From the NCBI GenBank assembly GCA_942492995.1, contig OW818653.1, positions 420,001 to 452,000 on the forward strand: 32,000 nt of DNA, written 5' to 3'. Source of the DNA: an uncultured Erysipelotrichaceae bacterium (lineage in GTDB: Bacteria > Bacillota_I > Bacilli_A > Erysipelotrichales > Erysipelotrichaceae). Position 1 is the stretch's first letter. Each line of letters starts with the position of its first letter. Below the pieces are notes generated by a model that saw nothing but the letters and a program-made list of their open reading frames with translations, was not told where the DNA came from and did no database searches. A program made the position numbers and the translations under genes. This document shows, one piece after another, positions 1-32,000 of the stretch.

Positions 1-1808
1 ATTCCTTATTTAGGAAACTGGTACTTGTAATTATCGATGTACTTATCGTTAATATAGCGTATTATTTTGCGTTAATTATACGATTTGAAGGATTTGTACC
101 TTCGGTATTTATGGATGTATTTAATCTATCGTGGTGGAGTTTTACCATTACGATAATCGCATGTTATTACTGGATGGGTTTATATCATAGTCTATGGCGA
201 TATGCGAGTATTAATGAATTAGCGAAACTTGTGTTATCAACTACATTCGCATTTGGTTTAGAGTATGCATTAATTCTTATCATGCATTGGAATATGCCAG
301 AATCAGTCATGATCATTGCGTATATTCTAACAGTAATGGGAGTTTCTACTTCAAGATTATCGTACAGATATCTAAGACGAGTTAAATCAGAATTAAGAAA
401 TAAAACGAATAATAAACGAGTAATGATTGTAGGCGCTGGAGATGCTGGTGCTGCAATTATTAAAGAGTTAAAGATTAGTTCATATGCAAATGCGATTCCT
501 GTAGTTATTGTGGATGATGCAGTGTGGAAACAAAATACAATGGTTCATGGTGTACGAGTTAAAGGTACTACCAAGGATATTGAACATCTAGTCACAAATG
601 AACATATCGATGAAATTGTTATTGCGATTCCATCCATGAATAAAGATCGACTTAAAGAGATTGTTGCGATTTGTCAAAGAACACGTTGTACCGTAAAAAC
701 TTTACCGCATATCTCTGAAATGGATAATCAAAAAGCTGATTTATCGATATTAAGACAAATTGATATTGTCGATTTATTAGGACGTAATGAAGTTACGTTA
801 GATATTAGTGGCATTAATCAATTCATTGAGAATCAAGTCGTACTTATTACCGGTGGTGGTGGTTCGATTGGTTCTGAAATATGTAGACAATTAATTAAGT
901 TTAATCCTAAGAAACTATTAATTCTTGATATCTATGAAAATAATGCATATGATCTTCAACAAGCATTAAAACGTCAATATCCTGAAAAAGATATCGAAGT
1001 TATTATTGCGAGTGTACGTGATAAAGAACGTATATGTCGAATATTTGCACAATATCACCCAAGTATCGTATTCCATGCGGCAGCGCATAAACATGTACCG
1101 TTCATGGAAGATCATCCATCAGAAGCAATCAAAAATAATGTCATGGGTACACTTAACGTAGCGTTATGTGCACATGAGAATGATGTTAAACGATTCATAC
1201 TCATATCTACTGATAAAGCAGTTAATCCTACAAACATCATGGGTGCGACTAAACGCATCGCAGAACTCATTATTCAAAGCTTAAATCAACGTAGTAAAAC
1301 AGAATATGTGGCAGTTAGATTCGGCAATGTATTAGGCAGTAATGGATCAGTAATTCCTTTGTTTAAATCGCAAATCGCAGCTGGTGGACCTGTTACAGTT
1401 ACACATCCAGATATCACACGTTATTTCATGACGATCCCTGAAGCTTCTCGTTTAGTTATCCAAGCTGGAGCTATAGCGAAGGGTGGAGAAATATTTGTAT
1501 TAGACATGGGTGAACCTGTTAAGATTGTGGATCTAGCGAAACAAATCATATTACTCTCTGGTTATACCGAAGAAGAAATGCCAATTAAATTTGTTGGTTT
1601 AAGACCTGGTGAGAAATTATATGAAGAACTTCTACTTGAAGAAGAAGGATTAGCATGTACACATCAACCTGGCATCATGATCGCAAAACCATCTGAAATA
1701 CCATTCGATGAAGTATATGAAATCATATTAGATATTAGAGAAAGCCAATACGAGATAAGCAATTTAAAGAATAATCTTAAACGATTAGTTCCGAGTATGG
1801 AAGAATAG
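1..1808 (+). CDS. capD: CapD/PglF/EpsC-family polysaccharide biosynthesis protein (membrane-anchored UDP-GlcNAc 4,6-dehydratase), 5'-partial
   Basis: The frame is open from nt 3. The residues before the first ATG at 111 (SLFRKLVLVIIDVLIVNIAYYFALIIRFEGFVPSVF) read like the N-terminal TM segments of this family, so the gene starts left of the window. Motifs: SDR Rossmann ITGGGGSIGSE, HAAAHKHVP, STDKAVNPTNIMGATKR. Confidence 0.9.
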   Translation, partial: SLFRKLVLVIIDVLIVNIAYYFALIIRFEGFVPSVFMDVFNLSWWSFTITIIACYYWMGLYHSLWRYASINELAKLVLSTTFAFGLEYALILIMHWNMPESVMIIAYILTVMGVSTSRLSYRYLRRVKSELRNKTNNKRVMIVGAGDAGAAIIKELKISSYANAIPVVIVDDAVWKQNTMVHGVRVKGTTKDIEHLVTNEHIDEIVIAIPSMNKDRLKEIVAICQRTRCTVKTLPHISEMDNQKADLSILRQIDIVDLLGRNEVTLDISGINQFIENQVVLITGGGGSIGSEICRQLIKFNPKKLLILDIYENNAYDLQQALKRQYPEKDIEVIIASVRDKERICRIFAQYHPSIVFHAAAHKHVPFMEDHPSEAIKNNVMGTLNVALCAHENDVKRFILISTDKAVNPTNIMGATKRIAELIIQSLNQRSKTEYVAVRFGNVLGSNGSVIPLFKSQIAAGGPVTVTHPDITRYFMTIPEASRLVIQAGAIAKGGEIFVLDMGEPVKIVDLAKQIILLSGYTEEEMPIKFVGLRPGEKLYEELLLEEEGLACTHQPGIMIAKPSEIPFDEVYEIILDIRESQYEISNLKNNLKRLVPSMEE

Positions 1809-1819
1809 AGGGGGTTAAA

Positions 1820-2932
1820 ATGAATAATAAAATTTGGTTATCTTCACCTCATATGAGTGATGAAGGTTATGAAATGGAATATATAAAAGAAGCGTTTGAT
1901 ACAAATTGGATTGCGCCTTTAGGGCCAAATGTAAATGAGTTCGAAAAAGAATTTGCACATAGAGTCGGGATAAAACATGCGGCTGCATTAACAACAGGAA
2001 CTGCCGCAATTCATATGGCTCTTAAAGCATTAGATGTTAAGCAAGATGATATTGTGTTCTGTCAATCCTTAACATTCTCCGCAACAGCTAATCCAATAAT
2101 TTATCAGAATGCGACACCTGTATTTATCGATAGCGATTTCGAAACATGGAATATGGATCCAGAAATGTTAGAGAAAGCTTTTGAGAAATATCCACATCCT
2201 AAAGCAGTTATCATTGTACACCTCTATGGACTTTCCGCAAATCTTGATCGAATCATAGAAATCTGTAATTTACATAATGTACCTCTAATTGAAGATGCGG
2301 CTGAATCACTTGGAACAAGTTATAAAGGTCAAGCAACTGGTACGTTTGGAGATTATGGAATTTTTTCGTTTAATGGGAATAAGATTATTACTACTTCAGG
2401 TGGTGGAATGTTAGTCTCAAATAACGAAGAAATGATTCGAAAAGTGCGTTTCTGGGTTACTCAATCAAGAGAAAATGCGAGACATTATCAACACAATGAA
2501 ATTGGGTTTAATTATCGTATGAGTAATGTAGTAGCTGGAATTGGTAGAGGCCAATTAAAAGTACTTAATCAACGTATAAACAAAAAACGTTATATTTTTA
2601 ATTTTTATAAGAATGAATTAAGCAATCTTGATGGTTTAGAACTTATGCCAATAAATGAATGGAATACTCCTAACTGTTGGTTAAGCTGTATCCAGTTAAC
2701 GAAAAATGTAAAACCATTAGATTTAATGCTTGCCTTAGAAAAAGAAGATATTGAATCAAGACCTGTGTGGAAACCCATGCACTTACAACCTATATTCGAA
2801 AAATTCGATTATATTGGTTCAAATGTTAGTAATCAACTATTCGAAAATGGAGTTTGTTTACCTTCAGATACAAAAATGACAGACGCTGAATTAACAAGAG
2901 TTTGTCAAATAATCAAAGGTTTGTGGAAATAA
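1820..2932 (+). CDS. DegT/DnrJ/EryC1/StrS-family PLP aminotransferase (PglE/EpsN-like 4-aminotransferase of UDP-4-keto-6-deoxy-HexNAc)
   Basis: SD GAGGGGG at 1808-1814. Family-typical N-terminus IWLSSPHMSDEGYEMEYIKEAFDTNWIAPLGP and FSFNGNKIITTSGGGM (PLP-lysine region). Lies directly downstream of the 4,6-dehydratase. Confidence 0.88.
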   Translation: MNNKIWLSSPHMSDEGYEMEYIKEAFDTNWIAPLGPNVNEFEKEFAHRVGIKHAAALTTGTAAIHMALKALDVKQDDIVFCQSLTFSATANPIIYQNATPVFIDSDFETWNMDPEMLEKAFEKYPHPKAVIIVHLYGLSANLDRIIEICNLHNVPLIEDAAESLGTSYKGQATGTFGDYGIFSFNGNKIITTSGGGMLVSNNEEMIRKVRFWVTQSRENARHYQHNEIGFNYRMSNVVAGIGRGQLKVLNQRINKKRYIFNFYKNELSNLDGLELMPINEWNTPNCWLSCIQLTKNVKPLDLMLALEKEDIESRPVWKPMHLQPIFEKFDYIGSNVSNQLFENGVCLPSDTKMTDAELTRVCQIIKGLWK

Positions 2933-3640
2933 ATGCTATACAAAAAATACCTCAAACGTCCATTAGACTTAACATTATCACTAATTGCGATCGTAATACT
3001 TAGCCCAGTATTACTAATGGTCGCTTGTTTAGTAAGAATTAAACTTGGAACACCAATTATATTTAAACAAAAACGTCCTGGTCTAAATGAGAAAATATTT
3101 ACAATGTATAAATTTAGATCAATGACTGACAAAAAGGATAATAATGGGGAATTACTATCTGATAGTGAAAGATTAACTAGTTTTGGTAAATGGCTTAGAT
3201 CAACTAGCCTTGATGAATTACCAGAACTTTTTAATATTATCAAAGGTGATATGAGTATAGTAGGACCTAGACCTCAACTTGTAAAAGATATGGTGTTTAT
3301 GACTCCAGAACAGCGTAAACGACATACTGTAAGGCCTGGATTAACAGGGTTAGCACAAGTTAGTGGAAGAAATAGTATTACTTGGGAGAATAAGTTAAGA
3401 ATTGATTTGGAATATATCAAAGATATTCATTTATTAAACGATATACGAATTGTTATCTCAACATTTTTTAAAGTCTTTAAAAAAGAAGACATCTCTCAAG
3501 CAGGCTATGAAACAGGATTAGATTTAGGAGATCATTTGATGAAGATTAATAATATAAATCAAGAAGAATATGAATTATTATTTAAACAATCAAATGAATT
3601 GATTTCTATACACGGTAAAAAAAAATATGTTACAAAATAA
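2933..3640 (+). CDS. Bacterial sugar transferase: small monotopic initiating phosphoglycosyl transferase (PglC/WcfS-like)
   Basis: The start abuts the upstream stop (TAAATG). One N-terminal hydrophobic helix (LTLSLIAIVILSPVLLMVACLV). Hallmark motifs PIIFKQKRPG, MYKFRSM, DELPELFNIIKGDMSIVGPRPQ. Confidence 0.88.
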   Translation: MLYKKYLKRPLDLTLSLIAIVILSPVLLMVACLVRIKLGTPIIFKQKRPGLNEKIFTMYKFRSMTDKKDNNGELLSDSERLTSFGKWLRSTSLDELPELFNIIKGDMSIVGPRPQLVKDMVFMTPEQRKRHTVRPGLTGLAQVSGRNSITWENKLRIDLEYIKDIHLLNDIRIVISTFFKVFKKEDISQAGYETGLDLGDHLMKINNINQEEYELLFKQSNELISIHGKKKYVTK

Positions 3641-4607
3641 GCAATCAGTTACAGTTTTAATCCCTATCAGAAATGAAGAAAAATACATTGAAAAATTTAT
3701 TCAATCATTATTGAATCAAGATTATCCTAAAACTGATTTGAAGATAATATTTATTGATGGAAGTTCTTTAGATAATACTAAGAAAATAATAAATAATTAT
3801 ATTAGGATGTATCCGGAATTAATAGAAATCTTCGATAACCCCAAAAAAACTGTTCCTTATGCAATGAATATTGGAATAAAAGATTCAAAAAGTGAAATTA
3901 TTGTAAGAATGGATGCACATAGTGAGTATCCAGAGAATTATATTAGTAGTTGTATTAGTACGATAAAAAGAATTAATGCAGATAATGTTGGAGGTTTAGC
4001 TATTACTAAAGGGATTGGTTTAATTGGCGAAGCTTTTGCAGAAGTCCTTTCTTCGAAATTTGGAGTTGGTAATTCTTCCTTTAGAACTAATGCCAATTCA
4101 GGCTTTGTTGACACAGTTCCATTTGGAACGTTTTATAGAGAAACGTTTCATAAGTTTGGTTTTTTTGATGAACGATTAACAAGAAACCAAGATTATGAAT
4201 TAAATTACCGAATTAGAAAAAAAGGTGGAAAAGTTTATCTAAACTCTGAAATTAAACTCACTTATTTTTGTAGAAATACTTTAAAAAGTATAATTAGTCA
4301 AAGTTATGAGAATGGAAAGTGGAATATTCTTACATCGAAGCTATGTCCAGGTACTATGTCATTAAGACACTTTATACCTATGTTATTTGTATTAACGATA
4401 TTAATGTTATTGATATTAAGTTTCTTTTCGTTTTTTTTCTTAATATTACTAATTATCGAACTAAGTGCATATTTATTTGTTGGAGTCTTATTCTTCAATA
4501 CAATTAAAAACAAAATAAGAATAAAATTGATCTCGATGATATTACTTCCTATTTTCCATTTTTCATATGGAATTGGATCTTTAATTGGAATTTTTCAAAA
4601 TATTTGA
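3627..4607 (+). CDS. Family 2 glycosyltransferase with C-terminal transmembrane segments
   Basis: VTVLIPIRNEEKYIEKFIQSLLNQDYP, IFIDGSSLDNT and RMDAHSEYP are GT2 (GT-A) signatures. Hydrophobic C-terminus (FIPMLFVLTILMLLILSFFSFFFLILLIIELSAYLFVGVLFF). Overlaps the upstream gene by 14 nt. Confidence 0.8.
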   Translation: MLQNKQSVTVLIPIRNEEKYIEKFIQSLLNQDYPKTDLKIIFIDGSSLDNTKKIINNYIRMYPELIEIFDNPKKTVPYAMNIGIKDSKSEIIVRMDAHSEYPENYISSCISTIKRINADNVGGLAITKGIGLIGEAFAEVLSSKFGVGNSSFRTNANSGFVDTVPFGTFYRETFHKFGFFDERLTRNQDYELNYRIRKKGGKVYLNSEIKLTYFCRNTLKSIISQSYENGKWNILTSKLCPGTMSLRHFIPMLFVLTILMLLILSFFSFFFLILLIIELSAYLFVGVLFFNTIKNKIRIKLISMILLPIFHFSYGIGSLIGIFQNI

Positions 4608-4621
4608 TTGAAAGGGAAAAT

Positions 4622-5941
4622 ATGAAACTTTATGAAAGTATAGTTAACGGCTTTGATAAAATAGCAGTAGTAGGATTAGGGTATGTTGGAATGCCAATTG
4701 CAGTTTCATTCGCTAGAAAAGTTAAAGTCATTGGTTTCGATTTAAATATAAATAAAATCGATTTATACAAATCAGGTATTGACCCAACAAATGAAGTGGG
4801 TAATGATGTCATTACTAAAACATTAGTTGATTTTACATCTAACGAAAAAAAAATAAGTGAAGCGAAGTTTATAATTATTGCTGTCCCGACACCAATAAAT
4901 CTTGATAAGACTCCTGATCTGGAACCAGTTATTAACGCGAGTAAAATTGTTGGTAGAAATTTGAAAGAAGGTTCAATAATAGTTTTTGAGTCAACTGTTT
5001 ATCCAGGAGTTACAGAGGATGTTTGTATTCCCATTCTAGAAAAAGAATCAAACTTGAAATGTGGGTATGATTTTAAAGTTGGATATTCGCCAGAACGGAT
5101 AAATCCTGGTGATAAAATTCACAGATTGGAAAATATTATGAAGTTAGTATCAGCAACTGATGCTAATGCACTTGATGAAATTGCGAAAATATATGAGTTA
5201 ATTATTGAAGCTGGTGTATATAGAACAAAATCAATTAAAATCGCAGAAGCTGCAAAAGTTGTTGAGAATAGTCAAAGAGATATAAATATTGCATTTATGA
5301 ATGAATTGGCGATGGTATTCGATAAAATGAATATTGATACAAAAGATGTTATTGATGCAATGAATACAAAATGGAATGCACTTAAGTTCACTCCTGGATT
5401 AGTAGGTGGGCATTGCATAGGGGTTGATCCATATTACTTCATATATGAAGCTGAAAAGCTAGGCTATCATAGTCAAATCATATTATCAGGAAGAAAAATT
5501 AATGATGGAATGGGAAAATTTATAGCTGATGTTATCATAAAGAAATTAATTCAAACAAATAAAATTGTAAGTAAATCGAAAGTTGTAATACTTGGCTTAA
5601 CATTTAAGGAAAATACACCAGATTTACGGAACTCAAAAGTAATAGATATAATTCATAGCTTAAATGAGTATGGTATTAATCCAATAATAGTTGATCCTGA
5701 AGTAAATCAATCGGATGCTAAACATGAATATAATATTGAGTTAACTAATCAAAGCGAGATTAAGAATGCTGACTGTGTAATTTTTGCTGTAGCACATGAA
5801 ACATTCAAGAATATGGATATTGAACAAATTGACTCGATGTTTTTAAATTGTCCAAATGAAGAAAAAGTTATTATTGATATCAAAAGTATTTTGAATGATG
5901 AAGAAATTCGAGCTAAAAATTATTGTTTTTGGAGACTATAA
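4622..5941 (+). CDS. Nucleotide-sugar 6-dehydrogenase, UDP-N-acetylhexosamine type (TviB/WbpO/Cap5O-like; UDP-ManNAc or UDP-GlcNAc/GalNAc dehydrogenase)
   Basis: Rossmann motif VVGLGYVGMPIA, catalytic-Cys motif GLVGGHCIGVDPYY, NSQRDINIAFMNE. I prefer the ATG at 4622 (AAGGGA at 4612-4617 just upstream) over the TTG at 4604 in the ORF track, which overlaps the upstream stop codon. Exact substrate cannot be decided from sequence alone. Confidence 0.82.
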   Translation: MKLYESIVNGFDKIAVVGLGYVGMPIAVSFARKVKVIGFDLNINKIDLYKSGIDPTNEVGNDVITKTLVDFTSNEKKISEAKFIIIAVPTPINLDKTPDLEPVINASKIVGRNLKEGSIIVFESTVYPGVTEDVCIPILEKESNLKCGYDFKVGYSPERINPGDKIHRLENIMKLVSATDANALDEIAKIYELIIEAGVYRTKSIKIAEAAKVVENSQRDINIAFMNELAMVFDKMNIDTKDVIDAMNTKWNALKFTPGLVGGHCIGVDPYYFIYEAEKLGYHSQIILSGRKINDGMGKFIADVIIKKLIQTNKIVSKSKVVILGLTFKENTPDLRNSKVIDIIHSLNEYGINPIIVDPEVNQSDAKHEYNIELTNQSEIKNADCVIFAVAHETFKNMDIEQIDSMFLNCPNEEKVIIDIKSILNDEEIRAKNYCFWRL

Positions 5942-5955
5942 AGGATAAATCAATT

Positions 5956-6741
5956 ATGAAAATAGAAGTTTTAGCTTCAGTAATGAATCAAACTGATTAT
6001 AGTATTGTAGAGAAAATGAATTTGAATACTAATGCTATTATTATTAATCAAAGTAATGATGTCAAATTCAATGAATTTTTCTATAAAAACAGTAAAATTC
6101 GATTTTTTACATTTAATGAAAGAGGAGTAGGTTTAAGTAGGAATAATGCGATATTGAGAGCGGAAGCTGACATTTTACTATTTGCAGATGAAGATATAGA
6201 GTATGTAAATAATTACGATCAAATTGTTATAAATGCATTTTTAGAAAATCCAGATGTTGACATGATTTTATTTAATGTTCCAAGCAAAAATATAAATAGA
6301 CCTACATATATTATTAATAAAAAAAGTAGAGTTCATTTCTATAATTGTTTAAGATATGGTGCAGTTAAAATAGCTATAAAACGAAAATCATTGGTAAAGA
6401 AAAATGTATATTTCTCTCCACTTTTTGGAGGGGGAGCGAAATATAGTGCAGGCGAAGATAGTCTATTTATTGCGGAATGTATAAAACATAAAATGAAAGT
6501 AATCACAAATCCTTCTATCATTGGATATGTTTCTCAAGAATCTTCTTCATGGTATCAAGGTTTTAACGATAAATATTTTATAGATAAAGGTGTATTCTTT
6601 TATTATTTAAATCATAAATTTTCGATTTTTTTTGGTATATATTATATTATTAAGCATATGAGTAAGTTTCAAGTTGACAAGGATTTATTTAGTGCATTTA
6701 AGTTAATTTTAAGAGGAATCAAAATTGCTAAAAAAGATTAA
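5956..6741 (+). CDS. GT-A fold glycosyltransferase (family 2-like)
   Basis: MKIEVLASVMNQ..., NERGVGLSRNNAILRAEADILLFADEDIEY (DXD-type DED). ATG at 5956 preceded by AAGGAT at 5941-5946. The longer ORF-track start at 5923 lies inside the upstream gene. Confidence 0.65.
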   Translation: MKIEVLASVMNQTDYSIVEKMNLNTNAIIINQSNDVKFNEFFYKNSKIRFFTFNERGVGLSRNNAILRAEADILLFADEDIEYVNNYDQIVINAFLENPDVDMILFNVPSKNINRPTYIINKKSRVHFYNCLRYGAVKIAIKRKSLVKKNVYFSPLFGGGAKYSAGEDSLFIAECIKHKMKVITNPSIIGYVSQESSSWYQGFNDKYFIDKGVFFYYLNHKFSIFFGIYYIIKHMSKFQVDKDLFSAFKLILRGIKIAKKD

Positions 6742-7012
6742 TTGTGATAAGAAAGTTTTCATGAAAATCAACAAGATTTATCAAATATTGAGATTTTAAA
6801 ATATTAAAATTCACGTAATGTAGAATTTGATTCCTGTTAAATTAATATAAATTTTGAGGTTTTTAAAAAAATATAATCAATTATATTAACTAAACCATTT
6901 TTTTATATATTATTAGTGACTTATTTGAATTTAATGAAAATTAAATCATCAATACTAATATTTTATTTTATAACTTGATTTTAATTATATTTTAATTTAA
7001 CAGAGGTGAAAT

Positions 7013-7957
7013 ATGTTATTTTCAATAATTGTCCCAGCTTTTAATGCGGAAAAATATATAAGTAGAAGTATTTTAAGTGTTTTAAATCAAACATTTACGG
7101 ACTTCGAGCTAATAGTTGTTAATGATGGCTCTAAAGATAACACTCTTAATTGCATAGAATTATTTAAAGATAATCGTCTAAAATTAATAAATCAAAGCAA
7201 TCATGGTGTTTCTAATGCAAGGAATACAGGAATTGTAAATTCATTAGGCGATTATATATGTTTTCTTGATGCTGATGATGAATATATGGTAAATCATTTA
7301 GAACATTTATCAAATCTTATTGCTATAAATTTAGATAAAGTTTTTTTTGCAACTAGGTTCTCACTATGCTTGCGAAATTCTAATAAAATAATAAGGCCAA
7401 ATACAACTGGAGCCATTGAATATATTGAAAATTTACTTGAAGTGAAACAAAAAAAATCTGAAGTTATTTGGACTGGATGTGTTTGTATTAAACGTGATAT
7501 GTTTGCAAAATATGGAATGTTTGAAGAGCGCTTGAGCTTAGGTGAAGATACTGATATGTGGAAACGAATTTATATACACTCAGGTGTTCTGTTAAGCGAC
7601 AATGTAACAGTCAAACGAAATAGAGACGGAAGTGAAGCAACAAAAATTTATACAAGAAATTTCGATGTAGATCCATTAAATCGTATGTCAATGTTTATGA
7701 ATGATTTAACAATAAAAGAAAGTGTAAAAAATAGTTTAGTAGTTGAGAATGAGTTAATTAAATTACAAGTGGTTAGATCATATATTTTTATTGGAAATAA
7801 TCAGACAGCAAAACAGAAAATGAAACTAATTAACATAAATATAATTCCAAAAAGTCGAGTACTAATTACTTATATTTGTTTTTATATTCCATCGTGCTTT
7901 ATTAGGAGTTACATGAAAATTAAAAATAGAGGAGTATATGATGGTGCATATAAATGA
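7013..7957 (+). CDS. Family 2 glycosyltransferase
   Basis: FSIIVPAFNAEKYISRSILSVLNQTFTDFELIVVNDGSKDNT, ARNTGI, FLDADDEY. SD AGAGGTG at 7002-7008. Confidence 0.85.
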   Translation: MLFSIIVPAFNAEKYISRSILSVLNQTFTDFELIVVNDGSKDNTLNCIELFKDNRLKLINQSNHGVSNARNTGIVNSLGDYICFLDADDEYMVNHLEHLSNLIAINLDKVFFATRFSLCLRNSNKIIRPNTTGAIEYIENLLEVKQKKSEVIWTGCVCIKRDMFAKYGMFEERLSLGEDTDMWKRIYIHSGVLLSDNVTVKRNRDGSEATKIYTRNFDVDPLNRMSMFMNDLTIKESVKNSLVVENELIKLQVVRSYIFIGNNQTAKQKMKLININIIPKSRVLITYICFYIPSCFIRSYMKIKNRGVYDGAYK

Positions 7958-8979
7958 CTGATTTAGTAAGTATAATAGTTCCTATTTATAATATGGAAAA
8001 ATCATTAATGTCATCAATAAGTTCATTACTTTTACAGGATTACTATAATATTGAAATAATACTTATTGATGATGGGTCAACAGATGCTAGTTTTGATATT
8101 TGTAAAACTTTAGCATCTAGAGATAATAGAGTAATTGTTCAACATACAGTAAATCAGGGCTCAGGTTCAGCTCGGAATTTTGGTATAAAACTAAGTAAAG
8201 GGAAATATTTATATTTCCCCGATGCAGATGATAAACTTGAATCCACAGCAATTTCTATATTAGTTTCATCAATGAATCATGGAGAAAATGATTTGGTTGT
8301 ATTTGGATATCAATGTAGAACACATAAAAATGAAATAATTTTCGAAAAAAAATATTTAAATTTCTCAAATACAGGTGACATTATAAGATATAATTATGAA
8401 GATTATTTTAATATGCAAAATTGTTTTAGCATTCAAGGTGCTCCATGGAACAAGTTTTTTGATGGAGATAAAATACGGGAAAATAATATACTTTTCCCTT
8501 TGTTAAAAAGACATCAAGATGAAGGTTTTATATCAAGGTATATGTGTTATTCAAAGAATGTAGTTTTTATACCTGAAGTACTCTATATATATTATCAAAA
8601 TACTATTCAACATGAATGGAGAAAATATCCGTTAGATTATGTCGAGTCAGTTATAGGACTTCACAAAATTTGGAATGAAACAATATGTTCGTGGAACAAA
8701 GATGATTTTAAGACACATTTATTAGTTAAAAAGGAAATTCTTTCTAAGTCAATTAAAGTATTAGAATTATCTTTTTCACCAAGAATGAAATTAAATTTCT
8801 TTACACGTAAATATTGGTTAAAAGAAATGTGTAGAAAACTTCATATTTCCAGATTTGGTTTATTTGAAGCTGATAGTTTATACCAAAAAAGTTTATTAGT
8901 ACTCTCAAAAATACATTCTTATTCTATTATGTCGTTTTTGTTAAAATTAAGTGTTATAAAAAGACAAATCAATCAATAA
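7954..8979 (+). CDS. Family 2 glycosyltransferase
   Basis: VSIIVPIYNMEKSL...LLLQDYYNIEIILIDDGSTDAS, SARNFGI, YFPDADD. ATGA overlap with the upstream gene. Confidence 0.85.
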   Translation: MTDLVSIIVPIYNMEKSLMSSISSLLLQDYYNIEIILIDDGSTDASFDICKTLASRDNRVIVQHTVNQGSGSARNFGIKLSKGKYLYFPDADDKLESTAISILVSSMNHGENDLVVFGYQCRTHKNEIIFEKKYLNFSNTGDIIRYNYEDYFNMQNCFSIQGAPWNKFFDGDKIRENNILFPLLKRHQDEGFISRYMCYSKNVVFIPEVLYIYYQNTIQHEWRKYPLDYVESVIGLHKIWNETICSWNKDDFKTHLLVKKEILSKSIKVLELSFSPRMKLNFFTRKYWLKEMCRKLHISRFGLFEADSLYQKSLLVLSKIHSYSIMSFLLKLSVIKRQINQ

Positions 8980-9010
8980 TAAATTAGTATTAATTTAAAA
9001 GGTGAAAATA

Positions 9011-10261
9011 ATGAATGATATAGTATTGAATTCTAAAAAAGGTTTTAAAATTAATCAAGATATGGTATTTTCAATACTAATTGCAGTGTTGTTTTGTCAT
9101 CAAACATTGTTTTCATATTTTGTATATGTAATTGATAGAATTCCTTTAATTTCATCATTTAAATATTTTTTCTTTCCAATTTTATATATAACACTTTTTA
9201 CTTTATCTTTTAATAAGAAACGCTTAAAATTCATCAAGATTTATGATTTATTATTAATACTTTTTTTTGTAATCTCAGTTTTTATTACAACAATTTTTTA
9301 CCCAAATAACTATCCCTATATTGCCTCTTCATTAACTTCTCAAATTTTGCCATGTGTTCCATTCTTTTTTATCGGTTTAAGTTTTTATGCTGAAGACCAA
9401 ACAATAAATACAGTATATTTATTTAGTTGCATTGCTATAATTATTAATATACTTTATGTTTTCTATTTCATTAGTTCTGGAAGAAATCTTGGTGGTGATA
9501 ATGTTGGATATAGTATGTATTGGTCCTATTTATTACTACCTAATATAATGATTGTAATAGAATATGCATTTAGGGAAAGGAAGTTATTTTCTATATTTTG
9601 TTCAATTTTAGGAATCATTTATACATTTGCTATGGGTACAAGAGGACCGATTGTAATTCTGTTTTTTTATATAGTTGTATCATTTTGGATCAGTTTAAAA
9701 ATTGATAAAATCAAAAAAATATTCTTATTTTTGATAGCAATAGGTTTTATTTTATTATTCTTTTATTCGCCCCTGTATTTGAATTTTTTATCTATTATCA
9801 GAGTTGGATTTATGAATAATGGTGTATCAACTCGAGTTATAGATTATCTGATTAATGGTGAAATAATTTCTTATACTTCAGGAAGATTAGATATTACTCA
9901 AAATCTATTAATTAAACTATGGGAACAACCAATTTTTGGTTATGGAGTTTATGGTGAATGGCCATTAGGTTATTATTCAGCACATAATATTTACCTAGAA
10001 ATAGTATTTCATTTTGGAATAATTTTGGGTTCAATTATGATAGTTGGATATATTGTGAAATATTTGAAAGCTTTATATGTTTCAAACAATGAATTAGCGA
10101 AAAGATGGTTAATTATGTTTGGATGTTTAGTGTTTGTAAAAGGCATCTTTGGTGGACGATACATGGAATATACGTTGTTTTTTCTTTTAGGTTTTAGTTT
10201 AAAAGAAATCAGAAATGCAAAAATTATTAAGAAACAACGTCGCATTATTGAGGTAAGTTAA
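9011..10261 (+). CDS. wzy: O-antigen/capsule repeat-unit polymerase (Wzy; O-antigen ligase-like family membrane protein)
   Basis: About 10 or more hydrophobic segments. FAMGTRGPIVILFFY motif typical of the Wzy_C/O-antigen ligase family. Large loop followed by YSAHNIYLEIVFHFG. ATG at 9011 has AAGGTG (8999-9004) 6 nt upstream. The ORF-track GTG at 9002 sits inside that SD. Confidence 0.7.
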   Translation: MNDIVLNSKKGFKINQDMVFSILIAVLFCHQTLFSYFVYVIDRIPLISSFKYFFFPILYITLFTLSFNKKRLKFIKIYDLLLILFFVISVFITTIFYPNNYPYIASSLTSQILPCVPFFFIGLSFYAEDQTINTVYLFSCIAIIINILYVFYFISSGRNLGGDNVGYSMYWSYLLLPNIMIVIEYAFRERKLFSIFCSILGIIYTFAMGTRGPIVILFFYIVVSFWISLKIDKIKKIFLFLIAIGFILLFFYSPLYLNFLSIIRVGFMNNGVSTRVIDYLINGEIISYTSGRLDITQNLLIKLWEQPIFGYGVYGEWPLGYYSAHNIYLEIVFHFGIILGSIMIVGYIVKYLKALYVSNNELAKRWLIMFGCLVFVKGIFGGRYMEYTLFFLLGFSLKEIRNAKIIKKQRRIIEVS

Positions 10262-10262
10262 A

Positions 10263-11396
10263 ATGAGTAATAATTTACATAGAGCATTTATTATATACGA
10301 AAGATATTATGATTTTGAATCAGATCATATTGTTTCAGGTGGAGTTCAAACATATATTTCAAATTTGATTCCAATTTTAATAGAGTCTGGATATAAATGT
10401 AATATATTTCAATATGGCGATAATAATTCAATGAATGAAAAAAGAATCCATAATTGCGATGTGATAAGTGTTCCAAATGCGAAAGTTAATGGAAGATACA
10501 AAACTAAAGTTGTTATTGATTATTTAAAAAGCGATTTTGACAGAATTAATGATCTATTAATTTTCGCTGATCATATATTAACTATTCGAAATAATGCATT
10601 AAACAGTATATCAATTCAACATGGAATTAATTGGGATATCCCTAAAGAAAAGAGTCGTAATAGTTTACATATGTTTTTGTCAAAAGCTCGATTTTCGTTT
10701 ATGGAGAATCAACGTTTAAAATATGTTACAAAAATAGTATGTGTGGACTATAATTTTCAAAACTGGTATAGAACACAGGTGGATATTCCTAATAATAATT
10801 TCATTATAATCCCGAATTTTACGAAGATAGCAAAAATATATGATAAAAATGATTCTCCTCTGAAAATCATTTTTGCAAGACGATTTGTAAAACATAGAGG
10901 AACAAGAATTTTTGCTGAAGTTATTAATCGACTTTTGCCAGAATTTGATAACATTGATATTACAATTGCTGGACGAGGAGAAGATGAAGAATTCCTACAT
11001 CAAAAGCTTGATAAATGGAAAGATCGAATTCATTTTACCCAGTATTTATCAGAGAAATCATTAGAAATTCATTCTGATAAACATATTGCTGTAGTTCCTA
11101 CTATTGGTTCGGAAGGTACGTCTTTATCTTTATTAGAAGCAATGTCAGCACAATGTGCAGTTATTTGTACTGATGTTGGCGGAATGACAAATGTAATTTT
11201 AGATAGATTTAATGGAAGAATAGTAAAAGCTGGTGATGTTGAACAATTGTACTTTGTATTGAAAGAAATTATAGAAAACCCATTTGAACGCAAAAGAATG
11301 GCTTTAGCTGGGTATGATTCTATAAAGTATTCATTTTCATTTGATCGTTGGGCTACGCAATGGCGAGCAATTTTTGATGATATAAAAAGAACATAG
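10263..11396 (+). CDS. GT4 (GT-B fold, group 1) glycosyltransferase
   Basis: C-terminal GT1/GT4 signature VVPTIGSEGTSLSLLEAMSAQCAVICTDVGGM...NGRIV (E-x7-E region). Confidence 0.8.
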   Translation: MSNNLHRAFIIYERYYDFESDHIVSGGVQTYISNLIPILIESGYKCNIFQYGDNNSMNEKRIHNCDVISVPNAKVNGRYKTKVVIDYLKSDFDRINDLLIFADHILTIRNNALNSISIQHGINWDIPKEKSRNSLHMFLSKARFSFMENQRLKYVTKIVCVDYNFQNWYRTQVDIPNNNFIIIPNFTKIAKIYDKNDSPLKIIFARRFVKHRGTRIFAEVINRLLPEFDNIDITIAGRGEDEEFLHQKLDKWKDRIHFTQYLSEKSLEIHSDKHIAVVPTIGSEGTSLSLLEAMSAQCAVICTDVGGMTNVILDRFNGRIVKAGDVEQLYFVLKEIIENPFERKRMALAGYDSIKYSFSFDRWATQWRAIFDDIKRT

Positions 11397-11418
11397 TATG
11401 CATTCATTGGGGGGTTAA

Positions 11419-12348
11419 ATGATTAATAAAGTAAAAAGGTTGTTTCCTTGGTTATATGATTATTATTGTCAATTATTACATTTAATAAAAATATTTAAAA
11501 TAAAAAGGTTAAAAAAGAAAAACACTAAGCAACGTCGTCAAATTATATCGAAAATGTATTTTGAGAGAATTGGGCATACAATAGACTGGGAAAAATTACA
11601 AACTTATACTGAAAAAATGCAGTGGGAGAAGTTGAACAATCTAAATCCATTAAAAACTACATTATCAGATAAATATCTTGTTAGGGAATGGGTAATTAAT
11701 AAAATAGGCTCAGAATACTTAATTCCACTATTAGGTGTATGGAATTCCTTTAATGAAATAAATTTTAATACATTACCAGATCAGTTTGTTCTAAAAACCA
11801 ATCATGGTTCAGGTACTAATTTAATCATTAAAAATAAAAATGAAATCAACTTGAAGAAATCAAAACAGATGTTTGATAATTGGATGGAAATTGATTTTGC
11901 TTATACAACTGGGTTTGAGTTACACTATTCAAATATAAAACGTAAGATTATTGCTGAGAAATACTTAGAAACAAATTTAGGTGAACTACAAGACTATAAA
12001 TTTATTTGTTTTGATAGTAAACCTTATTATTGTTGGGTGGATCTCGGTAGATTTGGGAAACATACACGAACAGTTTTTGATTTGAATTGGAATTTACAGC
12101 CTTGGACACAAGCATCATACGGAATTTATAAAAACAAAATTAATAAGCCGGAAAAATTCGATAAGATGATTGAATTAGTTACTATATTATGCCAAGGATT
12201 TTCCCAAGTTAGAGTTGATTTATATAATGTTGAAGGTAGAATTTATTTCGGTGAGATGACGTTTACTAATGGCAGTGGATTTGATCAAATAGTTCCAGAA
12301 GAGTATGACTTGATGTTAGGTAATCTTTGGAATATTGAATTGTTGTAA
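11419..12348 (+). CDS. ATP-grasp fold amidoligase family protein (TupA-like)
   Basis: SD GGGGGG at 11409-11414. The sequence runs colinear with the TupA-like ATP-grasp family as I remember it: YTEKMQWEKLNNLNPLKTTLSDKYLVREWV, IPLLGVWNSFNEINFNTLPDQFVLKTNHGSG, IIAEKYLE, LQDYKFICF, VRVDLYNVEGRIYFGEMTFTNGSGF. Confidence 0.75.
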   Translation: MINKVKRLFPWLYDYYCQLLHLIKIFKIKRLKKKNTKQRRQIISKMYFERIGHTIDWEKLQTYTEKMQWEKLNNLNPLKTTLSDKYLVREWVINKIGSEYLIPLLGVWNSFNEINFNTLPDQFVLKTNHGSGTNLIIKNKNEINLKKSKQMFDNWMEIDFAYTTGFELHYSNIKRKIIAEKYLETNLGELQDYKFICFDSKPYYCWVDLGRFGKHTRTVFDLNWNLQPWTQASYGIYKNKINKPEKFDKMIELVTILCQGFSQVRVDLYNVEGRIYFGEMTFTNGSGFDQIVPEEYDLMLGNLWNIELL

Positions 12349-12514
12349 CAAACTTAGTTATATTTAATAGTTATTTTAAAATATTGGAATTATAAGTTTA
12401 TTTTATTAGTAAAAGTTTCATTAACAATATAGAATAAAAAATTATTTAACTAATAATAATCGGAGTACAAATTTAAAAGGCTCTTTGAAATGATGTAAAG
12501 GTAATAAAAAGTAA

Positions 12515-13981
12515 ATGAATCGAGAAAAAATATTTTCATCACTTATATGGAAGCTTTTAGAGCGAGCTGGAATTCAAAGTGTAGGGTTTATTGTATCACT
12601 TATTTTAGCAAGGTTATTGTCTCCTAGTGATTATGGACTAATAACACTAATTATTGTTTTCATAAATTTAGCAAATGTTTTTATACAAGGTGGGTTCAAT
12701 ACTTCATTAATTCAAAAAAAAGATACTGATAACTTGGATTACTCAAGTGTTTTTATATTTAGCTTATTTACCTCATTCATTCTATACTTAGTACTGTTTT
12801 TCTCAGCACCATATATTGCTATTTTTTACAATGAATTAAAGCTAATAATGGTAATTAGAGTATTATCTTTAATACTTATTACAGGCGCAGTTAATTCTAT
12901 ACAAGTAGCATTTGTATCGCGAACTATGGAATTTAAAAAGCTATTTATGAGTAGTATTGGTTCAATTTTAATATCAGCAACAATAGGAATTGGAATGGCT
13001 TTAAATGGTTATGGAGTTTGGGCGCTTGTTTTTCAACAGATTTCAAATCAAATTTGTACTGTTATTATTATGTGGTTTACTATACCTTGGAGACCAAAAT
13101 TATTGTTTTCATTTAAAAGACTTAAAAATTTGCTTGGTTATGGTTGGAAGATACTATTAAGTAATTTAACAAATACGTTATTTTTAAATTTGAGAAGTCT
13201 GTTAATTGGGAAGATTTATACTCCTGAAATGTTAGGATATTTCAATAGAGGAAGACAATTTCCTGAAATTATTATGACTAATGTAAATGGTTCGATTCAA
13301 TCAGTAATGTTAGTTGCATATTCAAATGAGCAAGATAACACTTTAAAGATAAAATCGATGGTAAGAAGATCAATGACTGTTAGTTCATTCATTATATTTC
13401 CTATGATGTTTGGACTTGCAGTAGTTGCTGAACCTTTAGTAAGGCTACTTTTAACAGATAAATGGATATTAGCAATACCATATATTCAAATATGTGCTTT
13501 TACATATATGTTAATGCCAATCCATACAGCAAATTTACAAGCAATAAAAGCTATGGGTCATAGTGATATTATTTTGAAACTTGAAATAATAAGAAAAATA
13601 CTTGAGTTAAGCATTTTGGTTTTTAGTTTAAAATACGGTATCTTCGCAATTGCAATTGGTGAAGTTATAACTACTGTAATTTCTCTAGGAATTAATTTAT
13701 ATCCCAATAAACGTTTTATAAATTATGGAGTGCTTGAACAATTAAAAGATATTTTTCCTTCATTTATAAGTTCGTTAATTATGGCGGCAATAGTTCTAAG
13801 TATAAATTTTATTAGAATGAACTTACTTATTGGATTTTTAATTCAAATTATAGTAGGAGTAGTAATATATGTTCTCCTAGCATATTTATTTAATAGAGTT
13901 ACTGTTAATTATTTAAAAGATCTAATGCTTGGATATTTAAAAAGTTATAGAAGTAACAGAATAAAGGAATCTACAATATGA
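12515..13981 (+). CDS. wzx: Wzx-type polysaccharide repeat-unit flippase (MOP superfamily)
   Basis: 488 aa with about 12-14 hydrophobic segments. N-terminus LIWKLLERAGIQSVGFIVSLILARLLSPSDYGL is typical of the polysaccharide biosynthesis protein family. Confidence 0.8.
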   Translation: MNREKIFSSLIWKLLERAGIQSVGFIVSLILARLLSPSDYGLITLIIVFINLANVFIQGGFNTSLIQKKDTDNLDYSSVFIFSLFTSFILYLVLFFSAPYIAIFYNELKLIMVIRVLSLILITGAVNSIQVAFVSRTMEFKKLFMSSIGSILISATIGIGMALNGYGVWALVFQQISNQICTVIIMWFTIPWRPKLLFSFKRLKNLLGYGWKILLSNLTNTLFLNLRSLLIGKIYTPEMLGYFNRGRQFPEIIMTNVNGSIQSVMLVAYSNEQDNTLKIKSMVRRSMTVSSFIIFPMMFGLAVVAEPLVRLLLTDKWILAIPYIQICAFTYMLMPIHTANLQAIKAMGHSDIILKLEIIRKILELSILVFSLKYGIFAIAIGEVITTVISLGINLYPNKRFINYGVLEQLKDIFPSFISSLIMAAIVLSINFIRMNLLIGFLIQIIVGVVIYVLLAYLFNRVTVNYLKDLMLGYLKSYRSNRIKESTI

Positions 13982-15072
13982 AGAAAATAATGGTTGTTTT
14001 TGGAACAAGACCTGAAGCTATTAAAATGTGTCCGTTGGTTATTGAACTAAAAAATAGAGAAAATTTAAAAACAGTAGTTTGCGTAACTGGGCAACACAGA
14101 CAAATGCTTGATCAAGTTTTAGGTGCTTTCAATGTTGTACCGGAATATGATTTATCAATCATGAAGCAAAATCAAACTTTGTTTGATGTAACTTTAAATA
14201 TACTTGATAAAATGAGAATTATACTTAAAGAAGTAAATCCAGATGTTGTACTTGTTCACGGAGATACATCAACTACCTTTGTTACTTCATTAGCTTGCTT
14301 TTATATGCAGATTCCAGTTGGACATGTAGAGGCTGGATTAAGAACTTATGATATTTATTCTCCATATCCTGAAGAATTTAATCGTCAAGCAGTTGGAATT
14401 ATTGCAAAATACAATTTTGCTCCTACTAATATATCGAGAGAAAATTTATTAAGAGAAGGAAAGGATGAAGCGAGTATATTTGTAACTGGAAATACTGCAA
14501 TTGATGCATTAAAGACAACTGTTAGCTCCAAATATACACATTCTCAATTAGATTGGGCATCTGATAGTAAACTTATTATGATAACTGCTCACAGAAGAGA
14601 AAATATAGGCGAACCTATGAAACATATGTTTAGAGCTATTAAAAGAATAATTGATGAACACTCAGATATAAAAGCAATTTATCCAATACATATGAATCCA
14701 ATAGTAAGAGAGATTGCAAATGAAATTCTTGGAAATTGTGATCGAATTAGAATTATTGAGCCTCTAGAAGTCTTAGATTTTCATAATTTTTTATCAAAAT
14801 CTTACTTAATACTAACTGATAGTGGAGGCATTCAAGAAGAAGCTCCAAGTTTAGGAATACCAGTTTTAGTAATGAGAGATACAACTGAAAGACCTGAAGG
14901 GATAAAAGCTGGGACCTTAAAGCTTGTGGGTACAAATGAAGCTAATATTTATAATGCGTTTAAGTTACTTCTTGAGAACAAAAGTGAATACATCAAAATG
15001 AGTAAAGCAAGTAATCCATATGGAGATGGGTTTGCATGTAAAAGAATTGCAGATATTTTAGAAAGTGTTTAG
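13978..15072 (+). CDS. wecB: UDP-N-acetylglucosamine 2-epimerase (non-hydrolysing)
   Basis: VVFGTRPEAIKMCPL, VLVHGDTSTT, GHVEAGLRT, LTDSGGIQEEAPSLGIPVLVMRDTTERPEG. ATGA overlap with wzx. Confidence 0.92.
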   Translation: MKKIMVVFGTRPEAIKMCPLVIELKNRENLKTVVCVTGQHRQMLDQVLGAFNVVPEYDLSIMKQNQTLFDVTLNILDKMRIILKEVNPDVVLVHGDTSTTFVTSLACFYMQIPVGHVEAGLRTYDIYSPYPEEFNRQAVGIIAKYNFAPTNISRENLLREGKDEASIFVTGNTAIDALKTTVSSKYTHSQLDWASDSKLIMITAHRRENIGEPMKHMFRAIKRIIDEHSDIKAIYPIHMNPIVREIANEILGNCDRIRIIEPLEVLDFHNFLSKSYLILTDSGGIQEEAPSLGIPVLVMRDTTERPEGIKAGTLKLVGTNEANIYNAFKLLLENKSEYIKMSKASNPYGDGFACKRIADILESV

Positions 15073-15096
15073 TTACTCATTAGAAAGGGATAAAAT

Positions 15097-16263
15097 ATGA
15101 AAATTACTATAGCAGGTGCTGGTTACGTTGGATTATCCAACGCAATCCTTTTAGCGCAACATAATGAAGTTATTGCGTTAGATATTATTCAAGAAAAAGT
15201 TGATTTACTAAATAAGAGAAAATCACCAATTATTGATAAAGAAATAGAAGAGTATTTATCAACCAAGGAACTTAATCTTGTTGCGACTACGGATAACTAC
15301 ATAGCGTTTAAAGATGCTGAGTACGTTATTATTTCTACACCGACTAATTATGATGTAGATAAGAATTACTTCAATACACGTTCAGTTGAAGCTGTTATAG
15401 CGAATGTTTTATCTATTAATCCAAACGCAATAATGGTAGTTAAATCAACAGTACCTGTTGGATATACTGAAAAAGTTAGATTGATGTTTGATACAGATAA
15501 TATTATCTTTTCTCCAGAATTCTTAAGAGAAGGGAAAGCACTTTATGATAACTTATATCCTTCAAGGATTGTTGTAGGTGAGAAGTCTGAAAGAGCTAAA
15601 GTATTTGCGAATCTATTAAAACAAGGCGCAATCAAAGTAGACATTCCTTTATTATTTACAGGATCATCAGAAGCAGAAGCGATTAAACTATTTGCGAATA
15701 CGTATCTTGCTTTAAGAGTAGCTTATTTTAATGAACTTGATTCATATGCTGAAGTACGTGATTTAAATACAAAAGAAATAATAGATGGAGTTGGTTTAGA
15801 TCCTCGTATAGGAACACATTACAATAATCCATCTTTTGGATATGGTGGGTATTGTTTACCAAAAGATACGAAACAATTATTAGCTAATTATGCGGATGTA
15901 CCTCAAAGCATTATGTCTGCGATTGTAGATGCGAATCGTACACGTAAAGATCATGTGGCTGAAATGATTCTTAAACGTAATCCAAAGATTGTTGGAATAT
16001 ATCGATTAACAATGAAAATGGATTCTGATAATTTCAGACAATCTGCTATTCAAGGTGTAATGAAACGTATTAAAGCAAAAGGTATAGAAGTTGTACTATT
16101 TGAACCAGCTTTAGATCAACCAGAGTTCTTTAATTCAAGAGTTATAAATAATCTAGAGGAATTTAAGGCTATTTCGGATGTTGTGGTTGCGAATAGAATA
16201 ACAAATGATATTATTGATATTAGAGAAAAAATTTATACTAGAGATATATTTTGTAAAGATTAG
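15097..16263 (+). CDS. ugd: UDP-glucose 6-dehydrogenase
   Basis: [56 protein letters not shown] (catalytic Cys). SD AAAGGGA at 15084-15090. Confidence 0.9.
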
Positions 16264-16372
16264 ATTTTGTAATAATTTTAAAGGTTTAAATTATTTTTAG
16301 ATATAATAATTTCGGTAATTTTGATATGGTATTGGATGATTTAAATAAAGAATTAATTGCAAATGGAGACTT

Positions 16373-17164
16373 ATGAAATATCGAATCAATTTAAGAAAAA
16401 ATGCACAACATACACTTAAAGAATTAATCAAGAGTAATGGCAACCTACTAATAATTCATTATTCATGTGAAAGCTTTTATGATATTCCAAACGGAAGATC
16501 TCCAAGAATTACTTCAATAGCGATTAGATATTTCAAATCAGGACAAACAAAATCATTTTCAATCCATAAAATGGCTGAAATTAATAAAATTAAATTTGAG
16601 GATATTGAAGAGAATTATGATATTTTAGAGAAAAAAATGTTAGATGATTATTTCGAATTTATCAAAATTCATATTGAATATAATTGGGTTCATTGGAATA
16701 TGCGAGATTCAAATTATGGGTTTGAAGCAATTGAATATAGATACACAGTTTTAGGCGGATTTCCAGTTGTAATAAATAATAAAAATAAATTTGATTTAGC
16801 TAATATTTTAATAGATTTGTATGGACCAAAGTATATAAGTCATCCGAGATTAGAGAATTTGATAAAGCTGAATAAAATTTCAACACAGAACTTTTTAAGT
16901 GGTAAAGAAGAAGCTGAGTGTTTTACAAAAAAAGAATTTGTAAAACTTCATCAATCAACTTTGAGAAAAGTTGATATTTTTCAGACATTAATAGACAGAG
17001 AATTAAATAATGAATTAAGAAATTATTCAAAATTTATTGATATTTATGGATTGACTCCACAGAGTGTTTTTCTGTTCATACAAAGTAATTGGTTGGCTAA
17101 TTTGGTCTATTCTATAGTTTTGATTATTCTTGGTGCGTTTATCGGTCAAGCTATAGGATCATAA
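16373..17164 (+). CDS. Hypothetical protein with a single C-terminal transmembrane anchor (cassette gene A)
   Basis: SD GGAG at 16365-16368. 263 aa with no N-terminal signal sequence. The only strongly hydrophobic segment is the extreme C-terminus (LANLVYSIVLIILGAFIGQAIG, about aa 241-262). No family recognised. Confidence 0.6.
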   Translation: MKYRINLRKNAQHTLKELIKSNGNLLIIHYSCESFYDIPNGRSPRITSIAIRYFKSGQTKSFSIHKMAEINKIKFEDIEENYDILEKKMLDDYFEFIKIHIEYNWVHWNMRDSNYGFEAIEYRYTVLGGFPVVINNKNKFDLANILIDLYGPKYISHPRLENLIKLNKISTQNFLSGKEEAECFTKKEFVKLHQSTLRKVDIFQTLIDRELNNELRNYSKFIDIYGLTPQSVFLFIQSNWLANLVYSIVLIILGAFIGQAIGS

Positions 17165-17235
17165 ATATTATATTTACACTAAAATTGATTCTGATATTTG
17201 TATACTTTTAATTAATGAAAAAATGAGGTCATTAT

Positions 17236-19392
17236 ATGAAAATTGATTTACATTGTCATACCAAAAAAGTGAAGTCAGGCGATCCAATTACTAGAAATGT
17301 TAGCAAAGAAATATTTATAGATAAATTATCAGATTCATCTGTGTCTTTTGTAGCAATTACAAATCATAATCATTTCGATATAAGTCAGTATAATGATTTT
17401 TCTAATAATGATAAAGATATAATAATTTTTCCTGGAGTTGAGCTTGATATTGATGGCAAAGAAAGCTCTGGACATTGTTTGTTAATTACTTCTCCTAAAA
17501 ATGTTCATATTTTCAATGAAAACTTATATAGAAAAATAGGTAGTTTTCTACCAGATGATTTCAAAATGGATATTGATGATTTGTTGAATTTTGTTAAATC
17601 TGGTGAATATATAGTAGTGCCACATTATGGTTCAAAGTCACATTCTCTTTGTGAGAATGATATTGACTACATTATTAAGAATATTAGTAAAGTCCCGGTA
17701 TTGCTTGAACCTTCTAACTTAAGAAGTGCTGGAATTATGATTGCACATAATAAATCTACTATTATCGGATCTGATGTTAAAGATTGGACTAAATATAGCG
17801 AATCAAGATTACCTGAAATGAAAATTTTAATTAGTGGATTTGATCATTTATTGAAGCTTTTAAAAAAAGATATACCTACAATTGAAACATTTGTTAAAGG
17901 AAAATTTGCTGAAGAAGTTCATATAAACCCTGTGAAATATCCGGATTGTAATTTAAAGATAAATATCTATAATGACATAAACGTTATTTTTGGCGGTAAA
18001 GGTACAGGTAAGACTGAATTAATTCTAACTTGTATAAAAGACCATTTTGAGAGAAAGGGATATAATGATGTTTCAACATACTTTCCAAATGATAGTGATA
18101 AATTACAGGATTTTGACTCATTAAAAATAAATACACCTAAAGTAAATGATTTATCAAAATTAACAAACAATAATTTATCTAAAGAGTTTTCAATTGTCAA
18201 CGGTCATAAAACTGTTTCAATTACTTCAACATCAGAATATTATAAATGGTTGAATTCAGAAAAGCTCAAAGAAGTAAAATTTGGGTTTGCTAATGCTGTT
18301 TTTAATGTTGCATTAAAAGTATATGAAAAAGAGTATGTGGATGAAAAAGTTCATTACCAAAATACAATCGAAACGAAAAATAAAATGCTAACATTAGTAG
18401 GTGAAAAATATTTAACATCTACAGAAATTGACCAACTTAAATTATTATTAGAGAAAATAGTTAATAATTCTTGGTTAGAATTAGTTAAAGTTACAGCAGA
18501 TTATCATTCATTAATTTTAACAAAATGGAGTATTGAACTTTTTAAGAAGACTTATGTCAATAAAAAAGGAGTACATGTTAAACCTATACAAACTGGGTTT
18601 ATCTCTTTATTTGAAAATTCTTATATGCTTTATAATTCTGCATGCTCAATAAAACTGGCAATGGAAACAAAACCAATATTTGAGAAAACTGCTATAGGTA
18701 ACATAATAGGCAAAGGGGCAATTTATCGAGAAATCGAATATTCGATAAATCCTAGTTCTTATGTTCCTAAATCGACAAAACATATAAATCAGTCAATTAC
18801 TCATCAAGGAATTAAGTTATATTCTTCAAGTATTAATAAAATAGTTCAAAATACATTCTCGGATCTAGAACAAAGTACAATTAATGATTTTAAAACAAGC
18901 TTTAATCAATGGAATATAAACGACTTGTCAGATTTACTTCTCTGTAATACAAGAATTATTGATGAAAACAATATTATATACGATGCTTCTCCTGGTGAGA
19001 AAGCCATGTTGTTATTAAATTATAAATTAATGGATGATACAAAAAATGTTTATATACTTGATGAGCCTGAATCCAAAGTTGGACATAAATATATAAACGA
19101 TGTAATTATTCCACGTCTTTTAGAGTTATCTAGACAAGATAAGAAGATTATACTTACTACACATGATGCAAACATTGCTGTCCGAACACTTCCTCTCACT
19201 TCGATTTATCGTGAGCAATACAGGGTTAATTCAAAAGTTAATTATAGAACATACATTGGTAGTCCATTCCTAGACGAAATGAAATGCTATGAAGAAGATA
19301 TTGAACCTATAGATTGGGTTATAACAAGTATGGAATCTTTAGAAGGGGGAGAAAATGCATTTTTAGAAAGAGGAGAAAATTATGGAAAATAG
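17236..19392 (+). CDS. PHP-domain phosphoesterase fused to an ABC/SMC-like P-loop ATPase (cassette gene B)
   Basis: SD GAGG at 17225-17228. PHP ligand pattern: DLHCHT (H6, H8), AITNHNH (aa 40-46), GVELD (67-71), SGHCLL (78-83), VVPHYGSKSH (127-136), IIGSDVKD (176-183). Walker A GGKGTGKT (aa 253-260). About 325 aa later come the signature-like ASPGEKAML (584-592), Walker B VYILDEPE (605-612) and ILTTHD (H643). Confidence 0.8.
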   Translation: MKIDLHCHTKKVKSGDPITRNVSKEIFIDKLSDSSVSFVAITNHNHFDISQYNDFSNNDKDIIIFPGVELDIDGKESSGHCLLITSPKNVHIFNENLYRKIGSFLPDDFKMDIDDLLNFVKSGEYIVVPHYGSKSHSLCENDIDYIIKNISKVPVLLEPSNLRSAGIMIAHNKSTIIGSDVKDWTKYSESRLPEMKILISGFDHLLKLLKKDIPTIETFVKGKFAEEVHINPVKYPDCNLKINIYNDINVIFGGKGTGKTELILTCIKDHFERKGYNDVSTYFPNDSDKLQDFDSLKINTPKVNDLSKLTNNNLSKEFSIVNGHKTVSITSTSEYYKWLNSEKLKEVKFGFANAVFNVALKVYEKEYVDEKVHYQNTIETKNKMLTLVGEKYLTSTEIDQLKLLLEKIVNNSWLELVKVTADYHSLILTKWSIELFKKTYVNKKGVHVKPIQTGFISLFENSYMLYNSACSIKLAMETKPIFEKTAIGNIIGKGAIYREIEYSINPSSYVPKSTKHINQSITHQGIKLYSSSINKIVQNTFSDLEQSTINDFKTSFNQWNINDLSDLLLCNTRIIDENNIIYDASPGEKAMLLLNYKLMDDTKNVYILDEPESKVGHKYINDVIIPRLLELSRQDKKIILTTHDANIAVRTLPLTSIYREQYRVNSKVNYRTYIGSPFLDEMKCYEEDIEPIDWVITSMESLEGGENAFLERGENYGK

Positions 19393-19687
19393 AGAAATAA
19401 AAGTTTTACTTTGCAAGCAAGAGAATAAAGATTGTTTAATATTTAATATTACAGAAACTGAAAAAATATGTATAGATTTAAATTCTGATGACCAAGCAAA
19501 TCTCAAGAAATTATTTTATGATCTTATTAAAATAATGTTTGATACAAATATTATCTTAGAATTAGACTATGAAGAAGGTTATGATAAAAGTAATATTTTT
19601 GCCAATATAGCTGATGAATATATAAATGCTCTAAAAGCTGAACTTATAACTGTTAGAGGGATACTACCCAAAAAAATTATTGAATAA
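19382..19687 (+). CDS. Small acidic hypothetical protein (cassette gene C)
   Basis: SD AGGAG at 19371-19375, 6 nt before the ATG. Overlaps gene B by 11 nt. 101 aa with 20 D/E versus 13 K/R by my count. No family recognised. Confidence 0.55.
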   Translation: MENREIKVLLCKQENKDCLIFNITETEKICIDLNSDDQANLKKLFYDLIKIMFDTNIILELDYEEGYDKSNIFANIADEYINALKAELITVRGILPKKIIE

Positions 19688-19723
19688 AACAATAAAGTAA
19701 ACTAAGTTTTAAAATATTTAATT

Positions 19724-19914
19724 AATTCATTTCGGATGAGGAATGAACTCATGGATGAGGTTAAAACAAGTAGACAACAAGAAATGAAAGGGGGTATGAA
19801 TATTATGAGTAAAATAGTATTTGCATTGAAGTGTATTAAGTTTAGTGGGTTTAGCATAGGTGTTGCCCCGTTTGGAGTCAACTTTATTGTTGATTCCTCA
19901 TCCGAAGTGAATTA
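19724..19914. repeat. Long-range imperfect inverted repeat (21 nt arms, 149-nt spacer)
   Basis: Left arm AATTCATTTCGGATGAGGAAT (19724-19744). Right arm ATTCCTCATCCGAAGTGAATT (19894-19914). 20 of 21 positions are complementary, and the single mismatch would be a G-U pair in RNA. A second GGATGAGG copy lies at 19754-19761. Confidence 0.85.
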
Positions 19915-19916
19915 GT
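19806..19916 (+). CDS. Unannotated small ORF, 36-aa hydrophobic peptide (MSKIVFALKCIKFSGFSIGVAPFGVNFIVDSSSEVN)
   Basis: Hand-translated; too short for the ORF track. G-rich SD AAAGGGGG at 19788-19795, 10 nt before the ATG at 19806. In-frame upstream ATGs at 19785 and 19797 are also possible starts. Hydrophobic core with a polar/acidic tail. Stop TAG at 19914-19916 lies in the right arm of the inverted repeat. Confidence 0.3.
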
Positions 19917-20004
19917 AATATTGCAATTTTAATTAACTTATTTTATTATATCGAAGGGATTAGATTAACTCCAACAATCATCAAGAAGAATTATGGCAAG
20001 TAAG

Positions 20005-20035
20005 AACTCGTATTATATACGAGTTTTTATTTTAT
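20005..20035 (+). terminator. Rho-independent terminator
   Basis: AACTCGTAT (20005-20013), loop TAT, ATACGAGTT (20017-20025): a perfect 9-bp stem followed by TTTATTTTAT. First convincing terminator downstream of the cassette and small ORF. Confidence 0.65.
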
Positions 20036-20049
20036 CTAGATAACATTCC

Positions 20050-20078
20050 TTCGTTTTTATCATTGGTTTCGTTATAAT
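20050..20078 (+). promoter_or_regulatory. Putative sigma-A promoter for the mrp/apbC gene
   Basis: Perfect -10 TATAAT at 20073-20078. Weak -35 TTCGTT at 20050-20055 with a 17-nt spacer. SD GGAG at 20088-20091. Confidence 0.4.
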
Positions 20079-20099
20079 AGAAACGCTAGGAGATTTAGT

Positions 20100-20891
20100 A
20101 TGACAAATCAAAAGTTAGACCCAAAGTTTAATCCATTTAAACCAAGAGCTAAAAAAGAAACAAAGATAAAGAAGATGGTAGCGGTAGTGAGTGGTAAAGG
20201 TGGTGTTGGTAAATCAACGGTTTCAGCACTTTTGGCAACACATGCGCAAAGAGCAGGGTATCAAACAGGTGTAATTGATGGAGATATTATTGGTCCATCA
20301 ATGGGACATCTATTCAATATACATCAGCCATTATTTGGGGATGAAAGTGGTATAGAACCAGCTGTGACAGAAACAGGTATTAAACTTGTGACTTCGAATA
20401 TGTTGGTCAAAGATGAAAATACACCAATCTTATGGAGAGGTGCATTAATTACTAAAGCAGTTACTGATTTCTGGACTGAAGTAAATTGGGAAGAGTTGGA
20501 TCTAATGGTTCTGGATATGCCTCCAGGAACAGGGGATATCGCGATGACTGTATTCCAGAGTTTACCTATAACTGGAATTGTGATTGTGACGAGTCCTCAA
20601 GACTTAGTAAGTATGATTGTGTCAAAGGCAGTAGAAATGGCGCATAAGATGAATGTTCCAATTATTGGGATTATCGAAAACTTTAGTTATTTCGTATGTG
20701 ATGAATGTGATAAAGTTCATTATCCATTTGGGACGAGTAAAGGTAAATCCATTGCGGATAAGTATAATATTCCATTATTAGGTCAATTACCGATTAATCC
20801 ATTGATCAATGAATTAGCGGATCAAGGAAGAATTGAAGAGATTGAAAGTGAAGATTTTACATGGTTAGTCGAAACGATTATGGAAGCATAA
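20100..20891 (+). CDS. Mrp/NBP35 (ApbC) family Fe-S cluster carrier ATPase
   Basis: Deviant Walker A VVSGKGGVGKST, LVLDMPPGTGD, and FVCDECDKVHYPFG (CxxC cluster-ligand motif). Confidence 0.88.
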   Translation: MTNQKLDPKFNPFKPRAKKETKIKKMVAVVSGKGGVGKSTVSALLATHAQRAGYQTGVIDGDIIGPSMGHLFNIHQPLFGDESGIEPAVTETGIKLVTSNMLVKDENTPILWRGALITKAVTDFWTEVNWEELDLMVLDMPPGTGDIAMTVFQSLPITGIVIVTSPQDLVSMIVSKAVEMAHKMNVPIIGIIENFSYFVCDECDKVHYPFGTSKGKSIADKYNIPLLGQLPINPLINELADQGRIEEIESEDFTWLVETIMEA

Positions 20892-20901
20892 TCGTTTTTC
20901 T

Positions 20902-20935
20902 TTTCAAAGTGTGATAAATTTGGTAATATGATAAT
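20902..20935 (+). promoter_or_regulatory. Putative promoter with TG-extended -10 upstream of cysE
   Basis: TGgTAATAT at 20921-20929 (an alternative GATAAT at 20930-20935). TTTCAA at 20902-20907 as a weak -35. SD AGAGGAA at 20941-20947. Confidence 0.35.
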
Positions 20936-20950
20936 CCTGAAGAGGAAACT

Positions 20951-21454
20951 ATGTTCGATACTGCAAAGTCTATTTTAAAACGTGATCCTGCCACTAAATC
21001 TCTATTAGAGGTTATTTTATTGTATCCAGGGTATCATGCGATTCTATATCATCGCATTGCGCATTTCTTTTATAAGATTCATTTATTCTTTATTGCTCGT
21101 TTAATTAGCCAAATTAATCGCTTCTTTACAGGGGTTGAAATACATCCTGGTGCTACCATTGGTAAACGATTATTCATTGACCATGGAATGGGAATTGTGA
21201 TTGGTGAAACTGCTATTATCGGAGATGATTGTTTAATCTATCATCAAGTAACGCTTGGTGGTATGAGCAACAAACACGAGAAAAGACACCCTACGTTGGG
21301 AAACAATGTGATGGTTGGGACAGGAGCTAAAATCCTAGGAAACATCCATATCGGCGATTACGCAAAGATTGGGGCAAATTGTATCGTTATCCATGATGTC
21401 GAAGCTGGAAAGACTGTAGTTGGTATTCCAGGCGAAGTATTGGTGAAAAAGTAA
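20951..21454 (+). CDS. cysE: Serine O-acetyltransferase (short form)
   Basis: [110 protein letters not shown] (left-handed beta-helix hexapeptide repeats). Confidence 0.88.
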
Positions 21455-21457
21455 GTG

Positions 21458-21483
21458 AACGTCTTGAAAGACGTTTTATTTAT
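21458..21483 (+). terminator. Rho-independent terminator after cysE
   Basis: AACGTCT (21458-21464), loop TGAA, AGACGTT (21469-21475), then a T-rich tail TTTATTTAT. Confidence 0.6.
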
Positions 21484-21511
21484 GTTAAACTTCAAATAAG
21501 GTGAAAAAAAT

Positions 21512-22336
21512 ATGATATCTTTTCCAATGAATAGTGTACTAATAATTAATGCGGTCGTATTAACACTTATTGTAATCTCATTACTCGTAGGATACTTTAC
21601 AGGCTTTATTAAACAATTCTTTGATCTAATAATACTTATCATTAGCTTATTTCTAGCATTTGTCACATCGACATCCATCGCATCTACAGTCCCTATATTA
21701 AGTCGTAACCTAGATATGTTTGATGATGTTATATTTGGACAATTCAGTTATGAAATAAGCAATATCTTTATTTGGTTTATTATCGTAGTAATACTTGTTA
21801 GTGTTGTATTACACCAAATCGTAAAACCATTAGTTAAACAAGTAAAACACTTAAAATGGATGAACCAAGTTGATAAAGTACTTGGGCTAGTAATTGCGCT
21901 AATCCCAAATATGATCTGGTTCTTACTCGCAATGGCAGTCGCATTAAGTCCAATCTTCATTAATGGTAAATCAACCTTAGAAGCTACTGTACTTAAACCG
22001 CTTGTTCCTATCGCACAATACTTATCCGATACACTTATCTCAAAAGTAGATCCATATGGATTAGTTGTGAAGGTTACATCTAATGAAGAATTAACCGATG
22101 AAGATAAAGAGAATATACCTGTATGGTTAGAAGAATTTGGCATACCAGAAGATAAAGTCGAAATCGTAGAGAAGTTTATTCAAGAAGAAGAATTTACAGA
22201 ATCAGATAAATCCGTTATCCAAGAATACATTAGTGATAACGAAATTACAGAAACATCTGCACGTTTATTCTTAGAACAATTTGGATTAACCCAAGAAGAA
22301 ATCGATGCGAGTATAAAATTATTTAGTTTCCAATAA
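21512..22336 (+). CDS. CvpA-family membrane protein with an acidic C-terminal extension
   Basis: N-terminal half has about 4 TM segments with the CvpA-like opening (NAVVLTLIVISLLVGYFTGFIKQFFDLIILIISLFLAF). The C-terminal ~90 aa is highly acidic. Confidence 0.55.
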   Translation: MISFPMNSVLIINAVVLTLIVISLLVGYFTGFIKQFFDLIILIISLFLAFVTSTSIASTVPILSRNLDMFDDVIFGQFSYEISNIFIWFIIVVILVSVVLHQIVKPLVKQVKHLKWMNQVDKVLGLVIALIPNMIWFLLAMAVALSPIFINGKSTLEATVLKPLVPIAQYLSDTLISKVDPYGLVVKVTSNEELTDEDKENIPVWLEEFGIPEDKVEIVEKFIQEEEFTESDKSVIQEYISDNEITETSARLFLEQFGLTQEEIDASIKLFSFQ

Positions 22337-22346
22337 AGTTAACATT

Positions 22347-22376
22347 AACCGATAGAAATATCGGTTTTTGTTTATT
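22347..22376 (+). terminator. Rho-independent terminator
   Basis: AACCGATA (22347-22354), loop GAAA, TATCGGTT (22359-22366), then TTTGTTTATTT. Confidence 0.7.
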
Positions 22377-22525
22377 TATAATACATATCATGTATGTGAC
22401 TAAACCTATAATATGCATTATAAAAATAGTTTTCATTATCGTTAGAAATCGATTGTTTATACGAAAAATGTATGATAACTTATAAACATTATATATGTAC
22501 TAAATATTACCGGGGGGTAAAAAAT

Positions 22526-22975
22526 ATGAGTCAACGTGAATCGTATAATGATCACATTAATGGAATACATGAATCATTGGAATTAGGTAAAGAATATGAG
22601 ATGTTAGTAACTAATTCGAGCATGACTCCATTGTTTAATCCATATGATACAAAGATTCGTATAAGTGCTATAAACGCGAAATATAAGTTAAATTATGGGG
22701 CTATTGTATTATACTCTCGTGTCTCACAAAGTGTTTCTATTCGTCGTATTGTACGCGTAGGAAACCACACGATCGATGTAAGAGGTATCTTACAAAGACA
22801 TGTGGAATCGAAGTTACCTAAGAGTGGTGTTATTGGAGTTGTAAGTGCATATACAGTAAACGGGCATTGGGTTAAAACGAATTCAATTGTACATATCGTA
22901 CTTTGTAGTACACTTGTCTTCTATTCTTTCTTCTATCGAATCTATCGAAATTTACTAAAACAAATACAGTATTAA
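22526..22975 (+). CDS. Hypothetical protein, possible S24/S26 (LexA/signal-peptidase-like) fold with a C-terminal TM helix
   Basis: SD GGGGGG at 22512-22517 favours the ATG at 22526 over the ORF-track start at 22472. NSSMTPLF resembles the (G/S)xSMxP nucleophile motif, and GAIVLYSR...SIRRIVRV resembles the GDIIvf...HRIv strand pair. C-terminal helix IVHIVLCSTLVFYSFFY. Confidence 0.35.
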   Translation: MSQRESYNDHINGIHESLELGKEYEMLVTNSSMTPLFNPYDTKIRISAINAKYKLNYGAIVLYSRVSQSVSIRRIVRVGNHTIDVRGILQRHVESKLPKSGVIGVVSAYTVNGHWVKTNSIVHIVLCSTLVFYSFFYRIYRNLLKQIQY

Positions 22976-22999
22976 AAAAAGACAGATTTCTGTCTTTTT
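22974..22999. terminator. Bidirectional rho-independent terminator between convergent genes
   Basis: AAAAAGACAG (22976-22985), loop ATTT, CTGTCTTTTT (22990-22999). A-run on the left and T-run on the right serve both strands. Overlaps the stop codons of both convergent CDSs. Confidence 0.7.
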
Positions 23000-23600
23000 A
23001 ACTACGTTGTTTATTCTGACTAACCTTCAACAACTCATTATTGGTAAAGCCTCTGTTCTGCCATAAACGTGTACTCATATGGGCATCAACACATAAAGTC
23101 ATTAAATCATCAAATGCATCACGTGATACCGTACAACCAAATTCATTTAATTGATCCGGAATTTCTTCTAGATTAAACGAATCCTTTAAGAAGTAAGTAA
23201 GATAATCAATGAAACTTAATATGCCAACTTGATCACCTTTAACATGTTTAATAATAAACTGTTTGAGTGCTTTTAAAGCGGTTGTTTCTTCTTGGTATAA
23301 ATCTTCTTTATTTTTAAGTAATTCTTTCTTACTCGGTTGATAATATGGCATATCTTCTTGAAGCTCAATCAAATCAAGATATTCCATTTCTTCTAAGAAT
23401 ATCTCTAACATAAAGTATTCATTGACTAGAAACATCTGATTCGACTCCAATACTTCAAACTTTAACAATGGATAGAGTGTTGCGGGAATTAAATCTGTCT
23501 TTTCATAATGATTCAATATGTCACAGGCATCATCAATCGCAATCACACCATAAAGATTAATCATCGCAACTAAATCATCATGGATGTGTTTGATATTCAT
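22998..23600 (-). CDS. Hypothetical acidic protein, translationally coupled to purA
   Basis: 200-aa ORF whose ATG overlaps the purA stop (4-nt ATGA overlap at 23597-23600). No recognisable motif. Confidence 0.55.
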   Translation of the reverse strand: MNIKHIHDDLVAMINLYGVIAIDDACDILNHYEKTDLIPATLYPLLKFEVLESNQMFLVNEYFMLEIFLEEMEYLDLIELQEDMPYYQPSKKELLKNKEDLYQEETTALKALKQFIIKHVKGDQVGILSFIDYLTYFLKDSFNLEEIPDQLNEFGCTVSRDAFDDLMTLCVDAHMSTRLWQNRGFTNNELLKVSQNKQRS

Positions 23601-24883
23601 ACTAATTTTGAACTTCTGTGAAGAATCTGTTCACGCTTAGGACCATTCGATACAAGAGTAATTGGTACATTAATCATACGCTCAATCTCATCCACATAAT
23701 GTTTACAATTCTCAGGCAATTCATCGTAATTACGAATGTGTGAAATATCAGACATCCAACCCGGTAATGTTTCAAGAATAGGGGTACTGTTATCTAAACG
23801 AGTAATGTTAGGGAAATGATCACGACGTTTACCTTCGGTTTCATACGCAACACAAACCGGAATTTGTTCTAAGTAACCTAATACATCTAAATTCGTTAAG
23901 ACTAAGTGTGTTGCGCCTTGAACTTGACATCCATAACGTGTCGCCACAACATCAAACCAACCCATACGACGAGGACGTCCAGTCGTTGCGCCAAATTCAC
24001 CGGCATCGCCACCTCTTAAACGTAACTCTTGTGCAATATCACCGAAGATCTCACTCACGAATGGACCCGCTCCAACGCTGCTAGAATAGGCTTTCGTAAC
24101 GGCGTATACTTCATCAATTGAATGAGGTAAACCAGCGCCTATCGGCCCATAAAACGCTAAGGTAGAACTTGACGTAGAATATGGATAGATTCCAAAGTCA
24201 GGATCACGTAAAGCACCTAATTGTCCCTCAAGAAGGATTTGTTTCTTATCATCCATCGCTGTTTGAAAGAACTTCACTGTATCATGAACAAACGGAGAAA
24301 TTAATGTACGATATTCCATTAACTCATTAAAGATATCTTCTTTTTTTAATGGTTCTACATGATACAAATGTTCCATCAATATATTTTTAGCCGGTAAGAT
24401 ACGATCTAACTTCTCACTGACCCAAGTTTCATCAAATAATTCTGAAATCTGAAATCCAATCTTCGCATACTTATCTGAATAGAACGGCGCAATCCCACTC
24501 TTCGTCGAACCAAACTGTGCTTTACCTAAACGTTCTTCCTCTAACTTATCGAAAAGAACATGATAACTCATCACAATCTGAGCACGATCTGAAACAATTA
24601 ACTTCGGCATTGGTACACCTTTTTCAACTAATTGATTCAATTCCTTAATAAACGCAGGAATATTAAGCGCAACCCCATTCCCAATTACATTAATAATATG
24701 GTCATAGAAAACACCAGAAGGCAACATATGTAAAGCAAACTTCCCATAATCATTAATAATGGTATGACCCGCATTATTACCACCTTGAAAGCGTACTACG
24801 ATATCCGACTCCTTCGCAAAGACATCGGTTAATTTACCTTTACCCTCATCACCCCAGTTAGCACCAACTACAGCTTTAATCAT
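23597..24883 (-). CDS. purA: Adenylosuccinate synthetase
   Basis: VVGANWGDEGKGK P-loop, FQGGNNAGHT, GTTGRPRRMGWFD, VSNGPKREQ. SD AAGGAGA (complement of 24889-24895). Confidence 0.95.
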   Translation of the reverse strand: MIKAVVGANWGDEGKGKLTDVFAKESDIVVRFQGGNNAGHTIINDYGKFALHMLPSGVFYDHIINVIGNGVALNIPAFIKELNQLVEKGVPMPKLIVSDRAQIVMSYHVLFDKLEEERLGKAQFGSTKSGIAPFYSDKYAKIGFQISELFDETWVSEKLDRILPAKNILMEHLYHVEPLKKEDIFNELMEYRTLISPFVHDTVKFFQTAMDDKKQILLEGQLGALRDPDFGIYPYSTSSSTLAFYGPIGAGLPHSIDEVYAVTKAYSSSVGAGPFVSEIFGDIAQELRLRGGDAGEFGATTGRPRRMGWFDVVATRYGCQVQGATHLVLTNLDVLGYLEQIPVCVAYETEGKRRDHFPNITRLDNSTPILETLPGWMSDISHIRNYDELPENCKHYVDEIERMINVPITLVSNGPKREQILHRSSKLV

Positions 24884-24896
24884 GTTTTTCTCCTTT

Positions 24897-24928
24897 AAAA
24901 TAAAATAGAACAGCTGTGTGCTGTTCTA
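24897..24928 (-). terminator. Rho-independent terminator downstream of the FAD-protein gene
   Basis: On the - strand: TAGAACAGC, loop ACACA, GCTGTTCTA (plus-strand coordinates 24906-24928), followed by TTTTATTTT (24897-24905). Confidence 0.65.
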
Positions 24929-24953
24929 GATTACACTTATAAAACTATCAAAT

Positions 24954-26351
24954 CTACACCGTTTTGTCAATCGAATCTAACTTCTTTAAGTAACTATCCG
25001 CAACATACAATCCATGTGCTGCAGCTTGTGATAATGAACGCGTAAATCCAGCCCCATCCCCAATCGCATAACAATTCGTATATCCATTTAATTCGAAATT
25101 CGTCGTATCCGGACGTGCTGAATAATATTTACACTCAACCCCATAGAGAAGGGTATCCATATTCGCTGTACCTGGCGCTACTTTATCCAACGCAAACAAT
25201 GTTTCAATAATATTGTCTAACTGACGTTTAGGCATACATAAGGATAAATCTCCCGCTACAGCTTTTAATGTCGGCTGAACGGTATTCGCTTTTAAACGCT
25301 TCTCATCTGTTCTACGTCCTTGTAATAAATCACCCAAACGTTGAACTAAAACAGAACCACCACTTATAAGATTACCCAAATGTGCGACATGACGTGCATA
25401 ATCAATCGGATCATTAAATGGTGTTGTGAACTTAATCGTACTCAATAACGCAAAATTCGAGTTATCGGTCTTCTTATCTTCTTCTTTGAAGGAATGACCA
25501 TTAACGGTAATAATATCATTCGTATTCTCCATTACCACATGTCCTCTTTCATTGAAACAGAACATACGCGTAATATCCCCATACTTATGACTTCTAAACC
25601 AAATCTTTGGTTCATAAATCACTTCTGAGAAATGTTTCCAAACCGCGTACGGTAATTCAACACGAACCCCAATATCCACTTGGTTATTGATCAAAGGAAT
25701 CTTATTGTTCGTACACCACTTACTAAAGAAACGACTTCCCGCACGACCTACTGCGAAGATAACCGCATCACCTTGAATCTGAAGAGTTTCTTTCTTATTA
25801 ATATATGTAACGATTTTATTTGTACCATCCGCATCAATCACATCCGCATTGGTAATAATTTCTATTTTATCTCTTAATGAATGAATTAAATCCATCATTG
25901 TTTTATAATTCGCATCCGTACCCAAATGTTTAACTTGAGCTTGTTGCATGTGTAAATCATGTTTTAAACAAAGTGTTTTCAACGAATCAGAAGGTTGGTA
26001 CCGATCGGTTGTCGCACCATGTGCCACAAGAATTTGATCCGCTTGTTCAATATACTTAATAACGGTAGATTGAGGTAAGAAATCCGTTAACCAGCCACCA
26101 TATTCCGTTGAAATAATATACTTTCCATCTGAATACGCACCAGCTCCCGCTAATCCTTCCATAATTCCACACGAAGGACAATTAATACACGTCGGAACTT
26201 TACCCTCAATAATCGGACAAAGACGACGGGTAATATCATGACCCTTTTCCAATAACGTAATCTTTAAATCAGGCTTCTGCTCAGACAAACGATACGCTGC
26301 CATAAGACCACTAATCCCACCACCAACAATGACTACATCAACTTTTCTCAT
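24954..26351 (-). CDS. FAD-dependent protein (COG2509-type NAD(P)/FAD-dependent oxidoreductase)
   Basis: N-terminal dinucleotide-binding motif VDVVIVGGGISGLMAAYRL, CxxC-containing insertion (CINCPSCGIMEG), C-terminal YAIGDGAGFTRSLSQAAAHG. Confidence 0.75.
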   Translation of the reverse strand: MRKVDVVIVGGGISGLMAAYRLSEQKPDLKITLLEKGHDITRRLCPIIEGKVPTCINCPSCGIMEGLAGAGAYSDGKYIISTEYGGWLTDFLPQSTVIKYIEQADQILVAHGATTDRYQPSDSLKTLCLKHDLHMQQAQVKHLGTDANYKTMMDLIHSLRDKIEIITNADVIDADGTNKIVTYINKKETLQIQGDAVIFAVGRAGSRFFSKWCTNNKIPLINNQVDIGVRVELPYAVWKHFSEVIYEPKIWFRSHKYGDITRMFCFNERGHVVMENTNDIITVNGHSFKEEDKKTDNSNFALLSTIKFTTPFNDPIDYARHVAHLGNLISGGSVLVQRLGDLLQGRRTDEKRLKANTVQPTLKAVAGDLSLCMPKRQLDNIIETLFALDKVAPGTANMDTLLYGVECKYYSARPDTTNFELNGYTNCYAIGDGAGFTRSLSQAAAHGLYVADSYLKKLDSIDKTV

Positions 26352-26412
26352 CGTTATCCTCCTTAAATCCAGTCATAGTTTACATTATTAGATACACAAG
26401 TTCAATGATTAT

Positions 26413-26441
26413 TTGACAAGCACCCTAAAACTCACGATAAT
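26413..26441 (+). promoter_or_regulatory. Near-consensus sigma-A promoter of the osmC-ktrB-ktrA unit
   Basis: TTGACA (26413-26418), 17-nt spacer, GATAAT (26436-26441). The ATG of osmC begins at 26448, 7 nt after the -10. Confidence 0.65.
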
Positions 26442-26447
26442 ACTCAT

Positions 26448-26867
26448 ATGGGACAAAATGTAACAGCACAACTAGAATTTAAAAAAGACTTTAAAGGCAA
26501 ACTTATTTTAAGAGAAGGCGAAATAGGCATCGGAATTGAACCCAATGAGGCAAGACCCTATGATTTATTACAAGGTGCATTAGTATCTTGTTTACATTCT
26601 ACCTTACTTGAAATACTCGTAAAAAAACGTATCGAAATCGAATCCGTTTCATACCGTGTCAGTGGCGAAAAAAGAGATGAAATACCAACGACTCTAAAAT
26701 CTGTCACAATTGAAGCCGAATTCGTAACCCTCGCAAGTGAAGAACAAATCCGTAAATCCATGGAACTTGCAAGTAAATATTGTTCGGTATATAATACATT
26801 GGCTCAAGTCGCAGAAATGAAAATAAACCTGAGCATCAAACCATATGACAATAAACAAACTACGTAA
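26448..26867 (+). CDS. OsmC/Ohr-family protein
   Basis: 139 aa. PYDLLQGALVSCLHSTL and ASKYCSVYNTL contain the two conserved Cys positions of the OsmC family. Confidence 0.75.
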   Translation: MGQNVTAQLEFKKDFKGKLILREGEIGIGIEPNEARPYDLLQGALVSCLHSTLLEILVKKRIEIESVSYRVSGEKRDEIPTTLKSVTIEAEFVTLASEEQIRKSMELASKYCSVYNTLAQVAEMKINLSIKPYDNKQTT

Positions 26868-28236
26868 AAAACTACGTAACTCTCTCAGCCCAGCTCAACA
26901 AATCGCCTTAAGCTTCGCGTCAGTCATCTTAACCGGCGCTTTTTTGTTGAATTTGCCCATAAGTAATCGCATCGAAGGCGCAACCTTTATCGACCATCTT
27001 TTTACATCCACATCCGCAGTATGCGTTACTGGATTATCGACAATCGTCGTCGCTGAACAATATACAACATTTGGACATTGGGTAATTATTGCATTAATGC
27101 AAGTCGGTGGACTTGGATTAATGACACTTATAGCCGTGTTTGTTATCTTCTTATCTGGAAAATTATCGATCTCAAATCGTTTAGCATTAAATGAAGCAGT
27201 AAACTTCTTTAATCTCAATGATTTCCATCATTTTATAAAGAATATTCTAAAATACACGATTATATTTGAATCGATTGGATTCTTACTCTATACAACACGC
27301 TTTGTGCCACAATTTGGATGGTCAAGTGGCTTGTTCATCTCATTATTTACAGCCGTCTCCGCATTTGTAAATGCAGGCTTAGATATTATTGGTCCAGTAA
27401 GCCTACAAGCATATGCACATGATCCAATTGTAAACTTTACAACCATGTACTTAATCGTAGTAGGGGGCTTAGGCTTTGGCGTTTGGTTTGATTTATCACA
27501 AGGAAGTAAATCCTTAATCCGTAAATCACATCCACTACAGTATGTAGTTAAACACTTAAAAGTACATACAAAGATTGTTATTACGACAACCTTGGCCTTA
27601 ATCTTTGGTGGAGCACTCTTAATTTTACTCATCGAATTTAACAATCCGAATACCATTCAATCCTTTAGTTTCTTCGATAAAATCATGGCATCACTCTTCC
27701 AATCCGTCACAACACGTACCGCTGGCTTCGCTACACTCAATATGGCAAGCATGAAAGCTGCGACCTTGTTAATTATGATGTTACTGATGTTTATTGGGGG
27801 ATCACCTGGCGGTACAGCTGGGGGGATAAAAACCACCACCTTCGCTATCTTAGTATTAATGATCGTATCTGAATTACGTAATAAAAAAGAAATTATCGTT
27901 TTCAATCGTAAAATCGAACGTGAACAATTCAGAAAAGCATTCGTAATCGCATTTATCTTATTAATGACTGTTACGACTGGTATAATATTATTGCTTATGA
28001 CAGAACCATTTGATCTACTTAGTATCGCATTTGAATCAATCTCTGCGATTGCGACAGTAGGATTATCCATGGGTATTACATCAAGTTTAAGCTATATTGG
28101 TAAAGTAATTATTATTAGTTTAATGTATCTCGGTAGAATTGGACCACTCACTTTGATGTTGTCAATTGGACGCAAACAAAGTAGTAAGAAAGGGCAAGAC
28201 ATAAGTTATCCTTCAGCGGATATCTTAATTGGTTAA
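26845..28236 (+). CDS. ktrB: TrkH/KtrB-family potassium uptake membrane subunit
   Basis: LSPAQQIALSFASVILTGAFLLNLP, SAVCVTGLS, MQVGGLGLMT, FVNAGLD, RTAGFATL, IGGSPGGTAGGIKTTT (selectivity-filter-like MPM repeats). Overlaps osmC by 23 nt. Confidence 0.9.
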   Translation: MTINKLRKKLRNSLSPAQQIALSFASVILTGAFLLNLPISNRIEGATFIDHLFTSTSAVCVTGLSTIVVAEQYTTFGHWVIIALMQVGGLGLMTLIAVFVIFLSGKLSISNRLALNEAVNFFNLNDFHHFIKNILKYTIIFESIGFLLYTTRFVPQFGWSSGLFISLFTAVSAFVNAGLDIIGPVSLQAYAHDPIVNFTTMYLIVVGGLGFGVWFDLSQGSKSLIRKSHPLQYVVKHLKVHTKIVITTTLALIFGGALLILLIEFNNPNTIQSFSFFDKIMASLFQSVTTRTAGFATLNMASMKAATLLIMMLLMFIGGSPGGTAGGIKTTTFAILVLMIVSELRNKKEIIVFNRKIEREQFRKAFVIAFILLMTVTTGIILLLMTEPFDLLSIAFESISAIATVGLSMGITSSLSYIGKVIIISLMYLGRIGPLTLMLSIGRKQSSKKGQDISYPSADILIG

Positions 28237-28240
28237 AACA

Positions 28241-28909
28241 ATGAAACGTAAATCATTCGCAATCTTAGGCTTAGGAATATTTGGATCCACTATGGCAAAA
28301 ACACTCAGTGAGTATGGATACGATGTCATCGGAATCGACCAAGACTCCGTAAACGTTGACCGTGTCAGTGAATTCGCAACCCAAGCTGTACAAGCAGACT
28401 TTACAGATATTGATCAACTACGTGCCATTGGAGTCCAAGACGTCGATGTCGCAGTTATCGCTACGGGTAGTAAATTAGAAGCCTCTGTAATGGCTGTTCT
28501 ACATTTAAAAGAATTGGGTGTTCCATTCATTTTAGCTAAGGCAAAAAATAAAGTGTATATGCAAATTCTATTAAAAGTCGGAGCTGACCGTGTTGTACGC
28601 CCTGAAAAAGAAATGGGCGAACGTGTAGCGAAATCATTAATGAGTCAAAACATTATCGATATGGTCGATATTGACGATGATTACAGCATGATGGAACTCT
28701 CAGCACCTAAAGATTGGGTTGGTAAGAAACTTGTTAACCTAGATCTTAGAGCACGATTCGGCGTAAATGTATTAGGTGTACGTGCTACTGAAAACGCAAA
28801 ACTTGATTTCGGTATTAATGCGGACTACATCATTCACGAAGAAGACACATTGCTTGTCATCGTTGAGAACAATAAGTTTGAAGAATTAGAATATCAAGGA
28901 AAAATCTAG
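28241..28909 (+). CDS. ktrA: TrkA/KtrA-family potassium uptake peripheral (RCK, NAD-binding) subunit
   Basis: FAILGLGIFGSTMAKTLSEYGYDVIGID Rossmann motif, plus a TrkA-C-like C-terminal domain. I prefer the ATG at 28241. The ORF-track TTG at 28229 overlaps the ktrB stop. Confidence 0.88.
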   Translation: MKRKSFAILGLGIFGSTMAKTLSEYGYDVIGIDQDSVNVDRVSEFATQAVQADFTDIDQLRAIGVQDVDVAVIATGSKLEASVMAVLHLKELGVPFILAKAKNKVYMQILLKVGADRVVRPEKEMGERVAKSLMSQNIIDMVDIDDDYSMMELSAPKDWVGKKLVNLDLRARFGVNVLGVRATENAKLDFGINADYIIHEEDTLLVIVENNKFEELEYQGKI

Positions 28910-28932
28910 AACAGCAATGCTGTTCTTTTTTA
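28908..28932 (+). terminator. Rho-independent terminator after ktrA
   Basis: AGAACAGC (28908-28915), loop AAT, GCTGTTCT (28919-28926), then TTTTTTAT. Confidence 0.75.
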
Positions 28933-28941
28933 TGACATTTC

Positions 28942-28970
28942 TTGTAAGTCACTGGTTAGAGCCTTATAAT
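28942..28970 (+). promoter_or_regulatory. Near-consensus sigma-A promoter of the arginase-glpK unit
   Basis: TTGTAA (28942-28947), 17-nt spacer, TATAAT (28965-28970). ATG codons lie at 28975 and 28978, only 4 and 7 nt after the -10. Confidence 0.6.
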
Positions 28971-28974
28971 AGGA

Positions 28975-29811
28975 ATGATGAAAACGATAAAACGAATTGG
29001 CGTAGTCCTAAAAGAAGGTTGCGATATCAATGGTGGTCAATACGCCATGGATGTTTTAAGTCAATCAATAAAATTAGATACTGTAATCAAAGTAAATGAA
29101 ACATTAATCAAGGTCCAAAACCCGCTCTATTTAGATGCGGTAGTCGATCTAAATCAACGCTTAAAGAAAGAAGTTGAACAAACAATAAGTGAAGGAAGTT
29201 TTCCTTTAGTCTTTGGTGGTGATCATGCTTTAGCTATTGGTTCAATAAGTGCAGTTGCGCAAGAAGGACATGCGATTCTATGGATTGATGCGCATGGTGA
29301 CTGTAATACAGTAGAATCCAGTGATTCTAAACGTATTCATGGTATGCCATTGGCTGTCCTACAAGGACACGGTCATCCTGATCTCATTAATCTCGTCCAT
29401 CAAACAGTAGAATCAAACAATATTATGTTAATCGGCATACGTTCACTCGATGATGAAGAAGAACGCCTAATGAGTTTATGGGGTGTTCATTGGATTACCA
29501 TGGTTGAAATACGTAAACAGGGTATTGATTGGTTAAACGAACAAGTAAACAGATTTGTCCAAGATAAGAAACATCTACATGTATCCTTCGATTGTGATAG
29601 TATGGACCCTAGTCTATTTCCTGGCGTTAATACACCAGTCAAAGATGGCTTTAAACCATATGAAATATTACCTCTAATCAAACATGTACTAAATCATCCT
29701 GGTATCAGTAGTATGGATATTGTCGAGTTTAATCCAACTCGTGATCAAGGTTCAACCCTTGACTTAATTAAAACATTAAATCAAATGGTGATTGAAACCA
29801 TCGAGGTGTAA
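28975..29811 (+). CDS. rocF: Arginase (ureohydrolase family)
   Basis: Colinear with Bacillus RocF as I recall it: FPLVFGGDHALAIGS, ILWIDAHGDCNTVESSDSKRIHGMPLAV, LIGIRSLDDEE, HVSFDCDSMDPSLFPGVNTPV, MDIVEFNP (the Mn ligands). The start could be the second ATG at 28978. Confidence 0.78.
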   Translation: MMKTIKRIGVVLKEGCDINGGQYAMDVLSQSIKLDTVIKVNETLIKVQNPLYLDAVVDLNQRLKKEVEQTISEGSFPLVFGGDHALAIGSISAVAQEGHAILWIDAHGDCNTVESSDSKRIHGMPLAVLQGHGHPDLINLVHQTVESNNIMLIGIRSLDDEEERLMSLWGVHWITMVEIRKQGIDWLNEQVNRFVQDKKHLHVSFDCDSMDPSLFPGVNTPVKDGFKPYEILPLIKHVLNHPGISSMDIVEFNPTRDQGSTLDLIKTLNQMVIETIEV

Positions 29812-29813
29812 GT

Positions 29814-31304
29814 ATGAGTTATATTTGTGCAATCGATCAAGGGACAAGCTCAAGTAGAGCGATGATCTTTGATCAAAATCTTAACTGTGTTGCGTCAGCG
29901 CAAACAGAAATAAATGCGTACTATCCACATCCTGGATGGGTTGAACAAGACCCACTCGAGATATTAAATTCAGTCATAAAGGTAGTTAAAGAGGCATTAT
30001 CAAACGCTTCACTTAATGCCAGTGATTTAAGTTCATTTGCGATTACCAATCAACGTGAAACAACCATCGTATGGGAAAAATCAACCGGTGAAGCAGTTTA
30101 TCCTGCAATCGTATGGCAATCACGTCAATCTGCTTTCTATTGTGAAGACCTTAAACAAAAAGGGTTTGAACCATTCGTTAAAAAGAAAACTGGACTTGTG
30201 ATCGATTCATACTTCTCCGCAAGTAAAATACGTTTTATCCTCGATGAAATCAAAGATGGACAAGAACGTGCAGATGCCGGAGAGTTATTATTTGGTACAA
30301 TCGACACATGGCTCGTTTATCATTTATCTATGGGTAAATACTTTGTGAGTGATGTAAGTAATGCGTCACGTACACTTCTAATGAACATTGAGAAATGTCA
30401 GTGGGATCCTAAATTGCTCGATATTTGGAACATTCCTCTATCCATGTGTGCTGAGATTGTCGATACAGCAGGGAATATCGCTGTATGTGATAAACATTGG
30501 TTTGGAATTGATGTGCCGATTAGCGCAATCGTTGGCGACCAACAATCAGCTTTATTTGGTCAACTCTGTTTAAATGCAGGGGATGTCAAGAATACCTATG
30601 GAACAGGTTGTTTCCTACTAATGAATACAGGTGATCAACGCATTGAATCAAAGAATGGTTTACTAACTACTGTAGCTTGGCGTAAACATGGTAAAATAAC
30701 CTATGCGCTAGAAGGTTCGGTGTTTGTGGCAGGTGCCGCTATACAATGGTTACGCGATGGTCTACATCTTATAAGTACGTCAAGTGAATCTGAAACAAAG
30801 GCATTAAGTATTCCTTCCAGTGATGGAGTGGTTGTCGTACCGGCATTTGTAGGACTTGGTGCACCGTATTGGCAAAGCGATGTACAAGGCGCAATCTTTG
30901 GCTTAACACGCGGCACAACCGATGCACATATTGTACGTGCTACCCTTGAATCACTCGCATTACAAACCTACGATGTTGTCGAGGCGATGCAAGAAGATTC
31001 AATGATTAAATTAACCAAATTACAAGTTGATGGAGGCGCAAGTCAAAACAACTATCTTATGGAATTTCAAGCTGGCTTACTCGGAGTGGATGTCATCCGA
31101 CCAGCGATTTCAGAAACCACAGCCCTTGGCGCATGTATGTTAGCCGGATTAGCGGTGGGTGTATTCAAAGATGAAGCAGAACTTTTCAGTAAATGGAAAA
31201 CAGCGAAACGCTTCTTACCGGATATGACGAAATCGAAACAAATCGACATTCTAGAACAGTGGAAACGCGCCATCAAAGCTGTGTTGTCGTTTAAAGAACA
31301 TTAA
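29814..31304 (+). CDS. glpK: Glycerol kinase
   Basis: YICAIDQGTSSSRAMIF, ITNQRETTIVWEK, VWQSRQS, FGTIDTWLVYHL, GDQQSALFGQ, VDGGASQNNYLMEFQA. SD GAGGTG at 29803-29808. Confidence 0.95.
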   Translation: MSYICAIDQGTSSSRAMIFDQNLNCVASAQTEINAYYPHPGWVEQDPLEILNSVIKVVKEALSNASLNASDLSSFAITNQRETTIVWEKSTGEAVYPAIVWQSRQSAFYCEDLKQKGFEPFVKKKTGLVIDSYFSASKIRFILDEIKDGQERADAGELLFGTIDTWLVYHLSMGKYFVSDVSNASRTLLMNIEKCQWDPKLLDIWNIPLSMCAEIVDTAGNIAVCDKHWFGIDVPISAIVGDQQSALFGQLCLNAGDVKNTYGTGCFLLMNTGDQRIESKNGLLTTVAWRKHGKITYALEGSVFVAGAAIQWLRDGLHLISTSSESETKALSIPSSDGVVVVPAFVGLGAPYWQSDVQGAIFGLTRGTTDAHIVRATLESLALQTYDVVEAMQEDSMIKLTKLQVDGGASQNNYLMEFQAGLLGVDVIRPAISETTALGACMLAGLAVGVFKDEAELFSKWKTAKRFLPDMTKSKQIDILEQWKRAIKAVLSFKEH

Positions 31305-31305
31305 C

Positions 31306-31686
31306 ATGAATCGTTATGATAAAGCATTGGTTATATTCATCCTAATTAGCTCTGTAGTGCTCTATGGCAGTATGGAGTGGTTTGTGCGCGCAAGTACAAA
31401 CGATAAGGTTGTTGCGGTTGTATCGTATCGCGAAGAAGAAGTTCTTCGTATCGATATGAGTGTAGATAATACCTATATCGTCGAAGGAACACTCGGTGAT
31501 GTATTTATTGAAGTAAAAGATAAAGCATTACGTGTTGAAAAAGAAACATCGCCATATCATCTTTGTTCCATTCAAGGATGGGTTGAGTTTGCGAATGTTC
31601 CAATCGTTTGTTTACCCAATCATATTGTGATTATGATTGAGAATGCGGAAGTCAATCCAGATGGAGAGGATAGTGTGATTCAATGA
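31306..31686 (+). CDS. NusG domain II-containing (DUF1312-like) small membrane-anchored protein
   Basis: N-terminal TM helix (ALVIFILISSVVLYG), then a beta-rich domain with the C-terminal ...CSIQGWV...VPIVCLPN... motif typical of this family. The usual partner gene follows, with an ATGA overlap. Confidence 0.6.
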   Translation: MNRYDKALVIFILISSVVLYGSMEWFVRASTNDKVVAVVSYREEEVLRIDMSVDNTYIVEGTLGDVFIEVKDKALRVEKETSPYHLCSIQGWVEFANVPIVCLPNHIVIMIENAEVNPDGEDSVIQ

Positions 31687-32000
31687 GAAAACATAGTCCA
31701 ACCCGTCGTTTAACACTTATTACCATGTTGCTCGCAATGAGCATTTTAATGCATATGATCGAACCATCTTTACCGATTCCAATTCCTGGGGTTAAACTTG
31801 GTTTAGCGAATATCTTGGGCTTAATCACCTTAATCTTATTTGATGTAAAATCAATGATTATGTTAAACCTAATGCGAGTTATCATTGCGTCCCTTCTTAG
31901 AGGGATTATTTTTGGGACAGGCTTCTGGTTATCCATGGGAGGCGTTGTCGCTAGTACACTTATTACATTAATTTTATATAAAACAAAGAAATTTACACCG
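31683..32000 (+). CDS. Gx transporter family protein (formerly heptaprenyl diphosphate synthase component I-like), 3'-partial
   Basis: Hand-translated; absent from the ORF track because it runs off the window. MRKHSPTRRLTLITMLLAMSILMHMIEPSLPIPIPGVKLGLANILGLITLILFDVKSMIMLNLMRVIIASLLRGIIFGTGFWLSMGGVVAS, including the family-typical IPGVKLGLANI and LLRG..FGT motifs. The antisense ORF 31652-31936 is therefore spurious. Confidence 0.7.
   Translation, partial: MRKHSPTRRLTLITMLLAMSILMHMIEPSLPIPIPGVKLGLANILGLITLILFDVKSMIMLNLMRVIIASLLRGIIFGTGFWLSMGGVVASTLITLILYKTKKFTP

Follow-up and report, generated by a model that had tools for sequence, protein, structure and literature searches.

Positions 16264-20035 of the DNA analysed here, a stretch of 32,000 nucleotides (the window) from an Erysipelotrichaceae genome, encode three proteins, A, B and C, that probably represent two independent, horizontally mobile conflict modules, neighbours by chance where a hypervariable polysaccharide locus ends. 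B and C form an obligate two-gene pair, of which B is the enzymatic core; A is cargo in its own right, a single gene carried by prophage lysogeny modules and plasmids. A preliminary description had made A a component of a three-gene system and had proposed tabulating whether A, B and C occur together elsewhere. The B-C block does recur, but never with A: A is absent from all 74 full-length B-like loci, none of which a tblastn search with A finds, and not one of the 61 A loci has B or C.

The three ORFs lie on the + strand, each with its own Shine-Dalgarno (SD) sequence (Table 1), and their positions, those of the SDs and the 11-nt overlap of B and C, as first described, were reproduced from the sequence. 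The 71-nt gap between A and B yielded no + strand terminator match in a simple consensus scan, which also left out the hairpin at 20005-20025. That hairpin has a 9-bp stem and a 3-nt loop followed by a T-run, and the segment 19995-20040 folds with -15.8 kcal/mol (z = -5.8), bearing out the terminator previously placed at the end of the block. Since the genes are co-directional, A and B are only 71 nt apart and no terminator is predicted between them, A, B and C are probably co-transcribed in the window, and A may interact functionally with B-C locally in this strain. Between C and the terminator lies a structured element bounded by a 33-nt inverted repeat (I1); the RNA fold of 19685-19925, which spans the element, has -68.3 kcal/mol (z = -6.4). 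The element has no match in Rfam and no counterpart in 172 other loci.

Table 1. Features of the interval, in window coordinates
Feature	Position	Strand	Basis
SD of A, GGAG	16365-16368	+	sequence reading
Gene A, 263 aa, tail-anchored, family phrog_8766	16373-17164	+	ORF, profile match
DnaQ/RNase-H-like fold of A, residues ~22-212	16436-17008	+	AF2, Foldseek
C-terminal TM helix of A, residues 244-262	17102-17158	+	hydrophobicity
SD of B, GAGG	17225-17228	+	sequence reading
Gene B, 718 aa, PHP phosphoesterase fused to SMC/Rad50-like ABC ATPase	17236-19392	+	ORF, alignment, AF2, Foldseek
PHP domain of B, residues 1-222	17236-17901	+	residue conservation, structural matches
Walker A of B, G253-T260, K259 invariant	17992-18015	+	33 homologues
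Long helical, coiled-coil-like insertion of B, residues 360-476	18313-18663	+	AF2 secondary structure
ABC signature S585-P-G-E588 through Walker B VYILDEPE (D609/E610)	18988-19071	+	invariant, 33 homologues
H-loop H643 of B	19162-19164	+	invariant, 33 homologues
SD of C, AGGAG	19371-19375	+	sequence reading
Gene C, 101 aa, acidic partner of B	19382-19687	+	ORF
Structured element bounded by 33-nt inverted repeat (I1)	19716-19921		between C and terminator
Intrinsic terminator closing the block	20005-20035	+	sequence reading, folding

The conserved core flank starts at position 20037. Eight contigs that encode a protein identical to the flanking Mrp have DNA in common with the window from 20037 onward only; upstream of that point they have TM2, Wzy_C or glycosyltransferase genes. 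Because the upstream DNA is wholly different in strains with identical Mrp, the block upstream of 20037 is strain-specific cargo. Its composition had been described as unlike that of the core flank, on the strength of spot GC counts that recomputation confirms (25.0% in the cassette, 31.7% in ugd and 48.3% in purA). The difference holds for the cassette as a whole (26.5% GC vs 34-38% in the core flank), but the cassette is not distinguishable from the adjoining polysaccharide locus at 2501-13977 (26.8%).

A matches phrog_8766 (4.9e-80), and its homologues, spread over several phyla at 50-76% identity, number more than 3500; at the sequence level it has no family match in Pfam, NCBIfam or PADLOC. 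The tail anchor that had been read from its sequence is upheld by a Kyte-Doolittle maximum (19-residue) of 2.2 at residues 244-262 and by a helix at 240-262 in the AF2 model (pLDDT 90). Foldseek relates the model to exonuclease folds of the DEDD, PolB-exo and YprB types, and TM values are about 0.4-0.5 against the DEDD/DnaQ-like 3'-5' exonucleases (ERI2, 3'hExo, Cap18, the PolB/T7 polymerase exo domain and YprB-like RNase H folds). Invariant in the family are HYSCE (29-33), HWNMRD (107-112), H157 and H193..K199, and the ExoII-like (HWNMRD) and ExoIII-like (H193...D201) motifs are conserved. A differs from the DEDD enzymes in lacking their first aspartate, in place of which stands S31-C32-E33, and in a C-terminal tail anchor that is unusual for the fold; it may be unlike a conventional exonuclease.

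The usual home of A is a prophage lysogeny module, with a cI-like repressor, an ImmA-like protein and an integrase, or a plasmid. Of the 61 clustered A loci, 57 are IMG/VR viral contigs; on the same strand and just downstream of A there is a cI-like gene at 28 of the 61 and an integrase at 22. In the Javan prophages of Streptococcus, A is flanked by cro/xis and the cI-like repressor, in the same direction as repressor and integrase. Prophages are known to encode membrane proteins of superinfection exclusion, such as lactococcal Sie2009 and Ltp of TP-J34, and A resembles genes of the Sie type in its lysogeny-module position and its membrane attachment; homology with the known Sie and Abi proteins in PADLOC is absent. 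A, tail-anchored and of DnaQ-like fold, would work on the inner membrane face, where its most plausible role is that of a factor for superinfection exclusion or for defence against nucleic acid entering the cell. It is possible, though the less likely reading, that A is instead in the service of the prophage or plasmid that carries it. It might then, for example, be a membrane-tethered regulator or processor of nucleic acids that maintenance or induction of lysogeny requires, and the copy in the window would be the leftover of a degraded element. An operon shared with repressor, ImmA-like protein and integrase points that way, as does the missing PADLOC match, and the extreme conservation (50-60% identity across phyla) suits a protein tied to one molecular partner better than an immunity gene, which would evolve fast. 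Against such service stands the occurrence of A without a prophage, on plasmids, in integrase/Mrr and AbiH/nSTAND islands and alone in the window, which fits a self-sufficient cargo gene.

B had been described as a phosphoesterase or nuclease domain joined to an ABC/SMC-like ATPase with a long insertion, and alignment, AF2 model (pLDDT 87.9) and Foldseek agree on that architecture. More than 1000 full-length homologues exist; an exhaustive search of 1.84 billion representatives placed 167 clusters (50% identity) in the family at E<=1e-30, and the best 150 relatives are each at most 746 aa long. Among 33 homologues H6, H8, H44, E69, D71, H80, H130 and D180 of the PHP domain are invariant and position 16 is D or E; the last canonical His ligand (DxH motif) varies, position 182 being Q, K, R or H. 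The residues singled out earlier for mutation (H6, H8, K259, D609 and E610) are thus all invariant. Foldseek matches the PHP half, each time with probability 1.00, to the PHP phosphoesterase 3o0f, to RNase AM (7ug9/9etk) and to the PHP domain of Pol III alpha (4gx9/2hnh); its matches are PHP domains of the RNase AM/TrpH type and of Pol III alpha. The PHP assignment rests on homologues (which carry precomputed PF02811 matches), invariant residues and predicted structure; window B itself has no Pfam PHP match. In the AF2 model a beta-hairpin unit (residues 481-503) follows the helical insertion. The ATPase half matches the heads of JetC, RecN, Rad50, Smc and the retron-IA ATPase in Foldseek; a PDB profile search puts AriA first (2.6e-9) and PtuA next, and the HMMs of AriA, PtuA and GajA match the B family. 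Its supposed kinship with defence ATPases therefore stands, with AriA, PtuA and retron-associated ATPases nearest. PADLOC HMMs that match window B are PDC-M49A (4.2e-13), AriA and HEC-02A; no curated model attains its cutoff.

In a census of 74 full-length B-like genes from about 15 phyla a small ORF lies directly 3' of every one, starting 8-29 nt before, or at most 1 nt after, the B stop, with overlaps mostly of 14 or 11 nt. It belongs to the C family at 64 loci and to the unrelated PDC-M49B type at the other 10. All-vs-all clustering of about 1030 neighbouring ORFs found no other neighbour common to more than five B loci. In the window the start of C reaches onto the B stop (TAG, 19390-19392) through the overlap at 19382-19392, and C, for which translational coupling had been suggested, is a genuine coupled partner of B. 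The earlier label of a small acidic protein is also apt (pI 4.61, net charge -7), and the family is acidic throughout (median pI 4.5). Window C has no family match in Pfam, NCBIfam or PADLOC. The PADLOC model of LmuC matches 7 of 63 C homologues weakly (best E 1.6e-5) and window C not at all, and LmuC was absent from the PDB profile search.

The system closest to B-C is PDC-M49 (PDC-M49A + PDC-M49B), which belongs to a set of 145 'phage defence candidates', all untested, nominated through guilt-by-embedding, in its case because it is found inside BREX, DISARM or type I RM systems (Payne et al., 10.1101/2024.01.29.577857). Both consist of a PHP-ABC ATPase of ~670-720 aa and an overlapping protein of ~100 aa, and the PDC-M49 definition itself comprises two cassettes with a common large protein and different small-protein families. 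PDC-M49A HMMs match 29 of 33 members of the B family, some over their full length (1.8e-36 at locus L099); true PDC-M49A proteins score about 1e-290, window B 4.2e-13 over residues 2-285 only. The C family has no match to PDC-M49B among the PADLOC HMMs, and hhalign gives the two small-protein families a probability of 0.6%. The low, partial PDC-M49A score and the lack of a PDC-M49B match make window B-C a divergent sister clade of the untested PDC-M49 candidate, with a third partner family that is either unrelated or diverged beyond recognition. Of the three-gene combination first described as unnamed, the B-C part has a named architecture, but one whose HMMs capture the window pair poorly.

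Other systems share parts of the design. Ppl (PplA) is reportedly a single-gene anti-phage system of PHP and ATPase from the work of Gao and colleagues in 2020. It is described as a single gene whose PHP+ATPase product confers protection from T7 and Bas63, the latter of which counters it with gp130 (PMC11482910). Of the link to Ppl that had been raised, the architecture, PHP phosphoesterase and ATPase in one polypeptide, is held in common when compared by description only, but Ppl is a single gene and B is paired with a small ORF at 74 of 74 loci; no PADLOC model named Ppl matches B at E<=1. The best NCBIfam match of B is TrlF (NF045780, 'TrlF family AAA-like ATPase'), with the N-terminal PHP region and the ATPase motifs in common. 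Window B scores 7.8e-23 (81 bits) and its relatives 1e-12 to 1e-27, so that B-type scores of 45-95 bits compare with a curated cutoff of 350 bits, and the model, at 944 positions, is more than 200 longer than B. PARIS, Septu, Gabija, OLD and retron-associated SMC-like ATPases share with B a defence-associated ABC clade and the ATPase-nuclease logic. In B, however, the nuclease is an N-terminally fused PHP domain rather than the TOPRIM or HNH of PARIS, Septu, Gabija and OLD, and its partner is the ~100-aa acidic C without a nuclease motif. With Mre11-Rad50/SbcCD and the SMC-kleisin systems (Wadjet JetC, Lamassu LmuB/LmuC), B has in common an ATPase of head and helical arm, with the former also the coupling of a metal phosphoesterase to the ATPase, and C recalls a kleisin or LmuC. 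The arm of B is short (about 115 residues), its phosphoesterase is PHP and not calcineurin-like, and LmuB is not among the top HMM families matching B.

B-C homologues occur in defence islands, variable loci and plasmids, in line with the defence role that the preliminary description had proposed. Typical surroundings are RM, Wadjet (JetABCD), DISARM-like, Pycsar, Abi (Abi_2) and TIR genes, or plasmids; GmrSD, RloB, BrxL, ResIII, Cap4 nuclease, SoFic, HipBA and integrases are further neighbours, and the pair is occasionally found on viral contigs. Some loci lie amid housekeeping genes, as at L168, which mutS adjoins and near which HipBA lies. On S. aureus and Photobacterium plasmids the pair is annotated only as hypothetical protein and AAA family ATPase, and RefSeq labels on B-type genes are confined to 'hypothetical protein', 'AAA family ATPase' and 'histidinol phosphatase'. 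Context and architecture make B-C a candidate phage-defence type. B-C could also be chiefly a toxin-antitoxin or addiction module of plasmids and islands, with B a toxic nuclease, C a labile antitoxin and no dedicated antiviral role, and overlapping, translationally coupled genes of which one is small and acidic would suit it. So would the plasmids of S. aureus, Enterococcus and Listeria that carry the pair, IS257 and the Fst toxin adjoining it, the HipBA near L168, and the sole Pfam match of window B, AAA_21, 'putative AbiEii toxin, Type IV TA system'. This is unlikely, however: most B-C loci lie in chromosomal defence islands, not on plasmids, and such an architecture is compatible with defence by abortive infection (PARIS AriA is called an 'antitoxin' in its PDB deposit).

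That A, B and C make up one defence system, with membrane-anchored A as effector, sensor or anchor of the B-C nuclease-ATPase, is very improbable. Tight co-directional spacing, an SD for each gene, the missing A-B terminator and the shared strain-specific AT-rich block speak for it; the co-occurrence counts largely refute it. The nearest relatives of B (56-63% identity) have unrelated genes upstream (a Pycsar-like pair, type I RM with a 238-aa unknown protein, APH, or T5orf172/ResIII), and A stands alone in its prophage modules and plasmids. Least probable of all is that B-C works in DNA repair or housekeeping, as a nuclease complex analogous to SbcCD/Mre11-Rad50 but in a single chain, and has no conflict role. 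Heads like those of Rad50, RecN and SMC fused to a phosphoesterase and the one adjoining mutS might suggest it; against it stand a sporadic distribution (those 167 clusters only), absence from sister strains with identical flanks, carriage by plasmids and occasionally viral contigs, and neighbours dominated by defence and mobile genes.

The pairing of B with C, their independence of A, and the folds, motifs and contexts are demonstrated above; activity, target and phenotype are proposals. B would dimerise through ATP-sandwiching ABC heads, and its helical arm and beta-hairpin insertion may sense, or clamp onto, a nucleic-acid or phage-protein cue. When ATP is bound or hydrolysed, the metal-dependent PHP phosphoesterase would be licensed to cleave nucleic acid, in a design that may be the single-chain analogue of Mre11-Rad50/SbcCD and likewise of OLD, Gabija, PARIS and Septu. 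Translational coupling would supply C in fixed stoichiometry with B. Most likely C is a regulatory subunit bound to B that would hold the nuclease off until infection, whether as an inhibitor or antitoxin-like lid or as a trigger receptor. The predicted outcome for the cell is restriction of invading DNA, or abortive infection.

The three plus-strand reading frames A, B and C, which the preliminary description of this stretch took for a single defence cassette (16264-20035), are present exactly as it placed them (see the table), but they do not form one system: B and C are an obligate pair, A is a separate neighbour, and the boundary of the system should be redrawn around B-C. What had been observed is confirmed, and what was made of it is supported in part. 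The Shine-Dalgarno sites, the overlap of the end of B with the start of C and the terminator can all be read in the sequence; the terminator region (19995-20040) has a folding energy of -15.8 kcal/mol (z = -5.8), and the 71-nt gap between A and B contains no match to a terminator consensus. A is indeed tail-anchored, by a single strong transmembrane helix at its C-terminus (residues 244-262), and C is acidic (pI 4.61). Three spot counts of GC content came out identical on recount, but the distinct composition of the block (26.5% GC) stands only in relation to the core flank (34-38%) and not to the adjoining polysaccharide locus (26.8%).

Coordinates of the block and of the elements and relatives discussed with it (window coordinates unless a locus is named)
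Feature	Position	Strand	Remark
Polysaccharide operon	111-16263		
Shine-Dalgarno site	16365-16368		GGAG
A	16373-17164	+	263 aa
Shine-Dalgarno site	17225-17228		GAGG
B	17236-19392	+	718 aa
Shine-Dalgarno site	19371-19375		AGGAG
C	19382-19687	+	101 aa
B stop region/C start overlap	19382-19392		11 nt
Inverted-repeat element	19716-19921		~210 nt; context 19688-20036
Arms of the inverted repeat	19716-19748/19889-19921		33 nt; 85% complementary
ORF inside the element	19736-19915		59 aa
Terminator	20005-20035		9-bp hairpin and T-run
Second strain-specific insertion	22338-22995		
ORF in the second insertion	22472-22975		167 aa
B-C pair, locus L001	5440-7898		closest relative on a long contig
B-C-type pair, plasmid pCOL52-A5 (L098)	3501-5907		unannotated

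Eight contigs that encode an identical Mrp protein (L090-L097) align to the window only from 20037, right after the terminator, and positions 1-20036, the polysaccharide operon and A-B-C, have no DNA counterpart in them. Upstream of mrp these contigs have three alternative gene sets instead, with TM2, Wzy_C or glycosyltransferase/ABC/DUF6077 genes, which makes the site a hypervariable hotspot for surface polysaccharide and defence. A named protein in the same cluster as this Mrp places the host in the Erysipelotrichaceae. The polysaccharide locus and A-B-C together are strain-specific DNA in a hypervariable site, and the exact sequences of A, B and C are singletons in a collection of 15 billion proteins. 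A second strain-specific insertion lies further on: three of the eight contigs (L090, L091 and L095) align to 22337 and again from 22996, and the ORF that the insertion carries belongs to no Pfam family. Between the stop codon of C and the terminator there is also a structured element bounded by an inverted repeat. The RNA fold of 19685-19925 has an energy of -68.3 kcal/mol (z = -6.4), and the small ORF inside the element has no Pfam match. A search of Rfam with 15900-20300 returned nothing significant, the element has no counterpart in the 172 fetched loci, and its gapped pattern has 0 matches in metagenomes; an 18-mer taken from it has 17 scattered single matches there, which are taken as chance. 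The element may be MITE-like or a non-coding RNA.

The case for a two-gene system comes from the company that B keeps elsewhere. Scanning GTDB at one genome per species yields 80 B-like loci in ~15 phyla, to which further loci were added from metagenomes and plasmids. In an all-versus-all clustering of ~1030 neighbouring ORFs the sole recurrent neighbour of B is a small ORF directly downstream; no other neighbour recurs in more than five loci. HMMs of two small-protein families place such an ORF in 74 of 74 loci with a full-length B-like gene, as a C-type protein in 64 and as a second type in the remaining 10. C and the end of B mostly overlap by 14 or 11 nt, and acidity is uniform across the C family (median pI 4.5). 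A has no part in this pattern, and its proposed role as a third component is not borne out: tblastn with A finds none of the B loci, and B and C are absent from 61 loci of A (513 kb in total). The genes upstream of the closest relatives of B (56-63% identity) are unrelated: a Pycsar-like cyclase and PycTM pair, a type I RM operon with a 238-aa protein that has no transmembrane segment, APH, and a T5orf172/ResIII protein. PycTM, or some other membrane protein, was also considered as a recurrent upstream partner of B and rejected, since in L001 PycTM belongs to the adjoining Pycsar-like pair and the remaining close relatives have unrelated, non-membrane upstream genes.

A is the least understood element of the block. 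It matches the PHROG profile phrog_8766, annotated 'unknown function', over its full length (4.9e-80; residues 4-261 on positions 3-257 of 262), and its homologues fall into more than 3500 sequence clusters at 50-76% identity in Bacillota, Bacteroidota and Nitrospirota, with further tblastn matches on cyanobacterial, Legionella and Agrobacterium plasmids. Identity of 50-60% between distant phyla is more than a cargo gene without an assigned function would usually keep. The motifs HYSCE (29-33) and HWNMRD (107-112), H157 and H193-x5-K199 are invariant, and D201 is nearly so. The AF2 model (pLDDT 90) has an RNase-H-like core, and structure searches of PDB and BFVD retrieve exonuclease domains consistently, though weakly (E 5e-5 to 1e-1, TM 0.4-0.5): those of PolB and T7 polymerase, ERI2, 3'hExo, Cap18, YprB-like proteins and Maelstrom. 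By fold, the model places A with the DnaQ-like (DEDD) 3'-5' exonucleases. When residues are mapped by motif order and secondary structure, without superposition of structures, E33, D112 and H193 (invariant) and D201 (nearly so) would correspond to the DEDD catalytic set, but the position of the first Asp is S31; because the first residue of the DxE motif is seemingly Ser, a canonical exonuclease chemistry is uncertain. H29, C32, H65, H107, H157 and H193, all of them invariant, might form a metal site.

The lysogeny module of prophages is the classical site of superinfection-exclusion and defence cargo. The Javan prophages of Streptococcus have A between cro/xis and a cI-like repressor gene, in the same direction as the repressor and the integrase. 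Among the 61 clustered A loci, 57 of them IMG/VR contigs, a cI-like gene follows 0.4-1.3 kb downstream in 28, an ImmA-like gene is near A in 12 and an integrase gene in 22, mostly on A's strand. A is typically the first gene of a prophage lysogeny operon (A, cI-like, ImmA-like, integrase). Conjugative Bacillus plasmids, pAW63 among them, also carry A, as do integrase/Mrr and AbiH/nSTAND islands. A function intrinsic to the prophage, to which the lysogeny operons would be suited and the plasmids and islands less so, is unlikely but carries real weight. We favour a role in exclusion: A is probably an exclusion factor, a membrane-anchored protein of nuclease fold unrelated to B-C, and its pairing of a nuclease-like fold with a membrane anchor marks it out as a good candidate for a new mechanism of exclusion.

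B was correctly read as a fusion of a PHP phosphoesterase with an SMC-like ABC ATPase, as invariant motifs, modelling and profile matches agree. In a 33-sequence alignment the PHP ligand set of His, Asp and Glu residues is invariant (H6, H8, H44, E69, D71, H80, H130, D180), the terminal His of the usual PHP DxH motif being unconserved; so are K259 (Walker A), S585/G587/E588 (signature), D609/E610 (Walker B), H643 (H-loop) and a C-terminal tail, W...LEGG..AF..R...Y. The AF2 model (pLDDT 87.9) has four parts: besides the ABC head, a PHP barrel at residues 1-222, a helical arm at 360-476 and a beta-hairpin unit at 481-503. Foldseek aligns the PHP half with RNase AM/TrpH-type phosphoesterases and the PHP domain of Pol III alpha (probability 1.00 for 3o0f, 7ug9, 9etk, 4gx9 and 2hnh) and the ATPase half with the heads of JetC, RecN, the retron-IA ATPase, Rad50 and Smc; a PDB profile search puts AriA first (2.6e-9) and PtuA next. 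Pfam AAA_21 matches the ATPase half above cutoff (1.6e-6), and PF02811 matches homologues of B but not the window's B. Among PADLOC models, PDC-M49A, HEC-02A and AriA match B; these matches, like those in Pfam and NCBIfam, are partial. Full-length homologues number more than 1000, of ~710 aa; an exhaustive search of 1.84 billion representatives gives 167 clusters at E<=1e-30, the best 150 of which are no longer than 746 aa.

Where does this pair belong? B shares with PARIS, Septu, Gabija and OLD an ABC ATPase from the AAA_15/AAA_21 defence clade, all of its motifs intact, but in place of their TOPRIM or HNH nuclease it carries PHP, and none of the three proteins shows a TOPRIM or HNH domain in searches of Pfam, NCBIfam and PADLOC. 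The proposal that PHP replaces TOPRIM/HNH in this class stands as to ATPase clade and fold, and falls as to A as a component. The TrlF family (NF045780, 'TrlF family AAA-like ATPase') does not take in B, which scores 81 bits against a curated cutoff of 350 (45-95 bits for its relatives). The nearest named system is PDC-M49, one of 145 PADLOC candidates nominated for their embedding in BREX, DISARM or type I RM loci, and built from two cassettes with a common large protein and differing small families (10.1101/2024.01.29.577857). Ten divergent loci, with a B-like protein of ~675 aa and a partner of ~100 aa, are bona fide members, scoring ~1e-290 with PDC-M49A (range 1e-290 to 1e-298, full length) and ~1e-35 with PDC-M49B. 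The window's B matches PDC-M49A at 4.2e-13 and only over residues 2-285, whereas other members of its clade match it full length, up to 1e-36. The layout of a PHP-ATPase gene followed by a ~100-aa ORF is shared. The small protein is not: the PDC-M49B HMM matches 0 of 63 C-family members, nor the window's C, and homology of C to PDC-M49B is rejected at the sequence level (hhalign probability 0.6%). The partial match of B, together with the lack of detectable homology between C and PDC-M49B, indicates from sequence that the B-C clade of the window is sister to PDC-M49, inside the class of ABC-ATPase-nuclease systems.

C itself has no Pfam or NCBIfam family. As to the subunits of Lamassu, the PADLOC LmuC model matches 7 of 63 C homologues weakly (best 1.6e-5), the window's C not among them, and REase_II likewise matches 7 of 63; a PDB profile search turns up no LmuC, and LmuB is not among the top 25 families matched by the B clade. 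Ppl, which is reportedly due to Gao 2020, combines PHP and ATPase in one polypeptide, as does B. The published account (PMC11482910) presents it as one gene that acts against T7 and Bas63 and that Bas63 gp130 counters, whereas full-length B has its small partner in all 74 loci. No PADLOC family named Ppl matches B (E<=1) or its relatives (1e-3); the comparison is by description. Ppl is an experimentally validated relative of B by architecture; because no Ppl-named model matches B and Ppl is a single gene, membership of B is not established. PDC-M49A-type proteins (L086, L078) match a second NCBIfam model weakly, NF045781 ('Spaf_1101 family AAA-like ATPase'), which suggests that these ATPases belong to a larger PHP/AAA-like superfamily, as yet poorly charted. 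A literature search by name found nothing usable on TrlF, PDC-M49 or phrog_8766.

Across loci, the genes closest to B-C include those for integrases, ResIII, DNA methylases, GmrSD, RloB, TIR, BrxL and PycTM. Individual copies lie between a PLD-SNF2 plus MmeI/Eco57I-type methylase pair and Wadjet JetABCD (L169), directly after hsdMSR (L170), ahead of an AlwI RM system (L171), close to a Cap4 nuclease and IS elements (L166) or to Abi_2 (L002), and next to a type II RM system on a Photobacterium plasmid (L099). On S. aureus plasmids (L098) the pair, both genes annotated 'hypothetical protein', adjoins IS257 and Fst toxin, and at least one locus lies among housekeeping genes with HipBA and SoFic close by. 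The neighbourhood in L001 is a compact defence island; there a Pycsar-like pair precedes B-C (a cyclase-like protein of 240 aa and, two genes downstream, PycTM), and still further upstream come genes for a UvrD/DEAD helicase and for an AAA_13 ATPase. Only 8 IMG/VR contigs have the pair in a scan using the B alignment, and a viral-contig scan with B alone as query found nothing. There are B-like tblastn matches on Enterococcus and Listeria plasmids, and some plasmid copies seem truncated or split, for example a 558-aa 'histidinol-phosphatase' on an E. faecalis plasmid (L157).

We infer that B is probably an ATP-gated nuclease dimer, akin to Mre11-Rad50/SbcCD and to OLD, Gabija, PARIS and Septu, in which PHP would stand in for TOPRIM, HNH or a calcineurin-like fold; C would probably be a stoichiometric acidic regulatory subunit, either an inhibitor or antitoxin-like lid or the receptor of a trigger. 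An antitoxin-like C, and toxin genes beside some copies, could also fit a toxin-antitoxin or addiction module without an antiviral role, to which the restriction and Wadjet surroundings of other copies lend less; that reading is improbable. A true three-component system, as the arrangement in the window had suggested, is very improbable given the mutual absence of A and B-C elsewhere. Least probable of all is a housekeeping repair complex, despite the likeness to SbcCD and the copy among housekeeping genes.

Taken jointly, the proposal that both modules are immune genes is tentative, and rather doubtful as a whole. B-C would be a distinct, phylum-spanning defence family in which an SMC-like ABC ATPase powers a PHP nuclease and a dedicated small acidic subunit gates it, and C would be a third partner family unrelated to PDC-M49B; in the A family, DnaQ-fold proteins with a tail anchor would make up a new class of superinfection-exclusion or defence factor, produced from the lysogeny operons of prophages and directed against nucleic acid entering at the membrane. 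The correction from three genes to two bears on cloning and on the rules of defence finders, and unannotated B-C-type pairs ride plasmids of clinically relevant Bacillota. The A family is an extremely conserved, widely transferred gene without an assigned function in prophage lysogeny modules. An active B-C would extend the large class of bacterial immune systems that join an ABC ATPase to a nuclease by a branch based on PHP, and would offer, in two genes and 2.5 kb, a tractable model of how a small obligate partner gates such enzymes.

Follow-up and report, generated by a model that had tools for sequence, protein, structure and literature searches.

Which genes of this locus belong together, and what would their products do? 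The window (the whole stretch of 32,000 nucleotides analyzed here, OW818653.1:420001-452000 of assembly GCA_942492995.1, from an uncultured Erysipelotrichaceae bacterium) includes three genes on one strand, which we call A, B, and C. A reading of the DNA made from the sequence alone had proposed that protein B joins an N-terminal PHP phosphoesterase to an ABC ATPase, had treated this fusion as unusual, and had named proteins A and C as possible partners. Fusions of this kind have a history in phage defense: Gao et al. in 2020 reportedly described Ppl as a "polymerase/histidinol phosphatase-like" defense gene.

Domain architecture of protein B

Homologues of B are numerous. More than 1000 proteins match at E ≤ 0.001; among the 120 matches listed, almost all are full-length (about 700–740 aa) and the closest is 63% identical. 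Clustering at 50% identity leaves at least 167 representatives at E ≤ 1e-30, and the taxonomic spread is patchy, taking in Bacillota, Actinomycetota, Bacteroidota, Pseudomonadota, Planctomycetota, Saccharibacteria, and archaea. Conservation was judged from an alignment of 65 full-length homologues that are 31–63% identical. All ten motifs quoted for B in the sequence-only reading lie exactly at the residue and nucleotide positions given there, and they are not chance occurrences, because their key columns are invariant in the 65 homologues. The AF2 model of B has a mean pLDDT of 89.2 and a pTM of 0.72. Its Foldseek matches fall into two sets, PHP structures for the N terminus and ABC ATPases for the rest. 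Model, Foldseek, and alignment all support the order that had been proposed, a PHP phosphoesterase followed by an ABC ATPase of the Rad50/SMC/OLD class (Table 1).

Table 1. Coordinates of genes B and C and of their features in the window
Feature	Position	Strand	Basis or conservation
Gene B, 718-aa PHP-ABC ATPase fusion protein	17236..19392	+	ORF, ATG start
PHP domain plus linker (aa 1-235), Ppl-type	17236..17940	+	Alignment, profile match, Foldseek, hhalign
Walker A / P-loop GGKGTGKT (aa 253-260)	17992..18015	+	G253, K255, K259 invariant
Helical insertion (aa 286-476), long alpha-hairpin	18091..18663	+	DSSP on AF2 model
ABC signature-like motif ASPGEKAML (aa 584-592)	18985..19011	+	S585, G587, E588 invariant
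Walker B VYILDEPE with catalytic Glu (aa 605-612)	19048..19071	+	D609, E610 invariant
H-loop TTHD (aa 641-644)	19156..19167	+	T642, H643 invariant
Conserved C-terminal tail W694...LEGG..AF..R...Y	19315..19383	+	Alignment of 65 homologues
Shine-Dalgarno AGGAG for gene C, within 3' end of B	19371..19375	+	Junction sequence
Gene C, 101-aa acidic protein	19382..19687	+	Overlapping ORF, partner of B

Canonical PHP domains have nine conserved metal ligands (HxH, H/D, H, E, H, H, DxH). The corresponding region of B contains the motifs DLHCHT (aa 4–9), AITNHNH (aa 40–46), GVELD (aa 67–71), SGHCLL (aa 78–83), VVPHYGSKSH (aa 127–136), and IIGSDVKD (aa 176–183), within which D4, H6, H8, H44, E69, D71, H80, H130, and D180 are invariant in the 65 homologues. 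Seven canonical ligand positions are thereby invariant (H6, H8, H44, E69, H80, H130, and D180) and D16 is nearly so. To this extent the "full set" of metal-ligand motifs that had been claimed is present; the exception is the last histidine of the D-x-H motif, which is missing throughout the B family (GSDVxDW) and likewise in TrlF/Ppl-like proteins (IEGSDCK). Together with ITNHNxFD and PGVELD, a GSD lacking the final histidine marks the domain as Ppl-type.

As modeled, the N terminus of B is a PHP fold. Foldseek gives a probability of 1.00 to the PHP structures 3o0f, 3e0f, 2yb1, and 7ug9 and to the PHP domain of Pol III alpha, with a TMt of 0.61 for 7ug9, the PHP domain of RNase AM. The sole PDB match of the B profile by sequence is 9etk, a PHP-family metal-dependent phosphoesterase, in which the residues corresponding to HxH, H44, E69, and H80 align. 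PF02811 is precomputed in many of the homologues; a Pfam search with B itself gave no match to it at E ≤ 1.

The remainder of B is an ABC ATPase of the SMC/Rad50-like group, in which Walker A, signature, Walker B, and H-loop are all present; no Q-loop was identified. P611 and E612, which follow the Walker B residues D609 and E610, are also invariant in the 65 homologues. Pfam AAA_21 matches aa 581–647 (E = 1.6e-6, above the cutoff), and by fold the region beyond the PHP domain matches RecN, JetC, SMC, Rad50, AriA, MukB, and the retron-IA ATPase. An insertion of about 325 residues had been assigned to the interval between Walker A and the signature. The interval does span 324 residues, but only aa 286–476 or so form the helical insertion, and aa 481–575 are strands and helices of the ABC core. 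That the insertion is helical was borne out by structure prediction of the monomer, which gives a helical hairpin on a Rad50/SMC-like head (pLDDT 89). DSSP places its helices at residues 360–387, 395–444, and 455–476, so the coiled coil, with a longest helix of about 50 residues, is short relative to that of SMC or Rad50. Residues 355–480 are basic (pI 8.8). Downstream of the H-loop, the C-terminal tail is conserved to the point that W694, L702, E703, G704, G705, A708, R712, and Y716 are invariant in the 65 homologues, and the same tail is common to TrlF/Ppl-like proteins (there IMEGGxEAFNRRxEhYNLW).

C is the conserved partner of B

In the window, genes B and C overlap by 11 nt. Of 80 related genomes, bacterial and archaeal, 78 have an overlapping ORF of about 95–110 aa downstream of B, as do all five of the other loci inspected; the usual overlap is 14 or 11 nt. 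The real unit is two genes, B and C, and what had been a suggested partnership between their products can be put more firmly, with C as an obligate partner at 78 of 80 loci. The best 150 of the 167 B representatives include no fused B-C protein, all being 746 aa or shorter.

Protein C has a pI of 4.6 and a net charge of −7, close to the values for 79 sequences of its family (median pI 4.6, net charge −9). F45, D68, E79, Y80, L84, N85, and E87 are conserved. The AF2 model of C (pLDDT 88.8) has the topology beta-beta-beta-alpha-beta-alpha. A search with the single sequence retrieved three proteins and a profile search 422 clusters, among which there is no Pfam domain. C itself matched no family in Pfam, NCBIfam, PADLOC, or PHROG, gave nothing significant against the PDB by sequence profile or by fold, nor against viral folds, and has no similarity to any part of TrlF. 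Of 77 homologues of C, 42 weakly match the PADLOC model REase_II PDLC03430 (best E = 1e-5) and 15 weakly match a PADLOC model of LmuC (best E = 6e-5); both similarities are leads only.

Gene A had been put forward as a further partner. It belongs to phrog_8766 (E = 5e-80) and resembles a prophage lysogeny-module gene; its homologues in Streptococcus prophages stand alone in that module. At 85 loci related to B, no A homologue occurs within four genes of B, and the genes upstream of B differ between all loci inspected. Gene A was accordingly rejected as a partner of B and C. Indeed, the 85 loci show no conserved neighbor of B other than C. Our searches gave no convincing promoter or terminator for the operon, promoter-like sites being no commoner than in shuffled sequence, and the window contains no tRNA gene, Rfam family, or integrase that would mark an integration site.

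Genomic context of the B-C pair

Six contigs that encode an identical Mrp protein are 88–95% identical in DNA to the window from position 20037 rightwards and lack A, B, and C. The exact protein sequences of B and C are each recorded on a single contig only. Here, the B-C cassette is strain-specific. Elsewhere, some copies are plasmid-borne and adjoin a type II restriction-modification (R-M) system, one adjoins Pycsar genes, and another lies near Abi_2. Across the 80 genomes, the flanks include type I and II R-M, QatC/D, AbiE, AbiL/RloB, TIR, GmrSD, STALD, and HipA, as well as integrases and transposases. Other B-C loci are set among housekeeping genes (enolase, IMPDH, and TatC). As part of the explanation that we favor as a whole, B-C is probably a self-contained two-gene cassette that moves horizontally.

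Relationship to Ppl/TrlF and PDC-M49

The PHP-ABC ATPase fusion is not the oddity it was taken for; it is the defining architecture of Ppl/TrlF, Wukong, and PDC-M49. Ppl is a validated single-gene PHP-ATPase defense system for which a phage-encoded counter-defense exists (PMC11482910); the ATPase that it carries belongs to the ABC class (10.1101/2024.01.29.577857). According to a review, E. coli Ppl acts on ssDNA as a 3'-5' exonuclease and is controlled by NTP depletion and by 3'-OH ends; the nuclease is inhibited by the NTPs that it binds, and nucleotide depletion lifts the inhibition (PMC12904381). The statement is the review's; a primary paper on how Ppl works did not turn up in our literature search. 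The sign of this control is opposite to that of a simple "ATP-gated activation" of the nuclease head.

Judged by sequence, B is a distant homologue of TrlF/Ppl. The two share the PHP subtype (DxHxHT, ITNHNxFD, PGVEL, GH, (A/P)H, and a GSD that lacks the last His), the linker into Walker A, the signature, a Walker B of the form DxPE, an H-loop that reads THN or THD, the EGG..AF..R..Y tail, and the domain order, and Ppl/TrlF genes likewise occur on plasmids and in defense contexts. In an hhalign comparison, the B family profile aligns with a Listeria TrlF over 258 columns (probability 99.4%, E = 1.5e-21). The BLASTP identity between B and this protein is about 27% and is confined to the PHP domain and the C terminus of the ATPase. 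Curated models for Ppl/TrlF are NCBIfam NF045780 ("TrlF family AAA-like ATPase") and PADLOC PDLC02208. B reaches 81.1 bits against the former (TrlF_fam_ATP), for which the cutoff is 350, and gives nothing at E ≤ 1 against the PADLOC model of Ppl; 6 of the 65 family members match that model at E ≤ 1e-5, where TrlF proteins score E = 2.5e-35 and 2e-41. The proteins also differ in size, TrlF/Ppl having 860–950 aa and a much longer coiled-coil insertion than the 718-aa B, and in organization, as Ppl acts as a single gene and B is paired with C in 78 of 80 genomes. No C-like gene or domain is found at TrlF loci.

The best PADLOC match for B is PDC-M49A (E = 4e-13, over aa 2–285 only). The model is matched by 59 of the 65 family members, up to E = 1e-38, compared with E = 1e-195 for a true PDC-M49A member against its own HMM; B falls short of the curated thresholds for both TrlF/Ppl and PDC-M49A. 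The B family profile aligns with the Enterococcus PDC-M49A over 432 columns (hhalign probability 99.6%, E = 2e-23), and the homology takes in the PHP domain, Walker A, and some of the helical insertion. PDC-M49 resembles B-C in layout as well, since a PHP-ABC ATPase is followed by a protein of about 100 aa, as at an Enterococcus plasmid locus. The small proteins differ. None of 77 C-family members matches PDC-M49B at E ≤ 0.1, a model against which the Enterococcus small protein itself scores E = 5e-31, and hhalign with C gives a probability of 0.3%. The Enterococcus small gene also lies 345 nt away, whereas C overlaps B. PDC-M49 is a "phage defense candidate" of PADLOC v2 for which we found no experimental support in the literature.

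Discussion

The fusion of a PHP domain and an ATPase in B, with a tiny acidic partner, is most likely a two-gene relative of Ppl and not a new type of machine. We consider it rather more probable than the alternatives taken together that B and C form a mobile cassette distantly related to the Ppl (TrlF) anti-phage PHP-ATPase nucleases and to PDC-M49. A role in defense is plausible on the strength of homology at 20–30% identity and of genomic context. The further proposal, that B-C is a widespread two-component branch of Ppl-like immune nucleases with C as its obligate gating or specificity subunit, is one to which we give slightly less than even weight. The branch as such is missing from the 2023 defense catalogue that was tested.

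By analogy, B and C would be co-translated, and their products would assemble into a complex. In it, the ATPase heads of B would bind nucleotide and dimerize, and might sense DNA (probably ends or unusual structures), the nucleotide pool, or both. The PHP domain would then degrade nucleic acid. Most likely it would attack phage DNA as a 3'-5' exonuclease, like E. coli Ppl, so that phage replication would be stopped, possibly at the cell's expense. C would be a regulatory or specificity subunit. It might keep the nuclease in check until infection, or it might aid substrate recognition by the ATPase in the way LmuC does in Lamassu. The role assigned to C is a guess, because C has no similarity to PDC-M49B, to PDB or viral folds, or to TrlF.

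Several characterized systems offer points of comparison. Wukong has an N-terminal PHP exonuclease and a C-terminal ATPase, degrades DNA in vitro, and requires both active sites for defense (bioRxiv 10.1101/2024.12.27.630466). It has the same domain order as B in a single protein of about 1026 aa, a likeness drawn from its description only. In Lamassu, which has been proposed to derive from SbcCD, the small LmuC binds an SMC/Rad50-like ATPase and helps to recognize DNA ends (PMC12663957). The layout of B and C is similar to that of the ABC ATPase LmuB with its accessory subunit, but the effector LmuA is a separate protein, and in B the nuclease is fused to the ATPase. No protein in the window matches LmuA or LmuB in PADLOC, and LmuC is absent from the PDB matches of C by sequence or fold. 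OLD/GajA and AriA are ABC ATPases of the same broad class, into which a helical dimerization region is inserted, and B matches AriA and GajA weakly in HMM and fold searches. Their nuclease is a Toprim domain, C-terminal in OLD/GajA and on a separate protein, AriB, in the case of AriA. Searches of Pfam, NCBIfam, and PADLOC detect no Toprim domain in B, whose C terminus consists of the ABC head and the EGG tail; the domain order of B is, as had been pointed out, the reverse of OLD/GajA.

SbcCD/Mre11-Rad50, which acts on DNA ends, likewise combines a metal-dependent nuclease with a Rad50-type coiled-coil ABC ATPase, to which B corresponds in fold, and B-C could in principle be a housekeeping complex for DNA end processing or repair with the nuclease fused. 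The Foldseek matches to Rad50, RecN, and SMC heads, the housekeeping neighbors at some loci, and the proposed descent of Lamassu from SbcCD (PMC12663957) are in keeping with this. The nuclease of SbcCD is a polypeptide of its own, a calcineurin-like phosphoesterase, whereas B has a fused PHP domain and a short coiled coil, and its gene is accessory and mobile and not part of the core. The genes are strain-specific and missing from conspecific contigs, the nearest relative is just 63% identical, the distribution is patchy across distant phyla, plasmid copies sit beside R-M systems, and the variable flanks are rich in integrases, transposases, and defense genes. A repair complex is therefore very unlikely, and B has no full-length match to any characterized non-defense family. 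A three-gene system of A, B, and C, implied by the earlier naming, is less credible still and we give it almost no weight. The three genes do lie on the same strand, with a gap of 71 nt between A and B and an overlap of 11 nt between B and C, with no terminator-like site between A and B on the + strand and a similarly low GC content throughout; the 85 loci at which B lacks A as a neighbor, the upstream genes that vary between the loci inspected, and the solitary Streptococcus prophage homologues of A speak against it.

Two other readings deserve more attention, and both seem to us improbable. In one, B and C are chiefly an addiction module of the toxin-antitoxin (TA) kind that stabilizes mobile elements, with B as a nuclease toxin, C as a small acidic antitoxin that neutralizes it, and any phage protection as a side effect. 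C is small, acidic, and probably translationally coupled to B, some copies are plasmid-borne, TA and Abi genes are often nearby, and the best viral fold matches of C include a HicB-like antitoxin (E = 0.065, not significant). Yet C is encoded downstream of a large gene, lacks a DNA-binding motif, and has no match among antitoxin families, while the validated relatives Ppl and Wukong operate as single genes without an antitoxin. The conserved catalytic motifs of the ATPase argue for a regulated sensor and not a simple toxin. Such a module would in any case be compatible with defense by abortive infection. The other reading concerns the substrate, which may not be DNA because, among solved structures, the PHP folds closest to that of B belong to an exoribonuclease (RNase AM) and to a pAp/nanoRNA phosphatase (2yb1). 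The ATPase would then control an RNase or phosphatase acting on 5'-phosphorylated oligoribonucleotides, pAp, or a signaling nucleotide. The best-fitting solved PHP structures are RNase AM (7ug9), the amidohydrolase Cv1693 with bound AMP (2yb1), and the uncharacterized BAD_1165 (3o0f), and the only sequence match in the PDB, 9etk, is a PHP-family phosphoesterase. In addition, the phage protein that counters Ppl, Bas63 gp130, is similar to Ro60, which binds RNA (PMC11482910). Against these stand the closest homology, which is to the PHP domain of Ppl/TrlF, with Ppl reported to be an ssDNA exonuclease (PMC12904381) and Wukong a DNase, and the fusion to an ATPase of the DNA-handling SMC/Rad50/RecN group. 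Moreover, the PHP domain of Pol III alpha, which in some bacteria is a DNA exonuclease, fits about equally well.

The PHP-ATPase fusion is already documented and introduces no new principle; C is the component without a recognizable relative by sequence or fold. If B and C are the Ppl-like immune pair that we favor, they would be a compact two-gene addition to the ABC-ATPase-nuclease defense systems (Ppl, Wukong, Gabija, PARIS, and Lamassu). They would also constitute a natural experiment, in which one PHP-ATPase chassis suffices by itself in Ppl and depends on a small partner in B-C, as it apparently does in PDC-M49, so that a comparison of these systems could reveal what holds such nucleases back and what sets them off. 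More than 1000 proteins now named "hypothetical," "histidinol phosphatase," or "AAA family ATPase" could be brought together as one candidate defense cassette, and their unnamed neighbors of about 100 aa could be assigned to it. C would then reveal how this class of nuclease spares host DNA, unlike the gating by NTPs only that is reported for Ppl.

Gene B encodes a PHP–ABC ATPase fusion

The sequence-only reading had described the product of gene B (Table) as a PHP phosphoesterase joined to an ABC ATPase, and all ten of its motifs were located at the residues and nucleotides quoted. A word-indexed search of 5.8 billion proteins returned more than 1000 matches; nearly all of the best 120 were full-length, about 700–740 aa, with 31–63% identity. 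When 1.84 billion cluster representatives were scanned exhaustively with HMMER, 167 matched at E ≤ 1e-30. Across an alignment of 65 homologues, the PHP-domain residues D4, H6, H8, H44, E69, D71, H80, H130, and D180 are invariant, as are residues of Walker A (G253, K255, K259), the signature (S585, G587, E588), Walker B (D609, E610, P611, E612), and the H-loop (T642, H643). This invariance of the proposed catalytic residues shows that the motifs are genuine and maintained by selection.

The AlphaFold2 model derived from this alignment is confident (mean pLDDT 89.2, pTM 0.72) and, compared with the PDB using Foldseek, splits cleanly into two parts by fold. The N terminus matched PHP phosphoesterases, all at a probability of 1.00: BAD_1165 (3o0f/3e0f), Cv1693 (2yb1), and the PHP domains of RNase AM (7ug9, TMt 0.61) and Pol III alpha. 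The rest of the protein resembles RecN, JetC, SMC heads, Rad50, MukB, AriA, and the retron-IA ATPase. A profile of residues 1–235 gave a weak match to the PHP structure 9etk (E = 0.018), in which the HxH motif, H44, E69, and H80 of B fall on the corresponding PHP motifs. The invariant motifs and Foldseek matches bear out the domain assignment; two of its details require amendment. The supposedly full set of PHP metal ligands is present except for the histidine of the final D-x-H motif, which is absent throughout the family alignment (the motif reads GSDVxDW). The insertion between Walker A and the signature, put at ~325 residues, is indeed helical in the model, but the helical stretch covers about residues 286–476 (long helices at 360–387, 395–444, and 455–476), after which the strands and helices of the ABC core resume. 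It is far shorter than the coiled coil of SMC or Rad50. By sequence and predicted structure, B joins a PHP domain of the Ppl type to an SMC/Rad50-like ABC ATPase whose catalytic motifs are intact.

At three related loci, an early stop or a frameshift breaks the reading frame of the B homologue; these are either pseudogenes or assembly errors. Plasmids of S. aureus and S. epidermidis carry the B-family gene in separate fragments annotated as hypothetical proteins, corresponding to residues 1–279 of B on some plasmids and 582–717 on others; these are probably decayed copies.

Features of the window, with positions counted along its forward strand
Feature	Position	Strand	Description
Gene A	16373–17164	+	263 aa, C-terminal hydrophobic helix
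Gene B	17236–19392	+	ATG start, 718 codons
22-nt near-tandem repeat	19335–19356 and 19359–19380		in the last codons of gene B
Gene C	19382–19687	+	101 aa; start 11 nt ahead of the B stop codon
33-nt inverted repeat	19716–19748 / 19889–19921		85% complementary, arms 140 nt apart
Second strain-specific insertion	22338–22995		658 nt, absent from related strains' contigs that are collinear apart from it
ORF in the second insertion	22472–22975	+	167 aa, no Pfam match

A small acidic protein is the constant partner of B

Relatives of B were found in at least 312 genomes in a scan of one genome per species, spanning Bacillota, Actinomycetota, Bacteroidota, Pseudomonadota, Planctomycetota, Saccharibacteria, and archaea. 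An ORF of ~95–110 aa overlaps the end of B in 78 of the 80 best loci, the commonest overlaps being 14 and 11 nt; the remaining two loci have an interrupted B. The arrangement recurs on a Photobacterium plasmid (adjoining a type II R-M system), on a Clostridium plasmid, and on four metagenomic or genomic contigs. When the four genes to either side of B were compared all against all at 86 loci, no other recurrent neighbor emerged. The functional unit is B plus C. The two form an obligate and, by their overlap, translationally coupled pair, and they move as a two-gene cassette. The ribosome-binding site of gene C (AGGAG) lies inside B and comes from the second copy of the 22-nt repeat, which encodes a duplicated peptide (SLEGGEN / FLERGEN) that is part of the conserved B tail.

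The small partners are mutually alignable, with conserved F45, D68, E79-Y80, L84-N85, and E87, and are uniformly acidic (median pI 4.6, net charge −9). A profile search gave 422 clusters, all of them lacking Pfam domains and informative names. AlphaFold2 models C confidently (pLDDT 88.8), with a β-β-β-α-β-α topology. The closest folds fell short of significance both in the PDB (best E = 0.07) and among viral models (best E = 0.03), and a sequence profile of C found nothing in the PDB.

The cassette lies at the edge of a hypervariable locus

In the window, genes A–C are preceded by a long polysaccharide-biosynthesis locus and followed by housekeeping genes. Each of the three is on record on one contig only; the adjoining Mrp protein comes from a 73-member cluster. 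An identical Mrp protein occurs on six contigs, whose DNA is 88–95% identical to the window from 20037 rightwards. To the left of that point these contigs carry an entirely different set of genes, with none of A, B, or C, which makes the cassette strain-specific and places it on the border of a hypervariable region. Everything in the window up to 20036 is absent from them, both A–C and the locus for polysaccharide biosynthesis (flippase, UDP-GlcNAc 2-epimerase, UDP-glucose dehydrogenase, TupA-like ATP-grasp); since different surface-polysaccharide or unrelated genes stand in its place, it constitutes a hypervariable locus. The 33-nt inverted repeat, within the 412 nt that separate gene C from mrp, is inside strain-specific DNA because synteny with other strains begins at 20037. 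It has no Rfam match and could be the remnant of a mobile-element boundary or a structured RNA. The second strain-specific insertion lies further to the right (Table).

Gene A, immediately upstream of B, matches phrog_8766 end to end (E = 5e-80) and has homologues (37–38% identical) in prophages of Streptococcus, 18 in all. In Javan528, the single prophage examined, the gene is part of the lysogeny module, on the integrase strand, between a cI-like repressor and an excisionase, a position typical for prophage-borne exclusion or abortive-infection genes. The other 17 matches have similar coordinates (about 2.7–3.9 kb, minus strand). At the 86 loci (four genes on each side), A adjoins B only in the window strain. 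A is probably an independent accessory gene outside the B+C unit, possibly an exclusion or abortive-infection gene of prophage type.

Two genes on each side of B+C were surveyed elsewhere. They include type I and type II R-M components, QatC/QatD, AbiEi/AbiEii, AbiLi/RloB, TIR proteins, GmrSD, a STALD protein, Pycsar genes, HipA, and several integrases and transposases, but also ordinary metabolic genes, and we regard this evidence as supportive rather than decisive.

B+C is related to Ppl and PDC-M49

The PHP–ATPase architecture of B is already known and is not a new design. Ppl is a validated single-gene PHP and ATPase defence system, countered by phage Bas63 gp130 (PMC11482910), and contains an ABC-class ATPase (10.1101/2024.01.29.577857). 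The E. coli enzyme has been summarized as a 3′-5′ exonuclease on ssDNA that is inhibited by bound NTPs and activated by nucleotide depletion together with 3′-OH ends from phage homing endonucleases (PMC12904381). Wukong likewise combines a PHP exonuclease at the N terminus with an ATPase at the C terminus, and degrades DNA in vitro (bioRxiv 10.1101/2024.12.27.630466).

With 81 bits against a required 350, B scored below threshold for the NCBIfam "TrlF family AAA-like ATPase". A tblastn search of plasmids with its PHP domain recovered annotated TrlF genes from Listeria, E. coli, Klebsiella, Pseudomonas, and Vibrio; two of the proteins (862 and 880 aa) are recognized by the PADLOC Ppl model (E = 2e-41 and 2.5e-35), which links TrlF to Ppl. 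The B-family profile aligned with Listeria TrlF (probability 99.4%, E = 1.5e-21, 258 columns) across the PHP domain and the linker up to Walker A, with IIGSDV of B on IEGSDC of TrlF. The signature-to-H-loop region also aligns (BLASTP), and the conserved C-terminal tail of B (LEGG..AF..R..Y) is present again in TrlF (IMEGGxEAFNRRxEhYNLW). On the E. coli IncC plasmid pNDM102337 (1999–10026), an 880-aa TrlF/Ppl-like gene lies between hsdR and hsdS within a type I R-M operon and is an example of a defence gene nested inside another system. It overlaps a 387-aa "RNA-binding domain" gene whose product matches the PADLOC pAgo and Aga_SIR2 (Class I) models.

Among PADLOC models, B matched PDC-M49A best (E = 4e-13, residues 2–285), followed by HEC-02A and AriA. 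PDC-M49 is a two-subunit phage defence candidate; on an Enterococcus plasmid, a true PDC-M49A (E = 1e-195) precedes a 100-aa PDC-M49B (E = 5e-31), so the two-gene layout is common to PDC-M49 and B+C. The B-family profile matched this PDC-M49A at a probability of 99.6% over 432 columns, and 59 of the 65 B homologues matched a PDC-M49A model. None of 77 C-family proteins (C and 76 homologues) matched PDC-M49B, and hhalign of C with PDC-M49B gave a probability of 0.3%. Within a larger Ppl-like group, B+C is best regarded as a sister family to PDC-M49, with a small partner that either diverged past recognition or was acquired separately. On the Enterococcus plasmid, from E. faecalis (4995–7319), PDC-M49A is 558 aa, covers positions 1–544 of the 674-position model, and is separated from PDC-M49B by a 345-nt gap; this widespread enterococcal copy may be truncated ahead of the Walker B half.

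Weak matches were obtained from 15 of the 77 C-family proteins to PADLOC LmuC models (best E = 6e-5) and from 42 to a single REase_II model, PDLC03430 (best E = 1e-5); either model may contain a C-like segment. In Lamassu, the small subunit LmuC binds the SMC-like LmuB and helps to recognize DNA ends (PMC12663957). LmuC is an attractive candidate parallel for C.

Discussion

We propose that B and C form a complex in which the PHP nuclease would be controlled jointly by the ATPase, through nucleotide binding and head engagement, and by a cue of infection, be it DNA ends or some other. Nucleotides might either activate B, as the sequence-only reading suggested, or inhibit it, as reported for Ppl. 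The nuclease would degrade phage nucleic acid, possibly that of the host too, and C would restrain or target the enzyme. The nearest solved PHP folds suggest that RNA or a nucleotide is a possible substrate of the PHP domain instead. Alternatively, B+C may act as a toxin–antitoxin-like addiction module, or serve a repair function.

B+C is a variant within the known PHP–ATPase systems. Its most interesting feature, which the sequence-only reading did not single out, is C, a universal, unrecognizable partner of ~100 aa.
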